Positions 1 to 64,000 of a stretch of DNA of 64,000 nt are shown here, piece by piece. Origin of the DNA: Lysobacterales bacterium (GTDB lineage: Bacteria; Pseudomonadota; Gammaproteobacteria; Xanthomonadales; Ahniellaceae); assembly GCA_031391205.1 (NCBI GenBank), contig JANMUE010000446.1, positions 6,030 through 70,029 of the forward strand, read 5' to 3'. The notes below the pieces were generated by a model, which worked only from the letters and a program-made list of their open reading frames with translations, did not search any database and had not been told where the DNA came from. Positions within the stretch are counted from its first letter, which is position 1. Each line of letters starts with the position of its first letter. Made by a program: the position numbers and the translations under genes.

Positions 1-812
1 GTCTCACCGAGCAGAAGCAAGGACAGCGTCGCCCCGACGAATGGCGCTGTCGAAAAATAGGCACCGGTGCGTGCGGTGCCGAGATGGCGTAGCGCGAGAA
101 CGAACATGACCAGGCTGACGCCGTAACCGAACAAACCGATCGTCGCCGCGCCCAGCAATGGACCCCATGACGGCAACGATGCGCCGAGCATCAGCGCAAG
201 ACTCACATTGATCGCGCCGGCCACACCACCCTTGATCGCGGCAATCTGGACCGGATCGCCGCTCGATACGACGCGGGTCAGGTTGTTGTCGATCGCCCAG
301 CACAGGCAGGCGCCCGCGATGCCGAGTGCACCCCATGAAACGCCGCGTCCGGCTTGGGGGTCCCAGGACAGCAATACGCCGCCAAGCACGATCGCGATCA
401 TGCCAAGCACGATGCGTCGATCCACGTTCTCGCGGAACACAACCCAAGCGATCACCGCGGTCAGCACGCTTTCCAGATTGAGCAGCAAGGACGCATCGGC
501 TGCAGCGGTGTATTGCAAACCAAACATCAGCAATGCTGGACCGAGTACGCCGCCAAACAACACCGCTCCCGCCAGCCAGGGAATGTCGCGCGGCGAGAGC
601 GCAGCGTCGCCACTCACTCGACCCAGCATGCGCCTGCCAATCAGCCAGATAGAGAGTCCCGCGCCCGATCCAGCGTAAAGCAGCCCAGCGAGCAGCAATG
701 GTGGCATCTCGCCCACCAGGGCCTTGGCGAATGGTGTGCTCGCGCCAAACAGTGCTGCAGCGAGCAGCGCATAGCCAACCCCGGCATGAAGCCGCACATG
801 TGTTTTCGTCAT
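1..812 (-). CDS. EamA/DMT-family transporter, partial (3' end runs off the left edge)
   Basis: Own reverse-strand translation from the ATG at complement 810-812: MTKTHVRLHAGVGYALLAAALFGASTPFAKALVGEMPPLLLAGLLYAGSGAGLSIWLIGRR... It stays open to position 1 and is multi-helix hydrophobic, EamA-like. It is absent from the ORF track because no stop lies in the window. Track ORFs 4..447(-), 208..678(+) and 354..932(+) look like off-frame artefacts. Confidence 0.7.
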   Translation of the reverse strand, partial: MTKTHVRLHAGVGYALLAAALFGASTPFAKALVGEMPPLLLAGLLYAGSGAGLSIWLIGRRMLGRVSGDAALSPRDIPWLAGAVLFGGVLGPALLMFGLQYTAAADASLLLNLESVLTAVIAWVVFRENVDRRIVLGMIAIVLGGVLLSWDPQAGRGVSWGALGIAGACLCWAIDNNLTRVVSSGDPVQIAAIKGGVAGAINVSLALMLGASLPSWGPLLGAATIGLFGYGVSLVMFVLALRHLGTARTGAYFSTAPFVGATLSLLLLGE

Positions 813-912
813 AGAACTTCCTGCACGAAATGGATGATGCGGCGACGATTGAACCACGGGCGTGGTCGTGGCCTACACAGACAGGCTCGATTTCGGCAAT
901 GTTGCAGCGCGC

Positions 913-1503
913 TCAAGGCTCGACGCCGATGATGGCTTCAAGCCCCGGAAACGTCATGCGCTGGAAGATTTCATTGATCTCTTCCGGCGTCAGGGACTTG
1001 TTACCGTCCATCCACCACATCACGACAGCCCAGAGCGTGCCAACGACGTAGCGGGTTGCCAAATCCACGGCGGCCACGGGCGCACGCACGCGCTGCTGCT
1101 CCATGTCTTCGCGTACCAATTCTCTGAGCATGCGCTGCATTTGCTGCTCGACAGTGTGCTCGTGCTCGCGGCCGATCGTGGTGTGGTAGATGCGGCGATG
1201 GCTGTCGAGATGCTGGAAGAACGGGAGCGTGAAGGTGAGCGGCTCAGTCTTGCGGCCCTTGGCTTGCACGGCGGTGCGCCAATGCGCCGTCAGACCGACC
1301 CGCAGACGCTCAATGCTGCAGGCGAGCAACTCATCCTTGCTTTGGAAATGCGCATAGAACGTCGACCGACCCACCCTGGCCCGATCCAGCAGGTTCTGGA
1401 TCGTCAGCTTTTCATAGCCGCGCTCCATCAACAGCTGCACCAGTGCATCGAGCAGCAGTTCACGCGTTCTCTGCACGCGCGCATCGATTTTCAGATCGGT
1501 CAT
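913..1503 (-). CDS. TetR-family transcriptional regulator
   Basis: Track ORF 913..1548, start moved to an internal ATG (MTDLKIDARVQRTRELLLDALVQLLMERGYEKLTIQNLLDRARVGRSTFYAHFQSKDELL). This is a typical TetR N-terminal HTH. The gene is divergent from the ABC exporter genes. Confidence 0.9.
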   Translation of the reverse strand: MTDLKIDARVQRTRELLLDALVQLLMERGYEKLTIQNLLDRARVGRSTFYAHFQSKDELLACSIERLRVGLTAHWRTAVQAKGRKTEPLTFTLPFFQHLDSHRRIYHTTIGREHEHTVEQQMQRMLRELVREDMEQQRVRAPVAAVDLATRYVVGTLWAVVMWWMDGNKSLTPEEINEIFQRMTFPGLEAIIGVEP

Positions 1504-1522
1504 GGTTGTTCCTGGACAAATC

Positions 1523-1596
1523 GCAGGCAAATGTTCGGAATCGAACAAATGCCTGCGCGGTGTTCTTCGACTTCGCGTTGCCGAACAGTATGTTCG
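1523..1596. promoter_or_regulatory. Two palindromes sharing TGTTCG/CGAACA half-sites in the TetR/ABC divergent intergenic region (candidate TetR operators)
   Basis: 1523-1556 is GCAGGCAAATGTTCG-gaat-CGAACAAATGCCTGC (13/15 inverted repeat). 1582-1596 is CGAACA-gta-TGTTCG (perfect). Both lie between the TetR start (1503) and the ABC ATPase start (1630). Confidence 0.45.
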
Positions 1597-1629
1597 AAAA
1601 CACGACTATTGAGAACGGCAACGGCCACG

Positions 1630-2343
1630 ATGAACACAGATACCCGCAGCCCAGCGCCTGCATTGATTCAACTGCGCGACGTCACCAAGGACTACGTATC
1701 CGCCGGCGGTCGGTTTTCGGCGCTGAAGAGCATCAGTATCGACTTCCACGGCGGCGAATGCGTGGCCGTGGTCGGCAAGTCCGGCAGTGGCAAAACCACG
1801 TTGATCAATGTGCTTACCGGGATCGACAGCCCATCGACGGGCACGCTGGATATCGATGGGCGCTGTATCCACCAACTCTCTCAAGAGGAACTGGCCGTGT
1901 GGCGTGGCCGTAGCATCGGCATCGTCTTCCAGTTTTTCCAATTGCTGCCTACGTTGACGGTTGCCGAGAACGTCGCGCTGCCGATGGACTTCTGCAGAAC
2001 CTATCCGGTGGGAAAACGCCGTGCGCGTGCACTGCAGCTTCTCGAACGCATGGGCATCGCCGACCAGGCCGACAAGCTGCCCGCCGATCTTTCCGGTGGC
2101 CAGCAGCAGCGAGCCGCTATTGCTCGTGCACTGGCCAACGATCCACCGATCATTGTCGCCGATGAGCCGACCGGCAATCTCGATTCGAAGACCTCCGACG
2201 ACGTGATGGGCTTTCTGGCATCGCTGGCCGCTGATGGCAAGACGGTGCTCACGGTGACCCACGAACGTGATCTGAGCCGGTTCTTCACCCGCACCATCAC
2301 GCTCAGCGATGGCCATATAGCGACAGACACGGGAGCCCGCTGA
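1630..2343 (+). CDS. ABC transporter ATP-binding protein (MacB/LolD/FtsE-like)
   Basis: Walker A GKSGSGKTT, signature LSGGQQQR, Walker B IIVADEPT, H-loop VTHE. The ATG at 1630 lies inside the artefactually long track ORF 862..2343. Confidence 0.95.
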   Translation: MNTDTRSPAPALIQLRDVTKDYVSAGGRFSALKSISIDFHGGECVAVVGKSGSGKTTLINVLTGIDSPSTGTLDIDGRCIHQLSQEELAVWRGRSIGIVFQFFQLLPTLTVAENVALPMDFCRTYPVGKRRARALQLLERMGIADQADKLPADLSGGQQQRAAIARALANDPPIIVADEPTGNLDSKTSDDVMGFLASLAADGKTVLTVTHERDLSRFFTRTITLSDGHIATDTGAR

Positions 2344-4742
2344 TGCGTCCGCGTTGGCGCAAGGTATTGGCTGATCTGCGCTCAGCCCGAAGCCGCTTCC
2401 TGATGATGAGTGTCGCGTTGGCGGCGAGCATCACCGTCGTCGCTGCGATTTTCACTGCCTACGCGATTCTGAGGCGCGAGGTACCACACAACTATATCGA
2501 CACCAACCCCGCCTCTGCGCAATTGCATGTGGAAGGTGTCGACTCTGCGCTGATTCAACAGGTGCGCAAGCTTCCCAACGTCGCTGACGCCGAGGCCAGC
2601 GCGACGCTGACGGCGCGCATCGAGGTTGCGCCCAATCAATGGATGTCGCTGATGTTGTTCGTCGTCCCGGATTTCAGGCAGCTGCGGATCAATGCCTTTC
2701 GACCGGAGTCCGGTGCATGGCCGCCGCACCTGGGGTCCATGCTGATCGAGAGAAGCGCCATGCCGCTTACTGGCGCATCGGTCGGCGATTCGATCAGTGT
2801 GCAAACTGAATCGGGCGGCAAGCGGAAACTGGTGATTGCCGGCGTCGTGCATGACGCCGGCCTGGCACCGGCCTGGCAGGAACAAACGATCTACGGCTAC
2901 GTCACCCCGGAGACGCTGACCGCACTGGGCGAAAGCGGCACGCTCGATCTGCTCAAGATTGTCGTCAGCACGGGCGCTGATGACGCAAAGCAGATCCAGG
3001 CGACGGCCGGCTCGGTTGCCGATTGGCTGCAAACCAATGGCCACCACGTGCATGAAATACGCATACCGCCACCGCTGCGACATCCGCATCAGGGACAACT
3101 GAATGCCGTGGTGCGCATGCTGCAGATGTTCAGCCTGTTGGCGCTGCTGCTCGGTGCGATCCTTTGCGCCACCATCGTCGGTGGGTTGCTGGCCCAGCAG
3201 GGCCGGCAGATCGCGATCATGAAAGCGATCGGTGCGCGCTCTAATCAGATTGCGGGGCTCTATCTCGGCCTAGTGAGCGTGATCGGTGTCGTCAGCGTCG
3301 CGATTGCACTACCGCTGGGATTGCGCGCTGGCCGCGCCTTTGTCGCCGTTGTTGCCGAACTGCTGAATCTGGAGATCGCCAGCTACGCCGTGCCGGGATG
3401 GCTGCCGGCTGGCGTGATCGCCGTAGGACTGCTCGCACCCGTCGTGACCGCGCTGATCCCGATCCTGGTTGCATCGCGCCGAACGGTGCGCGAGGCGATC
3501 GATGATCATGGCGTCGCCAGAAATGGTGCCGGCTTCGGCGCGCTGGGGCGATGGCTCACGCGCGTCGGTGTTTCCGATCCTGGCCTCACGCTCGCCTTGC
3601 GCAATACCTTCAGGCGCCGTGCCCGTCTGCTGATGACCCTGGGCCTACTCGCCACTGCCGGCGCCATGTTCGTTGCCAGCATCAATCTGAAGATCGCATG
3701 GGAGGATTTTGTCGCGCAGGCCGTTGCTTATCAGCACTACGATCTGGAACTTCGTTTGCAACGGCCCGCGTCAAAGCAGCGGGCGATCGATCTGGTTGCT
3801 GCCACTGCCGGCGTTGCGGACGTCGAGATCTGGAACATCACGTCTGCAGCCCTCGACCAAGGCAGCGAGGTCGACATCGTGCGGACCTATCCTGACGGCG
3901 GCCATGGCGGACTCGTGCTGCGATCGGCGCCGCTACAGACGCACCTGGTGGATGTGCATCTGCTCGAAGGGCGTTGGCTGGACGCTGCGGACGATGATGG
4001 GATCGTGCTCAATCAATTGGCGCACTCGTCGATGTTCCAGAATGTGCAGGTCGGGCAACACATATCGTTGAAGATCGATGACCGTCCATTGCGCCTGCGT
4101 GTCATCGGTATCGCACGGGAGCTGTTGACGCCGTCCGCCGGCTATGTCACCGCAGCGACTTATGCAGCGGCAACCAGCGGAACGGAAGACGCCAACGCGA
4201 TACGCATCCGCTTCGCTGACACGGTGCGCAGCCAGATCACCGAGACGCTCGTCGCAGCGCTGGAACGCGAACAGATCGGCGTCAAGACCGTCATGACGAA
4301 GCAGCGCGTCGGAGCCGCCCAAGCCGGGCACATTTACATTCTGGTATTCGCGCTGGGATTCATCGCCACGATGATGGCCGTCGTTGGAACTCTGGGACTG
4401 GCATCGATGCTCAGCACCAGCGTGATCGAACGCACCCGCGAACTCGGCGTCATGCGCGCTATCGGCGCACGAAGTTCCGATGTACTGAAAAGCGTGCTCG
4501 GCGAAGGGCTGTTCGCCGGCTTGTTGAGTTGGCTGATCGCGATACCGCTGTCCATTCCGATTTCTGCTGGCGTTGGCAGTGTACTGGCCTCGATTTCCAA
4601 TCAACCCTTGTCGCTGACTTTGTCACCCGCTGCGGCTGGACTGTGGCTTGGCCTGGTGCTGATCGCCTCGGCAGCAGCAAGTTTCCTTCCAGCGCGACGC
4701 GCTGCGCAGCTCACTGTTCGCGAAACCCTTGCTGTCTCCTAG
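2343..4742 (+). CDS. ABC transporter permease, FtsX/MacB-type with two FtsX modules
   Basis: 799 aa with two repeated FtsX-like segments (IAIMKAIGARSNQI and LGVMRAIGARSSDV), each followed by TM helices. The start overlaps the ATPase stop by 1 nt. Confidence 0.9.
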   Translation: MRPRWRKVLADLRSARSRFLMMSVALAASITVVAAIFTAYAILRREVPHNYIDTNPASAQLHVEGVDSALIQQVRKLPNVADAEASATLTARIEVAPNQWMSLMLFVVPDFRQLRINAFRPESGAWPPHLGSMLIERSAMPLTGASVGDSISVQTESGGKRKLVIAGVVHDAGLAPAWQEQTIYGYVTPETLTALGESGTLDLLKIVVSTGADDAKQIQATAGSVADWLQTNGHHVHEIRIPPPLRHPHQGQLNAVVRMLQMFSLLALLLGAILCATIVGGLLAQQGRQIAIMKAIGARSNQIAGLYLGLVSVIGVVSVAIALPLGLRAGRAFVAVVAELLNLEIASYAVPGWLPAGVIAVGLLAPVVTALIPILVASRRTVREAIDDHGVARNGAGFGALGRWLTRVGVSDPGLTLALRNTFRRRARLLMTLGLLATAGAMFVASINLKIAWEDFVAQAVAYQHYDLELRLQRPASKQRAIDLVAATAGVADVEIWNITSAALDQGSEVDIVRTYPDGGHGGLVLRSAPLQTHLVDVHLLEGRWLDAADDDGIVLNQLAHSSMFQNVQVGQHISLKIDDRPLRLRVIGIARELLTPSAGYVTAATYAAATSGTEDANAIRIRFADTVRSQITETLVAALEREQIGVKTVMTKQRVGAAQAGHIYILVFALGFIATMMAVVGTLGLASMLSTSVIERTRELGVMRAIGARSSDVLKSVLGEGLFAGLLSWLIAIPLSIPISAGVGSVLASISNQPLSLTLSPAAAGLWLGLVLIASAAASFLPARRAAQLTVRETLAVS

Positions 4743-4881
4743 GGAAGCTCTGAATAAGCCACCACTTCGACTTCGCTCTACAGCGAAGTGCTTGCCACAC
4801 CCTAAAAAAACCTGCGGTTTTTCGCCCCTGACTCAGGGGGCTATCACGACTCTGGACTTGTTCAGAGGCTCTCTCTAGAGG
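4740..4881 (+). repeat. MITE-like repeat, copy 1
   Basis: Shares ~130 bp with 13386-13526, 15783-15988 (inverted) and 37758-37895. Terminal inverted repeats are GGGAAGCTCTGAATAAG ... CTTGTTCAGAGGCTC, with an internal palindrome CCCCTGACTCAGGGGG. It is flanked by CTAG on both sides. Confidence 0.85.
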
Positions 4882-4888
4882 ATCGATT

Positions 4889-5005
4889 ATGAAAAAGAAA
4901 TGGGCTATTGGTATTGCTGTAGTCGTCATCGTTCTGATTGCCGCTCATCTGTTGATCCAGAACATGGATCCGGCCGGATTCATGCGTGAGTTGCATGGAA
5001 TGTGA
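4889..5005 (+). CDS. Small hypothetical membrane peptide (38 aa)
   Basis: Own reading: GAGGA Shine-Dalgarno 6 nt upstream of the ATG. MKKKWAIGIAVVVIVLIAAHLLIQNMDPAGFMRELHGM has a single TM helix. It is below the ORF-track size cutoff. Confidence 0.35.
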   Translation: MKKKWAIGIAVVVIVLIAAHLLIQNMDPAGFMRELHGM

Positions 5006-5225
5006 CGATCCGGCTTCCTTGTCGGCAAACCATACACGTCTCGAAATGTGTGCGCAGAGTGGCTTGGAAGGCAAAGTTCTTGTGCCTGTGCGAACCATCA
5101 GTAATGACCTGCTCCAACCGCCTGCCGCTGACCGCGTAAGCGTCGGAGCGACTCACTGAAGAATCGGCGCTGACGCACACGTCAGCACGACGATTCACAC
5201 CGAGCGTTCGGTCACATGATTCGAA

Positions 5226-5468
5226 TCAATAATCGTGATTATCCGCCGCGTCGGCGGCTTCCTTCTGGAGCTTCTTGTCCTCTTGGCACTTGTCGTACTC
5301 GGCCTTGATCTCCGGATCCTTGAGGTTGATGTCCTTTACTTCTTTTCCTTCGAACGGCACGCAGGACTCAGGCACCGGCTGAGCTCGACGGTGGGCGCTC
5401 GGATCGTGGGCGAGCGCGGGAAGTGCGAGCACGGTCAGCAATGCCGCGATGAGCAATCGTGTATTCAT
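5226..5468 (-). CDS. Small secreted protein, unknown function
   Basis: Track ORF 5226..5549 trimmed to MNTRLLIAALLTVLALPALAHDP (signal peptide). It has a charged Lys/Glu/Asp-rich C-terminus and is the last gene of the czc-HupE gene string. Confidence 0.55.
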   Translation of the reverse strand: MNTRLLIAALLTVLALPALAHDPSAHRRAQPVPESCVPFEGKEVKDINLKDPEIKAEYDKCQEDKKLQKEAADAADNHDY

Positions 5469-5548
5469 GGTTGGAGCTCCTGTTGAAGTTCGCCGATCGG
5501 ATCGAAACGCAAAGCCAGTCGACGCGCTGGCATCGCGTAGAAAGAACA

Positions 5549-6163
5549 TTACGGTCTAAAAAGCTCGCCATAGAAGCCGCTCACGGTGACGGTTACTGTG
5601 ACCGGCTCGGTCCCAGCGTTGTGCCAGTACCAGCCATGTACCCCTTCGAAGGGTGCCGTGAAGGTGCCGGCGGCACGGTCCGCGTCGGCCATCCAGTAAC
5701 TGGTGAATTCGTCTTTGGCGGCATCGATCTTTTCGCCGTGCATGTCGAACTCGACGGCACCGCCGTCACTCAGCCAATTGAACATGAATTGATCGCCCTT
5801 GAGCATGCGCGCCTTGATCTCGGCGCCTTTGTTCGGCGCCAGAGTGACACTCATCTCGCCGGTACGAAATGCCGTGCGGCTCTCGACGACGTATTCGTTC
5901 TGCATCACATCCCCTTTGGCGGGGGCAGTAACGAGGGGAGATGCGGGCGCCACGACGGAAGCGGATGGGACTGGAGCCGCTTCGACTTCCGCGCTCATGC
6001 CGAGCAAGCCAAGTTTCTTGCCGATGCCGGTGGGGTCCATACCGAACTCGGCGGGCAATACGGTCGTAATTAGGACCAAGCCCGCGACAACGATGGCGAT
6101 AACGGTGGCCTTAAGCAGCTGGGATCGGGTGGGCAGCGGATTGAGTATTGTCGATGTGGTCAT
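5549..6163 (-). CDS. Membrane-anchored periplasmic protein, unknown function
   Basis: 204 aa with an N-terminal TM anchor (ATVIAIVVAGLVLITTVL), an Ala/Pro linker and a beta-rich C-terminal domain. It lies 10 nt downstream of the HupE-like gene. Confidence 0.7.
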   Translation of the reverse strand: MTTSTILNPLPTRSQLLKATVIAIVVAGLVLITTVLPAEFGMDPTGIGKKLGLLGMSAEVEAAPVPSASVVAPASPLVTAPAKGDVMQNEYVVESRTAFRTGEMSVTLAPNKGAEIKARMLKGDQFMFNWLSDGGAVEFDMHGEKIDAAKDEFTSYWMADADRAAGTFTAPFEGVHGWYWHNAGTEPVTVTVTVSGFYGELFRP

Positions 6164-6173
6164 GGATGCGGTC

Positions 6174-6896
6174 TCAGGAAACGAAATAGCCGGTGAGCTG
6201 GTAGCCGACCAGCACGAAGCCGGCGGTCATGAGCAGTGCGTTGGCGGCGAAGGCCTGGCGCTGGAAGGCATCGGTGCGCCGCCAGAAACTGATGGCGATC
6301 AGAATGCCGCCAAGCGCGAGCAGCTGGCCAAGCTCGACGCCCACGTTGAAAGCGATGATGTTGGCCACCAGTCCGTCCGGAGAGAGCGTGAATTCCTGCA
6401 GTTTGGTCGCGAGGCCAAAGCCGTGAAAGAAGCCGAAGATCAGCACGGCCGCCTTGGTGTTGGGCTGCACGCCGAAGAAACGTTGGAACGCACCGAGGTT
6501 GTCCAGCGCCTTGTAGACCACGGAAAGCCCAATGATCGCGTCCACCAGATGCGCGTTGACGTGCGTGCCGCTCAGCACGCCATACAGCAGCGTGACGCTG
6601 TGGCCCAGAGCGAACAACGTCACGTAGAGGCCAACCTCGCGCAAGCGATACAGGAAGAAGATCACGCCGAACAGGAACAGCAGGTGGTCGTAGCCGGTGA
6701 CCATGTGCTTGGCGCCGAGGTAGATGAAGGGCATGAGCTGCACGCCCGTGCTCTGCTCGATGAAGGCCTTGTCGTCGCCGGCGACGCCGTGGCCAAACAC
6801 GGCGGGCGCCATCAGCATCAGCAGGGTCGCCAGTGCAAGCGACCATCGCTGCCACGAGGGCGGATGCGGTCGATGGCGGAAGTGTTCTGAACTCAT
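6174..6896 (-). CDS. HupE/UreJ-family membrane protein (Ni/Co-type metal transporter family)
   Basis: Track ORF 6174..6941 trimmed to MSSEHF. It has a signal/TM followed by an HGVAGDD motif, KHMVTGYDHLLFLFG, and several further TM helices typical of HupE/UreJ. Confidence 0.8.
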   Translation of the reverse strand: MSSEHFRHRPHPPSWQRWSLALATLLMLMAPAVFGHGVAGDDKAFIEQSTGVQLMPFIYLGAKHMVTGYDHLLFLFGVIFFLYRLREVGLYVTLFALGHSVTLLYGVLSGTHVNAHLVDAIIGLSVVYKALDNLGAFQRFFGVQPNTKAAVLIFGFFHGFGLATKLQEFTLSPDGLVANIIAFNVGVELGQLLALGGILIAISFWRRTDAFQRQAFAANALLMTAGFVLVGYQLTGYFVS

Positions 6897-6954
6897 TCGT
6901 TCAACTCCTGGAAACAAGAAAAGCACTGCGTGTATCAACATCCCGCATCGCCGG

Positions 6955-11403
<4,449 letters not shown>

Positions 11404-11407
<4 letters not shown>

Positions 11408-12654
11408 GGGGTCAACACTCCAGATACAGCGGTGGCGCGCTCGATATCGGCCAGCAACCGGTGATAGCGCGCAGCGGCGTCGATCGTCTCGATCTGCAGG
11501 CCAAGCAGGACCGCACGCGTTTGCGCGACCTGCAGGAAGGAAAAGCGGGCGTCGTCGTAGCCTGCTTGTGTGGAAGCCAGGGCCTTTTCGGCGACCGGGA
11601 TCATGCGATCACGCGTCGTTTCGACTTCATGGCGAGCATGCTGCAGTTCCTGGTAGCGGCTATAAAGCGACTGATAGGCATCAAGTTCGGCCTCGGTGCG
11701 GCGCGCCTCGACGCGCTCGCGTTCGGCCTGCTGCTTTTCTGCCGCGAACGTCGAACGCTGGCTCAACCCGAAGGGCAACGACACCGAGAACACCAGCGCC
11801 TGATCATCGAAGGCTTCGAGGCGGCGTACGCCCAGACTCGTTTGGAGATCGGGCTTGCTGCTCGTCAGTGCGAGCCGCTCCTGCGCGTCGATCTGCGCGG
11901 ATTCCAGCTCGAACGATCGGTAGTCGGGATTGCTGCGCAGGCGGTCGGCCAGAATCGCCAGCGTTGGCACTTCGGGCAGCGTATCGAGCGCACCTTGCGC
12001 TCGCTCGAAGTCAGGGTCTTGCTGGCCCCAGAGCACCGCCAGCGTCACGCGAGCGCTGGCCAGTTCGTGCGTGGCGTCTTCACGTTCCAGATCGGCGCGG
12101 ATGACGGCCAGGTCGGCGAGTTGCAGATCCGCTTCGGGACTGCGGCCTCGCTGCACGCGATAGGCGATTGCCTTGCGTGATTCGTTGGCGAGCGCCAGGG
12201 ATTGGGTGGCGAGATCAACGCGGGCCTGCTTCGCGACGACATCGATGAATCGCTGAGTGGCAGTCGCCGCGAGATCCAACCGCCGCTGCTCGACCACATT
12301 CAACTGGCGGGCGATCTGCGCGGCGCCGACGTCCTGCCGCGCCGAGCGTTTGCCGCCGAGTTCGAATACTCGGCCAAGACGCAATGTCGCTTCAGCCCCA
12401 TGGATACCCGAGACCGCGCCTGTGCCGGCGACGTTCTCCAGCTCCGCGCCGATTGTCATCGGTGGCGCCAGGCCGTCGATCGACGCCTGATGCCGAAGCG
12501 ACGCCACCGTCGCATCTTCGGCGCGCAGCAGGGTGTTGCGCTCCAGCGTGCGTTGGACCGCTTCGCCCAACGTCAAATCGCGTGCGTCAGCCGACCACGC
12601 GCCAACGCATCCCGCCCCAGCCAAAGCCAGGGTCCACCATTTTTTCGAAACCAC
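11404..12654 (-). CDS. czcC: TolC-family outer-membrane efflux protein (CzcC-like)
   Basis: 416 aa with a signal peptide and two OEP-type repeats (LTLGEAVQRTLERNTLL ...). It is the first pump gene of the operon. Confidence 0.92.
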
Positions 12655-12724
12655 GACCTTCTCCCATCAGCGAAAAACGCACGCAACAGCACGCCGCCCA
12701 AACGGCGGCGATGCATCACGGGTT

Positions 12725-13105
12725 TCAGGCGATGGGTGGTCGGTGTGGAGGTGGCCAACAACTGGCCACAGGGGTCGATTCGGGGGACGCGAAGGCATCC
12801 GCCGAAGACGAAACACGATCGAGAGAAGGCAGGATCGCCTCGATGAGGGCGACCGAGAACACCGGCGACGAGTGAAAATGGGTCACCGCCACATCGCCAT
12901 CGGTGTCGGAATAAGCGATCACATCATGATGGTGATCATGCGGCAATCCGGCACGCAAGTGGTCATGATCGTCGATCACATGCTGGTGCAGCTCCCAGTG
13001 CGGAGCGCTGGCGAACAGCAAGCCCAACACCGTCAGCACCCACAACGCCCGAATCCCGCGGTGGCGGGACAGCATGTAACGGCATTGGGCGAGCAGCGAG
13101 GACAT
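12725..13105 (-). CDS. His/Asp-rich putative periplasmic metal-binding protein
   Basis: Track ORF 12725..13144, start uncertain (M9 or M14). It has a TM/signal segment followed by HWELHQHVIDDHDHLRAGLPHDHHHDVIAYSDTDGDVAVTHFH, and sits directly upstream of czcC. Confidence 0.5.
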   Translation of the reverse strand: MSSLLAQCRYMLSRHRGIRALWVLTVLGLLFASAPHWELHQHVIDDHDHLRAGLPHDHHHDVIAYSDTDGDVAVTHFHSSPVFSVALIEAILPSLDRVSSSADAFASPESTPVASCWPPPHRPPIA

Positions 13106-13385
13106 TGCACCAGTATGCATCAGCGGCCAGCCAGCGACAACCAACCTTCGCTCTTGTCGCAGTCTCAGCGTCCTGTGGCCAGACCTTCGGACGGCTGAGA
13201 TTTCGTTCTCGGCAACGATCAGTTGGTTCCAGTTCAGTGGAGCAGGGACACTGGAATCCGCAGTTCATCTCGCCATTTCCGAAAGCAACCGTGCAACGTC
13301 GGTTTCCGGCAACTGCGGTAAAAACTTTTCGCTCAGGCTGAAGTCGAAAGTGAACGGCTCGTTGATCGATCGCGGATACCTCACT

Positions 13386-13526
13386 TTACGGAAGCTCTGA
13401 ATAAGTCCCCACCTCGACTTCGCTCAACAGCTTAGTGCTTGCCACACCCCCAAAAACCTGCGGTTTTTCGCCCCCTGACTCAGGGGGCAGTCGCGGCTCC
13501 GGACTTGTTCTGAGGTTCCTTAGAGG
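13386..13526 (+). repeat. MITE-like repeat, copy 2
   Basis: Same family as 4740-4881, in the same orientation. It is flanked by TTAC/TTAG. Its right TIR supplies the TAA stop of track ORF 13520..13795(-). Confidence 0.85.
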
Positions 13527-13795
13527 GCACACCAGAAGGCGGCGAGGCCCCGGTCTGAGGTGCAGAGCGCAATGGGCCCCAATCCGGCAACCGTCAATCT
13601 CGCCAGCATTTCCACAGATCTCAAATCGGAGGCCGCATTATGTGCCTGGGCAAATCCATAGGTCTTCTCAGGTTTCAGCACATGCCGGGCGATGGAAGGC
13701 GTGCCTCCATTCTTGGCGTCGTAAAGGCACGCGAGAGCTGCCATGACCGCAAGCGAGCGACCCGTGAGCTTCAGACTCCGGGCGCATTCGAGCAC
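13520..13795 (-). CDS. Hypothetical protein, possibly a gene fragment truncated by the MITE
   Basis: 91-aa track ORF with a GTG start and no recognisable motif. Its stop codon lies inside the MITE terminal repeat. Confidence 0.25.
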   Translation of the reverse strand: MLECARSLKLTGRSLAVMAALACLYDAKNGGTPSIARHVLKPEKTYGFAQAHNAASDLRSVEMLARLTVAGLGPIALCTSDRGLAAFWCAL

Positions 13796-14105
13796 CTGGG
13801 CTCCATCGTGCGAAGCCGTTTGTCATCATCCCGCTCCGCGGCAAGGGGCGCTGTTTCCATTATAAAACCTTTTAGATACAAAGCGTTGAACCGCAAAGTT
13901 GTCAATTCTGCACGTTTAACGGCCAACAATTGGCGCGTTCTTCATTGCCGGTCGGCGTTAAGCGCATTCTGACTATTGAACTCATCGCCGCAGGGCAGGG
14001 CAGGGTGGTGAATCGCGCCACACCGCATCGCGTGATTGTCCTCGATCAAGATTTCCCCAACCGATCTTCGAATGTGCAGATGACGCTGTCAAAACATCCC
14101 TGTGT

Positions 14106-15602
14106 TCACTCGAAGCCATCCAAAAACATTACTTCCTGGTACTGGTACATCACTTGCACTGCACCGCCATCGACGTAGATACCATCGTATCCAGCTGCGC
14201 CGATGGCAAGGTCAGCGCGGTTGTCGTTGTTGAAATCGCCGACCGCGAGGGCGTTCCCGAATCCATCATCGTCATGCGGTGCGCCAATCTGCAAGGGTGC
14301 GCGCGGCAAGATTGCGGTAATGCTGCCGATATCCAGCTCTTGTTCGATTTCCCCACTGACCACCCATACCGCGCCCGCATAGTCCACCCCATCGACAGTC
14401 GCGTTGGGTGCGGCAATCGCCAGGCTGGCGCCCGCGCAAAAATCAATGATTACGCAATAGCGCGCTAGGCGCCCAGTCGCCAATACGCTCCCAAAGCCAC
14501 CGTCGTCGCTGGGATCGCCGCCCGGCAATGCTGGAGCGGTGAAGCGCTGATCGCGGGTGGCAGTCAATCCGCTCGGCCCGCCATACAGCACATGCACGGC
14601 GCTGTTCGATGTGAATGAATAGGGCGCACCGATCGCGAGATCGTACGAGTCGTCGCTATCGAAATCTCCCGCTGCCAATGCCTGGCCAAATCGCCGCGTG
14701 TTGGCGCAGGTGCCCGCGATGTTCTGAACGCCTGGGCGCCAGATATGCGACTCCGCAGTGGTGATCCCACTCGCACTGCCATTCAGCACCACGACAGCGC
14801 CGGCGGCTGTGGTGCCATCGGGGCAGAGTGCATGCGATATGCCGATTGCGAGATCGTCATCATTGTCGCCATCGAAATCGCCCGCGGCCAGTGCGTCACC
14901 GAACCGATCATCCTGAGTTGGCGGAAACGTCAACCCGTCATTGTTGCGATTGAAGAGCTGCGCCCCACTGGCAACGATGCCGGAACTGCTACCGTAGGTC
15001 ACCATCACCGCACCGGCATTGACCGCTCCGCTGACTGTTTGACCGTCCATACCGATGGCCAGATCCGCAAACCCATCGTTGTCAAAATCGCCGGTCGCGA
15101 GGCTTGCGCCCAGAGACGCATTGGATTGCGGCGAGCCCGGGTATGCGCCGCCAGCACGAATTTCGCTCTGCACCGACCAGGTCCCATTGGTTGCGCGGTT
15201 GATCACGTACACCGCGCCCGCTCCAGAAACGCCGTCGGCGCTCACTGCGATCTCGTCGCGTCCGTCGCCATCGAAATCGCCGGCGACCATCTTGGTGTGA
15301 TGTTCTGGTATCTGGATCGTGGTCGATACGAACTGCGCCCCCGCTGATCCCAGCTCTCTATCCACCCCCAGCATCACGCGCAGTCGCGTGGGCTCACCCG
15401 TCATGCTGGGCGTCTCGGACACCGCCAGATCGTCGACCCCATCGCCATCAAAGTCGCCCGCCACCACACCTCTGCCGAATTCAGAGAAGGCTGCGTTTGC
15501 ATAGGGGTTCTGAATGAGCACATTATCGAGCGGCCCAAGCTGATCGCGAGCAAGTGCCGACGGCGCGACCCATCCCGCGCCGAGCAGGATCGCGCAGTAC
15601 AT
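14106..15602 (-). CDS. Secreted FG-GAP (integrin-alpha-like) repeat protein
   Basis: Track ORF 14106..15758 trimmed to MYCAILLGAGWVAPSALA (signal peptide). It has repeated FG..GDFDGDG / GDFNNDNRADLAIGA calcium-binding FG-GAP units and ends in ...VMFLDGFE. Confidence 0.85.
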   Translation of the reverse strand: MYCAILLGAGWVAPSALARDQLGPLDNVLIQNPYANAAFSEFGRGVVAGDFDGDGVDDLAVSETPSMTGEPTRLRVMLGVDRELGSAGAQFVSTTIQIPEHHTKMVAGDFDGDGRDEIAVSADGVSGAGAVYVINRATNGTWSVQSEIRAGGAYPGSPQSNASLGASLATGDFDNDGFADLAIGMDGQTVSGAVNAGAVMVTYGSSSGIVASGAQLFNRNNDGLTFPPTQDDRFGDALAAGDFDGDNDDDLAIGISHALCPDGTTAAGAVVVLNGSASGITTAESHIWRPGVQNIAGTCANTRRFGQALAAGDFDSDDSYDLAIGAPYSFTSNSAVHVLYGGPSGLTATRDQRFTAPALPGGDPSDDGGFGSVLATGRLARYCVIIDFCAGASLAIAAPNATVDGVDYAGAVWVVSGEIEQELDIGSITAILPRAPLQIGAPHDDDGFGNALAVGDFNNDNRADLAIGAAGYDGIYVDGGAVQVMYQYQEVMFLDGFE

Positions 15603-15782
15603 TGATAGAAAAGGTTGTTGGCGGTGGGTGATAGTTGACACGGCACGGCTCCGGTTTGAGTGGCTGCTTGTCTCGACATCACGAGAATTGCAGCGCGCGG
15701 GGGCCAACCGGCGGCGATGTCGGGATCGGCACCGCGGTCGTGATTTCGTGCCCATCACACGGCATCCGAACCTTTGAGCCGT

Positions 15783-15988
15783 CTAAGAATTCTCTGAACA
15801 AGTCCGGAGCCGCGATAGCCCCCTGAGTCAGGGGGCGAAAAACCGCAGGTTTTGACCGGCTCCGCCGTTGAAAACCGGGGTGTGGCAAGCACTAAGCTGT
15901 GTGGCGAAGACGATGTGGTGACTTATTCAGAGGTTCCCTAAGCTGTAGGGCGAAGTCGAAGTGGTGCCTTATTCAGACGTTCCCTAAG
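15783..15988 (-). repeat. MITE-like repeat, copy 3 (inverted, with internal insertion and duplicated end)
   Basis: Reverse complement of the family consensus. It carries ~25 extra bp (GACCGGCTCCGCCGTTGAAAACCG) and a tandem second copy of the ~45-bp terminal segment (15943-15988). It is flanked by CTAA. Confidence 0.8.
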
Positions 15989-16013
15989 TGCGGCGACTCG
16001 TTGGAAGCGACTA

Positions 16014-16655
16014 TCAGCGGCGAACCATGTAGCGAAGATCCTCGGCAGCCGCGTCGATGAGGTCTGCGATCAGCGCATCTGCCAGCATGCGGTTGACATT
16101 CGGAGAGGGCGGGAAGGGGGTCTTGTTCAGCGTACGCTCGTTGAGCGCGAAAGCGTCTGCGTTAGCGTTCATGGAACTGCAGTAGGCAATGCCATCCAGG
16201 TCTGGGTAGGCTGCGTAAAGGGCCACGGCCCAGCGTTGCGCACGCGGGCGCGGCCCCGAATGGATTGCCGTGGACGCACCCATGCGCGTTGCAAACACGC
16301 CGGTCAGGTCGAGCAGGGTCAGGTCGGCGGCAAGCGTCCACGCCGCCAGGTAGGGTTGGTTCCTGTGAACATCGACGATGCGCGACCTCTGGTAGACCTC
16401 TGCCAAGCAGGTCTGGGCCGTGCGCGCGGCATACAAGACTCCGCGATCCTGTCGATGCGGTGACCCGTGCGCATCTCGCAGATGATGATCAAAGCGCGAC
16501 ATCGTGGGTCCCCAGTAGCGGAACTGATTCCATACCGAAGGATGGCTTCCGCCGGCGAATCCGATGCGCGCCAGTGGCGTACCAGCGCTCAGGGTGAGCG
16601 TAGTGGGCGTCAGCGAACGCAGCCGGTCCGGTCGAGGCAACGGCAACTTTGCCAC
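16014..16655 (-). CDS. RES-domain toxin (RES/Xre type II TA family)
   Basis: 213 aa with RFD...AEVY...YCSS spacing consistent with the R-E-S signature. The start overlaps the stop of the upstream antitoxin-like gene by 1 nt. Confidence 0.8.
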   Translation of the reverse strand: MAKLPLPRPDRLRSLTPTTLTLSAGTPLARIGFAGGSHPSVWNQFRYWGPTMSRFDHHLRDAHGSPHRQDRGVLYAARTAQTCLAEVYQRSRIVDVHRNQPYLAAWTLAADLTLLDLTGVFATRMGASTAIHSGPRPRAQRWAVALYAAYPDLDGIAYCSSMNANADAFALNERTLNKTPFPPSPNVNRMLADALIADLIDAAAEDLRYMVRR

Positions 16656-17254
16656 TACATATCGTCCACGATCGCGAGCACGGCCTCCACATCACCGGTC
16701 TGCAGCAACCAATCGCGGGGCGAGATGCGCGCATTCGCATTGTCTGCGCTGACGGCAAGATCCGCTGTGGGCGTCAGGAACCACATCGCAAAGGCCAGCG
16801 GCGTCACCTGCTCGCCAGTAGCGGCCAGTACCTTGGGAAGTCCGGGCACTTCGACCGTACCCTCGAACTGGAAGCGGGGTACACGCTTTTCGCCGTTGAG
16901 CTCGATCGCGAGCAGCGAGTGATCGCGGATGCGTTGGCGGATGCGGCTGGGATCCAGGCCGAGCTTCTTCGCCAATTCGGCAGGCGTGTCTGCATTGTTG
17001 AAGAGGTCGAGGAATGTCGAGGCGTAACGGACACGCGCCGATTCGGCCCGTTCGCGGGTCTTGGACGTGGTGCGCAGCCCAATGGCAGCAAGTGCTTTCA
17101 GCTCTGCCGCCGGCAGCGCCGGTTCGATGGGATGCATCGAAGGAAGCAGTGAGGTGAATCCTTCACCCAGCAGGACACGTTCGGCAATCCGCAGACGGTC
17201 CTTGCGGGACAATCCGCCCAGAGCCTCTTCGATCGCTTGCACCGCAGCGTTCAT
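16655..17254 (-). CDS. Xre/MbcA/ParS-type antitoxin (DUF2384-like C-terminus)
   Basis: Track ORF 16655..17341, start uncertain (M30 used). It has an HTH-like middle (TPAELAKKLGLDPSRIRQRI) and a C-terminus ISPRDWLLQTGDVEAVLAIVDDM typical of RES-partner antitoxins. Confidence 0.7.
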   Translation of the reverse strand: MNAAVQAIEEALGGLSRKDRLRIAERVLLGEGFTSLLPSMHPIEPALPAAELKALAAIGLRTTSKTRERAESARVRYASTFLDLFNNADTPAELAKKLGLDPSRIRQRIRDHSLLAIELNGEKRVPRFQFEGTVEVPGLPKVLAATGEQVTPLAFAMWFLTPTADLAVSADNANARISPRDWLLQTGDVEAVLAIVDDM

Positions 17255-17500
17255 TCGCGCAATCTCCCGTCGGGAATACACGGGAATCATCCTACAGCAT
17301 GCACCGAAACTCAAGCAGGGGCTGAACCTGAAGGGGTCCAATCAGAATTCGGATCGTAGAGTTACGTTAAGCCTCCGGCTAACCTCGTCACGTCACCGCA
17401 GCGGCACGCAGTGTCAAGGCCTTGGCATTCTCACAAACGGTTCTTGAAAGGCCATTCTCAATTGAGTATCATCACAGCGAGTTTCAGTAAGGATCAACAC

Positions 17501-17731
17501 ATGGGACAGCTCAATCGCATCACACAGCAGCCCGAAGTTATGGGTGGAAAGGCCTGCATCCGTGGCATGAGAATCACCGTTGGCATGGTCGTGGGGCAAG
17601 TCGGCGCGGGATACAGCATCGATGCCATTCTTGCCGACTATCCCTACCTTGAGCGTGAGGACATCATGCAGGCACTGCGCTACGCCGCATGGCGTGCGGA
17701 AGAACGCGAGGTCATGCTGGCCACAGCATGA
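17501..17731 (+). CDS. DUF433-family antitoxin-like protein
   Basis: Trimmed to MGQLNRITQQPEVMGGKACIRGMRITVGMVVGQV...DYPYLEREDIMQALRYA, the canonical DUF433 pattern. Confidence 0.85.
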   Translation: MGQLNRITQQPEVMGGKACIRGMRITVGMVVGQVGAGYSIDAILADYPYLEREDIMQALRYAAWRAEEREVMLATA

Positions 17732-18102
17732 AGTTGCTCGTCGATATGAACCTGTCGCCGCGTTGGATCGGATTGCTGGAAGGCGCCGGCATCGAGGCGG
17801 TGCATTGGTCGTCGGTTGGCGCGAGTAATGCTCCAGACGCACTGATCATGGCCTATGCAAGCGCGAACGGCTCCATCGTGCTCACACACGATCTTGACTT
17901 CGGCACAATCCTCGCCGCAACGCACGGCGAGAAGCCTAGCGTCGTGCAGATCCGCGCTGAGGATGTCAGCCCAGACGTGATCGGCACGCAGGTCATTCGC
18001 GCGCTGCGCCAGATGGCCGCAGACCTAGAGGAAGGCGCGTTGATCACCGTTGATCCCAACCGTACGCGGTTGCGCGTGCTGCCATTGCACCCGAGAGACT
18101 GA
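17728..18102 (+). CDS. DUF5615-family PIN-like toxin partner of DUF433
   Basis: Trimmed to MKLLVDMNLSPRWIGLLEGAGIEAVHW...IVLTHDLDFG. There is a 4-nt ATGA overlap with the DUF433 gene. Confidence 0.8.
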   Translation: MKLLVDMNLSPRWIGLLEGAGIEAVHWSSVGASNAPDALIMAYASANGSIVLTHDLDFGTILAATHGEKPSVVQIRAEDVSPDVIGTQVIRALRQMAADLEEGALITVDPNRTRLRVLPLHPRD

Positions 18103-18108
18103 CACGCC

Positions 18109-18666
18109 ATGTTGATCGGCTATGCGCGGGTGTCGACGCAGGATCAAGACCTTGATCTTCAGATCGACGCGTTGACCAAGGCTGGATGCACGAAGGTCTT
18201 TGACGACAAGCTCAGCGGTAGCCGTGCCGAACGCCCCGGATTGACCCAGGCGCTGACCATGCTGCGAGAAGGAGACACACTGGTCGTCTGGAAACTTGAT
18301 CGACTGGGTCGCAGCGTCAAGAACCTGATCGATCTGGTCGGTGGGCTGCGCCAGCAATCCGTGCAATTCAAGAGCCTCACCGATGCCATCGATACCGGCA
18401 CACAGTCGGGCCGTTTCTTCTTCCAAGTGATGGCCAGTCTGGCTGAGATGGAGCGCGAGTTGACGGCGGAACGCACCCGAGTCGGGTTGGAAGTCGCTCG
18501 GCAACTTGGCCGCAAGGGTGGGCGTAAACGGCAGATGACAGATAGCAAGATCGAGTCGGCGAAACAGCTGCTCGCCAACGGCATACCGCCGCGTGACGTA
18601 GCTGAGAACCTCGGCGTATCTGTGCCCACGTTGTACCGATGGATACCAGCATCAGCGCAGCCTTAA
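18109..18666 (+). CDS. Serine recombinase (resolvase/invertase family)
   Basis: MLIGYARVSTQDQDLDLQ...LVVWKLDRLGRS catalytic domain plus a C-terminal HTH (VAENLGVSVPTLYRW). It starts 6 nt after the DUF5615 stop. Confidence 0.95.
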   Translation: MLIGYARVSTQDQDLDLQIDALTKAGCTKVFDDKLSGSRAERPGLTQALTMLREGDTLVVWKLDRLGRSVKNLIDLVGGLRQQSVQFKSLTDAIDTGTQSGRFFFQVMASLAEMERELTAERTRVGLEVARQLGRKGGRKRQMTDSKIESAKQLLANGIPPRDVAENLGVSVPTLYRWIPASAQP

Positions 18667-18673
18667 CGAAAGT

Positions 18674-18844
18674 TGTGTCTGACGCCGAGAAACCACCCCC
18701 GATCTAAACGCCTGAAATACCTGGATTTGTCTATCCTCTGAGGCGGGTTGTTCCTCGTCATCGCCGCGAACAAACCACCCCGGATTCGCTGAAACGCCAA
18801 CAAATGCCCCCGTTTTGCCTGTGCCGCCAACAAACCGCCACCGG
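18674..18844 (+). repeat. Array of four direct ~20-bp repeats plus TGTCT motifs, between the resolvase and tniQ 3' ends
   Basis: The repeats are CGCCGAGAAACCACCCCCG (18683-18701), CGCCGCGAACAAACCACCCCGG (18762-18783), ACGCCAACAAATGCCCCCG (18794-18812) and GCCGCCAACAAACCGCCACCGG (18823-18844). The last three are phased at exactly 30 bp. TGTGTCTGA lies at 18674-18682 and TGTCTAT at 18728-18734. Confidence 0.7.
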
Positions 18845-18875
18845 CTCAGTGGATCGACTCCGGGGGTAGGCGTGG

Positions 18876-20393
18876 CTACCGTTTGGTGCGCTTTGGAATT
18901 GATGGGCTACTCCGAGGTGGTCGCCGGCCGAGCAAGTTAATTTTCCGACGCTTGGTTCTATTCACAGGCTTTGGCACGGGCAGGGGAATGTCGATGACTC
19001 GACGGATGCGGGCTCCTGGGGTTCGAACCCAGCAGATTCGAATGGCCGTGATGCCGTCTCCATCGCTCGCGAATTCCACAACTGGAACTTGCCAGAGCAA
19101 AGCTGAGCAGGAAGTCTGCTTTTCCAACAATAGCCGCAGGAACGCCTCCAAGCCTTGGGAATAGCCTTGGCAGAGAAGCCGTTCCAAAGCGCGTGCGAGC
19201 CGCCAACGCCCTCTGATCGTGCCGAGTGTGCTCGCTCGGGTTGCTTGAACGGACCGTTGTAGCACTTCAGTCTCGGTACCAAGTTTGGCGATCACTCTGT
19301 CGATCAAGCGACCACATGTCTGGAGTGTCATGGAATCGACCGCCGACAGATTGAGCCAGGTGTCCCGATTTACGGCGAGTCCGTGCGGCGCGATGAAGCA
19401 ATCGGACCGGTTGATGATGTTTTCCGACAATGCCGAATGTTCTTCGAACCCCTTGAGCGTGACCAACTCCACCGGTGTTGGTGAGTCCGCGGGGAATAGA
19501 CCAATCACCTGTTCGGTGACCGCGCTGAGTAAGGAATGCACGTTGGAGGGCAGTGGAAGAAAGGTCAGGGAGCGATCGTTACCTAATGCGCTCCATCCCC
19601 AAAATGCCTCCTTGCTGGGTTCGTCAGACTCCGGTCCTTCAATTTCCTCGATCATCACGTGACCGGCTCTTCGGCATTTCGTATACGGTGTCAGTTCTTG
19701 CGGCAGCCGGGCGAGCTCAGCGAATCCTCTCAGCGACGGCTGGGTAAGGTTCGGAATGATCAAGTGCCGTGTTTGTCGTTGACTAGCTGCCCAATCGAGA
19801 TAGCGACTTAGCCACTGGTTCGATTGCGCGGTTGGAAACGACCACATGTCGACGGATGCGGTATTCACCTGGAACGGATCATTGCCACAGGCGCACCGAC
19901 CCAACCGTCCCTGTTCGTCGAAGCGTCCGTGCATCGGTTGTCCGCAGCGTGCGCAGGCATCAGAAAGAGACTTCCCGTGCCATGGACAGCATTCGATGGA
20001 GGGAAGTTGGAACAGGGTAGTGTGGTAGCCATGCTTGGCGCACTCGGGGCAACTCCGGACGGGTCGTGCAAGTTTCTCGAACGCACCGTCGGTTCTGAGC
20101 GGGCTCCAGGCTTCTTCACTCCAATACGTCGCGACATCCGTTTCCTGCAGTCCGACTGCTGACAGAAACCGAGTGCGCTGTTTGCCTGCAAGCTGGGTGG
20201 CAAAGAGCACATCGAGATCACTTCTGAATCTCAGTCCGAGCAATGAAAATATCTCAGTGCGCTCGGGGCAGGTCAGGCGAGTGATACGCAGCAGGAGACC
20301 GTAGCCTGAGATAAACGGGTACGGTTCGATCTCGGCGCCCAAGAGACACGGCTGATCGAGGCGCGAAGCGACTATCTCCGACCAGGACCTCAT
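18876..20393 (-). CDS. tniQ: TniQ/TnsD-family target-selection protein
   Basis: 505 aa with an N-terminal TniQ region and Cys/His zinc-ribbon motifs (CPECAKHGYH...CCPWHGKSL...CARCGQPMHG...CACG). Confidence 0.8.
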   Translation of the reverse strand: MRSWSEIVASRLDQPCLLGAEIEPYPFISGYGLLLRITRLTCPERTEIFSLLGLRFRSDLDVLFATQLAGKQRTRFLSAVGLQETDVATYWSEEAWSPLRTDGAFEKLARPVRSCPECAKHGYHTTLFQLPSIECCPWHGKSLSDACARCGQPMHGRFDEQGRLGRCACGNDPFQVNTASVDMWSFPTAQSNQWLSRYLDWAASQRQTRHLIIPNLTQPSLRGFAELARLPQELTPYTKCRRAGHVMIEEIEGPESDEPSKEAFWGWSALGNDRSLTFLPLPSNVHSLLSAVTEQVIGLFPADSPTPVELVTLKGFEEHSALSENIINRSDCFIAPHGLAVNRDTWLNLSAVDSMTLQTCGRLIDRVIAKLGTETEVLQRSVQATRASTLGTIRGRWRLARALERLLCQGYSQGLEAFLRLLLEKQTSCSALLWQVPVVEFASDGDGITAIRICWVRTPGARIRRVIDIPLPVPKPVNRTKRRKINLLGRRPPRSSPSIPKRTKR

Positions 20394-21376
20394 GCGGCTG
20401 CGTCCGGCGCCAGCAGCTTGGCGCGAACGAACTCCAGCCTAAGATAGCCGCTAGCCAAAAGTGCTTGCTTGACGTGATGCGATTTAAGTTCACTGAACCC
20501 CTTTTCTTGTGCAGCGACATTGGCGAGCAGATATCTTACGGTGAGCGTGAACGTGGCCATCGGCCATGCTTCGCTTTCAGGCAGCTTGTACTCAGATCGC
20601 AGCGCTTTGACACCATCCAGAATCAGCCCTGCTTGCTGGGAGAGTGTCCATCCGTTGTCGAACGCACCTTGAGCGAAGTAGCGCGTGAAGGACATGTCTG
20701 GCGTAGGCCAAGTCGCATACCGGTCATACCGATCCAAAGCATGCAGAGTATCCGCAGCACTTATCAGCGGCTGAAAGGCGTGTGTCGCCATGAACCACCG
20801 CCGAACCATGTGCGACGGGTACTCGGACCAATCGTCGGTGACGTCGATGCCGGTCGCATCGCTCTGTCGTACAAAGACGAAGAACAGCCGAAGCCTTGCG
20901 TCGGTAATCTGCTCGTCGACGTCGGCAAGGTACTCGTACTCGGCACGACTGATGCGTTGGGCATTGTCGATAAACATCACCATAAGCGTTTGGCGTGCTT
21001 GTCCGCATCGTGTCTTGACGAAATTGACGATTCGATCCTTACCACGCTGAGGACTGAGTCGATCGGCGTTCGTCAGCTTGAGACGGTTGTTCATTGCAGT
21101 GTAAAAGGCGCTGTCGCTGCGCCTTTGACCGCTTGGCATGATCAGACGAGAAGCGACTCCGATGGGCTTATGTTGTGCGTCAATGAGCCACAGCGACACG
21201 TTTTGAGTGAGGTATTCCTGAGCGGATGTTTTACCTAGCCCGCCGCCGCCATAGACAGGAACACCATGATGATCTTCTTCGACGTTGTGCAAGATGAAAT
21301 TTGCCAAACCTTCGATCGGCTTGGTGTAGATATGAAATCCGTTGGGGATAAAGATGGGATGCTGTTGTACAGACAT
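20390..21376 (-). CDS. tnsC: TnsC/TniB-family AAA+ ATPase
   Basis: 328 aa with Walker A GGGGLGKTS. The Walker B region reads LMVMFIDNAQ (Asp-Asn where Asp-Glu is expected). It sits between the DDE transposase and tniQ. Confidence 0.8.
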   Translation of the reverse strand: MSVQQHPIFIPNGFHIYTKPIEGLANFILHNVEEDHHGVPVYGGGGLGKTSAQEYLTQNVSLWLIDAQHKPIGVASRLIMPSGQRRSDSAFYTAMNNRLKLTNADRLSPQRGKDRIVNFVKTRCGQARQTLMVMFIDNAQRISRAEYEYLADVDEQITDARLRLFFVFVRQSDATGIDVTDDWSEYPSHMVRRWFMATHAFQPLISAADTLHALDRYDRYATWPTPDMSFTRYFAQGAFDNGWTLSQQAGLILDGVKALRSEYKLPESEAWPMATFTLTVRYLLANVAAQEKGFSELKSHHVKQALLASGYLRLEFVRAKLLAPDAAA

Positions 21377-21457
21377 CAGCCGACTCCTTTAGAGTATTGC
21401 GGGAACCCGCAATCTGAGCGTGACCGGTCGCAAGAATTCGCAGCGGAGGAGGGTCGA

Positions 21458-23314
21458 TTAGTGATCACGGGTCTCATCCAGACTGACCCAACCGCGGCGC
21501 GGAATTTGAAGCGGCGTGTCCAGTTGCGGCTTCGGCGCTGGTGCCTGAAAATTTGGATGCTGCTGCTGCATCCGGGCGAGCTGATCGACTGCCTGTGATG
21601 TGTAGGACGCGAGTTTTCGGAGATGCTCAATGTAGGCCGAGACAGCACAGTCTGCACCGACAATACTCAGTCCGCCGGGTTGTTTGCACCATTGCATGAT
21701 GAGGGCGCGCGTTGTTTGGTCATGGCGCGTGCGGTCCCACGGCTTGGCCGCGCGCACTACACCGATCGGCGTGGTGACGCTACGGTATAGAACGAACGTC
21801 CTCAGGTCATGGCGATTTATCCGCGCGTAGACGGTCTTGCCTATCAGTTCCCAGTTCGCGTCTAATTCGGGGCAGCGATAGCGAACGTACATATAGTTGA
21901 CATGCGGCATGATGCCGTATTTTCGATTGCCCTTCACCACTAGAGGGACCAGTACGCTTCCCATGTCGATGGCATCCTTTTCACCATCGGGCGACGTAAA
22001 GTCCCACGCGCGGGGCGACTGCATTTGCAGGAACTGAAGGGGGCTGAGATTTCCAATGGCTGGATGCGGAGTGGCGTTGTAGTTTGCAACGATCACGTCC
22101 AATAATTCTTCGAACAAGTGCATCTGAATCGGGAAATCCTCCGGCGCAAAGTTGCTGATGCGGATCTTGTTGTCACCCAATCGCTTCGCCGGTTCGAAGC
22201 CTCCAGGGACTTCCCGCAAAACACCCATTTCCAGCCGTGAGAAGAATTGCTCGATGATCGGCCGAGAACGCGGTTCGTGTGCGAAGCCAAACACAAGGAT
22301 GCCCCCGTGCGCACGGCAAAATCCTTGTTCGAAATCCGCCGAGTGGTGCGCCTTGGCATTATCCATCGCGATGGTGAGTGCACGACGCGCGCCGAGATCG
22401 CCAGGCATGCCGCATGCACCGGGCGCATACTCCAATCCGGGAATGGTGAGGGTGCGTCGCGTCCATGGCTGCAAACTTTTGGCTACGCAGGCGGATGAAT
22501 CAAGATTGTTGTAGCTGAGGCCGATGCGTAGCGTCCACGACACGATTGCGCGCGACTCCGTTTCGATCTCGCACAGCAACCACATAGTGGTAATCGGTCG
22601 CTTGGCGACACCACCGTTCGGCATCGCCACGCCAACGACGGCCTCGATGTCGATTCGATGCGCATCGAACTCGGCGCGAGAGAACGGGCGGCCGCGGAAC
22701 AGGTCGGATAGCACGGTTGGAGCTTCCTTGCCCTCATCCAAATCCCCGAACGGTGCGGTATCAATCCGTCGCTGACGCAGGAACCGCAGCAGCGCACGCC
22801 GACCCTGGTCCGGCTGATTCAGGGGATAGCAGTTCCCAAGGTCCAGGCGGCGGAGCTCAGTCAATATCTTGGAATGCAGACGGACGAAACTCTTCGGGGG
22901 CTTGCCCCTTGGCAACGGTTGACTGTAAGCATCTACCCAGCCGGCAATCTTGGGCTGCGCCGCCAGCATGGCCGTCATTGCATGTGGCCCCCCCTGTGTA
23001 GGCATAGTCGACAGCGTGTCAGCAGAGCTGGTGCGGTGATACGCACCCCAGGGCACGCAAACGCGGAATCCGTAAGGTTGCCCATCTGGTGCGAAACGCG
23101 GCGCACGCTCGATCATCGACTTGAGCCTTTTGCGGCACAGTCCGTTCATGCGTGCCGCCGACGTCAATCCCATCTCGCCCGACAACGCGGCCATCAGTCC
23201 TGCGCAACCGCTTTCGTACCGGGCACGAAAAGAGTCCTTGAGTGACGAGGCGAGAGGCTTCGGCCACGCCTCAAGTTGCTCGACGGAGTACACAGCAATG
23301 CGCTCACGCGCCAC
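21458..23314 (-). CDS. tnsB: TnsB/TniA-family DDE transposase (rve/integrase core)
   Basis: 618 aa with candidate D-D-E residues in FDAHRIDIEA, TIAMDNAKAHHS and PIIEQFFSRLE. Confidence 0.88.
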   Translation of the reverse strand: MARERIAVYSVEQLEAWPKPLASSLKDSFRARYESGCAGLMAALSGEMGLTSAARMNGLCRKRLKSMIERAPRFAPDGQPYGFRVCVPWGAYHRTSSADTLSTMPTQGGPHAMTAMLAAQPKIAGWVDAYSQPLPRGKPPKSFVRLHSKILTELRRLDLGNCYPLNQPDQGRRALLRFLRQRRIDTAPFGDLDEGKEAPTVLSDLFRGRPFSRAEFDAHRIDIEAVVGVAMPNGGVAKRPITTMWLLCEIETESRAIVSWTLRIGLSYNNLDSSACVAKSLQPWTRRTLTIPGLEYAPGACGMPGDLGARRALTIAMDNAKAHHSADFEQGFCRAHGGILVFGFAHEPRSRPIIEQFFSRLEMGVLREVPGGFEPAKRLGDNKIRISNFAPEDFPIQMHLFEELLDVIVANYNATPHPAIGNLSPLQFLQMQSPRAWDFTSPDGEKDAIDMGSVLVPLVVKGNRKYGIMPHVNYMYVRYRCPELDANWELIGKTVYARINRHDLRTFVLYRSVTTPIGVVRAAKPWDRTRHDQTTRALIMQWCKQPGGLSIVGADCAVSAYIEHLRKLASYTSQAVDQLARMQQQHPNFQAPAPKPQLDTPLQIPRRGWVSLDETRDH

Positions 23315-24029
23315 GGGTCACCTCCAGAATGGCTTGGGTGGCACCTGGCGTGTATTCGATCTGGCGGAGCGTGCCATCGTGGATCATGGCGGCCACCACG
23401 GCGCGGACACTGGAGGGGTGAAATGTCAGTGTCTGGATCAGATTCGCGAGCGTCGTGCGCGCGCTGTTGGCAAGAAGTCCGAGAATCTGAGCCCTGATCA
23501 GGGAACGCGCCGCGATCCTTCGATATGCCCACACGTGATGCAATAGCTCGAAAGACGTTATGCAATCGGCCATCGACGAAATCATTTCTCGTTCGGTGAT
23601 GTAGGTCAGTCGAATGCCGTGGCGTTCGGCAGCCGCGTCCAACGCGTCTCTGTCTCGAATGGCTACGGTGCCAGTAGTGCTTCCAGAAGTCCCGGCGTTC
23701 GGGACGGCGAGATAGAAGCGTTCGTTGCCATTGCGATCCCGCGTCCAGAACGATACGTCGATCTCCTGGCGCGCTGACAATGCAATACGGCGCGGTCGCT
23801 CCACGTAGCAGAGCAGGTTGGGATCGAATTCGAACTTCAACGCGATCGCCACATGCAAGAACTCGGCTATCGTGACGACGCGATCATTGCGCGGTGAATG
23901 AAAGACGAAAATTTCTCGTCTACTGCGTTCTCCGCGCGACAGCATCCGCGGCTGATAGGGCAGATTGGACGATGTTGGATGAGCGACAACTTCTTGATCG
24001 ATTCGCGTGGCAGCACTACCAGCAGTCAT
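23304..24029 (-). CDS. tnsA: TnsA-like endonuclease-fold protein
   Basis: Track ORF 23304..24098 trimmed to MTAGSAATR (GGAG sits 8 nt upstream). The N-terminal region (TIAEFLHVAIALKFEFDPNLLCYVERP...EIDVSFW...RFYLAVPN) aligns by eye to the TnsA nuclease fold. A C-terminal winged-helix-like segment follows. Confidence 0.7.
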   Translation of the reverse strand: MTAGSAATRIDQEVVAHPTSSNLPYQPRMLSRGERSRREIFVFHSPRNDRVVTIAEFLHVAIALKFEFDPNLLCYVERPRRIALSARQEIDVSFWTRDRNGNERFYLAVPNAGTSGSTTGTVAIRDRDALDAAAERHGIRLTYITEREMISSMADCITSFELLHHVWAYRRIAARSLIRAQILGLLANSARTTLANLIQTLTFHPSSVRAVVAAMIHDGTLRQIEYTPGATQAILEVTRGA

Positions 24030-24209
24030 AATTCGCTCCAGTTGGAGTGGAAGACACCCAGTTGAAATTGGGCACACAGGCGACGAGGGCGCGAGCAAGT
24101 CGAATTCGCGTGAGTGCGAAACCGAACGGCGGTCGCTCGCGGGAGGTGAGTGAGGGCCGACGACAACTGGCCGTCTATCGCTATACGCGCAAGCGTTGGT
24201 CGCGGGGCG

Positions 24210-24491
24210 CTACGTCGCGAAACGCGGTCTCAGGCGACAGCTGAGAATCGTTTCCGAAGGTACGTCCAGCAGGACCGTGAGTACGTGCGGTCGTTCGACG
24301 CTGCCGGCACCTTTTGACCAGTGAAACGCAAGTCTCTGATCCAATAGAACGTATGACCTCGGACAGGTCCGATGGTGGCGTGAACGCTGTCTATTGGCCT
24401 GACGAGCTGCAGCTACATCGCGCGCTCGACGCGAAGACATGGTGATGTGCGCCGTCGAGATATCGAGCGGCACCTGTGAGTAACAATGCAT
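24210..24491 (-). CDS. Possible small basic protein upstream of tnsA (very uncertain)
   Basis: An internal ATG of track ORF 24210..24539 is preceded by GGAGGA 5 nt upstream (MHCYSQVPLDISTAHITMSSRRARDVAAARQANRQRSRHHR...). It has no recognisable domain and weak GC3 bias. Confidence 0.25.
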   Translation of the reverse strand: MHCYSQVPLDISTAHITMSSRRARDVAAARQANRQRSRHHRTCPRSYVLLDQRLAFHWSKGAGSVERPHVLTVLLDVPSETILSCRLRPRFAT

Positions 24492-24578
24492 GGTTCCTCC
24501 AGCGTACGTAAATTTGGGCAATACTTGACCACAGCCCAAAAAAGTGCGACGCTGAAGGTATGAGGCCTTATGGCATCG

Positions 24579-24610
24579 CGGGACCCTGGCAGGGGTCCCG
24601 TTTTCTTTTC
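24579..24610 (+). terminator. Rho-independent terminator-like hairpin with no obvious upstream plus-strand gene
   Basis: Stem CGGGACCC, loop tggcag, stem GGGTCCCG (8-bp GC stem), followed by TTTTCTTTTC. The U-tract is present only on the plus strand. Confidence 0.55.
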
Positions 24611-24860
24611 CGGGGCTGGAAAATAGTCGATCGAGACGATTAGGGTGTCTTGGGCGTTGCCCTCCTGATCAGCGTTTCGGTGCACCGGGTTAACGGGTTG
24701 GACTCGTGTGCTACGGCTGGCTGTGCCGAGCGAGGCCCCTGCGGACACTCTACTTCTGGCCCATCGCCAGACAACTGCCGTCATTCCTCGAGGCACACGT
24801 TTCGACGGGTGCCCCGTGATGGCGACGGTGGATCGTATCCGTTGATATCTATGGCGTGAT

Positions 24861-24895
24861 AGAAGTAACAAATGCTCGAATGTTACTTCTTGACA
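24861..24895. promoter_or_regulatory. Perfect 10-bp inverted repeat overlapping a TTGACA hexamer, just upstream of ORF 24903
   Basis: AGAAGTAACA-aatgctcgaa-TGTTACTTCT (24861-24890). TTGACA lies at 24890-24895. The site is AT-rich relative to its surroundings. Confidence 0.4.
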
Positions 24896-24902
24896 TCTTG
24901 AA

Positions 24903-26006
24903 ATGACTGATATTTACGAGCGATCAGCGTGGATGGAGCGTCGTCGTGGGCATCTGGCGGAAACGCCACCGAAGCGTCGCAGAGACAGAGTGGACTCGGT
25001 CAGAACGGCTTACTGGTTTGAAGTGGTCAAGTTCCGCACTGGACTCTCAAGCGCCCGTCAGTTGGAAAAGCGTTTTGAGCCGGGCGCGTTTGCAACGAGC
25101 AGCCTCGGAGTGAGCTACTACAAGAACAAATGGGGCGCGTACGCACGAGGACTGCATGTTCCTCGTTCGTCTCTTGTTGATTCCGTCGACGCTGAATTGT
25201 CCGGAACTTATGCCGAGCTGAACCACGTGTTATTCGACATACTGCGCCTAGGCGCAGACTTTGCCTCGCAGATTCCTCGGTGGATTGATCGCCTCGATCG
25301 CAGTATTCGTGACCTGGTCTACGTCAAGTCTACGAACCTTACAAAGCGCTTCGAAAGACGGCCATGCTCTCGCCGCGTGCTCAATGCGTTGGAACGCCGC
25401 CCCTGCTTAGATTCGCTCGCGATGCTTGTCATACTGTTGTATGACGCACGCCAAGCGAACGTTACCCATAGCCATAGGGAGCCTCCAAGCTGGAGGGAAA
25501 TCTGCCACAAAATTTGTACCATGATGTTGGTGATTTCTCTGGAGCCCCCAATCGCTCCCGTTGCTAGGCATCTCTACGCTTTGGTTTGCGAACGGATTTT
25601 TTCCCCGCTCGCCCATGATGACGCCGTGAGGCTGGACTGGCAGGACGTCGACTTTGAGGAGGACTGCCTCATTCTTCATATTGCAAGCAGGCAGTACGAG
25701 CGCGGTACAGGCGTTGTGCCAACGTCTCAGGCGAAACGCTTGGGTAATCTGGTTTTTCTCTTGTATGGCGGTGCAGGGTTCGACGTGTGGTTTGCGCTTC
25801 AGCCGATGTTCGTTCCGATCGAGAAGCGTAGTAGTGCGAACGATCCGGATTACGTTTTTTTAGATTGGCACCGGAAACTTCGAAGGCTCGCAAGACGAGT
25901 GTTACTCAAGGGTGGCGCCATACCAGCTTCTGCCTTTGTGTCTCTTGTGTCTGAGCAGCAGAACTGGCGTCGCTTGGTAGATGGTCCTGACTCGTCGGGT
26001 GAGTGA
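24903..26006 (+). CDS. Hypothetical protein (367 aa), no recognisable domain
   Basis: Long ORF in lower-GC DNA with no competing ORF of similar length. I could see no motifs. The start may instead be the downstream Met at 24933. Confidence 0.6.
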   Translation: MTDIYERSAWMERRRGHLAETPPKRRRDRVDSVRTAYWFEVVKFRTGLSSARQLEKRFEPGAFATSSLGVSYYKNKWGAYARGLHVPRSSLVDSVDAELSGTYAELNHVLFDILRLGADFASQIPRWIDRLDRSIRDLVYVKSTNLTKRFERRPCSRRVLNALERRPCLDSLAMLVILLYDARQANVTHSHREPPSWREICHKICTMMLVISLEPPIAPVARHLYALVCERIFSPLAHDDAVRLDWQDVDFEEDCLILHIASRQYERGTGVVPTSQAKRLGNLVFLLYGGAGFDVWFALQPMFVPIEKRSSANDPDYVFLDWHRKLRRLARRVLLKGGAIPASAFVSLVSEQQNWRRLVDGPDSSGE

Positions 26007-26161
26007 TGCGGATAACAACCAGCGCAAGGCAAGTGTTGCTGAGCAGCCGCACTGAGTCGTAATTGTTTTAGAACTAACCAGTTCGGCAGGCGGCGTTGTC
26101 GCGTCAAAGGTGCGGTAGTCAGACCCGTTTGCGAGCGTCGTATCTTCGCTTGCGCATGTCG

Positions 26162-26935
26162 TCAGCCACGGCCGACTGTCGGTTTCAACGATTTCACCAA
26201 GGCTAGTTCGTTCGGCGGTTCGGTCCAATAGAGCGAACCCAGTTGACTCGCGAATAGCAACATCGAATCACCCATGAGGCTGTATGGTTGCAGAGATCGC
26301 GGGCGAAAGCCTTCGAAGGTGCCACCCAGCGCATAGCCCAGACGATGAGAACTCGCGAGCATGCCGGCAATCGCGTTGCGTGTTTGCTGCGGGTTGAATC
26401 GAGAGCGAAGGCATTCCATCGAGCCGTGTCGCACTGCTGACCAGATCAGATACTTCCACTGCACCAGCGATAGGTCATCCAAATAGTGTGCCGGCAGCCA
26501 ATCCAGATCCGCCGACCAAGCCGGCTCAAGGCCATGCTTGGCCAGTTGGAATTCGAAGTATCCCACGCACTCGGCCCGGATCAGAGCTCGCCATACGGCA
26601 ACCAACTCATCCTGCGACGACGGCGCGCATGAGTACTCGCGCAACAGATCCTCCAGGTGGGGTTCCAAGCCGGCGAGTTGCATCGTTGGCCAGACAAAGT
26701 CCCAAGACAGCTGCTCCATCGGTGTAAGGTAGCCACGGGGTGGTAATTCCCAGCGTGCCGCGGGCCATGGCACGTCGATGATGCCTCGTAGACGAAGCGC
26801 GTCCAGAATGTGGACCGTCATCGCTCGTGTAGGGCTTACCGATCGCCGAACTCCACGACTTCTGACAAGCGCCAGCAAGCCGCAGGCCTCATAGACGCCA
26901 AGGTCCGAGAGATGTTGGGCGTGGGCGGTAGGCAT
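26162..26935 (-). CDS. Hypothetical protein (257 aa), no recognisable domain
   Basis: Long ORF convergent with 24903..26006 and divergent from the XRE regulator gene. Confidence 0.6.
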   Translation of the reverse strand: MPTAHAQHLSDLGVYEACGLLALVRSRGVRRSVSPTRAMTVHILDALRLRGIIDVPWPAARWELPPRGYLTPMEQLSWDFVWPTMQLAGLEPHLEDLLREYSCAPSSQDELVAVWRALIRAECVGYFEFQLAKHGLEPAWSADLDWLPAHYLDDLSLVQWKYLIWSAVRHGSMECLRSRFNPQQTRNAIAGMLASSHRLGYALGGTFEGFRPRSLQPYSLMGDSMLLFASQLGSLYWTEPPNELALVKSLKPTVGRG

Positions 26936-27041
26936 CAGCGCGACACAGATTGGGGTCGGGCGTCTAGTCTAAGGACTTCTTAGTATTCAGGTGCGTTCCG
27001 ACCTAACACTCTCTTGAGCACACTCCTAACTGGGTCTGCTC

Positions 27042-27359
27042 GTGCCATCTGCCTTCCGCCCACCTCAAAATCCAGTCCCCAAGCGACTGATGGAGGCACG
27101 CACGCGAGCAGAATTGTCTCAAAAGAACCTAGGAATTCTCGCAGGCATGGATCCGTCGGTCGCCTCGCCGCGGATCAACCAGTACGAACGTGGCAAGCAC
27201 GTCCCGACCTACAGCACCCTGGCCCTGTTAGGTAGAGTGCTGGGTGTCCCGGTCGCCTATTTCTACTGCGAAGATGATGACTTGGCCGAGCTGTTGAATG
27301 CCTATACCACGGCACCAGAACGAGAGAGGAAGAAGATACTTCGCTCGCTGGGCAAATAG
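27042..27359 (+). CDS. XRE-family helix-turn-helix transcriptional regulator
   Basis: KRLMEARTRAELSQKNLGILAGMDPSVASPRINQYERGKHVPTYSTLALLGRVLGVPVAYFY is a typical Cro/C1 HTH. GTG start. Confidence 0.8.
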   Translation: MPSAFRPPQNPVPKRLMEARTRAELSQKNLGILAGMDPSVASPRINQYERGKHVPTYSTLALLGRVLGVPVAYFYCEDDDLAELLNAYTTAPERERKKILRSLGK

Positions 27360-27525
27360 GTCTCGACATTTCGAATTGCTTTTCCGCAAGTCAGCCACGG
27401 CCAGAGCCGCCCATGAGCTTCGTCGTGCACCAGCCCGCAACGCCTTTGCGCACCCCTTGTCCAGTCGATCTGGAGCGCGGACCTGGTCGAGCCGGATACC
27501 CTGATGCCGGGCCTCATCGCGCCTG

Positions 27526-27941
27526 ATGCCAATGTCGGCGCGATTCGAGCGGGTCGAGCAGTGGTTGCCCCAGCGCCTGACCCCTTGGGATGGCGACCAG
27601 GAACGCATCGAGCGGCTGCACGCGCAACTGGTCTGGTGCTCCAATGGCGCGCCAATTGAGAACAAGTTGCCGCGTCGATCGGCACTAGCCTGCGTTCGCT
27701 GCGTCGCTGGATCGGCGGTTCCGCCGGCATCGCGCCCAAGCAACTGGAGCTTTCCGGTCGCACCCTGCGCTTATGCGCAGCGCTCCGCGAACGACCAGAC
27801 CTCGCGATCACCGCGATTGCGCACCAACTCGGCTTTTCGGATCAGGCTGCATTCGCCAACGTTTTCCATGCACAAACAGCGAAGATGCCGAGCGCCTTCC
27901 GCGCCGAACCTCTGGTTTTTTACGAGCGTGGACCAGGGTGA
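27526..27941 (+). pseudogene. AraC-family regulator remnant (frameshifted and short)
   Basis: Frame A (track ORF 27526..) reads ...NGAPIEN. The next frame, after an in-frame TGA, reads EQVAASIGTSLRSLRRWIGGSAGIAPKQLELSGRTLRLCAALRERPDLAITAIAHQLGFSDQAAFANVFHAQTAKMPSAFRA, an AraC double HTH. This implies a 1-nt indel near 27655-27665. The total length is far below a normal AraC protein. Confidence 0.6.
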
Positions 27942-28024
27942 CGACAGAGGAAGCGTTGGCCGATTTTTGCAAGTCTTGGATCACCCGACGCACTACGCTT
28001 TGCGTCACACCAAGGAGCCCGACC

Positions 28025-28585
28025 ATGAAAAAACGCTTGCTGTGCGCTCTGGCCGTTCTGGCGGTCGCATTGTCGTCCCCGGTTATCGCTGCCGATTCCT
28101 CCAAGCCCGATCCGTTGGCAAAGGTGAGGTGGCTTCAGGGACACTGGGCCGGCGTGGGCGAAGGCGAGCCGGGCACGTCGGCCACCGAGCGCCATTTCCA
28201 ATGTGCGCTCAACTGCCGCTACCTCCGCGTTGACGGCCGCTCGGTCTATCCCAAGCAGGAGAAGAACGCCAAGGGCGAGATCCATCAGGCCATGGACATG
28301 TGGAGCTTCGATCGCAAGCGTGGCAAGTTGATGCTGCGTACTTTCGACAGCCTGGGCTTCACGACCACTTACGCTGAAGACACCGATGCCAGCACCGAAA
28401 CCACGCTGGTGATGACCGCGGAGCACTTGGAGAACGTGCCGGCGGGCTGGCAGGCGCGATACACGTACACGTTCGCGCCGCCCAATGAATACCGCGAGCT
28501 GTTCGAGTTGGATCCGAACGGCAAGGGATTCCAGACCTACGTTTCCAATCGCTTCTTGAGGGTCGACGAAGCAGCGTCGCATTGA
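28025..28585 (+). CDS. Secreted hypothetical protein (186 aa)
   Basis: Track ORF 27773..28585 trimmed to MKKRLLCALAVLAVALSSPVIAADSS (signal peptide), followed by a beta-rich mature part. Confidence 0.7.
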   Translation: MKKRLLCALAVLAVALSSPVIAADSSKPDPLAKVRWLQGHWAGVGEGEPGTSATERHFQCALNCRYLRVDGRSVYPKQEKNAKGEIHQAMDMWSFDRKRGKLMLRTFDSLGFTTTYAEDTDASTETTLVMTAEHLENVPAGWQARYTYTFAPPNEYRELFELDPNGKGFQTYVSNRFLRVDEAASH

Positions 28586-28660
28586 GCCTTATGTTCGGTC
28601 TTGGGGTGAATGATCGATAATCACCGGCCACACAGTCGAACGACCCTTAGGAGCCCGAAC

Positions 28661-29287
28661 ATGTCAGCCATCCCGACGAGCAACGCGCTTCCCATTGGGA
28701 AGACGTCTATCTGAGGAAGGAAGCCACCAGCGTCAGCTGGTACCGGAACCACCTGGAAACCTCGCTCGTGCTTCTCGATCAAGCAGGTCTTAAAGCCGAG
28801 AGCCGTGTCATCGATGTCGGCAGTGGTGCTTCTACCCTGGTCGACGATTTGCTGGAACGTGGCCTGAATTCCATCACGATGCTTGACCTCTCAGCCGCGT
28901 CGCCTGATGTTGCAAAGAAGCGGTTGGCAGAGCGGGCTGAACGCGTGCAGTGGATGACGGGCGACATTACCCGTATTGAATTTGCACCAGGGGCCTGCAC
29001 CCACTGATCGTGCGGTCACGCACTTCCTGACCGCGGAAGATGACGAACACGCCTACGCGCACCAGGCTGCACGTGCAATCACCTCCGGCGGCCATACAGT
29101 GATCGGCGGGTTCGCGCCTGATGGACCCGAACGCTGCTCGGGTTTGGTGGCTGCACCACGTTCGCCTGAAGACGTCGCCCGAATCCTCGGGGCACGGTTC
29201 GCATTGATTGACTCCCGACACGAACGCCACAAAACGCCCGGCGGCTCTGCGCAATCGTTCGCCTACGCGTTGCGTCGCCGAGTTTAA
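28661..29287 (+). pseudogene. Class I SAM-dependent methyltransferase, disrupted by at least two frameshifts
   Basis: AGGAG + ATG at 28661 gives MSAIPTSNA.. then a stop. The next frame reads HWEDVYLRKEATSVSWYRNHLETSLVLLDQAGL..VIDVGSGASTLVDDLL (motif I) up to 29007. A third frame (28976..29287) carries the C-terminal half (DRAVTHFLT...GGHTVIGGFAPDGPERCSGL). Confidence 0.7.
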
Positions 29288-29612
29288 CGCCCGGTCACAG
29301 AACATTCGGTGCAAGTTCAGCAACACATTCTGCTCTCGGAGTCTAAGATTCCGTCAGTCACAGTCGGCCACAATTGTCGATTGATGACTATGTATTTGCA
29401 CGGATTACCCGCAGCCACTGCGGCGCGTAATGTGACCACCATGGCGCTGCAGGATCGAGCGCGAGTCCGCAGACAACGCGACTCGGCCCACTTCCTGGCG
29501 TCTACGTAGAGGAGTGCGTGTCATGCTCAGAATCATGCAGGTCGGCGATGAACGTAACGTACTGAGCAGCCTGCGCCGTACCATCAACGCCATGCCGGCG
29601 GGAACCTTCTCG

Positions 29613-30221
29613 ATGGCGAGGTCATTCGCCAGCAAACGTCCCGGCCCAGTGAGCTGCGGCATTGATGCCGGACGCGGGTTCACGCTCATAGAGCTGATGG
29701 TCACTATCGCGATACTGGCGGTGCTGATCGCTGTTGCCGTGCCGAATTTCACCGGCATCATTGTCAACAACCGTATCGTCAGCCATGCCAACGAGCTGGT
29801 GGCATCGCTGCAGATTGCACGCAGTGAAGCCATACGCACCAACGCGCGTGCCGTCGTATGTGCCAGCGTTGACAGCACCAACTGCCTCGCCGGAAATACA
29901 TGGGCAGGCTGGATTGCCTTTGTCGATCGCAATCGAAACGGAGTGCGAGACGGTGCCGAGCGGGTACTGCGCGCAGGCACGGTAGCAACCGGAATGGTGT
30001 TCACCAGCAGCCCGGCGATCGGTGCAAGTGGCCGCGTGACATTTCGCTCCGACGGTCTGGCGTATTCCGCTACCGGGGCCTTGTTAACCGCCGCGATCGG
30101 CGTCTGCTACCCGGCCACCAATCCGGTCGATAACCGTCGCCGCGTCTCCATCGCATCGGGTAGTCGGCTGGCGATGACTCGCGACTCAGACCCGGCCTGC
30201 TCGGGTATCCCGCCCAATTGA
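29613..30221 (+). CDS. fimT: Type IV pilus minor pilin, FimT/GspH-like
   Basis: Prepilin motif G|FTLIELMVTIAILAVL followed by a GspH-type domain. The start is uncertain (ATG at 29592 or 29613 within track ORF 29514..30221). Confidence 0.8.
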   Translation: MARSFASKRPGPVSCGIDAGRGFTLIELMVTIAILAVLIAVAVPNFTGIIVNNRIVSHANELVASLQIARSEAIRTNARAVVCASVDSTNCLAGNTWAGWIAFVDRNRNGVRDGAERVLRAGTVATGMVFTSSPAIGASGRVTFRSDGLAYSATGALLTAAIGVCYPATNPVDNRRRVSIASGSRLAMTRDSDPACSGIPPN

Positions 30222-30239
30222 CACGAGAGGAACGCGCCG

Positions 30240-30704
30240 ATGTATTGCCGCCGCACCAGAACGATTGGAACGCTTCCGCCAGCACGGGGTTTCTCGTTGA
30301 TCGAGGTACTGATCGCCTTGCTGATTCTCGCAGTCGGCATGCTGGGCATGGCAGCCATGCAGATGGTCTCGATGCGCAACAACACTAGTGCCCTGGAACG
30401 CAGTCAAGCCGTCTTTCATACCTACTCGATACTCGATGCGATGCGCGCCAATCTGACATTGTCACGCGCGGGCGGTTACAACGTCGGACTGGGCGGGGCG
30501 GGCGGCGGCAGTGCCCTGGCCAGTGGCGACCTGACAAGATGGCAGCAATCTCTTGGATCGACCTTGGGCGCCGGTGCGGCTGGCGCAGTGGACTGCGCCG
30601 GTGTTGTATGCAACATCACAATTCAATGGGACGACAGCCGCGGTTCCAGCGATCCGGCGGCACATGCCAGCGCCTACCAAGTATTAACAGTGAGCCAGCT
30701 ATGA
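30240..30704 (+). CDS. pilV: Type IV pilus minor pilin PilV
   Basis: Leader ends ...ARG|FSLIEVLIALLILAVGMLGMAAMQ. Size and position match PilV. Confidence 0.85.
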   Translation: MYCRRTRTIGTLPPARGFSLIEVLIALLILAVGMLGMAAMQMVSMRNNTSALERSQAVFHTYSILDAMRANLTLSRAGGYNVGLGGAGGGSALASGDLTRWQQSLGSTLGAGAAGAVDCAGVVCNITIQWDDSRGSSDPAAHASAYQVLTVSQL

Positions 30705-31771
30705 GAGCGCCCTCCTCCCTCTACCTCGTGGTGCGCCAGGGATACCGTCGGCGCTCCGTCAATCAGGGTGTGAGCCTGATTGAATTGATGGTGTCCATGT
30801 TGCTGGGGTTGCTGGTCACCGGGGCGGCGATTGGCATCTTCGCCAGCAATCAACGGACCTATGCGGCAACGGAAAGTCTAGGCCGCATCCAGGAAAACGC
30901 GCGCGTCGCTTTCGAGCTGATGTCGCGGGAAATTCGCGAGGCCGGCGGAAATCCCTGCGGCCGCAATTTGCCGGCACCAGCCAACGTACTGAATAACGCT
31001 ACATCGTCGTGGACCACACAATGGGGCGCCGACCAGGGCGTGATTGGTTATGACGAGGGTTCGACACTGACGGCCCCCGCGCCACCAGGATCCGGCCTAG
31101 GTAGCCGCATCGCAAGTACCGATGCGATCGAACTCAAGTCGGCAGCGGGTACCGGTGTGTCCGTGGTGGCGCACAACCCCACCTCGGCGCAGTTCCACCT
31201 CAACACCGACGATCATCCGTTTGCGGCCGACGACATCATGATGGTCTGCGATTTTCGCCAGGCGTCGATCTTCCAGATGACCGGACCTAGCGCCACCAAC
31301 GCCACCGTCGTACACAACACTGGAACCGGCACCGTCGGAAATTGCAGCAAAGGCTTGGGATTACCCACAGACTGCAGTAGCACCAATGGCACACCCAAGG
31401 TGTATGGCCCAAATTCGACCCTGGCACGACTGAGCGCTTCGCGCTGGTACATCGGCGACAACGGCAGAGTGAGCGGCAATGGCAACAACGGACGCGCCTT
31501 GTTTCGCAGCACCTTGCGCCGTGGCGTCGTAGTCAATGAGGAAGTCGCCGAGGGCGTTACTGGCATGCAGATTACCTATCTGCTGCCCGGCGGCAACGAT
31601 TATGTGCCGGCGACGGCCATACCGGCAGCGCGTTGGCGCGATGTAGTCGCGGTCAGTATCGCCTTGACGATGGCAGGTCAGGCCCAAGGCGAAACGCGGC
31701 TCGCGACTGATGGTGGCGCGCTTACCCGGCAGATCAACCACGTCGTGATGCTGAGGAATCGAAGCTCATGA
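30701..31771 (+). CDS. pilW: Type IV pilus assembly protein PilW
   Basis: Trimmed to MRAPSS...NQG|VSLIELMVSMLLGLLV. ATGA overlap with pilV; ~356 aa. Confidence 0.85.
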   Translation: MRAPSSLYLVVRQGYRRRSVNQGVSLIELMVSMLLGLLVTGAAIGIFASNQRTYAATESLGRIQENARVAFELMSREIREAGGNPCGRNLPAPANVLNNATSSWTTQWGADQGVIGYDEGSTLTAPAPPGSGLGSRIASTDAIELKSAAGTGVSVVAHNPTSAQFHLNTDDHPFAADDIMMVCDFRQASIFQMTGPSATNATVVHNTGTGTVGNCSKGLGLPTDCSSTNGTPKVYGPNSTLARLSASRWYIGDNGRVSGNGNNGRALFRSTLRRGVVVNEEVAEGVTGMQITYLLPGGNDYVPATAIPAARWRDVVAVSIALTMAGQAQGETRLATDGGALTRQINHVVMLRNRSS

Positions 31772-32298
31772 ATCGCATTCCGCCCTATTTCCATGTGGCC
31801 GCGCAGAAACCGCGCGGAGTCGCACTCATCATGGTGCTGATCTTGTTGCTGATCATGACCCTTCTCGGGTTGGCGAACCTGCGCGGTACCCTGCTCGAAG
31901 AGCGGATGAGCGCCAACATGCTGGATCGTGGACTGGCGTTTCAGTCTACGGAGGCGGCACTGCGTGCAGCGGAAGCCATTCTCGCGGACCGCCCCACTTT
32001 CCCGAACGAGGGCTGCAGCAATGGACTGTGCGCTGCGCCGGTGGGCGACGTCCCAGATCGCTCGACGGATCCGAATTTCCAAGGTTGGGTGACGACGCAG
32101 GTCAATTTGGGTGAAAGCGGCGCGGTCCAACCACAGTATTTCGTCGAGTTCCTTGGCATGGCACCAAAATGGCCTGCCTGCGATCAGGAAGTACCGATGA
32201 GTACGCTTTGCCTGTCGCCGCGTTATCGAATCTCGGCAAGAAGCGAGGGGCTGGATCGCGCCTCGGTCATCCTGCAGTCCAACTATGCAGCACAGTGA
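31768..32298 (+). CDS. pilX: Type IV pilus minor pilin PilX
   Basis: PilX N-terminal pattern: RGVALIMVLILLLIMTLLGLANLRGTLLEERMSAN. ATGA overlap with pilW. Confidence 0.8.
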   Translation: MNRIPPYFHVAAQKPRGVALIMVLILLLIMTLLGLANLRGTLLEERMSANMLDRGLAFQSTEAALRAAEAILADRPTFPNEGCSNGLCAAPVGDVPDRSTDPNFQGWVTTQVNLGESGAVQPQYFVEFLGMAPKWPACDQEVPMSTLCLSPRYRISARSEGLDRASVILQSNYAAQ

Positions 32299-32311
32299 AA
32301 GGATAACGGGT

Positions 32312-35300
32312 ATGAACACCTTGCAGAGCCGGAAGCACCGAAGCACGCGCAGCACCATCCCTACTTCCGTCATCCTGTTGGGCAGCATCGGCGTCATTTT
32401 TAGTCTGGGCGCCAATGCTGGATTGACTATTCCTCCGGTACCCCTGCAAACCGGGTCATCCGTGCCAGCGAACGTCTGGTTCGTTCTCGATGACTCGGGA
32501 TCGATGGCGCGCAGCTACATGCCGGACGATGTACTGGACACCACGCCGATCGATATTTCGCTGCAGACGTACGTGCGCAACGGAATTTTCTACAACCCCG
32601 CGGTCACCTACCGGCCATGGCGCAAGGCGGACGGAAGTTTTTATCCGATCACGCCGGCTACTGCGGCCTATAGCAGCGATACCGCCGCGAGTGGAACCAT
32701 TAGCCTGACTGCCTCGGATCAGATTTTTTATATACCCAAGGTGGGGATAACCGATCTCGCGGATGCCCGGCAGTACTACCGCTACCGTTTGAGATCCAGC
32801 GGGTCGATGGAGCGCTGCAACAGTCTTGCGCTTTCGTCGGGCGTCTGGACTTGGCAATCTTGCTCCAGAATCAACAGTGAGACCTGGGCAACGAGCACCG
32901 GTACGATTACGCGTTCCTATAGCCAGGAACTGCAGAACTATGCCACTTGGTATTCATACTTGCGAACGCGCACCAAGGTGGCGAAATCGGGCGCCAGCCT
33001 TGCCTTCTCCGGCCTTGGGGAGACCATCCGGGTGGGCTTCACCACAATCTGGAATCGAAATACGTTCCCGATCCCCGTCGCGACCGACAACGGCCTGTTT
33101 CGCAACTATGGCGGCTCTAGCAATCGCACCGAATGGTTCAACCGTTTGTTTGCGGCGGGTGCCTCAGGTACGACACCACTTCGTTCGGCGCTTCGCACGT
33201 CCGGAGAATACTTCAGCAAGAGTGAGTCCTCCGGCCCGTATGGCCCCGAATCGGGCGATGAGCAACTTGCTTGCCGACAGAATTTTACGATTCTTACCAC
33301 AGACGGATTCTGGAACGGCGACGATGGGTTTTCGCAAAGCGATGCCGACAGCACGAGTGGTCCGACCGTTGAAGGCCCCAACAATCGGTCCTACCGATAC
33401 TCACCGTCACGCCCTTACATGGATGGGCGCGCCGATACCCTGGCCGATGTTGCCATGGCCAATTGGGTACGCGATTTGCGCAGTGATTTGCCCAACATCG
33501 TGCCAAGTACGCCGGCGGACCCCGGTTTCTGGCAGCATAGTGTCACCTTTGGATTGTCGATCGGCTTGAAAGGAACGCTGAATCCGGATACTGACCTGCC
33601 CGCATTGACGACCGGCGCCAAGAGCTGGCCTGATCCAAGGGTGAATGAGGACGCCACGCGAATCGACGATCTTTGGCATGCTTCGATCAATGGCCGCGGC
33701 AGGTTCGTCGCCGCGACCAATTCCGAACAGTTTGCCCAAGGTCTGAAAGACGCCCTGGCCACAATCACTGCACGTGTCAGTTCGAGCTCCAACGTTTCAA
33801 CGAGCACAACGTCGATCAGTACCGATAGCCAAGCGTTCCAGGCCAGTTTCATCGGCGGTCAATGGACGGGCGAATTGGCGGCTTATCAGCTGACCGCGTC
33901 GGGATTCTCGGCCATACCCAACTGGTTGGCATCGCAACAGATTCCAGTGGCATCTTCGCGGCGCATTCTTACTTGGAACGGAAGCGCAGGTGCGGAGTTT
34001 CCTACTTCGGCTCAAATTACCGCGCTTACCGCCGATATCGCAGCGTTTGTGCGCGGCGATGACAGCAAGGAAATTCAGAACGGCGGGACCTTCCGAGACC
34101 GCCTTACGCTGCTGGGTGACATCATCAACTCGTCACCCGTATACGTAAACGACTCGGGCGGCACAGTGTATATCGGCGCCAACGACGGCATGTTGCATGC
34201 ATTCGACGCGCGCAGCGGTCGCGAGCGTTTCGCTTACATACCGGGCGGGGTCAATCTGGCTGACCTCAAGCTGCTCAGCGACCCCAACTACGCGCACCGA
34301 CATTTTGTTGACGGTCCATTGGTCGTTTCCGGCACGGACCAGATACCGGGGAAGCGTATCCTCGTAGGGGCGCTCGGACGTGGTGGGCCCGGAATGTTTG
34401 GCCTGGATGTCACCAATGGCGGCGGTTTCGGCGCTGCTTCGGTACTTTGGGACCGGCCCTCGATCCCCGAATTGGGCGTTTTGCTAAGTACTCCTTTCAT
34501 TGGAAAGCTCAACAACGGAAGAGCCGGGGTCCTTGTTGGAAATGGACCGAATAGCGCAAGCGAGCGGGCCGTCCTGGTTGTTATCGACGCCGAAAGCGGT
34601 AGTACCATCCGGACGCTCGATACCGGTGCAGGTTCGGCAACCGCGCCCAACGGATTGTCCGCACCGCGCGGCTGGGATATCGATGCCGATGGGATAGTGG
34701 ACTACGTCTATGCCGGCGATCTGCTGGGCAACGTCTGGAAGTTCGATCTGGCTGGCTCGAATCCGTCGCAATGGAAAATCAGCAACAGTGGCGCACCGCT
34801 GTTCGTTGCAAAATCAGCGGGCGGTGTACGCCAACCCATCACCGGTGGCATGACTGTGGGCAAGCATCCGGAAACCTTTGATACGTGGATATCGGTTGGT
34901 ACCGGCCGTTATCTGATTGCCAGCGATATGACCGATAAGAGCGTGCAGACCTGGTATGGATTGATTGACAAGGAGGCCACGATCACTGGGCGAAGCGTAC
35001 TCAAGCAACGCAAGATCGCCGGTGTCGGAACCATCAGCGGCACCGTCGTGCGTGGTTTTGAGAACTCAGTCATTGGCGACATGGAAGGCAAGAAAGGTTG
35101 GTATCTGGACTTGGTCGAGCCACCGACCTTTGCGGATGAAGGAGAGCGTATGGTTGGCGATGCACTGTTGTTCGATCGGGCCCTTATCGCTGCCAGCATT
35201 GTTCCAAACAGCAATGCCTGCGAGGTGGGAGGTTCCGGGTACATCAATGCCATTGATGCGTTCACCGGCGCTGCGCTTTCGTCATCCCCCTTCGATATCG

Positions 35301-35587
35301 ATGGCAACGGTGCTTTCACCGAACTTGTCCCGGGAAGCTCCGGCCCCGGCGGCGCGTCGCCGGTGGGAAGTTTCAATCCGGGTGTCGGTCTGCCCACCAC
35401 GCCTATACTGGTTGGCGGCGTTACGCCCGGAAACGGCTCAGGACCGGTTGCTCCGGTACCGGGCTCGTGCCCCCCCGGCACGCATATGGTTCTGGTCAAC
35501 GGCTCCGACGGTACCCCGGCGTGGAAGTGTGTGGACACTGGCGATACTCAGGGTCGGATTTCCTGGCGTGAAATCATCAAGGATTAA
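32312..35587 (+). CDS. pilY1: PilY1-like type IV pilus tip adhesin with N-terminal vWA domain
   Basis: About 1090 aa with a signal peptide, the MIDAS-like motif VLDDSGSM and a C-terminal PilY1 beta-propeller-like region (DGMLHAFDARSGRERFAYIPG...DLLGNVWKFDL). The start is taken at the internal ATG after a GAAAGGA Shine-Dalgarno sequence. Confidence 0.88.
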   Translation: MNTLQSRKHRSTRSTIPTSVILLGSIGVIFSLGANAGLTIPPVPLQTGSSVPANVWFVLDDSGSMARSYMPDDVLDTTPIDISLQTYVRNGIFYNPAVTYRPWRKADGSFYPITPATAAYSSDTAASGTISLTASDQIFYIPKVGITDLADARQYYRYRLRSSGSMERCNSLALSSGVWTWQSCSRINSETWATSTGTITRSYSQELQNYATWYSYLRTRTKVAKSGASLAFSGLGETIRVGFTTIWNRNTFPIPVATDNGLFRNYGGSSNRTEWFNRLFAAGASGTTPLRSALRTSGEYFSKSESSGPYGPESGDEQLACRQNFTILTTDGFWNGDDGFSQSDADSTSGPTVEGPNNRSYRYSPSRPYMDGRADTLADVAMANWVRDLRSDLPNIVPSTPADPGFWQHSVTFGLSIGLKGTLNPDTDLPALTTGAKSWPDPRVNEDATRIDDLWHASINGRGRFVAATNSEQFAQGLKDALATITARVSSSSNVSTSTTSISTDSQAFQASFIGGQWTGELAAYQLTASGFSAIPNWLASQQIPVASSRRILTWNGSAGAEFPTSAQITALTADIAAFVRGDDSKEIQNGGTFRDRLTLLGDIINSSPVYVNDSGGTVYIGANDGMLHAFDARSGRERFAYIPGGVNLADLKLLSDPNYAHRHFVDGPLVVSGTDQIPGKRILVGALGRGGPGMFGLDVTNGGGFGAASVLWDRPSIPELGVLLSTPFIGKLNNGRAGVLVGNGPNSASERAVLVVIDAESGSTIRTLDTGAGSATAPNGLSAPRGWDIDADGIVDYVYAGDLLGNVWKFDLAGSNPSQWKISNSGAPLFVAKSAGGVRQPITGGMTVGKHPETFDTWISVGTGRYLIASDMTDKSVQTWYGLIDKEATITGRSVLKQRKIAGVGTISGTVVRGFENSVIGDMEGKKGWYLDLVEPPTFADEGERMVGDALLFDRALIAASIVPNSNACEVGGSGYINAIDAFTGAALSSSPFDIDGNGAFTELVPGSSGPGGASPVGSFNPGVGLPTTPILVGGVTPGNGSGPVAPVPGSCPPGTHMVLVNGSDGTPAWKCVDTGDTQGRISWREIIKD

Positions 35588-35594
35588 ACAGCTC

Positions 35595-36065
35595 ATGTCA
35601 CATACATCACCGAGCTATTCGTTATTTTCGTGGTCGCGGGGATCTTGCGGACGAAGCCATGTGGCGGGTTTCACGTTGATTGAAATCATCATCGTAGTCG
35701 TGATCGTTTCAGTGCTCGCTGCGATCGCCCTCACCAGTTTTCAGAATTCGGTGATGCAATCCAACCGGCGTGCCGCGGCGGGCTGCACTATCGAGGCGGC
35801 CCAGTTCATGGAGCGGTTCTATACCACGAACCTGCGTTACGACCAGAGCCGTGCCGGCGCCGCGCCGACACTGCCGCCGGTGAGTTGCAGCAACTCACCG
35901 CTCTATTCGTTCGCGTTGCGCGATCTTGCCGCCACGACCTACACCGTAGCGGCGACCCCTCAGGGCGCCCAGGCATCCCGCGATACCTACTGCGGCGAGC
36001 TGAGCATCAATCAGGCTGGTGTCAAGTCCAAGACAGGAACAGCGACGGTCGCCGAGTGTTGGTAA
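35595..36065 (+). CDS. pilE: Type IV pilin PilE-like
   Basis: An ATG within track ORF 34965..36065. Motif AG|FTLIEIIIVVVIVSVLAAIALTSFQ. The 25-aa leader is unusually long, so the start is uncertain. Confidence 0.8.
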   Translation: MSHTSPSYSLFSWSRGSCGRSHVAGFTLIEIIIVVVIVSVLAAIALTSFQNSVMQSNRRAAAGCTIEAAQFMERFYTTNLRYDQSRAGAAPTLPPVSCSNSPLYSFALRDLAATTYTVAATPQGAQASRDTYCGELSINQAGVKSKTGTATVAECW

Positions 36066-36148
36066 CGTGATGAGCACCAACCCAACTTCGTTTTAGAGTC
36101 ACGCCATGGCGATGGACGAGCGCCGGTAAGCGTATGGGGGCAATCGCG

Positions 36149-36421
36149 CTAACCTGTGGACTTGCCGCCCACATTGGTTGGGATTCGTCCTACGCACCAA
36201 GGGAGCCGAACCGAGGATTCTCCACGCGGAATTTCCTGAGCGAGTGCTGATCTCGAACACTTGCCTGCCAAGGCGATGAGGTTCTCGTCCTCTGCGTTGG
36301 CGCCATGGCCGCTCACATTCTCATAGAGCGCGCTGGCCACGATCAAGCCGTGTGAGGCATCGAATTGCCGACGCCGACAGTAGTCGATTGCACCACGTTC
36401 CTGGTAGTGCGGCATCGTCAA
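36149..36421 (-). CDS. Hypothetical protein (90 aa)
   Basis: Track ORF only; no motif recognised. Confidence 0.3.
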   Translation of the reverse strand: MTMPHYQERGAIDYCRRRQFDASHGLIVASALYENVSGHGANAEDENLIALAGKCSRSALAQEIPRGESSVRLPWCVGRIPTNVGGKSTG

Positions 36422-36546
36422 TCCGTTCAGTTCGACAGCTACTGCACCACCAGAGCACTTGTGACGATGTCCCTTATTGCTCAGTTGGGTGCTCCCAGGC
36501 TGGCCAAACGGAATTTAGCAATGATGAGAAGTAGCGATTCAAATGG

Positions 36547-37005
36547 ATGATGGCCTTCGTTGCCGTTGCCGTTGCCTTGCTCGCTGCCGCTGGCTACTAC
36601 CTACGGCCGGATCGCCTGGGCAATCAGAATGTGAATGGACTTGCAGAAGCGCACTTAGATTCAAGATTCGAGCTCCAGGCTTCATCGAGCCCTGATCGGC
36701 CGGACGACGCGAGGAATGCGCCAGACGCAGCCGCCGGAGACGTTGCGACGGCGCCTGAAACCGACGCTCCAACAGCCCGGCAGATCTACACGCCTGGAGC
36801 GAACGACGCGGACGCCTACAAGCGCTTTGGCGACATCACCCCGGAACACCTAACCTGGTTGAAGCGTAACAAGTACCCCGATGACGCTCACCTGGCTTTG
36901 TTGCGCGGTATGGACGAGCATCTCTGCGCGTACCGGTGGCGCAAGGAGATCTGCCGGCCCAGTCTGAACTGGCGTATGGTATGCCGCGCGAAGACCATGC
37001 GTTGA
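36547..37005 (+). CDS. Hypothetical membrane-anchored protein (152 aa)
   Basis: N-terminal TM (MMAFVAVAVALLAAAGYYL), a low-complexity linker and a Cys-containing C-terminus. Confidence 0.4.
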   Translation: MMAFVAVAVALLAAAGYYLRPDRLGNQNVNGLAEAHLDSRFELQASSSPDRPDDARNAPDAAAGDVATAPETDAPTARQIYTPGANDADAYKRFGDITPEHLTWLKRNKYPDDAHLALLRGMDEHLCAYRWRKEICRPSLNWRMVCRAKTMR

Positions 37006-37278
37006 CCTTAGCTTAAGCGTTAAGGCTTTTTGACACCTAGAACGCCGAGGCGTTGCGCCGCACCGGCCACCCCTTGCAGGTGGACACGCACCCCATGATG
37101 GCGCCCGCCATAACGCATGCAGGCGGATCGAAAAGGTCAAGAAGGGAACGGCGGCTGAATAAGACAAACGGGGCCAGGGTTCTTTCAGACTGACCGGTAA
37201 GCAGCGCAACCAGTTGTTGGGGCACAGCGTGCCTTCGAGGCCAAGTCAACTGCTGTGGAATCGCCGATTGCTGCAGCT

Positions 37279-37647
37279 TTAATCGCAGTTCGGAATCCAT
37301 GTCCGCAACAGTTTTCTCAGCAGTGCCTGAACCTCGCGAAAGCTGTTCGGCTTGGTAGCGAAGCCATCAGCACCATCCTCATAACATTCTGTCTCATCGC
37401 TCTTGGCGTGGGATGTCGTCCACACGACCACCGGATTGCTGCGTAATCGAGCGTCTGCTTTGATCTCTCGCAGCGTCTGATGACCGTCCATTCGCGGCAT
37501 GTTCAGATCAAGAAGTACGAGCACGGGCATGGGAGAGTCGTTGCCATCGATGGCCTTGAGTTTTTCCAGGCAGTCAAGCAGCTCCACGCCATCCCTCGCG
37601 AATTTCAGCCGGTAGCTTTGCTCCCCACCCGCCAGTGCCTCTTCCAC
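37279..37647 (-). CDS. Receiver-domain-only response regulator, N-terminally atypical or truncated
   Basis: Has LVLLDLNMPRMDG (phospho-acceptor Asp), VVVWTTSH and FATKP, but no upstream DD acidic pocket. The frame stays open upstream (..IARGEITPSKWALVEE) without a start codon and runs into MITE copy 4. Confidence 0.65.
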   Translation of the reverse strand: MEEALAGGEQSYRLKFARDGVELLDCLEKLKAIDGNDSPMPVLVLLDLNMPRMDGHQTLREIKADARLRSNPVVVWTTSHAKSDETECYEDGADGFATKPNSFREVQALLRKLLRTWIPNCD

Positions 37648-37757
37648 CAGCGCCCACTTCGACGGGGTGATCTCGCCTCTCGCAATCCGGTGCGTTGCTC
37701 CGTTGACGCCCGATGCGACAAGCGCCGCACTATAGGTATAAATACCTATTCGCCACC

Positions 37758-37895
37758 AAGGGAAGCTCTGAATAAGTCACCACTTCGACTTCGCTGTAAA
37801 GCTTAGTGCTTGCCACACCCTGAAAAACCTGCGGTTTTTCGCCCCCTGACTCAGGGGGCTATCGCGGCTCCGGACTTGTTCAGAAGTTCCCAAGG
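37758..37895 (+). repeat. MITE-like repeat, copy 4
   Basis: Same family; lies between the two divergent receiver genes and is flanked by CAAG on both sides. Confidence 0.85.
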
Positions 37896-38006
37896 CGACA
37901 TATACATTTTGTTTCGCACACGATTCGTTACATCGGAGAAGAGAAAAGGGGAATACTCTGATTCCATCGCAGGCAACCCTGAGCCTGCCTGGACCAAAGT
38001 ATCGCC

Positions 38007-38435
38007 ATGGACGTGCTCGCATCCGCACCTACCATACTCATCGGAGAGGATGATCGCGATGACCGCATGCTGGTGGAGGATGCGCTCTCCGAGAGCGATC
38101 AGCACCCCTCGCTGCGGTTTGCGAAAAATGGCGTGGAGTTGATGGACTACCTGCATCGTTGCTGCAGTTCGAATGACGCCGCGGGCTACCCGATGCCGGA
38201 GCTGATACTTCTTGATCTCAATATGCCGCTCATGAATGGCTTCGAGACGTTGCGCCTAATCAAGGCTGACGACCGACTCCGCCGCATCCCCGTCGCGGTC
38301 TGGACAACATCGCATGCCGAAAGCGACGCAATGCACAGCTATGCAGATGGGGCCGACGCCTTCGCCGTCAAACCAGACAGCTTTCGCGAGGTTCAGGATG
38401 TCTTGCAAGGATTCGTGCGGTCGTTGGTGAAATAG
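38007..38435 (+). CDS. Receiver-domain-only response regulator (CheY-like)
   Basis: ILIGEDDRDDRMLVEDAL...LILLDLNMPLMNG...VAVWTTSH...FAVKP is a complete receiver domain. It is a paralog of 37279..37647. Confidence 0.85.
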   Translation: MDVLASAPTILIGEDDRDDRMLVEDALSESDQHPSLRFAKNGVELMDYLHRCCSSNDAAGYPMPELILLDLNMPLMNGFETLRLIKADDRLRRIPVAVWTTSHAESDAMHSYADGADAFAVKPDSFREVQDVLQGFVRSLVK

Positions 38436-38599
38436 GCAGCAGTGAATGCGTTTTCCCAGCAGCGATTCTCGGGGTTCTTGATTGCCTGCGAGGCTGTAAT
38501 CCGCCTCGCGCTAGCGTGGCTCGATTGCTCAAGTTTGATCCATACGCTTTTCACCCGAGATCGATACTGGAGCGTCCGCTGGCTCAGCTCCCGAGCGAG

Positions 38600-39679
38600 T
38601 TAGTACGAACAATTCTGTCCCGAGTCTTGATCGAAAATGTCGGGATCTGGCGCCGGAATCGCGTTTTCGCCAATCCGTTCGTGGGTAGTGATAGCACGCT
38701 GGTATAGCGCCGACGCTTTGCGCATATCGGCTTGTCGCGCCGCCGTTGTCTGCACGGGCGCACCAAGCACGATGCGCGCACGGTTGTTCAGCGCCCGCCT
38801 CTTCGCATCGGCGTTCTCAAGCGTGCGGTCGTCAAGCAGCGCTGGGAAGTAACGCTGAATCCGATAGGTGAACGTTTTGATGGACGCTTGGTGTTTGCCC
38901 AGGAACAGCGTTTCCGCGGAAACGCCCCATGCGCCGCACATCTCAGTGCCCAATAGATCGGACCCGATGAATGCCACCGCGTGCAGATTCGAGAAATTGA
39001 GCTTTGCGTACTTGAGCGAAGTCATCGCAAATGTCACGCCGCCCAGATCGCACACCTGGCAATCCGAGAAATCGAGCCGGGCTCCGGTCAGGTCCGCCGC
39101 GCGGAGCAGTGTGCCATTGAGACAGGTGTTGGTGAGATCCGAGTTTCGAAGGCTGAGGGAACGTGTCGCGACGACGTGGCGAAGATTAGTGTTGGTCAAA
39201 TCGATACCGCTGAGGTCGAGACCCGAAAAGTCGATGGACTTGAGGTCGACCATCGATGCACACGACGTCGCATAACCCGTGTGTACGGCACTGAGCCGCT
39301 CTCGCTCCAGTCTTGCGTACTCAGCGATGAGGGCGGGTTTAACCGCCATCGTGATCGGGACGTCACCAAAGAGGATCCCGGTGAGTTCGGCGCGCCGTGC
39401 AGCGGCGCGACTGGATTGCTGCTGGATGGAAGTCTCGCCCGTTTCGGCATCGTGATCGGCGGTAGCCACAATGTCAGGGCGGTAGATTTCCGCTTGCCCC
39501 GGCGTTGGCGCGCTCCGTTGCCAGAGCAGCACAACGGAAGCGACAGTCAGAATCAGCCCCAGTGCGGAACGCCAACGCTGGCGCCGTCGCGACGGGGCGG
39601 CTGTCGCTGCTTCAGGCACTGCGTCTTGGGCAACCGTCGCCACGGGCGTCCTGGCGGATCGCCCGGATCGAATCGTCAC
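38600..39679 (-). CDS. Pentapeptide-repeat protein with N-terminal membrane anchor
   Basis: TM segment ALGLILTVASVVLLW, then tandem pentapeptide repeats (DFSGLDLSGIDLTNTNLRHV...NSDLTNTCLNGTLLRAADLTGARLDFSDCQVCDLGGVTF...). Confidence 0.8.
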   Translation of the reverse strand: MTIRSGRSARTPVATVAQDAVPEAATAAPSRRRQRWRSALGLILTVASVVLLWQRSAPTPGQAEIYRPDIVATADHDAETGETSIQQQSSRAAARRAELTGILFGDVPITMAVKPALIAEYARLERERLSAVHTGYATSCASMVDLKSIDFSGLDLSGIDLTNTNLRHVVATRSLSLRNSDLTNTCLNGTLLRAADLTGARLDFSDCQVCDLGGVTFAMTSLKYAKLNFSNLHAVAFIGSDLLGTEMCGAWGVSAETLFLGKHQASIKTFTYRIQRYFPALLDDRTLENADAKRRALNNRARIVLGAPVQTTAARQADMRKASALYQRAITTHERIGENAIPAPDPDIFDQDSGQNCSY

Positions 39680-39974
39680 GGCACCTCATTCCAGAAGGCA
39701 GTCATTCGAACCGTGTTCCCCAAGAACGCGTGGCGCTGCTGCTATGAGCCTATCGGCGATGGATGTCTTTGCCTTTGCGTTTCTTGGCGGGTTGCGGATA
39801 AATCCTGCGTTATCAGCAAACTGGGGGCGGCGCGATGCTGTCCTGCTCAACATCTACGCAAGCCTTACAGGCGCTTGTGCAGCGATCTCGGCCGTTGTTG
39901 CGCGAATTGGACCGATAGGGGTGCAAATAGGACCGATTCGCATTTATACTTCGCCTTTTGATGGAGAAGAATCG

Positions 39975-40919
39975 GTGAAACAGCAGCTTCGTACCCGCCT
40001 TTGGGCGGTGTTGGCCTTGACGCTTCCCTCGTTGGCAATGGCCGACGAAAATTTCTGGATCTATGCCCGCGGCTCCGACACGCTGCCCAAGGGCAAGTGG
40101 GAGCTCAAAGTCTCGGATGTCGTTCGCCTGGACAAAGATTCCGGTGATTACACCTTCAACGACATCCGTCCCGAGGTGGAGTTTGGCGTTACCGACCGTT
40201 TGACCGTGTCGGCAGAGGTACTGATTTTCAACCACGACTATTCTGTGGATGATGAAAACCTCAATCCGATGTTCGAGTCCCAGGGTGGTCTGGGCGAGAC
40301 CTTCAGCGATACCCAGTACGCGGGCTTTGAACTGAGTGGCAAGTACAATCTGCTCAGTGCCTACAAAGATGCGATGGGTGTCGCCATTGGCTTGGGCTAT
40401 GAGCGGCGAGAGAAGTATCGTCTGGATGGTGCCGACATCGATCAGGACTCGTTTACCGTTACCGGTTACTTCCAGAAAAACTGGCTGGATGACACCCTGG
40501 TGCTGGCGATCACACCCAAGATCGAGTTCGAGCGTCGCAAGTCGCCGGGTGTGCTAGAAGAAGAAATTGCGCTGGACGCGGCGGCAGGTCTCTCCTGGCG
40601 CTTTCGCCCGAACTGGTATGCGGGGCTCGAATATCGACACCAGTCTGACTACCTGAACCCGCAAATCGATGGTGAGTTCAATCCCGAATTGGAGCGATCG
40701 AGCTTCGACCTGACCGATTTTCGCGTCGGCTCGCAACATCAGCGCGGCAACTACCTTGGCCCGGTGTTCCACTACGGCGATGAGCGCTGGTGGGCGACTG
40801 CGGGCATTCTTTGGCAGGTGCGTGGTGGCGGCTCGCAGTTTTCGTACAGCCGCAACCATCGCAATTTCGATGAGCACGAAAAGCGCCACATCGGCGTGAC
40901 CGTCGGCTTTGAGATCTGA
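39975..40919 (+). CDS. Putative outer-membrane beta-barrel protein
   Basis: GTG after GGAGA within track ORF 39744..40919. Signal peptide VKQQLRTRLWAVLALTLPSLAMA, alternating beta-strand pattern, aromatic-rich, C-terminus ...GVTVGFEI. Confidence 0.65.
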   Translation: MKQQLRTRLWAVLALTLPSLAMADENFWIYARGSDTLPKGKWELKVSDVVRLDKDSGDYTFNDIRPEVEFGVTDRLTVSAEVLIFNHDYSVDDENLNPMFESQGGLGETFSDTQYAGFELSGKYNLLSAYKDAMGVAIGLGYERREKYRLDGADIDQDSFTVTGYFQKNWLDDTLVLAITPKIEFERRKSPGVLEEEIALDAAAGLSWRFRPNWYAGLEYRHQSDYLNPQIDGEFNPELERSSFDLTDFRVGSQHQRGNYLGPVFHYGDERWWATAGILWQVRGGGSQFSYSRNHRNFDEHEKRHIGVTVGFEI

Positions 40920-40926
40920 GAAGCGC

Positions 40927-41460
40927 ATGCGCCGTCGTGTGTTGATTCAATCAGCGCTGTTCGCAAGCGGCTATCTGCTGTCGGGTGGTTTGCGCGCAAC
41001 CACCTATCTTTCCGTGCCTGAAGCGCAACAGTTGATCTGGCCTGGCCAGCTGTTAGCGCCCGCAGCAGTGACGTTGACTGCCGAGCAGCAAAAGGCCATC
41101 AAGAAAGCGTCGGGAGTGCGCGTGCGGTCCGCCGATCTCAACGCCTGGCGCACACCTGCAGGTGATTGGTTCATTGTCGATCAGGTGATCGGCAAGCACG
41201 AATTCATCGATGTAGCGGTAGGCATTGCGCATACCGGCGAAATGACCGGCATCGAGATCCTCACTTACCGCGAAAGCTACGGTCACGAAGTGCGCAATTC
41301 CAAGTGGCGGGCACAGTTTCGGGGTCGTAACGCGGCGGGCATCCTCAAGCTCGACGCACAGATCCGGAATATCAGCGGTGCCACGTTATCGTGCAGTCAC
41401 ATCACCGACGCAGCCAATCGGTTGTTGCAGACGTGGCAACTGGTCCTGAGCACGCAGTGA
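40927..41460 (+). CDS. FMN-binding-domain protein with twin-arginine-like signal
   Basis: MRRRVLIQSALFASGYLL (RR signal), plus the flavinylation-type motif NISGATLSCS near the C-terminus. It sits directly upstream of apbE. Confidence 0.75.
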   Translation: MRRRVLIQSALFASGYLLSGGLRATTYLSVPEAQQLIWPGQLLAPAAVTLTAEQQKAIKKASGVRVRSADLNAWRTPAGDWFIVDQVIGKHEFIDVAVGIAHTGEMTGIEILTYRESYGHEVRNSKWRAQFRGRNAAGILKLDAQIRNISGATLSCSHITDAANRLLQTWQLVLSTQ

Positions 41461-41463
41461 GCC

Positions 41464-42321
41464 ATGGAGCGGGTACAGCGCTGCCAGCCGTGGCTCGGTA
41501 CTTATGTTGACATCGCCTTGCAAGGCAGCGCGTCAGCAGCTTCCCTGCAGTCGTTGGCGAATCAGGCGTTTTCGGCAATCCGTCGGGTGCATGAGGCCAT
41601 GAGTTTCCATCTGGCAGATAGCGAGTTGAGTCGAGTGAACCGTGAGGCGACTACTCGACCGGTGCCGATCAGCGAGGCGCTCCACGAGGTACTGCAGACC
41701 GCATTGGACATCAGTCGCCGTTCTGATGGCGCCTTCGATGTCAGTGTCGCCGGCACGCTGATGCGGCAAGGCGTTCTTCCGCGACAGGCTTTGTGCCTCG
41801 ATCGCCAAGCAAGCTGGCGCGATATCGAATTGACTGACCACCATGTGCGCTTCCATCGCCCATTGCTGATCGATCTGGGCGGTATTGCCAAAGGCTATGC
41901 CGTCGACCAAGCGTGCGCGGTGTTGCCGGACGATGTTCGTTTCGGCGTGAATGCGGGTGGCGATCTGCGTTTGTCGCATTGGCGGTCAGAAAGCGCGCAA
42001 GTTCGCCTGCCGGGTCATGGCGAACTAACCCGAACTGTCTCCATGCGAAATGCGGCTCTGGCCAGCAGTGCAGACCTGGGTCGTGATCGCTACAGCGTGG
42101 TGGTCGGCCCGCATCGTCGTCGTTTGAGGCGACATTCGTTGAGCCTGTCCGTGTTCGCCGGCAACGCCATGCTTGCCGACGCGCTCACCAAGGTAATGCG
42201 CGTTCATCAGGATCCCGCGCGTATATTGACTGACTTGAGTGCCGAGGGTTACCGGCTGGATGCGAGTGGACACTGGCAGTCGATCCATCCTACGACAATG
42301 AAACAGCCCACATGCGCCTGA
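41464..42321 (+). CDS. apbE: FAD:protein FMN transferase (ApbE family)
   Basis: LGTYVDIAL...SELSRVN...GAFDVSV...IDLGGIAKGYAVDQA...VNAGGDLRL are the typical ApbE motifs. Confidence 0.85.
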   Translation: MERVQRCQPWLGTYVDIALQGSASAASLQSLANQAFSAIRRVHEAMSFHLADSELSRVNREATTRPVPISEALHEVLQTALDISRRSDGAFDVSVAGTLMRQGVLPRQALCLDRQASWRDIELTDHHVRFHRPLLIDLGGIAKGYAVDQACAVLPDDVRFGVNAGGDLRLSHWRSESAQVRLPGHGELTRTVSMRNAALASSADLGRDRYSVVVGPHRRRLRRHSLSLSVFAGNAMLADALTKVMRVHQDPARILTDLSAEGYRLDASGHWQSIHPTTMKQPTCA

Positions 42322-42815
42322 TCGATCTGCGTCTGCGAACCAGTGTGCGGCGCACCCTTTATGCCGTGCTTGCCATGAGCTGGACCACTGGCCTGGTGTT
42401 CTACGCGTTACGTCGCTGGTTCCAGATTGATGGGGATTTCGGACTGGAGACGCATCCCTGGCAACAACCCGTACTGCAGATTCACGGTGCTGCGGCATTC
42501 ACCATGTTGATGCTGATCGGCGCCATGTTGCTCAATCATGTACCGGCCGGTTGGCGTAGCGGTCGCTCGCGCGTGCATGGAATCGTGCTCGCCAGTTCAA
42601 TGTCGTTGATGGTGATTTCGGCGTGGTGCCTCTATTACCTCGGGGCTGAAGATGTGCGCGTCTGGATTGGCAACGTGCATCTGCTGGTCGGCATGACCTT
42701 GCCCATCCAGATTGGGCTGCATGTTTGGTTGGGACGTCGGGCCAGGGCACGAAGTCGTAAAGAAAGGCTCGCTCAGTATGAAAGGGGAAGGGTGGCTCTG
42801 CCGGTGAGGCGGTAG
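42312..42815 (+). CDS. Four-TM membrane protein, unknown function
   Basis: 167 aa with four hydrophobic helices carrying conserved-looking His residues (THPWQQPVLQIHGAAAF, NHVPAGW, NVHLLVG). It overlaps the apbE stop by 10 nt. Confidence 0.6.
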   Translation: MRLIDLRLRTSVRRTLYAVLAMSWTTGLVFYALRRWFQIDGDFGLETHPWQQPVLQIHGAAAFTMLMLIGAMLLNHVPAGWRSGRSRVHGIVLASSMSLMVISAWCLYYLGAEDVRVWIGNVHLLVGMTLPIQIGLHVWLGRRARARSRKERLAQYERGRVALPVRR

Positions 42816-42977
42816 AGGCTTGACGGAATTTCTGGGTTGCTGCACTAGGGGCGGGGCGTCGACCTTGCTGCCATCAAGTTCGCGGTGATCTGCCAGATCA
42901 GGGGCGCGCGGACTTGTTCGGCGGTTGAGGCGGTCGTTGCCGTTGCGGGGACCAGATCGAAGCCGAGTAGGCGTGTG

Positions 42978-43010
42978 TTGACGATGGTAATACGAATGCG
43001 TAGCATTATG
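42978..43010 (+). promoter_or_regulatory. Putative promoter with overlapping AT-rich palindrome (Fur-box-like) upstream of the TonB-dependent receptor
   Basis: TTGACG, 17 nt, TAGCAT, with AATGC-gta-GCATT spanning the -10 region. Coordinates are +/-1 nt. Similarity to a Fur box is loose. Confidence 0.3.
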
Positions 43011-43035
43011 ACTATCTAATCAGCTGGAGTACATC

Positions 43036-45303
43036 GTGCGGATGAACATTCCCAACCGGCGCAAGTGGCTCTATCTGGCCGTCGTCTCCGCCCTGTCCTG
43101 GCAGTCGTTGGCATCTGCAGCGGCCGACACAGCTGCCGACGCCGATCGTGAAGATGCCCCCACTTGGCTGGACACCGTCGTGACCAGCGCCACCAAATCC
43201 GCCAAACCCTTGCGCGAAACCATAGGCACGGTGAGCGTGATCGACCGCAAGGCGCTGGATGAGCAGCTGGCCGGAGATTTCAGTGAGGCACTGCGCTACG
43301 AACCGAATCTGTCGATGCGCTCGGCGATGTCGCGCTTCGGTCTGCAGGACATCAATGTGCGCGGCATCGAAGGTAATCGTGTACTGGTGGAGGTCGACGG
43401 CATCCGTGTGCCGGACAGCTTCGCCATCGGCAGCTTCTCCAACGCAACGCGCAACACCGTGGATATCGAGATGCTGGAGAGCATCGAAGTGCTGCGTGGC
43501 CCGGCGTCGTCGTTGTACGGCAGCAGCGCGCTGGGCGGCGTGGTCAGCCTGCGCACGCTCGATCCGATCGATATGCTGCAGGGCGCCGAGTACCATGTCG
43601 GCGCCAAGTCCGGCTATGACAGTGCCGACCATGGCTGGGTGCAGACCGCCAATGCCGCGCTTGGGTTTGGAAGCTGGTCGGGTTCGATCAGCATCGATCG
43701 GCACGAACGCCGCGAGTCCGACAACTTCGGCCGCAACGACAGCCTCAACAGCACGCGCACCCAACCCAATCCCCAGCAGCAGGAAGGCGACAGCGTTCTG
43801 GCCAAGCTGGTCAATCGCATCGGCGACGATCAGCTGCTGCGCGTGACGCTGGATGCGGGTAGTGATCGTACCGAGACCGATGTGCTGACATCGCGTGCGA
43901 CCACGGCCAGCGGACCGAGTCAGATCACCACCACCGATCTCGACGGCATCGACGAGCAATCGCATCAGCGCATCAGTGTCGACTACGAATTTGCAACCGG
44001 CCTGCCGATAATGCATCGCGCCCTGGTCCAGGTGTATGGACAGCGCAGCGAGACCGAACAGCAGACCTTCGAGGACCGCAGCACACGCAGCGCGACCAAC
44101 GCCACGCCGGTGCTGAGCGAACGCGATCGCAGCTTCCTGTTCGATCAGTACATTCGCGGTCTCGAGTTCACTGCAACCGCTGAATTCGACGGCAGCATTG
44201 CGCAGACGCTGACCTGGGGCGCGGAGTGGATCGCTACCGACACCGAACAGCTGCGCACTGGCCTCACCCGCAATCTCACCACCGGCACGTCATCCAGTGT
44301 GCTTGGCCCGGACAATTTCCCGGTGCGGGATTTTCCGTTATCGCAAACCACCGAATGGGCTGCCTACGTGCAGGACGAAATCCGCGTCGCCGACGGCAGG
44401 TTCACTTTGCTGCCCGGACTGCGCTTCGATCGCTTCGAGCTGGATCCGGAAGTCGACGCGATTTTCAGCGCCGACAATCCCGGCATCACGCCGACGGATG
44501 TCAACGAGCAGCATGTGTCGCCCAAGCTGGGCGCGCTGTGGCAGCCGTGGCCGGCGCTGGCCGTGCACGCGCAATACGCTGAAGGTTTCCGCGCGCCGCC
44601 GTATGCGGATGTCAATGTCGGTTTCACCAATCTGCAATTCGGCTACAGCGCCATTCCCAATCCGGACCTGAAAAGCGAAACCAGCCGCGGCATCGAAATC
44701 GGTTTTCGCAACGAGGGGCGATTGGGATACAGCGACATCACCTGGTTCGATAATCGTTATGACGATTTCATCGAATCCTTCGTCAATATCGGTTTCGACG
44801 CGAATGGCATCATGCTGTTCCAGTCGCAGAACCTGACGCGTGTGCGCATCCATGGCGTGGAGTGGCGTGGACTGCTGGAGCTTGGTGAACTGAGCGAAGC
44901 ACTGTCGGGCTTCCGGCTCAACGCTGCGCTCGGTGGCAGTGCCGGTAAGGATCTCGATACTGGCACCCGTCTGGCCTCGATCGATCCTGCCAAGGCAGTG
45001 CTGGGGCTGAGCTGGAGCAGCGTGGACGACCGCTTCGGTGCGCAGCTGATCGGCACCGGCGTAAAGCGCAATACGAAAGCGGCAGACGGCCAATTCCAGA
45101 CACCCGGCTATGGCGTGATCGATGCGCTGGCGCGCATGCGCATCGGTGATCATGTCGACTGGCGCATCGGCGTGTTCAATCTGGCCGATCGCAAGTATTG
45201 GCAGGCGTCATCGGTGCGTGGCCGCAGCGCCACTGACTTGACGCTGGATCGATTCACCGAATCCGGACGCTATGTATCCACCTCGGTTTCGCTGAATTGG
45301 TGA
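43036..45303 (+). CDS. TonB-dependent outer-membrane receptor
   Basis: 755 aa with a signal peptide, a plug domain (TVSVIDRKALDEQ...IEVLRGPASSLYGSSALGGVVSL), a 22-strand barrel pattern and a C-terminal aromatic residue (...VSLNW). Confidence 0.93.
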   Translation: MRMNIPNRRKWLYLAVVSALSWQSLASAAADTAADADREDAPTWLDTVVTSATKSAKPLRETIGTVSVIDRKALDEQLAGDFSEALRYEPNLSMRSAMSRFGLQDINVRGIEGNRVLVEVDGIRVPDSFAIGSFSNATRNTVDIEMLESIEVLRGPASSLYGSSALGGVVSLRTLDPIDMLQGAEYHVGAKSGYDSADHGWVQTANAALGFGSWSGSISIDRHERRESDNFGRNDSLNSTRTQPNPQQQEGDSVLAKLVNRIGDDQLLRVTLDAGSDRTETDVLTSRATTASGPSQITTTDLDGIDEQSHQRISVDYEFATGLPIMHRALVQVYGQRSETEQQTFEDRSTRSATNATPVLSERDRSFLFDQYIRGLEFTATAEFDGSIAQTLTWGAEWIATDTEQLRTGLTRNLTTGTSSSVLGPDNFPVRDFPLSQTTEWAAYVQDEIRVADGRFTLLPGLRFDRFELDPEVDAIFSADNPGITPTDVNEQHVSPKLGALWQPWPALAVHAQYAEGFRAPPYADVNVGFTNLQFGYSAIPNPDLKSETSRGIEIGFRNEGRLGYSDITWFDNRYDDFIESFVNIGFDANGIMLFQSQNLTRVRIHGVEWRGLLELGELSEALSGFRLNAALGGSAGKDLDTGTRLASIDPAKAVLGLSWSSVDDRFGAQLIGTGVKRNTKAADGQFQTPGYGVIDALARMRIGDHVDWRIGVFNLADRKYWQASSVRGRSATDLTLDRFTESGRYVSTSVSLNW

Positions 45304-45463
45304 GCCACGGAACAGAACGCTGATGATCCTGCGCTTCGCCGGTTCGGCTGCCGAAATTTTCGCGAAGTTTCGCGAGATCGAGGATCGATGCGCGGCACTC
45401 GAACGACAGCCGATAGCGCAGGCCGATCTCAACCGTGCGCCTCCGGCGAGGGAAGACACCCTC

Positions 45464-45733
45464 ATGCAAACCATCCGATCCTTCTCCGGGATCGCTCTCG
45501 CGCTGGCCATTGGCTATGCCGCCGGAGTCTTGATGTGCGTGGATGCCTACTATCTAGGGCAGTCCAGCGTCGCCAAGGGAGGGCTGACGGGCCCAAGCAT
45601 GATCTGTCTCCCTCGTCGGCAGGGGCCGGTCGACACGAACTCTCCTTATGCGAGTGCCGAAACAGCCACGACAACTTTCCCGGTCAATGGCACTGAAGTC
45701 TGCCAGACCCTGCCATCGGAACACACCCCATGA
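45464..45733 (+). CDS. Small hypothetical protein with N-terminal TM/signal
   Basis: Trimmed to MQTIRSFSGIALALAIGYAAGVL. 4-nt overlap with the next gene. Confidence 0.4.
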   Translation: MQTIRSFSGIALALAIGYAAGVLMCVDAYYLGQSSVAKGGLTGPSMICLPRRQGPVDTNSPYASAETATTTFPVNGTEVCQTLPSEHTP

Positions 45734-46890
45734 AACTGCGCTGCATTCTCTTCTTCGCTGCTCTCCTGTCGACTGCCGCTGCAGCCGAAGGCTCGGACGT
45801 TCCGGCGACGCCCGAGCATCGCTTCACGTTTTCCTATCCCTTCAGCGATGACGATGCCATGAAGCCGCGCGGATCATCAACCAAAGGCGTGCCGGTGACA
45901 TTGGATACCCAGGTATCGGCTGCCTGGCAGTCGCTGCAGCAGGCGGGCATCGACAGCCAGGAGCGTGATCGCCGCGCGATTCTGGCGATGGCGGGCGAGT
46001 ATCGTGTCAGCTTCGATTTTCTCGAAGTGGTGCAGTTCGATGCGACGGCGCCCAAGGATCGTCCATATCAGAGCTGGGCGACCGAAAAGGTGTACGTGAT
46101 TGCGGATCGTCCGGATTTCGTCAGCCTTCAGCACATCCTGGTGATGCACATCCTGGACGAGCACGGCAAGCCAATGAGTCCTTTCGTCACCAAGCATTGG
46201 CGTCAGGACTGGCAGTACGAGCCGCGGCATCTTGACGAGTATCTCGGCTCAGTGCGCTGGCAGCGGCGCGCTCTGCCGGCATCGGAAAGCCATGGGCAGT
46301 GGTCGCAGACTGCGTATCAGGTCGACGACTCGCCGCGCTATGCCGCACTCGGGCGCTGGCAGCACAACCGCAGTTTTTCGACTTGGATTGGTGCAGACAC
46401 GTTGCGACCGCTGCCGCGCCGCGAGTACACCTTCCGCGACGACTATCAGGTGCTGATGGCGAGCAATCGCCACACCATTCTGGCCACGGGCTGGGTGCAG
46501 GAAGAGAACAATCTCAAGCAGCGTGTTCCGACGGGTGGAGCAGGCAATGCCCTGCCGTTCGCCGGTCGCGAGTACGGTATCGCGCGTTATGAGCGTGTTC
46601 TCGGCACCGACTTCAGTGCCGGCGACAAGTACTGGCAGCATACCGGCGCATTGTGGGCCGAGGTGCGCACCTACTGGGACGAGTTATTCGCGCATGACAA
46701 GCCGTTGTGCCTGCGCGGGGCACCCGATCAGAAGCAGCTCTTCATCCCGTTGTTCGCGCTTGCGGATGACACCAGGAAGCTGGCCGGGGCCAAGCCGGAG
46801 CAACTACGCGACTGGGCGCGGCAACGTATCGACGGCTATCTCACCGAAGGCGAGTGCGCCGCAGCTGCTTCCGCCGCGGCGCGCTATTGA
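45730..46890 (+). CDS. Secreted hypothetical protein (386 aa), receptor-associated
   Basis: Signal peptide MKLRCILFFAALLSTAAAAEG; Trp/Arg-rich globular protein. A vague recollection of a DUF-type family next to TonB receptors is not verifiable here. Confidence 0.65.
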   Translation: MKLRCILFFAALLSTAAAAEGSDVPATPEHRFTFSYPFSDDDAMKPRGSSTKGVPVTLDTQVSAAWQSLQQAGIDSQERDRRAILAMAGEYRVSFDFLEVVQFDATAPKDRPYQSWATEKVYVIADRPDFVSLQHILVMHILDEHGKPMSPFVTKHWRQDWQYEPRHLDEYLGSVRWQRRALPASESHGQWSQTAYQVDDSPRYAALGRWQHNRSFSTWIGADTLRPLPRREYTFRDDYQVLMASNRHTILATGWVQEENNLKQRVPTGGAGNALPFAGREYGIARYERVLGTDFSAGDKYWQHTGALWAEVRTYWDELFAHDKPLCLRGAPDQKQLFIPLFALADDTRKLAGAKPEQLRDWARQRIDGYLTEGECAAAASAAARY

Positions 46891-46930
46891 GCGTGGGTGG
46901 CGTTTCCGATCACATCACGAAGAGCGAGTC

Positions 46931-47407
46931 ATGGACCCAAATAGCTCCGAGCATCTTCTTGTCACCGACCTGCGATTCCCGCGACAGCTGTTGCTGTGGG
47001 CATTTCGTCAAACCCGGTACGGCAATGGGCAGGCGGTCATCAAGCAGCTGATCGCCGACGCCCTACAGCGCGTGGGCCTGAGTCAGGCGCACAAGCATCT
47101 GGATATTCTGGTCGACTGCTTTACCGCCGATGGTGGGCGGCAGCTGCACCTGCTGCCACCGGATCGCAGCTGGGTAAGCTGCGATGAGGTGCTGCTGTTG
47201 GACGCTCTGGGCACGCTGCAATCCGGCGACGATTACGAACTCACACATTTCTGGCAACTCTGGTTGTCGCCCACCGGAGTTCGTCTGGCGACCGCGCACG
47301 CTGCCGCAATCGCCGCGCAGTTTCACAACGCAGGATTGATGTTGGGAGCCTCCGATGAATGGCCGCCGCCAGTGCCGTTGCCATCTCAGTCCGCTTTGCT
47401 GCATTGA
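46931..47407 (+). CDS. Hypothetical cytoplasmic protein (158 aa)
   Basis: ATG within track ORF 46523..47407 (MDPNSSEHLLVTDLRFPRQLLLWAFRQTRYG...). No motif recognised. Confidence 0.5.
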   Translation: MDPNSSEHLLVTDLRFPRQLLLWAFRQTRYGNGQAVIKQLIADALQRVGLSQAHKHLDILVDCFTADGGRQLHLLPPDRSWVSCDEVLLLDALGTLQSGDDYELTHFWQLWLSPTGVRLATAHAAAIAAQFHNAGLMLGASDEWPPPVPLPSQSALLH

Positions 47408-47511
47408 TGAACGCCGACCCAGGATTGCATTCGACGCAATTGGTCTCGGACACAATGCCCAGCTCAGTTTCGCGATTCAACTGTTTCCCTTATTGGAAGG
47501 ACAAGACAACC

Positions 47512-48444
47512 ATGAAGATGTTCTCAGCTTTTGCTGCCGTCGCACTCGGCCTGATTGCCGGCTGCACTTCAATACAGACCGGCACCGTGCATTCCGAGGA
47601 TGATTTCGGTCTGCTGGTGATGGCACACGGTGGCGGCGACGAATGGAACCGTGAGGTCACGGACGCCCTGGCACCGATCGGCCGCGACCATCCGCTACAG
47701 ATTGCATTTGGGATGGCCGATGCTGCCAGTCTGCAGGAAGCGGTGACCAAGCTGGAGCGGCAGGGCGTCGAGCGTATTGGCGTGGTGCGGCTGTTTGTCA
47801 GCGGCGAGAGCTGGTACGAGCGCACCGAGCAGATCCTTGGCCTCAAATCCGGCGCACCCGTAAAGCCGGCGACCGACGAACACACCGAGCACGGCGCGCA
47901 TGGCGGCCACAGCATGGCTTTCTGGCGGCTCGACACCGATGCTGCCTTCGCCCTCAGCAAGCAAGGGCTGGCGGACGCGCCGGAGATCGGGGCGGTGCTG
48001 GCCGATCGCGCGCGCCATCTGAGTCGCGATCCCGAGCATGAAGATGTGCTGATCCTCGCGCACGGTCCTGGCGACGATGCCGAGAATCGGCGCTGGCTCG
48101 AACAAATCAATGCCCGTGCAGAATCTGTTCGGACTGTGCTGCCGTTCCGCAGCGTGCAAGTGGAGACGTTGCGCGAGGACTGGCCCGACAAGCGCAAGGC
48201 TGCGGAACTCCGCATTCGCACCATCGTCGCGCGCGCCGGCGATGAGGGTGGCCGCGCCATCGTCATTCCGTTCCGGGTGCAGGGGTTCGGCCCATACTCA
48301 GAAGTTCTCAAGGGGCTGGACTACGCCCACGACGGTCAGGGCCTGATCCCAAGTCCGCAGATTGAGCAATGGGTGCGTCGCCAAGCCAATGAACTGCGGA
48401 CCGGAGACTTTCGCTTTCAGGAGGGGGAGGAGCAATGGGACTGA
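47512..48444 (+). CDS. Lipoprotein with tandem CbiX/SirB-like (chelatase-fold) halves
   Basis: Lipobox LIAGC. There are two similar halves (GLLVMAHGGGDEWNREV... and VLILAHGPGDDAENRRW...), each ending in a beta-alpha pattern reminiscent of CbiX. Confidence 0.65.
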   Translation: MKMFSAFAAVALGLIAGCTSIQTGTVHSEDDFGLLVMAHGGGDEWNREVTDALAPIGRDHPLQIAFGMADAASLQEAVTKLERQGVERIGVVRLFVSGESWYERTEQILGLKSGAPVKPATDEHTEHGAHGGHSMAFWRLDTDAAFALSKQGLADAPEIGAVLADRARHLSRDPEHEDVLILAHGPGDDAENRRWLEQINARAESVRTVLPFRSVQVETLREDWPDKRKAAELRIRTIVARAGDEGGRAIVIPFRVQGFGPYSEVLKGLDYAHDGQGLIPSPQIEQWVRRQANELRTGDFRFQEGEEQWD

Positions 48445-48810
48445 AGACCGCGTTAAGCCGTCGGACTCTTCATCCTTCTCATCCAGAATGTCGCCGTTGA
48501 GCTGCGCCTAACGAGCAAATGATCACCGCCGCGATCGCGCTGTTGAGCCAACTATCCACTTGTCCAGGCGGGTTAATTACAGGTGTCGGGCTGCTGAACC
48601 GCCAAGTCATTCCAAAAAAAGGCCACGCGGAGAAAGTTTCCGATAAAATCAATCGTTTGACCCTAGCTATGCAGGTTTTCGCGCATTTGCCGGCAAACCT
48701 TCAAGTTCAAAGTAATGTCGTAGGCTTTGTCGAAGTCGATACGTAGCAATTGGCGGCTCTTTTGCTGGTCGAGGCCAGTGGTTGACGCGACGTTCCGAAA
48801 GACTGCGTCT

Positions 48811-49902
48811 TCATGGCGTGCTTCGCCTAGATACGATCATGTCGTGGTCTATGAAGACCGCCATTGCGCTCTCGTCCTCTGCATCTCGAACGATCATCCG
48901 GTCGCCGACGTCGAGCAGCACTTTAAGCTTTCGCGTCCTACCGCTGGAATCCTCCGGTAGCTGAAGTTGCAACAGGATTCGATTATCCACATCCTCGCCC
49001 AGTATGAGTTCGACAGTCTTGTTGCCACCAATCCCGAGCATGGACATCGGCGCGTTGAGAAATCGCGGATACACCAAAGGTAGCGACACACCAATGACGA
49101 GCATTGCGAGTGCTCCAATCCTGATTTTACTGGAGTCAATGGGGTTTGCTGTTTCCCCTGGGATCATCAGCAAAGCCGAAATGCCAGTCAGGAGCAACCA
49201 GGAGACGATCACCGCTGCCACTTGCAATGAAGTGGGTGTCCCAGAAAGGGATAGGGCGCTCGACTGCAATATGATTTCCGCGAGGAACAGCGTCCAAAAT
49301 AGCAACAACCAAGCCATCAATATGTACGCCAAGAAGCTCAGCAATGCGGTCGCTTTGCCTTGTGCATGCAGAAGTTTGATGAGTCCAAGAAAGCCTACTG
49401 CGGCAAGCACAGTCACAACAATGTCCCATATGGAATTACTCGCTGTCCCCAATGCTTGCTTGATGACCACAAGGAACACCAGAAAACTGGGCAAAGCAAT
49501 CAATGTAAACCGAAGGAAACGCGAGCTACGTTTTGATTCCGGGGATCTGCTCGCATGTGGCTTTGTCGGATCGGGCGAAGCGACACCAAAGAAGGCAAGA
49601 TAGCCATCCTGAAATATCGGCAGCCTTACGAACAAGGGGAACAGCGCAAAGGACTGCAGCAGAACCATCGCAAAGATTCCTAATGCTGCAATAGCGAGCA
49701 GCAGCATGGGGAGTTCCGAAAGATCCAGTGGCGTAGGGATCTTGTGGAAGGCACAGTACCTCGCTAGCCACAGAAACCCGATGCCGCTGCCGACGAGGGC
49801 ACAATTAGCGAGCGGAGCATCGCGTAGGAGTTCAAGCGCACTCTTGTGATCGGTTGTCGCCAATGCACTGTCATCGCGAGATGCGGAACGTTTGGGGCTC
49901 AT
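48811..49902 (-). CDS. Polytopic membrane protein with small C-terminal soluble domain, unknown function
   Basis: 363 aa with about 7-8 hydrophobic helices, in lower-GC DNA. No motif recognised. Confidence 0.65.
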   Translation of the reverse strand: MSPKRSASRDDSALATTDHKSALELLRDAPLANCALVGSGIGFLWLARYCAFHKIPTPLDLSELPMLLLAIAALGIFAMVLLQSFALFPLFVRLPIFQDGYLAFFGVASPDPTKPHASRSPESKRSSRFLRFTLIALPSFLVFLVVIKQALGTASNSIWDIVVTVLAAVGFLGLIKLLHAQGKATALLSFLAYILMAWLLLFWTLFLAEIILQSSALSLSGTPTSLQVAAVIVSWLLLTGISALLMIPGETANPIDSSKIRIGALAMLVIGVSLPLVYPRFLNAPMSMLGIGGNKTVELILGEDVDNRILLQLQLPEDSSGRTRKLKVLLDVGDRMIVRDAEDESAMAVFIDHDMIVSRRSTP

Positions 49903-50767
49903 TCGGTCGCTCCAGTTGCTAGATCACTATCAATAGACGCCGCGAGGCGCTTTGCCGCACACTAGTGCGTCCCAACGGTGCCGAGGGCGCGCGACGTAAG
50001 AGCAGCAAAAAAAGACGCTAGCACGACAGCATGCATCGGCGTCTACAAAAATCGTTGAGGGCGTGTGCGCGTGGCGACGCGAGCCTAGCCGCGACCATCG
50101 TATCGCCGATCGATCCGGCGTTTCTCGGCGAGACGCTGCACTGCTTCGGAGGAGGACAAGAGTACGGGCGTCTCAGCGCTAAGAACGTGCTGAACTATTC
50201 TTTGATCTCTCGGTACTCGTAGGGTTTGGTATGCGGGAGTAGGCGAGTTGGTGCGTCGCTTATGGCTTGGGCGATTGAAGAACCTGTCGGAAGTAGGGCG
50301 CATGGTCGACGACTAGACGCGCTCCGCGAGCACCGAAAGTTTGCCGTTGACAACACCGCAGGCCAGGCGTAGCTTCCGGATCGTCGATCCCGGGGGATTG
50401 ACGAGCGCCACAAGCGTTTTGTGACGCGACCAGGGGATGCCGTGAGACAAGTCTCGCGTTGGCCCCTCCTGTTTCATGACGTGGCCTTAAAGCCACTGTG
50501 GAGCGTGCCCCGTGAACGCTAGCGGTCTTGGTTCATCGCCAAATCTTCCGTGCCACTCGGTGCGTTACCGCCGATGCTGGCGCGCACCCGCTGCACTTCA
50601 TCTCACGGTTCTAACCTTGCGTGATCATGCGGCGCGGCGTCCTCGTGCGTTGGAGGTCACCAATCACGCAGCACAGCTGCCCGACTGCAATCTAAGTTGG
50701 TACTCGCCTGGGCTTGGCGGCACTCGCGAGCGCAATCCAATCGCAATTCGCAAGAGACGACACGGCC

Positions 50768-50799
50768 GATTAGGAAGGCTTATCGGGGGTAGGGGGAGG
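50768..50799 (+). repeat. Direct repeat A (left flank of the hydrolase/TPR operon)
   Basis: GATTAGGAAGGCTTATCGGGGGTAGGGGGAGG. It shares a 15-nt perfect core TTATCGGGGGTAGGG (50780-50794), and about 24 of 30 positions, with 55283-55313. Confidence 0.7.
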
Positions 50800-51275
50800 C
50801 AGGTTTCGCCGGCATCGCTTCGGCCCAGGGTGGGACCACGGATCGAAAATCTTCAGTTCGGACGTCGTGCCCCACGTCCCGCCGCCTTCGAACTCCACAC
50901 AAATTGGGGTGGTGAGGTACTTCGACTCGGCTGGCCGGTTACATCACGAACGTACGCAATGGAAACGACTAGCCGAGCAGGTGTGACTCGCCTTCCAATC
51001 GGTAACGTCGGGCAATTCCTTGTGGCTTTCCGAAGCCACACGGTACGCGCGCCAACCGATCACGGCATGGCAGGCTATGTGGAGTGTATCGAACGCCTAG
51101 ACACGGTTCGAGCGCTATGGGATGTCTCGATCACTGTCGCGTCAATCCCGGCGCCCGCTCACCCCAAACTATCAGCTGCCGTACCAGCTACATCAAATCA
51201 GGCTCTCGCCATCGGCTCGTCCAAGCTGACAAGCGAACACGAGTTAAGGATCACACCAGAGGAGCGAGGGTTCAG

Positions 51276-52673
51276 ATGTTTGGCACATGGGTAAGAAAGC
51301 CCTCTCCGCGCAGCGTCGCTGTTGTGTTTGTACACGGCGTCCTGTCCAGCGGAGAGAAGTGTTGGCGACATCCCAACGGCGTCTTCTGGCCTGACGTCCT
51401 GGCTGTCGAGCAGGGGCTCCGTGATTTCGGCGTCTATAGCTTTACCTACCGAACGGGCATCTTCTCAGGAAGCTACAGCATTGGTGATGCCATGAACGCC
51501 CTAAAGGAACATCTTCAGCTCGACGGAATCCTTGAAGCGTGCCGCATCGTCTTTGTGTGTCACAGCATGGGTGGCATTGTCGTTCGCAAGTACCTCGTAG
51601 ATCGAGCAGCGGATCTCATCGAGCGAGACATCTCCGTGGGCTTGTTTCTCGTCGCCTCACCATCTCTTGGTTCTGCCTATGCCGATTGGTTGTCGCCCCT
51701 AGCGAAGCTCATGGGCCACTCGCAGGCGGATGCGCTGCGCTTCGTTCGCGACAATGTTTGGCTGATGGACCTTGACTCGGCGTTCATGAACCTCAAGGAA
51801 TCGGGAAGACTGCGGATCAACGGCAAGGAGCTCATAGAAGATCGGTTCATTGTCGGCGGGCCGTTCTTGCGCAAGCAGGCGGTGGAGCCCTTCGCCGGAG
51901 CTCGCTATTTCGGCGAGCACTACAAGGTGCCCGATTCAGACCACAGTTCAATCGCATGCGTCGAAAACTCCAGTGCGATGCAACATCGCCTGCTGGTGCA
52001 GTTTCTGCAGAACTCAGTGCCAGACGTGCAGGCTCCTGTTGTAAACGCAAGCAGCCTCGTTGCCAGACTTCACGCGATGATCACTCGGCCTGAAGACGGC
52101 GAGGATCGAGCCTCAGCGGCTTATCTGCTCTACGTCTCTCGAGATCGCGTCGCGTCACTTTTCCACCAAGTGGACGCTCAGACGCTGCAAGCTGGGCTCT
52201 CTACGAATCGGTCATGGTTACTATTCTCGGAACCCAACGCATCTTCCGGAAGTGATCGCAGTCGCCGTGCTCTCGTGAGCCAACTAGGTACAGTTTTAAC
52301 TCACATCGCGAAATGCGCGGTGGTCACGGGTTTGGAAGAAGCCGTACGAGATGGACGGTTGTCAGCGGACTGGTACATCGTTTGCGCAGACTTCGAGAGC
52401 GAAGGATGGGACGAGCGCGCTGGAACTCAGAGGCTGTTCGGGCGAGTTGGTGATGTCAGCCTTGTCTTGACATGCACAACGTCAAACTTCTCTGGCGTAG
52501 TAGAAGAGCACGGCGCTTACTTGCCAACGTCGACAAGCGCGATCCTGTTTACGCCGGGCCGAACTCTAAAGCTTGCGGCACTGGTCCGTATCGCCGCGTT
52601 TTCTCGGTCGGAAAGAATGCTTGAAGGGACGGCCCTTTTCCTCGCTCTGCGGCCTTTGGACCTAACGATCTGA
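51276..52673 (+). CDS. Alpha/beta-hydrolase (lipase/esterase-type) fused to a ~215-aa C-terminal domain of unknown function
   Basis: GAGGAG Shine-Dalgarno + ATG inside track ORF 51084..52673. It has VAVVFVHGVLSS, the nucleophile elbow VCHSMGG and a candidate catalytic His in PDSDHSSI. The C-terminal half has no motif I recognise. Confidence 0.8.
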   Translation: MFGTWVRKPSPRSVAVVFVHGVLSSGEKCWRHPNGVFWPDVLAVEQGLRDFGVYSFTYRTGIFSGSYSIGDAMNALKEHLQLDGILEACRIVFVCHSMGGIVVRKYLVDRAADLIERDISVGLFLVASPSLGSAYADWLSPLAKLMGHSQADALRFVRDNVWLMDLDSAFMNLKESGRLRINGKELIEDRFIVGGPFLRKQAVEPFAGARYFGEHYKVPDSDHSSIACVENSSAMQHRLLVQFLQNSVPDVQAPVVNASSLVARLHAMITRPEDGEDRASAAYLLYVSRDRVASLFHQVDAQTLQAGLSTNRSWLLFSEPNASSGSDRSRRALVSQLGTVLTHIAKCAVVTGLEEAVRDGRLSADWYIVCADFESEGWDERAGTQRLFGRVGDVSLVLTCTTSNFSGVVEEHGAYLPTSTSAILFTPGRTLKLAALVRIAAFSRSERMLEGTALFLALRPLDLTI

Positions 52674-52682
52674 GGCCAGCCA

Positions 52683-54548
52683 ATGATGTGGAAGTCGCGA
52701 CTATCGGCAGTGCTGGCTCGGCCCTTTGAGGAAATCGCCCTCGTGCCGACTAAGGACGCACCTTTCCGCGGCCGCTACATTCGTATCGGCCATGCGGTCC
52801 TCGGCATAGGCCGGCTACTTGGAATGGGCGGTGAAGCGATCGTCTACGAACTCATCGACCTGGAGTTATCGCAGCTCACGGGAGTGGTCAAGATCTGCAG
52901 GTTCCCTCCGGACACGCATGAGTATCGGAGGTGGGCCGTTCCGATACGCTTTGAGGGCAATTCGCGCTCATTGCTTGCCGAAGTGGAACTCTACCCAGCC
53001 TTGCTACTGAGCGTTCCCGGCGGATTAGTAAAGATTCAGAACTATGTGTCTGCAGATCCGGATGAAGACTGGGCCACACTCGACTCAGTTGGACCACTCA
53101 GCGCGTCAGATCTCGTGCCAATCGAGCGCCTTAATATCGCAGACGCACTCCTTCAACGTCACGGAAACCACGGGGTGCTGCTGGAAGCCCGTGGAAAGGC
53201 GCTCGTGGAGCTGGAAAGGATCGAGGAGGCAGTCGACTCACTCGAGCGCGCAATGGCACTATTTCAAACCGAAAGTCGTGCCGGACTGCTCAGGACGGCG
53301 CCGCTGCTCGCTTGGTGCTATCGAAAGCTCTACCAAGACGTTCGCTGGAAAGGCGCGGCAGCAATCCTCAGCGCGCCGGGGCTCGGCAGGCAGGTCGTGT
53401 TCGCCGATCCAGAAGCAGCAGCGAAAGACGACACACTTGAGGACAAAGCGCTCTACGTCGCACTTGAGGCATTGGACGCTGAGCCCAGTTCCGTTCCAAA
53501 CCTGTTCGTGGTGGCCGACGCGATGATGGCGTCCTGGATCACGATTTCCGAACTGGAGGGCGTGCTTCAAGCGATCGAACGCGTGTGTCCTGGTCACCCT
53601 GATGCAACTAGGCTGCGGGAAGAATACACAGCCATGTGTCGCGACCGAGTGGAAGCGTTCAACCGATTGGCCGCGAGTGCGCCAGGATCGAGCCAAGGGA
53701 GCAACCACTCCGGAGATGAGACATCGAGAGATGCCTCATCTGCAAAGTCAGACGGGTTGCAATATGAGAGTGATGCATCCCGCGCCGCTGCAACTCCAGA
53801 CGAACCTCATGATTACCTTGCAAGGTTTGATCAAGCTTATCGGCCCGAGCCTGACCGGGGACAGACCATTGAAGCGCGGGTATCTTCTGCTTACGCCAAT
53901 CTTTCGGCAAACCGCTTGGCACAGGCTGAAGCCGCAGCGCGAGGCGCGATCGCGCTCGATGCCGGCCATGTCGGCGCCCATCTTGCGCTTGCGCGGGTGC
54001 TGTGCGCCGCTGGCCGAGCCTCTGAGGCGGAGATACTTTTGCGCGAAGCCAGTGGATCGCTCCATCCAAATGCTGAAATGTTCGGGGAACTTGGCTATAC
54101 ACAGCTGATAGCTGAGAAGTTTGAAGCGGCAAGGGCGACGCTTCTTCGTGCGTTGGTTTGCGAGCCGGAGGACGCCTGGACGATTCGGCTCAACCTCGGC
54201 ACGACATGCAGGAAACTTGGCTGTTACGCCGAGTCGCTGGTATGGCTGCGACCTTGCCTTGAGCAGGCACCTGCCGACGCCAGGGCGATTTTGGAACTTG
54301 TATACACCTTGCGGAGCGGGCCAGAAGCCAACCTGGACGAGGCACTTTCCGTTATAGACATCGGGATCGCTCTCAGCCCTTCAGATGCAAACTTGCTCGT
54401 TTGCCGCGCACAACTGGCCGGCATGAAGAAAGACTGGCCAAGAGCCATCGACGACCTCGAGAGAGCAACGGTCATGGAGCCTGATCACCCGTTTGCCTCC
54501 AAGTTCCTAGCGTCCATACGGGACATCACGAGCCGAATCCATGTTTGA
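52683..54548 (+). CDS. Protein with kinase-like N-terminal remnant and TPR repeats
   Basis: 621 aa. It has LGMGGEAIVYEL...GVVKI (Gly-loop and VxK-like) but no HRD/DFG-like motifs. TPR-like helical repeats occupy roughly residues 155-230 and 400-615. It starts 9 nt after the hydrolase stop. Confidence 0.8.
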   Translation: MMWKSRLSAVLARPFEEIALVPTKDAPFRGRYIRIGHAVLGIGRLLGMGGEAIVYELIDLELSQLTGVVKICRFPPDTHEYRRWAVPIRFEGNSRSLLAEVELYPALLLSVPGGLVKIQNYVSADPDEDWATLDSVGPLSASDLVPIERLNIADALLQRHGNHGVLLEARGKALVELERIEEAVDSLERAMALFQTESRAGLLRTAPLLAWCYRKLYQDVRWKGAAAILSAPGLGRQVVFADPEAAAKDDTLEDKALYVALEALDAEPSSVPNLFVVADAMMASWITISELEGVLQAIERVCPGHPDATRLREEYTAMCRDRVEAFNRLAASAPGSSQGSNHSGDETSRDASSAKSDGLQYESDASRAAATPDEPHDYLARFDQAYRPEPDRGQTIEARVSSAYANLSANRLAQAEAAARGAIALDAGHVGAHLALARVLCAAGRASEAEILLREASGSLHPNAEMFGELGYTQLIAEKFEAARATLLRALVCEPEDAWTIRLNLGTTCRKLGCYAESLVWLRPCLEQAPADARAILELVYTLRSGPEANLDEALSVIDIGIALSPSDANLLVCRAQLAGMKKDWPRAIDDLERATVMEPDHPFASKFLASIRDITSRIHV

Positions 54549-55197
54549 AGAATACTTGCCTACCGAGGCTTCCTGGGACGGTCGTTCCGAGCGTTGTACA
54601 CTTCGAGATGCCCCGCGGATCTCGCGGGAGAACTCGGGGCTGTTCGAGTTTACGGCGCTTGTCGCCGCAAAGTTTCTTGCTTGCCTTGGTGGATCTGAAT
54701 CGAGGCAAGTGTCCTTTCGCTTTGGAGTCCGAGAGGACAGCCCCGGCTTTATCAAGCTCGATGTTCTCGGCACGATGATCATCGTGGGCGTGCGAACTCA
54801 ACCGCCTTCGTTGGAGCGCCTACTGCAGATCATTGTACGTGCCCGCCAGTTGTCTGAGCTCGAGAACAGCGAATCGATGATTTTTGTGCCCATTGTGATA
54901 TTTGGGGAAATTCCCGGCCAAGCATTCTATGTAGAAAGCATGCAGACGCCGACGTTCTCTCCCTGGTTCATCAAGGCAGCCGTTGAGTTCACCGCGAGGC
55001 GAATCGCATTCGCCAGCGAAACTGCGGGAGCGGTCGCCTCGCGCACCTACCTTCGACAGATGGAAACCTCGGGAGTGGATCCCGAGGGAATGCTTCTTTG
55101 GCAACCGCTCTTCCGGTTGCTTCTATCAACGGCGCCTGATGCGGTGGGGGTGGAGTTGCGCCGGCAGGTCGCTAGTCAGCTTCTGAGTCGGCTGTGA
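54541..55197 (+). CDS. Hypothetical protein (218 aa), third gene of the operon
   Basis: Overlaps the TPR gene by 8 nt. No recognisable motif. Confidence 0.6.
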   Translation: MFEEYLPTEASWDGRSERCTLRDAPRISRENSGLFEFTALVAAKFLACLGGSESRQVSFRFGVREDSPGFIKLDVLGTMIIVGVRTQPPSLERLLQIIVRARQLSELENSESMIFVPIVIFGEIPGQAFYVESMQTPTFSPWFIKAAVEFTARRIAFASETAGAVASRTYLRQMETSGVDPEGMLLWQPLFRLLLSTAPDAVGVELRRQVASQLLSRL

Positions 55198-55282
55198 TTG
55201 GAGCTTCCACAGCCATTCGCCAAGCTCGGACTCAGAGGTCTCCAGCGCATTTGGGAGTTGATTGAGGTGGCGAGTGCGAGGC

Positions 55283-55313
55283 GATTCGGGAGCGTTATCG
55301 GGGGTAGGGCGGA
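55283..55313 (+). repeat. Direct repeat B (right flank of the hydrolase/TPR operon)
   Basis: GATTCGGGAGCGTTATCGGGGGTAGGGCGGA. The core TTATCGGGGGTAGGG lies at 55295-55309 (+/-1 nt), 4515 bp from the copy A core. Confidence 0.7.
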
Positions 55314-55705
55314 TTTGTGCTTAGTACGAGTCGAAGGGAGGTCTCGCCACTGACAGAGGACTGAAGGTGACAGCTCGCGCGAGAAACATGATCAATTTTG
55401 TCACCAAACCTCGCGTCTATCTTGGAAGAGTTCTCACGGCGGTCCTCGCAAATGCATGCTCCCTACGTCTCACAGACATTCGACTCACGCCTATCGACGT
55501 CTCCCAGCGCTGCTCGCATCGTTCTGCGAGCAGCGCTTGCCTGCAACTGCGGGGGCGTCTCGTGACTTTGGGCAGATTGCCTACGCGCCGGCCGGCTGGG
55601 CATCGCACACCCCTTGTTTTACGCATATTTCATAGAAACCAATGCCTTGTATTCGTTCGACTTTTTGCTGATACAGTGGTGGCTGGGTTCAGGGGCCTAC
55701 GGTCG

Positions 55706-58027
55706 ATGACGGGCATACGCAACGGATTGGGACGCCGGGTCGGGCGCGGTTGGCTCGCGCCCGGGGAGTGGGTCATGTGTCTTTTGCTGGCGTTTACTGC
55801 CGCGACAGGTGTAAATGCGCAGGGCGCGGTGTGCGCCGAAGTCAAGATCGAAATTCCCCAATCGGTCAGCCTTGAGCGGCAGGCATTCAACGCGAAACTT
55901 GGAATCGACAACGGTACGGATGCAGAACTGCAGCAGTTCGGCGTCAATGTCGAGTTCATGGATGATGCTGGGAACGCCGTCATCGGTAGCTCCGATCCGA
56001 ATAACACCACTGCAAAATTCTTTCTTCGCCTCGACGACACCCCTGGCATTGTCGGCGGAGTCGATGGCGCAGGTGTCATCGGGGCTCGCGTCCAAGCACA
56101 GGCCAACTGGCTGATTATTCCGGCCGCGGGGACGGGCGGAACAACCGCGGCTGGGCGCATTTACTACGTGGGCGCCACGATCACCTACACCCAGGCTGGC
56201 GAAGCCAAGACAGTGTCGGTGGTGCCAGACACGATAACGGTTGAGCCCCAGCCGCTATTGGAACTCGATTACTTCCTTCCTACCGACGTCTATGCGGACG
56301 ATCCGTTCACCGCAATCGTGGAGCCTTCGGAGCCTTTCACGTTGGGCGTGCGCATCAAGAACGTGGGTGGCGGCGCGGCCAGACACACCCGCATTGAATC
56401 GGCGCAGCCGAGCATCGTCGAGAATCAGCAAGGACTGGTCATAGGCTTCAATATTGAGGGCTCGTTTGTGCAGAATCAGCCGGCACAACCCACGCTATTG
56501 CTGGATTTCGGCCAAATCGATGCATCTTCCAGCAAAGTCGGCCGTTGGCTGATGACGACCACGCTGTTAGGCAGGTTTTCGGCCTTCAACGCCGAGTACA
56601 CCCATGATGACGCACTGGGTGGCGCGCTCACGTCGCTGATCGATTCGGTGACACCGCATGAACTGGTGAAGGACGTGAGAGTCGACTTGAATGGGCGCGA
56701 CGCGGTGCGCGATTTTCTTGCATTGGATATAGGTACCTATCGGACTTACGAGTCAGAAGGAACCGACATACAGGTCGTCGACAGGTCGCAGGGTGCTTCG
56801 TTGGCCAATCAACCCGATAATCGCTATCTGTTGACGTTCACTCCGTCCACGCTTTCCACTTTTGCACGAGTCCCTGATGCGAGTCACGGCACACTGCGCG
56901 TCGCAGGTGCCATCCGTGTTGCGGATGGTTCTGAGCTGCCGCTTGAGAATGTGTGGCTGTCGAGATCCCGCCAGAGCGGCGGGTCTGGCACAGGCTTCAA
57001 CTATTTCCTCAACCTCTACGATGCGCGTGGAAGCGGTAGCTACCTGATTGCATTTGAAAACGCGGCACAGGCCAGCGTATCCGGTTCGGTCTATCGCGAT
57101 CTGAACAGCAATGGCGTACGCGAGGGCAATGAACCGGGGATCGCAGCCTGCCCAGTGCGGCTCGTGGGAACGGTGGCGGGCGACGCGATCGATACGTCGG
57201 TCATTACGAATGCAATGGGCGATTACTCCTTCACCAGTCTGCAGTCGAGCACGTACTCGCTGACGGTGGGGGACATGCCAGGCTTGGAAAATGGCATGCA
57301 TGCTACGGGTTCCGCGGGTGGATCGATAACGCCGACTGGCATCACCGACGTCGCGGTGCCCGCGGGAGGCACGCTGGGCGGGTATCTTTTTGCCAAACGA
57401 TCGACGTCGCCGACACCTCACGCTGACAGTACCGTGGTGCTCAATACGCTTACGCCCTCGGTCACCATCAATGAAGAGGCAACGGTCCGTATCACCATCG
57501 AGAATCGTGGACCGGATGTCGCGTCCGGTACGCTGAATTTCACGGTGGATTCCGGCCTGACGGTGGTCTCGGTGTCTGCGGGCCAAGGCACGATCAACAA
57601 TGGACTTTGGAGTTTTGGCACCTTACAAGTGCAAGCAGAGTCTATGCTGACCCTGGTCGTGCGTCCAACGCGCGCTGGGACATTTGGGATCGCTGCGACG
57701 CTGGCCGCCGGATCCGACCCCGACATCACCAACAATACGGGACATTTGAACATCACCGCGAGTACCTCAGGCGGCGATCTTTCGTTTGAAGACGGTTTTG
57801 AATCCAAGGCTCAAGCATCCGCCTCGCCACTGGTTCGAATGCTAGGTGCCACACTTGCACAGCCGACGACTCCGGGTACCGCCAGTTCGCCAATAGACGG
57901 AAATTCCGAACATCGCCTTGGGAGCGATCCAGCGAACACACGAGATTCATCTGATTCAGCGCCACGGCCGACGCAATTGATGATCGATGGATTTGAGTCC
58001 AACGACGCGCCACAAGGCGTGCAATGA
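55706..58027 (+). CDS. Large secreted multi-domain protein (CARDB/Cna-B/DUF11-like modules)
   Basis: Start uncertain (ATG at 55706 or 55775 within track ORF 55367..58027). Signal MCLLLAFTAATGVNAQG. It has an SdrD-B/Cna-B-like segment (VSGSVYRDLNSNGVREGNEPGI...GDYSFTSL..STYSLTV) and a DUF11-like segment (VRITIENRGPDVASG...GLWSFGTL...). The C-terminal tail carries two DGFE motifs. Confidence 0.8.
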   Translation: MTGIRNGLGRRVGRGWLAPGEWVMCLLLAFTAATGVNAQGAVCAEVKIEIPQSVSLERQAFNAKLGIDNGTDAELQQFGVNVEFMDDAGNAVIGSSDPNNTTAKFFLRLDDTPGIVGGVDGAGVIGARVQAQANWLIIPAAGTGGTTAAGRIYYVGATITYTQAGEAKTVSVVPDTITVEPQPLLELDYFLPTDVYADDPFTAIVEPSEPFTLGVRIKNVGGGAARHTRIESAQPSIVENQQGLVIGFNIEGSFVQNQPAQPTLLLDFGQIDASSSKVGRWLMTTTLLGRFSAFNAEYTHDDALGGALTSLIDSVTPHELVKDVRVDLNGRDAVRDFLALDIGTYRTYESEGTDIQVVDRSQGASLANQPDNRYLLTFTPSTLSTFARVPDASHGTLRVAGAIRVADGSELPLENVWLSRSRQSGGSGTGFNYFLNLYDARGSGSYLIAFENAAQASVSGSVYRDLNSNGVREGNEPGIAACPVRLVGTVAGDAIDTSVITNAMGDYSFTSLQSSTYSLTVGDMPGLENGMHATGSAGGSITPTGITDVAVPAGGTLGGYLFAKRSTSPTPHADSTVVLNTLTPSVTINEEATVRITIENRGPDVASGTLNFTVDSGLTVVSVSAGQGTINNGLWSFGTLQVQAESMLTLVVRPTRAGTFGIAATLAAGSDPDITNNTGHLNITASTSGGDLSFEDGFESKAQASASPLVRMLGATLAQPTTPGTASSPIDGNSEHRLGSDPANTRDSSDSAPRPTQLMIDGFESNDAPQGVQ

Positions 58028-58779
58028 AATTCGCAGCACTCGCGTGTTTGGCCTGGCTGACGTCGGCGCAAGTCGAGGATTGCGCCAATCCCGCGGTAGC
58101 AGTTGCACCCGAAGCGGCGCCAACACCGGAAAATCCCGATGTGACGCGATTCCCATGCCGGATTGTGGATGCTGGCGGTTTGCCGGAGCGATCCTCTCTC
58201 GAGTTTGTGGATGTTCGCCCATCGCCTGTCCGAGAACCGGTGTCGGGCGCGCGAGTGCTCACTATGGCGCAGCTTGATGAGCGTCCGCCGGCGTCGGGTT
58301 TGACCCGTGTACTGCTGGGTGATGGTCTGAATGATTCGGTTGTTGCACAACAGTGCCAACCCGTGACAGCAACGCGCGCGTACGTGCTGAAAGGTGGCGT
58401 GAGGAGTTGGCAGGTCAGGTTTTCTGGCTTGGCGCGAGCGCCCGGATTTGAGGTCGGTCGCAAGTTTGCAGAGGTCAGTGTTGCCGAAGCACTGGCGGCT
58501 CGATCCACTTTTGCATTCGATACGAGCAGCGAGCAGACGCTGGCTCGAATGCTGGATGCCAAGGGACTCAACTACGTGGATATTGATGAGATGGAGGCAG
58601 GTCTTTCAGCTCCGATCGTGTTTTTGACCGATTACGCCGGTAGTCCACCTATGCAGGCGCTCGCGCTGGACTACTACTTGCTAGGCGGAGTGCAGGCCCT
58701 TCGCCGGGAATTGATACACGCGCAAGCGAGTGCGAAAGGTGCGTCGACGGTCTTACGCAGACCTTGTTATTTGCCTTGA
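58024..58779 (+). CDS. Secreted protein with two rhodanese-like halves lacking the active-site Cys
   Basis: Signal MKFAALACLAWLTSAQ. YVLKGGVRSW and YYLLGGVQAL resemble rhodanese C-terminal motifs. The expected Cys-loop positions read LLGDGLNDS and FLTDYAGS. ATGA overlap with the upstream gene. Confidence 0.5.
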   Translation: MKFAALACLAWLTSAQVEDCANPAVAVAPEAAPTPENPDVTRFPCRIVDAGGLPERSSLEFVDVRPSPVREPVSGARVLTMAQLDERPPASGLTRVLLGDGLNDSVVAQQCQPVTATRAYVLKGGVRSWQVRFSGLARAPGFEVGRKFAEVSVAEALAARSTFAFDTSSEQTLARMLDAKGLNYVDIDEMEAGLSAPIVFLTDYAGSPPMQALALDYYLLGGVQALRRELIHAQASAKGASTVLRRPCYLP

Positions 58780-58824
58780 AGCTGCTGTTTGTCCCTTGAT
58801 CTCCATTCTTGAAGGAAGTGCGTT

Positions 58825-61800
58825 ATGAGCCTGCGACGCGGAATGCATGCACTGGCCTGGTTCGGATTATGCCTGTCATCGTCGCAGACGCAGGCGACTG
58901 ATGTCAGTGGCGAGATCATCGCTGATGCGACCTGGGGTGTCGCTGCGTCGCCTTACAACGTCACGGCGTCGGTTCGCGTCAGCAACGGTGCTCGGTTGAC
59001 CATTGAGCCAGGCGTGGTGGTCTACATGGCTCCGGGCACATCGTTCCTGGCTGAGGGCGGGCACATCTCCGCTCTGGGCACGCCGGCCAACCGGATCGTC
59101 TTTACTTCGGTTCGAGATCAAGCGGGCGCTTCCCCCAGCGCCGCTCCTGGTGACTGGCAGGCATTGCGAATTGCCTACGGCAATGGAGCCCAAACCACTT
59201 CATTGGCAAACGTCAGCGTGCGCTACGGCCAGGGGCTGGTTCTTGTCGAGGCTTCGCCCACTTTTCAGTCGCTGGCGATGGAACACAACGCCGGACCGGC
59301 CATTTCCATGGATCTTCAGTCATCGCCGCAGGGAACCGGTCTTACTGCGTTGGGCAATCTGGTCAATGGCATTGCAGTGCCGGCCGGCGAAATGCTGGCG
59401 CGGACTCGATGGGCATTGGTCGGGATTCCCTATGTTGTTTCTGATGGCATATTGCATATCGGCGCTCGTCCTTCACCGTTAACGCTGGAGCCGGGATATC
59501 GCTACCTTGAGCCTGGCGAAAGCAGTGAATTCCTGCTCTCGGTGCCAGAACCGGTGACGGCAAACACCGAGATTTCACTGACTTCATCTGAACCCGCGGT
59601 CGCCAGCGTAGGCGCCAGCGTCGTCATTCCAGCTGGCGCGTTTTCGGTGTCGGTCACAGTGCAAGCCTTGACCGGCGGGGACACTACGATTACTGCGACC
59701 AATGTGGGTGGCGATTCGGCATCCGCTGGGGTGGCGGTGGCACCGCGGCCCACACTGCAAATCTCCCAGTCCCTGTTGAATGTTCCGGTGGGCCGTATCC
59801 GCAATTTGGCTATTTCGCGTGGACCTGCCTCGGCGCTCGCCAGTGCCGCTACGGTCACTCTGTCGTCGGAACCTTCAGGCATCGCGCAACTGCCGGCCAC
59901 CGTTGTCTTCCCGGCTGGCGATGCCGGTGTGACGATTCCGGTAACGGGAATGGCGCCAGGGTCGACACAAGTGGTGGCCAGCGCGATTGGTTACGTGGAC
60001 GCGAGTTCCTCCGTCACGGCAGAACCGTTGAGCATGTCTTGGCCTGCTCAGATCAAAATACCCATTGGCACCGTCATCGCTCGACTGGCGTTTTCAGACG
60101 CAGTCCCCCCTGGGGGCATGACGTTGACGTTGAACAGTTCAGACGCCAGCAGGTTGACCGTTCCCGCAAGTCTTCCTGTGCCTGCGGGTGCGACCGGGAT
60201 CAATGTACCGCTGACCGGCGTCGATGTCGGCTCGGTGACGCTGACTGCGGCAAATGCCAGTTATGGTGAAGCCACTGTCAGTGCCGATGTCGAGCGCCTG
60301 ACCGCATACTTCGACGTTGCCGCGCGCGCGATGCCAGCGGGCTTTACTGAACCCTTCACGGTGGTGCTCTCCAATCCCGCGCCGCAGGGAGGCGTCATCG
60401 TCACTCTGACATCGTCGGACACGGCGGTGGCAAGCCCGGTTCAAGCCAGCGTCAGCATTGCGGCCGGAGCAAGCAGTGCCATCGTCGATGTGCAGGCGCT
60501 GACCGAGGGCAGCGCGACTATCACGACCGGTGGCAGCAATCTGGTCCCGGGTACGCTCGATCTCACGGTGGGACCAGGGGCAACGCTGCACTTCACGCAG
60601 ACCAGCAATATCGTGGGCCGGGGACTCCGATCGCGCGCCGCAATGATTCAGTTGCGCTCAGGTGCGCTGGAGTTCAAGCCGCGCCGAAATGTCGAAATTT
60701 CGATGTCCAATTCCGATGCCGTGGCGGTGACCGTGCCCGCAACGGTGCTGTTGTTTGCCGGATCAAGCGAAGTGGAGCTGACGACGGTGGGTAACGCGCT
60801 CACGACTGCACCGGTCGAGATCAATGCAAGCGCGGCCGGCGCACTCAACACAGACACGCCGTTGCAGGTGGAAGTTGTCGAGTCCGACCTTACGATTCTC
60901 GGTCTGGACAACGTTCGTTCGCCGCAAAGCGGTAGAGACGAATTCCGCTTTCAATGGACAGTCCCTGGCGTCGTCGAACAACAAGTGGCGGCCACCAGCC
61001 AATCGATAGAACTCAGCATCATTGATGCGGCGCCGGCAAACATCGTGGATGGCTTTTATCTCTTTTCCAATTCGGGCGGCCAAGTCGGCACGACGGATAT
61101 GTCGGCTGGCGGCTGGCTAAGCGCTTCGCGCTACGTCGGTGTACCCAATACGTTGGGGACCTACAAGGTCCGTGCCGCGATCGCTGGTCTTGGAGAGTGG
61201 ACGTCGATCGAGCAGCGAAGCGTCGGCCTGAACCTCGCCTTCTCCGAGTCCAATTTTGTATCGGGAAAATTGTTGGAGTCGCGGTTCGTCACCATTCGGC
61301 GACAACAGGGAGGGGATGCATATGCGCCGAATACGCCACTGAACGTGAGCTTGGCGTCATCGGACCCAACCCGTGTCGGCGTAAGTGCAGTCGTCATTCC
61401 CGCCAATGCGTCTGAAGTGGCAGTGCGCATTGTGGGTCAGGGCGTTACCGCCGCCACGCTTGTCAATGCGACAGCGCCTGGTTATGACGGCGCACAACCA
61501 TTGACGATTGCCGTCGTGGAGCCCACATTCGAGTTCGCTGATCTCGATTCTGAACGGGCGCTGGGTTCGCCGCGCGACCAGTTCCGGCTGGTATTCAAGG
61601 TATTGAGTTCCGCAGACATCGACCAGTCGCCGCGATTCGTGACTGCCGACATCGAAGTGATAGACGCCTCTCCGGTGGGCAGTGAGCCGGGCATCTATCG
61701 AACGCTAAGTGGCGGATCGCCCAGCAGCCTGATCGACTACCAATCGATTTGGGGTAGCGTTGTTGGCTTTGTCGACACGCCCAATGCCGTTGGTAGCTAT

Positions 61801-63003
61801 GCGCTGCGTGCGACAGTTCCGGGGCTGAGCAATCCGGTCGTTTCGGCGCAGCAAACCGTCACCGACAATACCTTGAGATTCGATGATGCGACCCTGACCG
61901 TCGGCAAGGGCTTGCGCAAATCGCCTTACCTTCGGCTGCCGGCGCAGCCGACACCGGTTCCGCTGCAGGTCGGCCTGAGTTGTGCTGCCGGCAAATGCGG
62001 CGTCCCGACATCGATCGATATGTACGGAACGGTGTTCGACGTTCCTGTGGTCGGCGCTGATCTGGGGGCGGACACTTTGACTGCCGACTCCGCGCCAAGG
62101 GCATACGGCGCAGCGGCGCTCCCGATCGATGTGGTTCCGCTGACCGGTAGCTTCGGGTTTTATGGTGGTGATGGCGAGTGCCCTGGCGGCTGGTACATCA
62201 CTGTAGGCCCGGGTGTCGCAAATCAGGAGCTAACGGCTGACATCACAATCGTCGACCAGGATCCGGTCGGTATTCTGACTGAATCCTATGTCATCACCAT
62301 CCCGGAAGGGCAGGACAGCAGCAATATCTGTGTGGGTCTGCAACTAGGCACCCCTACGAGTGCAGGCAGCTATCGCCTTCGCGCGACGATCGGCACGGCG
62401 GGCAGTTTTGATTCCGCGGTGATTTCCTCTTCGGCGGTCTTGAATCTCTACGACTACACCATCATTGCGGCGCGCGGACTAAACAGCCTTGTCACTTTGA
62501 ACAGCAGCATCGCCGCGCCAGCGCCGGTCAATGTGAGTGCCAGCTGCGCGCCTGCGAATGTCTGCATTCCGGTCACTCCAGTGATCATCCCGGCCGCCAG
62601 TTCAACAGTCGATTTCAACGTGCTGGGGTCGCAAAATGGCTCCGCGTTGCTGACACTGAGCGCGCCTGGCTATCAAGGGGTAAGCCGCAATGTCGAAGTA
62701 AGGGATCCGGTTCTGGAAGTCTCCGTGGGTCAGGGAAGTGTCCAGGTGGGCCAAGACTTGGCTGTTTTCATCGTCCTGTATCCCTTCGACAGTTATGACG
62801 GCGTGTATGCACCGAGCGCGATGACCTTCACGCTCAACGGCAGCAACGGCAGTGCGTCAGTTCCGCCAACGGTCGAAATTCCTGCCGGCGAGCGCTACGT
62901 GGAGTTCAACGTTCATGGCCTTGCGCCAGGCGACTACAGCTTTTCGGTGCAATGGCCCGGTATCGGCACTTTCAACAGTCAGACCATCACGGTGACGCCA
63001 TGA
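58825..63003 (+). CDS. Giant secreted protein (1392 aa): N-terminal beta-helix-like module plus many Ig-like (Big_2-type) repeats
   Basis: Signal peptide. The N-terminal module reads LTIEPGVVVYMAPGTSF...NRIVFTS...GDWQALRI. More than 10 repeats of about 95 aa end in patterns like TVQALTGGDTTITATNVGG, VTGMAPGSTQVVASAIGY and LTGVDVGSVTLTAANASY. Confidence 0.85.
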   Translation: MSLRRGMHALAWFGLCLSSSQTQATDVSGEIIADATWGVAASPYNVTASVRVSNGARLTIEPGVVVYMAPGTSFLAEGGHISALGTPANRIVFTSVRDQAGASPSAAPGDWQALRIAYGNGAQTTSLANVSVRYGQGLVLVEASPTFQSLAMEHNAGPAISMDLQSSPQGTGLTALGNLVNGIAVPAGEMLARTRWALVGIPYVVSDGILHIGARPSPLTLEPGYRYLEPGESSEFLLSVPEPVTANTEISLTSSEPAVASVGASVVIPAGAFSVSVTVQALTGGDTTITATNVGGDSASAGVAVAPRPTLQISQSLLNVPVGRIRNLAISRGPASALASAATVTLSSEPSGIAQLPATVVFPAGDAGVTIPVTGMAPGSTQVVASAIGYVDASSSVTAEPLSMSWPAQIKIPIGTVIARLAFSDAVPPGGMTLTLNSSDASRLTVPASLPVPAGATGINVPLTGVDVGSVTLTAANASYGEATVSADVERLTAYFDVAARAMPAGFTEPFTVVLSNPAPQGGVIVTLTSSDTAVASPVQASVSIAAGASSAIVDVQALTEGSATITTGGSNLVPGTLDLTVGPGATLHFTQTSNIVGRGLRSRAAMIQLRSGALEFKPRRNVEISMSNSDAVAVTVPATVLLFAGSSEVELTTVGNALTTAPVEINASAAGALNTDTPLQVEVVESDLTILGLDNVRSPQSGRDEFRFQWTVPGVVEQQVAATSQSIELSIIDAAPANIVDGFYLFSNSGGQVGTTDMSAGGWLSASRYVGVPNTLGTYKVRAAIAGLGEWTSIEQRSVGLNLAFSESNFVSGKLLESRFVTIRRQQGGDAYAPNTPLNVSLASSDPTRVGVSAVVIPANASEVAVRIVGQGVTAATLVNATAPGYDGAQPLTIAVVEPTFEFADLDSERALGSPRDQFRLVFKVLSSADIDQSPRFVTADIEVIDASPVGSEPGIYRTLSGGSPSSLIDYQSIWGSVVGFVDTPNAVGSYALRATVPGLSNPVVSAQQTVTDNTLRFDDATLTVGKGLRKSPYLRLPAQPTPVPLQVGLSCAAGKCGVPTSIDMYGTVFDVPVVGADLGADTLTADSAPRAYGAAALPIDVVPLTGSFGFYGGDGECPGGWYITVGPGVANQELTADITIVDQDPVGILTESYVITIPEGQDSSNICVGLQLGTPTSAGSYRLRATIGTAGSFDSAVISSSAVLNLYDYTIIAARGLNSLVTLNSSIAAPAPVNVSASCAPANVCIPVTPVIIPAASSTVDFNVLGSQNGSALLTLSAPGYQGVSRNVEVRDPVLEVSVGQGSVQVGQDLAVFIVLYPFDSYDGVYAPSAMTFTLNGSNGSASVPPTVEIPAGERYVEFNVHGLAPGDYSFSVQWPGIGTFNSQTITVTP

Positions 63004-64000
63004 ACCGCATCGCGTTGCACTTCGGCTTGGTATTGGCTGGACTCACCGTGAGCGAGGCTCTGTGCGCTCAAGCCCTGCAAATCGAGCCCGGTGTCGTCGT
63101 GAAGTTTGCGGCTGATTCTGGCATGGCAGTGCATTCCGAACTGAAGAGCAGTGGTGACGTATTTTTCACCAGTATTCATGACGACGCGTTGAGCGGACAG
63201 ACATTGCCTGCCCCGGGTGTGCCGGCATCGGCGGATTGGTTTGGTGTGCGCATCGATTCAGTCACGGCTGGCAGTGTCAAGATTGATGGCGCGACGATTC
63301 GATATGCCGGCCAGGGCGGGCAGGCGGGACTGGAGTTGCAGTCCAATCAAGCGCTGAATGCGGTAACGGTAACCGACAGCGTGGTTGGTGTTGGCATTCT
63401 GCGCGATGCCAGCCCCGTACTCACCGGCTTGGTACTTCGCAACAATGTTGTGGGCTTACGCTCCGGTTCGGCGCAGCCCCGAGTCACAGGTTCGGAAATT
63501 TACGACAACAGCAGTTACGGCGCGCAAAACCTGACGCCACCGAAAGTGCTGACGGCAACATCGAACTGGTGGGGCGCTGCGACCGGGCCTCTTGACCCTC
63601 TGGACAATCCAAGCGGCCAGGGGAATCGCGTCAGCGCTGGCGTGCTCTACGGTCAATACCTTACCGCGGTCCCGCTGATCGATTGCGTCGTCGTACCCAG
63701 TGACGGCTTCTATACGGTCAATAGCACCAATATTTCGCTGGATACGCGCTGCCGCAATGCGACGGAACTACGACTCAGCGAGTCACAGCTCTTCAGCGGG
63801 GCAAGCTACAGCGCACTTACGCCGAATCGAAGCTTCTCCTTATCGCCGACCGTGGGTATCAAGCGTATCTACGCTCAATTTCGTGGCCCACAGCAGCAAA
63901 CCAAGTTGGCGGTGCTTGAGTTCACCCTGCAAGGCAGCGGTCCGCAGGTGCAGATCACTGCCCCCGGCAATGGCACCATTGTCACCGATCCCACGGCACA
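63000..64000 (+). CDS. Secreted right-handed beta-helix (NosD/CASH-like) protein, partial (runs off the right edge)
   Basis: Own translation from the ATG at 63000 (ATGA overlap with the previous stop): MNRIALHFGLVLAGLTVSEALCAQALQIEPGVVVKFAADSG...DWFGVRI...NWWGAATGPLDPLDNPSGQGNRVS. It stays open to position 64000 and is absent from the ORF track because no stop lies in the window. Confidence 0.8.
   Translation, partial: MNRIALHFGLVLAGLTVSEALCAQALQIEPGVVVKFAADSGMAVHSELKSSGDVFFTSIHDDALSGQTLPAPGVPASADWFGVRIDSVTAGSVKIDGATIRYAGQGGQAGLELQSNQALNAVTVTDSVVGVGILRDASPVLTGLVLRNNVVGLRSGSAQPRVTGSEIYDNSSYGAQNLTPPKVLTATSNWWGAATGPLDPLDNPSGQGNRVSAGVLYGQYLTAVPLIDCVVVPSDGFYTVNSTNISLDTRCRNATELRLSESQLFSGASYSALTPNRSFSLSPTVGIKRIYAQFRGPQQQTKLAVLEFTLQGSGPQVQITAPGNGTIVTDPTA

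Follow-up and report, generated by a model that had tools for sequence, protein, structure and literature searches.

A Tn7-like transposition module of the Xanthomonadales/Lysobacterales with a predicted nuclease-dead TnsA and an altered TnsC Walker B motif

Four minus-strand genes at positions 18876-24029 of the window (the whole 64,000-nucleotide stretch of DNA that was analysed) form a real Tn7-like module in the order tnsA-tnsB-tnsC-tniQ, with products referred to below as A, B, C and Q. The features of the module and its surroundings were as follows.

18109..18666, plus strand: serine recombinase (resolvase), Pfam Resolvase and HTH_7; a flanking neighbour outside the element
18676..18841, minus strand: tniQ-side transposon end from the repeat pattern search, terminus at 18676
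18876..20393, minus strand: tniQ/tnsD-like target selector, 505 aa, CCCH zinc finger
20390..21376, minus strand: tnsC/tniB-like AAA+ regulator, 328 aa, Walker A intact, Walker B FIDN
21458..23314, minus strand: tnsB-like DDE transposase, 618 aa, D217, D318 and E355 intact
23304..24029, minus strand: tnsA-like gene, 241 aa, start Met at codon 24 of the open reading frame 23304-24098
24030..27359, unstranded: region on the tnsA side, probably cargo or accessory sequence of the element
24517-24622, unstranded: conserved non-coding block, 77-81% identical in the related loci L010 and L013
24903-26006, plus strand: up367, homologs upstream of tnsA
26162-26935, minus strand: up257, homologs upstream of tnsA
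27042-27359, plus strand: XRE-type HTH gene in the tnsA-proximal region

The four co-oriented open reading frames listed by an earlier sequence-only reading were confirmed, with overlaps of 11 bp between A and B and 4 bp between C and Q. That reading had called the module classic Tn7-like. Gene order and short overlaps are indeed those of Tn7 and other TnsA-bearing Tn7-like elements (tnsA-tnsB-tnsC-tniQ/tnsD), but 'classic' does not suit proteins to which Pfam and NCBIfam are largely blind. A search of both left A, B and Q without a match, because the module is so divergent, and returned only sub-threshold AAA_22 for C; at standard thresholds the Pfam TnsA, rve, TnsC and TniQ models did not detect the module proteins. 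The identity of A, B and Q is given by predicted folds and profile comparisons, and the module has the same components as Tn7-like elements with TnsA, namely a TnsA fold, a TnsB/MuA-type DDE transposase, a putative AAA+ TnsC and a CCCH TnsD-like selector.

The four-gene order was kept in all 30 loci first fetched, and was also found in a Xanthomonas plasmid and four distant plasmid relatives. The window module is one copy of an unannotated Tn7-like clade of the Xanthomonadales/Lysobacterales, hosted by Xanthomonas, Stenotrophomonas, Luteimonas, Pseudoxanthomonas, Rhodanobacter, Lysobacter and others, and labelled in RefSeq only as hypothetical proteins. Plant-associated and clinical Xanthomonadales carry the clade widely, S. 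maltophilia among them, and clade members occupy many genomic contexts, one being a conjugative X. campestris plasmid carrying avrBs3. The clade constitutes a blind spot of Tn7 surveys, whose HMM sets miss it. Unlike Tn7, the clade has no TnsE.

The AF2 model of B (pLDDT 79) gave V-K CAST TnsB as its best Foldseek matches (8rdu, 7svw and 8ea3; E 6e-16), with further matches to Tn7 TnsB (9bw1, 7pik) and MuA (4fcy). Residues D217, D318 and E355 were invariant in 110/110 sequences and aligned with D273, D361 and E396 of Tn7 TnsB, which identifies B as a DDE transposase of the MuA/TnsB type whose triad is intact.

The AF2 model of A (pLDDT 84.5) resembled Tn7 TnsA along its full length (1t0f, 1f1z), the best Foldseek matches being 1t0f/1f1z and 9bw1 (E 3e-6, prob 1.0). 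The predicted fold is a restriction-endonuclease-like N domain joined to a winged-helix C domain. The catalytic columns were fixed by hhalign of the clade TnsA against canonical TnsA-like relatives (prob 99.8%, E 2.8e-28), and the Tn7 TnsA sequence used for residue numbering was checked (100% identity). PF08722 matched 14 of 71 relatives. In the profile alignment, E63, D114, Q130 and K132 of Tn7 TnsA correspond to H59, S93, L107 and V109 here, and the E-D-E/Q-K tetrad of the canonical relatives, some of them PF08722-positive, maps to the same four positions. Among 81 homologs, column 59 (Tn7 E63) holds N, H, C, S and other residues and is acidic in none; column 93 (Tn7 D114) is S in 72, T in four, A in three, and E and G in one each; and column 109 (Tn7 K132) is hydrophobic in all 81 full-length homologs and never K or R. 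By this alignment, the TnsA fold has been kept and all four catalytic residues, unlike those of Tn7, have been replaced across the clade. The sequence-only reading was right that the catalytic Lys is missing, as its YLAVPN motif comprises A residues 106-111 with V109 in the Lys column. Its other two assignments did not hold: E56, its candidate catalytic Glu in IAEF, aligns with Tn7 S60 and the true E63 column is H59, and D91, its candidate Asp in EIDVSFW, lies two residues before the D114 column, which is S93.

These substitutions suggest loss of TnsA nuclease activity. Cut-and-paste transposition might nevertheless be retained if the active site had been re-wired, for example around D91, E103 and a basic residue elsewhere, or if a host nuclease cut the 5' strands. 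Migration of catalytic residues is known from PD-(D/E)xK nucleases; D91 is nearly invariant (79 D and 2 E among the 81 homologs) and lies on the same strand face as the canonical Asp column, and E103 is kept in 75/81. However, E103 is likewise conserved in the canonical relatives, where it is non-catalytic, and all four canonical positions hold non-catalytic residues. The strictly hydrophobic Lys column and variable E63 column are unlike a constrained active site, and we regard retained cleavage as unlikely. The dN/dS of tnsA was 0.09-0.15. A structural, non-cleaving TnsA, as first proposed from the window alone, appears better supported than that proposal had allowed, because the catalytic residues are absent family-wide yet the gene is under purifying selection.

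In TnsC, Walker A (GGGGLGKT) is intact, and K49 and D137 were invariant in 76/76 homologs. Position 138 was N in 72 of the 76, C in four and acidic in none, which bears out the earlier observation of a non-acidic Walker B; the FIDNAQ motif comprises C residues 135-140, with N138 in place of Glu. N138 aligned with E233 of Tn7 TnsC, although the hhalign match was weak (prob 21%). The Pfam AAA_22 match (9.8e-5), under the cutoff here, was above threshold in many homologs. From the alignment, Asn replaces the water-activating Walker B Glu, giving D-N in the clade against the usual hhhhDE. Post-sensor I positions were RR/QR/QK in four outgroups and V/I-D in the clade. A loss of TnsC ATPase activity is suggested by sequence. 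In Tn7, E233K/A/Q substitutions block hydrolysis while ATP binding is kept, and result in de-regulated, immunity-insensitive transposition (bioRxiv 10.1101/2021.05.24.445525). Transposition by CAST systems is abolished when Walker B is mutated (PMC9881144), which makes the effect of D-N in the clade uncertain.

At the tniQ-side end, the pattern search found four sites, comprising a terminal site at 18676-18699 (minus strand ...GGGGTGGTTTCTCGGCGTCAGACA-3'), with the terminus at 18676, and three inner direct repeats at 18765-18781, 18795-18811 and 18825-18841; the total count was matched by 0/100 shuffles. The terminal motif ...GTCA(A/G)(T/A)CA is common to ~20 relatives, and in seven relatives it marks the exact base where homology between related loci ends, with differing flanks starting exactly at the terminal CA. 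The relatives carry inverted arrays of ~17-bp repeats on both sides, 5'-TG...CA-3' termini and 5-bp target-site duplications, a combination shared with Tn7-like elements, in which the end repeat arrays serve transposase binding. Inverted ends and 5-bp duplications delimit two relatives, a 23.2-kb element on a plasmid of X. campestris CN05 (L033; ACTGC) and a 2.5-kb non-autonomous mini-element (L014; CTCCT). A 6.7-kb Stenotrophomonas element also had inverted ends, flanked by a 28-bp direct repeat instead of a 5-bp duplication. No shared target motif was found across relatives in the flanks outside the tniQ-side end.

These comparisons show the layout of the clade to be tnsA-side end, cargo, tnsA*-tnsB-tnsC*-tniQ and tniQ-side end, where asterisks mark the genes with altered motifs. 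In the fully delimited L033, cargo is on the tnsA side, and more than 10 related loci have homologs of up367 and up257 upstream of their tnsA. Cargo between the tnsA-side end and tnsA differs from the arrangement in Tn7, where cargo lies beyond the selector genes. In the window copy, only the tniQ-side end was present and no tnsA-side end was detected in the window; this copy may be stranded and unable to move as a unit, since it has no recognisable tnsA-side end.

The apparently missing end, together with the loss of the TnsA catalytic residues and the Walker B Glu and a single-copy, flat depth in the source metagenome, would fit a decaying or host-domesticated module, in which the substitutions mark a dead transposon or recruitment to a host role. 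This alternative had been raised in the sequence-only reading, and the family-level data make it very unlikely. The same substitutions are fixed in 76-81 homolog clusters, and purifying selection on all four genes (dN/dS 0.03-0.18) indicates a module that is not in decay. The DDE triad of TnsB never varies, and relatives are mobile, occurring in many contexts including the conjugative plasmid; they comprise copies with intact ends and 5-bp duplications as well as a non-autonomous mini-element.

The neighbouring resolvase is a 185-aa serine recombinase (Pfam Resolvase, 8e-45). The description of this gene as immediately beyond tniQ was correct as to position, 210 bp from the tniQ stop codon, but the gene is on the opposite strand, convergent with tniQ, and outside the transposon terminus, its stop codon at 18664-18666 lying 9 bp beyond 18676. 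The sequence-only reading had suggested an architecture that is evolutionarily part-way from Tn7 to Tn5053/Tn402, combining a non-cleaving TnsA with an adjacent serine resolvase that would resolve cointegrates. Besides proximity, the known inverse correlation between tnsA loss and resolvase gain across Tn7-like elements (PMC8649781) speaks for this idea. Against it, tblastn found resolvase homologs in 0/35 other relatives' loci fetched (~25 distinct places) and in no plasmid-borne relative, and none of L033, the L014 mini-element and the 6.7-kb Stenotrophomonas element contained a serine resolvase. The gene is 84-86% identical to recombinases of unrelated plasmids in Fukatsuia, Sulfuriferula, Polaromonas, Pseudomonas and Xylella, and starts 6 bp past a DUF433/PIN-like toxin-antitoxin pair, an arrangement as in plasmid/Tn3-type modules. 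The resolvase-coupled intermediate is largely refuted by these results and is highly improbable.

The same proximity could reflect resolvase-directed targeting, a Tn5053-type res hunting in which TniQ senses resolvase-bound DNA. A gap of just 9 bp between the terminus and the stop codon of the resolvase would fit, and Tn5053-family elements target res sites according to a passage of PMC8649781 that cites this behaviour. However, the element sits by the 3' end of the resolvase gene rather than at an upstream res site, none of the other loci has a resolvase close to one of its ends, and the flanks past the tniQ-side end have no common motif. Targeting of this kind therefore has very little probability. 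The resolvase is an unrelated neighbour, part of the DNA beside which the window copy landed.

The best explanation overall, which we consider probable, is that the element transposes replicatively and TnsA serves as a structural component, the neighbouring resolvase being unrelated. Because TnsA has apparently lost its cutting residues, the element would probably copy itself instead of moving by cut-and-paste. TnsB would nick the 3' ends and join them to the target at a 5-bp stagger; the 5' strands would be left uncut by TnsA, so the donor would remain attached, as a Shapiro intermediate. Replication would then duplicate the element; transposition to another molecule would be expected to give cointegrates, and transposition within the same molecule inversions or deletions. 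TnsA would be kept as an architectural subunit that connects TnsB with TnsC, and TnsC would act as an ATP-bound switch with poor hydrolysis, so TnsB-driven target immunity should weaken. Cointegrates would probably be resolved by host homologous recombination or unlinked recombinases, since the clade has no conserved recombinase. As precedent, an active-site mutant of TnsA gave cointegrates in 149/150 cases (PMC9881144), and Streptomyces telomeric Tn7-like elements retain a natural nuclease-dead TnsA (bioRxiv 10.1101/2024.11.13.623437).

At three loci, the tnsA-side end of a second element lies 0-27 bp from the resident tniQ-side end, a spacing that Tn7 target immunity would forbid and that is consistent with weak target immunity. 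A stronger version of the replicative reading, possible but rather doubtful, is that the lineage has switched fully to replicative, immunity-free transposition. TnsC would be locked in the ATP-bound state, having lost the Walker B Glu and, it seems, the arginine finger as well. With TnsA serving only as a scaffold and TnsC ATP-locked, new copies would insert head-to-tail 0-27 bp from resident tniQ-side ends, building tandem cargo-island arrays in Xanthomonas, Stenotrophomonas and relatives. If so, the clade would be a natural case of 'de-regulated TnsC plus dead TnsA', a combination otherwise known mainly from laboratory mutants. The natural D-N of TnsC offers a test bed for how ATP hydrolysis is coupled to target immunity and to the choice of target, which matters for CRISPR-associated transposase engineering and cointegrate control.

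The precedent for replicative transposition with a structural TnsA is found in the Streptomyces telomeric elements (Hsieh et al., bioRxiv 10.1101/2024.11.13.623437), where tnsA is likewise kept with altered active-site residues and the same reading of structural TnsA plus replicative strand transfer applies. Those elements are one-ended, located at telomeres of linear replicons and tied to telomere-maintenance genes, whereas the present clade is gammaproteobacterial, on circular replicons, with two inverted ends and 5-bp duplications in relatives, and additionally has the TnsC Walker B change; the dead-but-retained TnsA is the sole common trait. The clade would add a second and independent natural example of a TnsA that is kept although nuclease-dead, here within ordinary elements that have two ends and reside on circular replicons, which bears on why TnsA is structurally required. 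Tn5053/Tn402 (tniA-tniB-tniQ-tniR + res) share TnsB/TniA, TnsC/TniB and TniQ homologs and the expected replicative transposition via cointegrates. They lack TnsA, and a serine resolvase of their own lies with its res site between the ends, whereas the clade has a conserved TnsA-fold gene and no conserved element-borne resolvase. V-K CAST, besides providing the best structural match to B, also forms cointegrates with no active TnsA, but it has no tnsA at all, uses Cas12k and a guide RNA, and needs TnsC ATP hydrolysis; CRISPR parts are absent here.

For the target selector, PADLOC models TniQ_IF (2.8e-7) and TniQ (2.5e-5) matched Q, and Pfam TniQ PF06527 matched three of 14 family members. The CCCH zinc finger (C115, C118, C136 and H139) aligns with that of TnsD. 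A second Cys cluster is formed by C147, C150, C167 and C169, and invariant Cys/His positions were identified across the TniQ homologs.

The four co-oriented minus-strand ORFs at 18876–24029 and the serine recombinase gene beside them are as follows; the tnsA- and tnsB-like genes overlap by 11 bp and the tnsC- and tniQ-like genes by 4 bp.

Genes of the module and the adjacent recombinase
23304–24029, minus strand: tnsA-like gene (A), 241 aa from an internal Met, equal to the length of its homologs
21458–23314, minus strand: tnsB-like gene (B), 618 aa
20390–21376, minus strand: tnsC-like gene (C), 328 aa
18876–20393, minus strand: tniQ-like gene (Q), 505 aa
18109–18666, plus strand: serine recombinase, 185 aa, convergent with Q

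The serine recombinase was the only one of these five genes recognised by Pfam or NCBIfam. A, B and Q had no match in either database at standard or relaxed thresholds and C had a sub-threshold AAA_22 match in the Pfam scan of the window proteins, so that the label 'classic Tn7-like' in the sequence-only reading needed proof. Searches of A, B and C with phmmer and hmmsearch, as single sequences or profiles, against PDB sequences returned nothing relevant. The AlphaFold model of A (pLDDT 84.5) gave an end-to-end match to Tn7 TnsA (1t0f, 1f1z, 9bw1; E ~3e-6, probability 1.0), and that of B (pLDDT 79) matched best the TnsB of type V-K CAST (E 6e-16), followed by Tn7 TnsB and MuA. C has an intact Walker A, with AAA_22 matches in many homologs. 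Q was matched by the PADLOC TniQ models (2.8e-7) and 3 of 14 of its relatives by Pfam TniQ; its invariant C115, C118, C136 and H139 align with the TnsD zinc finger. Each of the four proteins has approximately 80–120 homolog clusters, most annotated as hypothetical and few with Pfam domains, and those with a named source are from Xanthomonadales/Lysobacterales. The 30 loci fetched first all keep the four-gene order. So do a conjugative plasmid of X. campestris, on which RefSeq lists the four genes as hypothetical, and distant plasmid relatives (~25 % identity) from Burkholderia, Robbsia, Klebsiella and Bacillus. From folds, TniQ models and gene order, the module is genuinely Tn7-like; it is very divergent rather than classic. 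A fifth conserved gene was considered in the small ORF at 24210–24491 upstream of tnsA and ruled out, as no conservation was found at the protein level.

To place the TnsA active site, 71 of the 238 relatives found by profile search with the A family were aligned. PF08722 matched 14 of these, 12 carry the canonical E-D-E-K tetrad and one has E-D-Q-K as in Tn7. When the close A family was compared with the canonical subset by hhalign (probability 99.8 %, E 2.8e-28), the tetrad fell on H59, S93, L107 and V109, in agreement with the alignment of Tn7 TnsA; the Tn7 sequence that supplies the numbering was verified at 100 % identity.

Residues at the TnsA catalytic columns in 81 full-length homologs of A
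Position 59 (Tn7 E63): N, H, C, S and others, never acidic
Position 93 (Tn7 D114): S in 72, T in 4, A in 3, E in 1, G in 1
Position 107 (Tn7 Q130): L, V, M or I
Position 109 (Tn7 K132): I, V, L, M, F, T or A, never basic

The catalytic lysine is thus missing, as the sequence-only reading had proposed. The glutamate and aspartate it had taken as retained are misplaced: E56 pairs with Tn7 S60 rather than E63, and D91 lies two residues ahead of the catalytic column. Because all four columns are non-catalytic and these two residues are off-column, the alignments indicate that the nuclease site is lost entirely rather than partly. That the site has been re-wired around D91 and E103, with cut-and-paste transposition retained or a host nuclease at work, is taken jointly to be unlikely.

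N138 of C aligns to E233 of Tn7 TnsC. Among 76 homologs of C, K49 and D137 never vary; at position 138, 72 have N and 4 have C, bearing out the reported D-N Walker B in place of D-E, with no acidic residue in any of them. Co-variation of this motif with the dead TnsA was considered and rejected, since the outgroups break the pairing: the Burkholderia and Robbsia relatives keep a D-E Walker B and lack the TnsA lysine, and those from Klebsiella and Bacillus have D-D with a canonical TnsA. In these comparisons the D-N Walker B is specific to the Xanthomonadales clade. After sensor I, the alignment has RR, QR or QK in four outgroups versus V/I-D in the clade, which tentatively suggests that the arginine finger has also been lost. 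In B, D217, D318 and E355 are kept in 110/110 homologs. Decay of the module, which had been raised as an alternative, does not fit the pairwise dN/dS values of 0.09–0.15 for A, 0.06–0.18 for B, 0.03–0.12 for C and 0.14–0.18 for Q; as far as sequence can tell, the changed motifs have become fixed in proteins that function.

Read along the window's minus strand, the DNA downstream of Q has three direct repeats (~GGGGYRNTTTGTTGGCG) and then a terminal copy ending ...GTCAGACA, which places the terminus at 18676. This terminal motif recurs in approximately 20 relatives, in seven of which it matches to the base where homology between related loci stops. The element on the X. campestris CN05 plasmid (NZ_CP081990; locus L033, 1564–24721) is 23.2 kb long and flanked by a perfect 5-bp duplication, ACTGC. 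Its tnsA-side end has the terminal site in inverted orientation, with further repeats internal to it, and is separated from tnsA by 17.7 kb of cargo. A 2.5-kb mini-element with both ends and a 5-bp duplication (CTCCT) is present in locus L014. In three loci, the tnsA-side end of a second element follows the resident tniQ-side end head-to-tail at 0–27 bp.

Second tnsA-side ends after a resident tniQ-side end
L014, 17070–17098: 27 bp after the resident end (the second element is the mini-element)
L028, 14591–14606: 14 bp after the resident end
L007, ~14553: ~0 bp after the resident end

This adjacency fits weak target immunity, although a shared attachment site could also account for it. In Stenotrophomonas (L002/L006, 8458–8485 and 15140–15167), a 28-bp direct repeat, ATAAATGGTACAAATCAT(C/G)TTGCTCTCT, rather than a 5-bp duplication flanks a 6.65-kb element, and the right-hand copy is followed by two Phage_integrase genes. 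The TAL effector gene avrBs3 (L033 26654–29842) is found ~1.9 kb outside the CN05 element, on its tniQ side; one IS476 copy follows avrBs3 and a second is within the element's cargo.

The serine resolvase had been proposed as the cointegrate-resolving partner of the module. It was found that its stop codon (18664–18666) lies 9 bp outside the terminus, that no homolog was detected by tblastn in the other 35 fetched loci (~25 distinct places), and that the protein is 84–86 % identical to plasmid recombinases of many unrelated genera. The resolvase is therefore flanking DNA and not the element's partner. Tyrosine recombinases were also considered for the role of resolvase and were rejected, as they occur near clade members sporadically rather than as a conserved gene. 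Two toxin–antitoxin modules (16014–18102) adjoin the resolvase.

Toxin–antitoxin genes near the resolvase
16014–16655, minus strand: RES-domain toxin
16655–17341, minus strand: Xre-like wHTH antitoxin
17411–17731, plus strand: DUF433 protein
17689–18102, plus strand: DUF5615/PIN-like protein, its stop codon 6 bp before the resolvase start

An active-site mutant of TnsA turned Tn7-type transposition to cointegrates in 149/150 events (PMC9881144), and Streptomyces telomeric elements retain a natural nuclease-dead TnsA that has been read as structurally required (10.1101/2024.11.13.623437). The Tn7 TnsC substitutions E233K/A/Q allow ATP to be bound but not hydrolysed and give de-regulated, immunity-insensitive transposition (10.1101/2021.05.24.445525). 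Given these precedents and the features shown for the clade (TnsB intact, TnsA devoid of its catalytic residues, TnsC lacking the Walker B glutamate, a TniQ, two ends with 5-bp duplications, and purifying selection), we propose that the element would transpose replicatively, with TnsA serving as a scaffold and TnsC locked with ATP. The effect of the TnsC D-N change is uncertain, as Walker B mutations abolish CAST transposition (PMC9881144). Resolution of cointegrates might fall to host recombination or to recombinases acting in trans, as has been put forward for Tn7-like elements that lack a resolvase (PMC8649781).

The clade element would resemble Tn5053 and V-K CAST in being replicative. It is built like Tn7 in that a tnsA gene is present, differing from canonical Tn7 by the lost TnsA catalytic residues and from Tn5053 by encoding TnsA and lacking a resolvase inside its ends. 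Among precedents the telomeric family of Streptomyces comes nearest, but its elements are one-ended and on linear replicons. Term searches of the full-text literature and the main Tn7-survey papers found no description of a Xanthomonadales dead-TnsA clade. In the distant relatives with canonical TnsA on K. grimontii pNY3A (L035) and a B. mycoides plasmid (L036), a CBASS-like defence cluster (660–5160; nucleotidyltransferase, ThiF-type E1, MPN/JAB, SAVED) lies directly upstream of tnsA, and the gene layout is nearly identical between the Klebsiella and Bacillus plasmids.

No tnsA-side end was detected by PWM, nhmmer or regex scans in the whole 64-kb window, so the window copy may be truncated on that side. 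A compact element closing just upstream of tnsA was considered, and the tniQ-side end was sought in inverted orientation within 900 bp upstream of tnsA, by blastn-short and by regex. Weak look-alikes occur near tnsA (TGGCCAACGAC... in L009/L013; TGTGTGCCCAA... at ~24078 in the window) and were rejected because in fully delimited relatives cargo separates tnsA from the true end and its repeat array, which lie far upstream. Further candidates at 34045–34063, ~50117, ~51570 and 27631–27669 were coding sequence or without repeats. Two genes encoding proteins of 367 aa (24903–26006, plus strand) and 257 aa (26162–26935, minus strand) and an XRE regulator, all probably cargo, hold the same position upstream of tnsA in many relatives. 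The 367- and 257-aa proteins had no Pfam, NCBIfam or PADLOC match, and PDB sequences gave nothing meaningful for the former. Homologs of both (24–33 % identity) are tnsA-proximal in >10 related loci, and instead of random cargo the pair may belong to the transposon family as accessory genes.

A conserved non-coding block at 24517–24622, ~500 bp upstream of tnsA, has 77–81 % identity in L010 and L013 and is alignable also in L009 and L011; its surroundings are not alignable. Of the terminator-like hairpins in this region, the strongest lies within the block (24578–24601, plus strand; 10 pairs and a T-run). It faces away from tnsA and is preceded, ~50 nt upstream, by a TTGAC(C/A) box; the block may represent a tiny divergent RNA or regulatory site. 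Scanning the window for Rfam families and tRNA genes returned nothing; there is thus no tRNA attachment site.

The window derives from freshwater sediment metagenomes, with flat contig depth (~11x) over element and flanks; contigs of four sediment metagenomes revealed neither an empty-site joint nor an excision joint across the element. In the source metagenomes, depth at 15467–15933 exceeded 1000x compared to ~11x in its flanks. REP/MITE-like repeats, each ~130 nt and present in both direct and inverted orientation, were observed at 4740–4871, 13386–13531 and 15775–15987. A SAM-dependent methyltransferase gene at 28768–29287 is apparently frameshifted, its N-terminal 79 aa matching Methyltransf_25/11 and the rest lying in another frame.

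Follow-up and report, generated by a model that had tools for sequence, protein, structure and literature searches.

Does the three-gene operon at positions 51276 to 55197 of this 64-kb stretch of DNA (the window) belong to an immune-type conflict system, and if so, to one that has already been described? ORFs were found for gene A (51276..52673; 465 aa), gene B (52683..54548; 621 aa) and gene C (54541..55197; 218 aa), all on the plus strand. A 9-nt gap separates A from B and B overlaps C by 8 nt, so the tightly coupled trio reported in the first-pass annotation is present as described. Since the block is kept in other contigs at 51–63% identity, we regard all three as real genes. Gene A joins an effector to a constant domain, gene B joins a constant N-terminal domain to tetratricopeptide repeats (TPRs), and gene C is a constant third component.

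The first 245 residues of the gene A product (51276..52010, plus strand) form an alpha/beta-hydrolase effector module. Residues 16–167 matched Abhydrolase_6 with 30.9 bits against a Pfam cut-off of 26.3, which bears out the earlier call of a lipase/esterase-type enzyme with its nucleophile in CHSMGG and a histidine in SDHSS. S97 (CHSMGG), H223 (SDHSS), D189 and the HG20-21 oxyanion motif were 100% conserved among 120 homologs, and the Ser97-Asp189-His223 triad is intact in the window protein. Full-length orthologs in loci L001 and L002 are 63% identical to it. The module alone is 60–68% identical to hydrolases that occur in fusion with GAAD, EAD9, NB-ARC, NACHT, AAA_35, TIR and small GTPases. 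GAAD-linked alpha/beta-hydrolases have been described as effectors of GTPase-centric conflict systems (PMC7159879), and membrane-lipid hydrolysis has been assigned to effectors of this hydrolase type (PMC8195603). Judged by its sequence, the gene A hydrolase falls in a family whose members have been published as effectors of conflict systems.

The C-terminal ~215 residues of gene A had been called unassignable, and no family was found above threshold here either. Profile searches and modeling delimited a divergent DUF7019-like constant domain of ~190 aa at residues 278–465 (52107..52673, plus strand). DUF7019 (PF22880)/SAVMC3_10250 (NF040893) was the sole family detected for it, and the window protein is sub-threshold, scoring 13–15 bits against the 22-bit cut-off of PF22880; against NF040893, all scores fell far short of the 50-bit cut-off. 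DUF7019 was nevertheless the best match in all three orthologs (E 0.018, 0.00045 and 0.022). It was matched at E ≤ 0.001 by 19 of 37 representatives of the domain family, and five of ten representatives scanned individually passed 22 bits. No mention of DUF7019 or SAVMC3_10250 was found in the literature searched. AlphaFold2 modeled the domain at a pLDDT of 90.3 as a helical part (residues 283–359) followed by a predicted OB-like barrel (366–458). Foldseek matches of the model were all OB/S1 barrels, though weak in score (best E 0.013, TMq ≤ 0.36). Y286, W378, C400 and S419 are invariant.

An exhaustive profile search of 1.84 billion proteins yielded 39 representatives of this domain family. 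The DUF7019-like domain is in every case the C-terminal part, and the module before it is swapped: this may be TIR/SEFIR, trypsin, one of three hydrolase types, or nothing. Among the 37 representatives that were scanned, TIR_2 was present in 13 (one of them also with SEFIR), Trypsin_2 in two and hydrolases in four or five, and some had no N-terminal module. Orthologs aside, the cores nearest to that of the window are carried by SEFIR/TIR (49% identity) and trypsin (48%) proteins; other hydrolase-bearing loci have more distant cores, and their hydrolases are just 33–38% identical to that of gene A. Stand-alone, effector-free DUF7019-like genes are also paired with gene B homologs (L005 and L012), and a simple tethered-effector model leaves these pairs unexplained.

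Gene B opens with a novel conserved domain (residues 1–135; 52683..53087, plus strand), defined by an alignment of 11 homologs in which G30, G43, G49, A52, V54, L57, L60, K70, C72, Y81, W84, A85 and E102 are invariant. The glycine-loop/VxK remnant noted previously is real as a pattern, G-x-G-x-E-A-x-V ... V-x-K being present and invariant in all 11, but the kinase reading attached to it lacks profile support. At E ≤ 10 there was no match in Pfam and no kinase among the PDB matches, and the hhalign probability was 0.8%, so that "kinase-like" describes a motif only. A profile search of the domain against PDB at E ≤ 10 returned one chance-level match, to RNase H (E 0.4). The long TPR arrays claimed for gene B were recovered, with TPR matches at residues 167–215 and 390–613. 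The first of these (TPR_1, TPR_2, TPR_12) falls in a conserved, helical, TPR-like region at residues ~150–330 (53130..53672, plus strand) with HGVLLEARG and DDTLED motifs, still conserved in the L004 homolog at 37% identity. A variable low-complexity linker (~331–386; 53673..53840, plus strand), indel-rich and poorly aligned among orthologs, leads to the C-terminal array (~390–621; 53850..54548, plus strand), where TPR_14, TPR_19, TPR_16 and TPR_9 matched at 404–604. Array length differs among homologs; the whole L015 protein is 493 aa. We propose that gene B acts as a sensor or scaffold. Gene C had been said to carry no recognizable motif, in keeping with zero matches in Pfam, NCBIfam and PADLOC and none in PDB. 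Its homologs share invariant R64, F70, K72, D74, V116, P117, G122, Y130 and E132.

We verified 12 distinct loci in which gene A has a gene B homolog directly 3′ of it, the stop codon of the one usually overlapping the start codon of the other; a 13th is inferred, its gene table being available but not its DNA. In all loci examined, the gene directly 3′ of the DUF7019-like gene was a gene B homolog (HMM E 1e-43 to 1e-168). A gene C homolog came next in seven of the eight loci with downstream DNA, TIR, trypsin and distant-hydrolase variants included, with none found in L004. Gene C homologs followed gene B in L001, L002, a JGI contig, L007 (TIR), L008 (trypsin) and L015, at E 7e-19 to 1e-42. Identities of the gene A C-terminal domain and the gene B N-terminal domain co-vary (Spearman 0.66, 55 locus pairs). 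The cassette was found repeatedly in unrelated bacteria, between flanking genes that differ without relation from locus to locus. These flanks include an integrase, a transposase and a NERD gene at L004, an IS element at L008 and a DUF87/TrwB gene at L015. Homologs of the trio are thus linked across effector swaps and not scattered.

Composition gave a less clear picture than the first-pass annotation, which had called the trio clearly less GC-rich and apparently acquired. Its GC of 0.578 is about 1 SD below the window mean of 0.5955 (SD 0.018 for same-size segments of the 64 kb), and 15% of such segments equal or undercut it. The actual GC dip (0.529) falls outside the trio, in a membrane ORF on the minus strand (48811-49902), and the compositional signal for acquisition is only marginal. 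No integrase or tRNA was found near the window locus, and PADLOC detected zero defense genes among ten neighboring proteins, so the locus is outside any recognizable defense island. These points weigh against the defense reading. Searches of the phage, viral-contig and plasmid collections did not recover the system, a result that is neutral for defense and gives no support for mobility.

The trio matched no named system, as had been claimed: its constant parts were left unplaced by PADLOC v2 (2023), NCBIfam names and PDB sequences, and from these comparisons the system looks undescribed. Avs and other STAND NTPase sensors end in TPRs and begin with an exchangeable effector, which can be trypsin-like, a TIR or a hydrolase. 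They resemble the trio in that TPR arrays are the likely recognition surface and the effector slot is interchangeable. Unlike them, the trio is missing the defining STAND ATPase, and it has its effector on one polypeptide and its TPRs on another, apparently joined by novel constant domains. The single-gene bSEFIR system (PADLOC PDLC03957) was matched at E 1e-41 by protein P0125 of L007, but only over its SEFIR module (profile positions 38–193), the rest of the profile being unmatched; the window locus has a hydrolase in place of SEFIR. BcTir/Tpr of Bacillus cereus is a two-gene anti-phage system in which both genes are required and the proteins form a complex (bioRxiv 10.1101/2023.05.26.542521). 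Like the trio, it has no NTPase and pairs a TPR core gene with a variable partner (TIR, patatin, others). BcTpr (415 aa), however, has an N-terminal MilB-like N-glycosidase and is itself the NADase, whereas the gene B N-terminal domain has no detectable relative. BcTir/Tpr also has no DUF7019-like domain or third gene; BcTpr was compared with gene B by its published description.

The systems of Kaur, Burroughs, Iyer and Aravind 2020 (PMC7159879) have hydrolase modules of the same family, the 60–68% identity above extending to their GAAD-, EAD9- and NB-ARC-fused members. They are NTP-dependent, comprising GAP1-N1 GTPase-centric systems with GAAD and EAD-coupled STAND and vWA-MoxR systems. The trio shares their design, in which a swappable effector (alpha/beta-hydrolase, TIR, trypsin) is linked by a constant non-catalytic domain to a neighbor-encoded core. 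In contrast to them, the trio and its adjacent genes have no GTPase, STAND or MoxR NTPase, and where those systems use a small helical GAAD or EAD as adaptor, the trio has its ~190-aa DUF7019-like domain, made up of helices and an OB-like barrel. The text of PMC7159879 does not name the gene B or gene C families, and we found in it no comparable system built on TPR, OB or DUF7019 domains.

We judge it reasonably likely (probability about 0.6) that the trio belongs to a rare, modular type of conflict system that is built of three genes and lacks a recognizable NTPase, most likely serving in anti-phage defense or abortive infection. It looks like an immune system because the cassette recurs with an unchanging constant domain whose N-terminal partner may be lipase-like, a TIR or a protease. 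Effector pedigree, swapping and linkage all favor the earlier proposal of an NTPase-free system built from an enzymatic effector, a scaffolding or sensing repeat protein and a small third protein.

The same parts might instead form a regulated cell-suicide or kin-conflict module not aimed at phages, in which the TPR protein would release the effector in response to stress or a developmental cue from within the cell. We consider this unlikely. Apoptosis-like systems have been proposed for multicellular bacteria, and the TIR/trypsin/hydrolase set and its swapped-effector logic fit them (PMC7159879, PMC8195603), but these features suit anti-phage abortive infection equally well. Also in its favor, one locus (L004) comes from an actinobacterial MAG, and the window locus is outside any recognizable defense island. 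Against it, mobile-element flanks fit horizontally traded defense cargo, a sister locus has the bSEFIR match, and there are no linked developmental genes.

A toxin-antitoxin-like or interbacterial toxin-immunity cassette, with A as toxin and B and/or C as antidote, would stabilize a mobile element or attack competitors; we rate this as quite improbable. In favor are the tight coupling of the genes, the potentially lethal enzyme of A and an Ntox44-domain gene that adjoins the cassette in L001. In the window, the cassette is bracketed by an imperfect 28-nt direct repeat (50767..50794 and 55282..55309, plus strand), the right copy 85 nt past the gene C stop. Apart from these two sites, its exact 15-mer, TTATCGGGGGTAGGG, is found nowhere in the 64 kb, and none of 100 shuffles matched it twice. 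Against this, Pfam showed no PAAR, Rhs, LXG or other secretion/delivery domain in gene A, whose variable enzyme is N-terminal; in polymorphic toxins it is at the C-terminus. Genes B and C also stay constant while hydrolase, TIR and protease are exchanged, which excludes either as an immunity protein to one particular enzyme, and a 600-aa TPR protein is atypical as an antitoxin. Finally, an ordinary housekeeping or metabolic operon (e.g., esterase, TPR chaperone and accessory protein) with superficial resemblance to conflict systems is very improbable: hydrolase homologs are annotated "pimeloyl-ACP methyl ester carboxylesterase" or "esterase/lipase" and neighboring window genes resemble housekeeping or surface genes, but the family is very sparse, TIR or trypsin replaces the enzyme in the same operon frame, flanks are unrelated at every locus, and the hydrolase is elsewhere fused to STAND, TIR and adaptor domains.

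If the trio is an anti-phage or abortive-infection system, A, B and C would be made in a fixed ratio from their coupled genes and assemble into a complex. The DUF7019-like domain would tether the effector to the N-terminal and helical parts of B, and C would complete the constant core, these parts together holding the effector off. The TPR array of B, which is variable, may bind an invader-derived protein or nucleic acid; alternatively, the OB-like barrel of A might do so. Binding would cause rearrangement or oligomerization that releases or activates the effector. Here, the substrate of the hydrolase would be membrane lipids or some other ester, and its breakdown would kill or arrest the infected cell.

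Three plus-strand open reading frames, g1 (51276-52673, 465 aa), g2 (52683-54548, 621 aa) and g3 (54541-55197, 218 aa), lie exactly where the first-pass annotation had placed them, with a 9-nt gap between g1 and g2 and an 8-nt overlap between g2 and g3. Two metagenomic contigs (L001 and L002) carry orthologous trios with identities of 63% for g1, 57-58% for g2 and 51-56% for g3, and the gene table of a JGI contig has a matching layout. Because the trio is conserved as a block, we treat all three as real genes. An identical copy of the cassette was present in a second sequencing run (L006). A longer reading of g1 from a GTG start at 51084 finds no support, because the orthologs begin at ATG. 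The impression that this segment is clearly lower in GC than its surroundings was only weakly borne out by measurement: the trio has a GC content of 0.578 against a window mean of 0.5955, and among windows of its size (standard deviation 0.018) 15% have an equal or lower value. The only real GC dip nearby (0.529) coincides with a membrane protein gene on the minus strand at 48811-49902.

The N-terminal half of g1 is an alpha/beta-hydrolase. Residues 16-167 match Abhydrolase_6 with 30.9 bits (cut-off 26.3), with weaker matches to DUF7379, DUF676 and PGAP1, and the fold is accompanied by a nucleophile elbow, an Asp, a His and an HG oxyanion motif. The elbow CHSMGG and a candidate His in SDHSS had been picked out from the sequence beforehand, and the residues concerned, S97 and H223, proved invariant when the 120 best homologs were aligned. 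The hydrolase looks active because these two residues, H20-G21 (oxyanion) and D189 are all 100% conserved there. A module of about 245 aa (residues 1-245) is 60-68% identical to hundreds of proteins with quite different C-terminal parts, including the database proteins P0011 (GAAD), P0072 (EAD9), P0009 (NB-ARC), P0084 (NACHT) and P0115 (TIR + AAA_35). At least nine kinds of partner are fused to relatives of the module: GAAD, EAD9, NB-ARC, NACHT, AAA_35, TIR (also TIR with AAA_35), DUF6940, a small GTPase and HAD. GAAD-linked alpha/beta-hydrolases have been described as effectors of GTPase-centric conflict systems (PMC7159879), and a follow-up paper assigns membrane-lipid hydrolysis to this effector type (PMC8195603). 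Taken together, the variety of C-terminal partners and the published effector role suggest that the N-terminal half of g1 is a promiscuous conflict-system effector module. Within P0004-P0120, Pfam recognizes nothing in many other C-terminal regions of 100-350 aa, and further adaptor or sensor domains may be concealed there.

The C-terminal half of g1 is much less widespread. When a profile of this domain was compared with the 120 hydrolase relatives, only the two orthologs shared it, and when 1.84 billion representatives were searched exhaustively with HMMER and a three-sequence profile, a family of only 39 proteins emerged. The domain is always C-terminal in these, either standing alone or following a different module. 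Its sole family signal is a sub-threshold match to Pfam DUF7019 (PF22880), together with NCBIfam SAVMC3_10250 (NF040893). DUF7019 was the top match in all three orthologs (E 0.018, 0.00045 and 0.022), scoring 13.0 bits with whole g1, 15.3 bits with the domain alone and 20.5 and 15.0 bits in the other two orthologs, against a gathering cut-off of 22. Relatives found with the window profile exceed that cut-off (P0138, 33.4 bits; P0145, 28.2; P0133, 26.9; P0135, 25.0; P0125, 23.5); DUF7019 was matched at E<=0.001 by 19 of 37 scanned proteins and above the cut-off by five of ten scanned individually. Neither g1 (13.7 bits) nor any relative (26.6 bits at most) reached the SAVMC3_10250 cut-off of 50 bits. 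This transitive evidence points to the g1 C-domain being a divergent relative of DUF7019. In an alignment of 28 sequences, Y286, L337, W378, L398, C400, S419 and L454 (g1 numbering) are invariant. The AlphaFold2 model from this alignment (pLDDT 90.3, pTM 0.86) has an N-terminal helical part and then a strand-strand-strand-(hairpin)-helix-strand-strand arrangement. Top Foldseek matches in PDB and BFVD were mostly OB/S1 folds, namely the anticodon-binding domains of AspRS and LysRS, Rpb7, eIF2alpha, RecJ, CST, HIN-200 and SSB, with weak scores (E 0.013-0.3, probability up to 0.99, TMq<=0.36). The predicted structure thus gives moderate support to an OB-like barrel at residues 366-458 of this domain.

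The N-terminal modules of the 37 scanned family members comprised 13 TIR_2 domains (one also matching SEFIR), two Trypsin_2 domains and four or five alpha/beta-hydrolases. We refer to the gene carrying the DUF7019-like domain as gene A whatever its N-terminal module, and we checked the genes downstream of it, with HMMs built from the trio, at every reachable locus of the family. Gene A is directly followed by a g2 homolog at 12 verified distinct loci (including the window, L001 and L002), and the JGI contig, inferred from its gene table without DNA, would be a 13th. At their junction the two genes typically overlap by 4 or 14 nt or lie 3-13 nt apart. A g3 homolog lies downstream of g2 at seven of the eight loci where DNA in that direction was available, so homologs of the trio do co-occur as a block elsewhere. 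Nothing beyond gene A, g2 and g3 was common to the loci compared.

The complete variants differ in what precedes the DUF7019-like domain. Locus L007 has a SEFIR/TIR module, a 604-aa g2 homolog (E 1.5e-168) and a 207-aa g3 homolog (E 2.8e-40). Locus L015, with a hydrolase, is the most divergent member scanned and has g2 and g3 homologs of 493 aa (E 1.6e-85) and 254 aa (E 6.8e-19). At L008 the module is a trypsin and the g3 homolog has 236 aa (E 1.3e-42); its g2 homolog is split by an insertion sequence (within 1861-4889; DDE_3 transposase and HTH genes at 2187-3325) into a 116-aa N-terminal fragment and a 520-aa remainder, and this trypsin-variant copy is probably inactivated. At L009 (a different hydrolase), L011 and L014 (both TIR), a g2 homolog is recognizable before the contig ends, and any g3 would lie beyond the available DNA. 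At two loci the DUF7019-like gene stands alone, lacking an N-terminal enzymatic module and any obvious effector, and overlaps the g2 homolog that follows: L012 (334-2746), with a g2 homolog of 594 aa on a contig that stops 75 nt past g2, and L005 (253-1045), where the first 57 residues of g2 are recognizable (tblastn E 5e-9) and any g3 would lie beyond the available DNA. Locus L004, from a Solirubrobacteraceae MAG, is the A-B pair without g3 (5250-13781): an unknown N-terminal domain in gene A, a 604-aa g2 homolog with 37% full-length identity and then a transposase. An extra gene for a 269-aa membrane protein ends 4 nt upstream of its gene A.

The flanks of these loci are unrelated to one another and partly mobile. 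L004 is flanked by a tyrosine integrase, a gene with a NERD domain and a transposase of the MULE type, and L008 carries the IS element. The divergent trio of L015 (1-1859) is about 4 kb from a DUF87/TrwB-type ATPase gene on a 113-kb contig, a setting that may indicate a conjugative element. L001 has a gene with an Ntox44 domain (bacterial toxin 44) a few kilobases upstream of its trio and an extra 120-aa ORF that overlaps the g3 stop (1397-2341 and 10331-10693). Collection scans with the g2 N-region and the C-domain yielded L004, a single MAG locus, and L005, a single contig of 1.1 kb, and a plasmid tblastn search and viral-contig scans gave no match.

Identities of the gene A C-domain and of the g2 N-domain co-vary across 55 locus pairs (Spearman 0.66, Pearson 0.79), with p-values that are nominal because the pairs are not independent. 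Outside the orthologs, the cores nearest to that of the window belong to the SEFIR/TIR (49%) and trypsin (48%) loci. The other hydrolase-bearing loci have more distant cores and hydrolases that share only 33-38% identity with that of g1. This pattern, in which the closest non-orthologous cores bear different enzymes, argues for repeated displacement of the effector on a co-inherited core made up of the gene A C-domain, g2 and g3. The hydrolase in the window seems to have been drawn from the pool that NTPase-based systems use. Since g3 stays constant while the effector shifts from hydrolase to TIR to protease, it seems to belong to the core and not to be an enzyme-specific antidote.

The g2 protein consists of a conserved N-domain of about 135 aa, a helical TPR-like region at about 150-330 with the conserved motifs HGVLLEARG and DDTLED, a variable low-complexity linker and a C-terminal TPR array of varying length. 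Tandem TPRs score above the Pfam cut-offs (TPR_2, 38.2 bits against 27; TPR_14, 35.3 against 23.5; TPR_19, 31.3 against 25; TPR_1, 32.0 against 27.8). Thirteen positions of the N-domain are invariant in 11 homologs, including G49, A52, V54, K70, C72, W84 and E102, and E91 is nearly so in the same alignment; the glycine-loop/VxK motif described in the first-pass annotation is therefore real and conserved. Its description of g2 as kinase-like found no profile support, with neither Pkinase nor any other Pfam match to the N-domain at E<=10 and no kinase among PDB matches at E<=10 in two sequence-profile searches. The HRD...N catalytic loop and the DFG motif are absent because the sequence is TPR-like after residue 150. 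With hhalign, residues 40-92 fall in register with residues 11-60 of the PknB kinase domain, its G-loop included (K70 with K40, E91 with E59), at a probability of 0.8% and E 0.067. We regard a kinase-N-lobe-like ligand-binding domain as only a lead.

A word-indexed homolog search with the g2 N-region returned nothing because the 90%-identity cluster that holds g2 is represented by a 39-aa fragment, and this says nothing about the rarity of g2. A genome scan with g2 N-region patterns, in a collection that does not include the source genome of the window, found no relative and did not recover g2 itself.

As had been noted from the sequence, g3 has no recognizable motif, and it matched nothing in Pfam, NCBIfam, PADLOC or the PDB sequence profiles. 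An AlphaFold2 model from three sequences reached a pLDDT of 62, and the Foldseek matches to this poor model (kinases, LuxS and insulinase, TM<=0.23) were treated as meaningless. Assignments of g3 as a PD-(D/E)xK nuclease or a kinase C-lobe were dropped for wrong motif spacing and lack of support. We detected no internal homology among the g1 C-domain, the g2 N-domain and g3, and PDB sequence-profile searches with all three gave chance-level matches only.

In the window, a 28-nt imperfect direct repeat, CGATTnGGnAGnnTTATCGGGGGTAGGG, occurs at 50767-50794 and 55282-55309 (24 of 28 positions identical, with an exact 15-nt stretch, TTATCGGGGGTAGGG). The two copies bracket the trio, one 482 nt before g1 and the other 85 nt past g3, and the repeat is found at only these two sites in the 64-kb window; two matches were obtained in 0 of 100 shuffles. 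The repeat may be the insertion scar of a 4.5-kb cassette. The 1.37 kb upstream of g1 (49903-51275) contains no credible ORF, Rfam match or sigma-70-like promoter, and the corresponding upstream DNA of L001 and L002 shows no conservation with it. Rfam gave no match over the whole window, and a promoter and terminator scan found sites no more often than in shuffled sequence. Farther upstream, the minus-strand gene at 48811-49902 encodes a 363-aa multi-pass membrane protein, a singleton cluster with weak sub-threshold matches to SLATT_1 (NCBIfam E 0.0033, Pfam E 0.025). On the other side, immediately after the cassette, 55367-63003 encodes very large proteins that are probably surface-associated, of 886 aa (SdrD B-like and DUF11), 251 aa and 1392 aa (no Pfam match). 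Neither the membrane protein nor any of these three is conserved beside the trio elsewhere.

We compared the trio with described systems that share its parts or its logic. The NTP-dependent conflict systems of Kaur et al. (GTPase-centric, STAND and vWA-MoxR) have the effector family of the g1 hydrolase module in common with it. Their defining components were looked for and not found: g1, g2, g3, the adjacent ORFs and the sister loci contain no P-loop or NTPase family (GAP1-associated GTPase, STAND or MoxR), and g1 has no match to a GAAD or EAD adaptor. For this reason the trio does not appear to be one of these systems. Avs-type STAND sensors likewise combine TPRs with swappable effectors, but from different parts. 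The nearest functional analogue that we found is BcTir/Tpr, a two-gene TIR and TPR anti-phage system that also lacks an NTPase. By its description it would be set apart from the trio: its TPR protein bears a MilB-like glycosidase, differing from g2 in length and architecture (the g2 N-domain has no Pfam match), and counterparts of the DUF7019-like domain and of g3 are missing from it. PADLOC-DB v2.0.0 (2023) has no match to g1, g2 or g3 at E<=0.1; at the sister loci it recognizes only the swapped effector modules (bSEFIR, RT-Protease and TIR models), plus one weak TPR match. NCBIfam has no named family for the constant parts, and we found no mention of DUF7019, PF22880 or SAVMC3_10250 in the literature searched.

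A working definition of a modular conflict system is a constant context with repeated displacement of the effector (PMC7159879). The trio fits it, with effectors displaced in a preserved operon, a sparse distribution and variable flanks. The comparative evidence thus favors the original interpretation as an unnamed NTPase-free conflict system: judged from sequence comparison, the trio appears to be modular, with displaceable effectors and a core of three uncharacterized families that lacks an NTPase. It is a well-delimited candidate, rare, and would join many other new systems that follow this general logic.

The comparison shows a potentially active hydrolase, a constant domain that recurs in TIR and trypsin proteins, and three coupled genes in strict linkage. 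Beyond this, a mechanism can be proposed. The three proteins would form a complex, in which the effector is anchored, through the DUF7019-like domain, to the constant part of the g2 protein and the core is completed by the g3 protein. An invader-derived ligand might be bound by the variable TPR array, or alternatively sensed by the OB-like barrel, and a rearrangement or oligomerization would then activate the effector. In the window, we infer that the hydrolase would act on membrane lipids or a different ester, leading to abortive infection. In its full form, this reading is of a previously unrecognized, NTPase-free tripartite immune system. A core of the DUF7019-type OB-like domain, a kinase-N-lobe-like ligand-binding domain with TPRs and g3 would sense infection and switch on a fused lipase, TIR/SEFIR NADase or protease. 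We give this reading slightly less than an even chance (about 0.45). The core may in addition act as an effector itself, because DUF7019-like genes that stand alone are still paired with g2.

The natural exchange of hydrolase, TIR/SEFIR and trypsin effectors on one core makes the system easily testable, and the TIR variants offer simple NAD+ read-outs. Our observations provide a first functional context for Pfam DUF7019 and the neighborhood of NCBIfam SAVMC3_10250, and they suggest that systems with no other relationship exchange the alpha/beta-hydrolase effector known from those with GAAD, EAD or STAND components. If this is a working defense system, it would represent a new core for sensing and regulation, composed of three functionally uncharacterized families without the STAND, GTPase or MoxR engines of most comparable modular systems. 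A core without an NTPase, if true, poses the question of what gates activation when no nucleotide is hydrolyzed.
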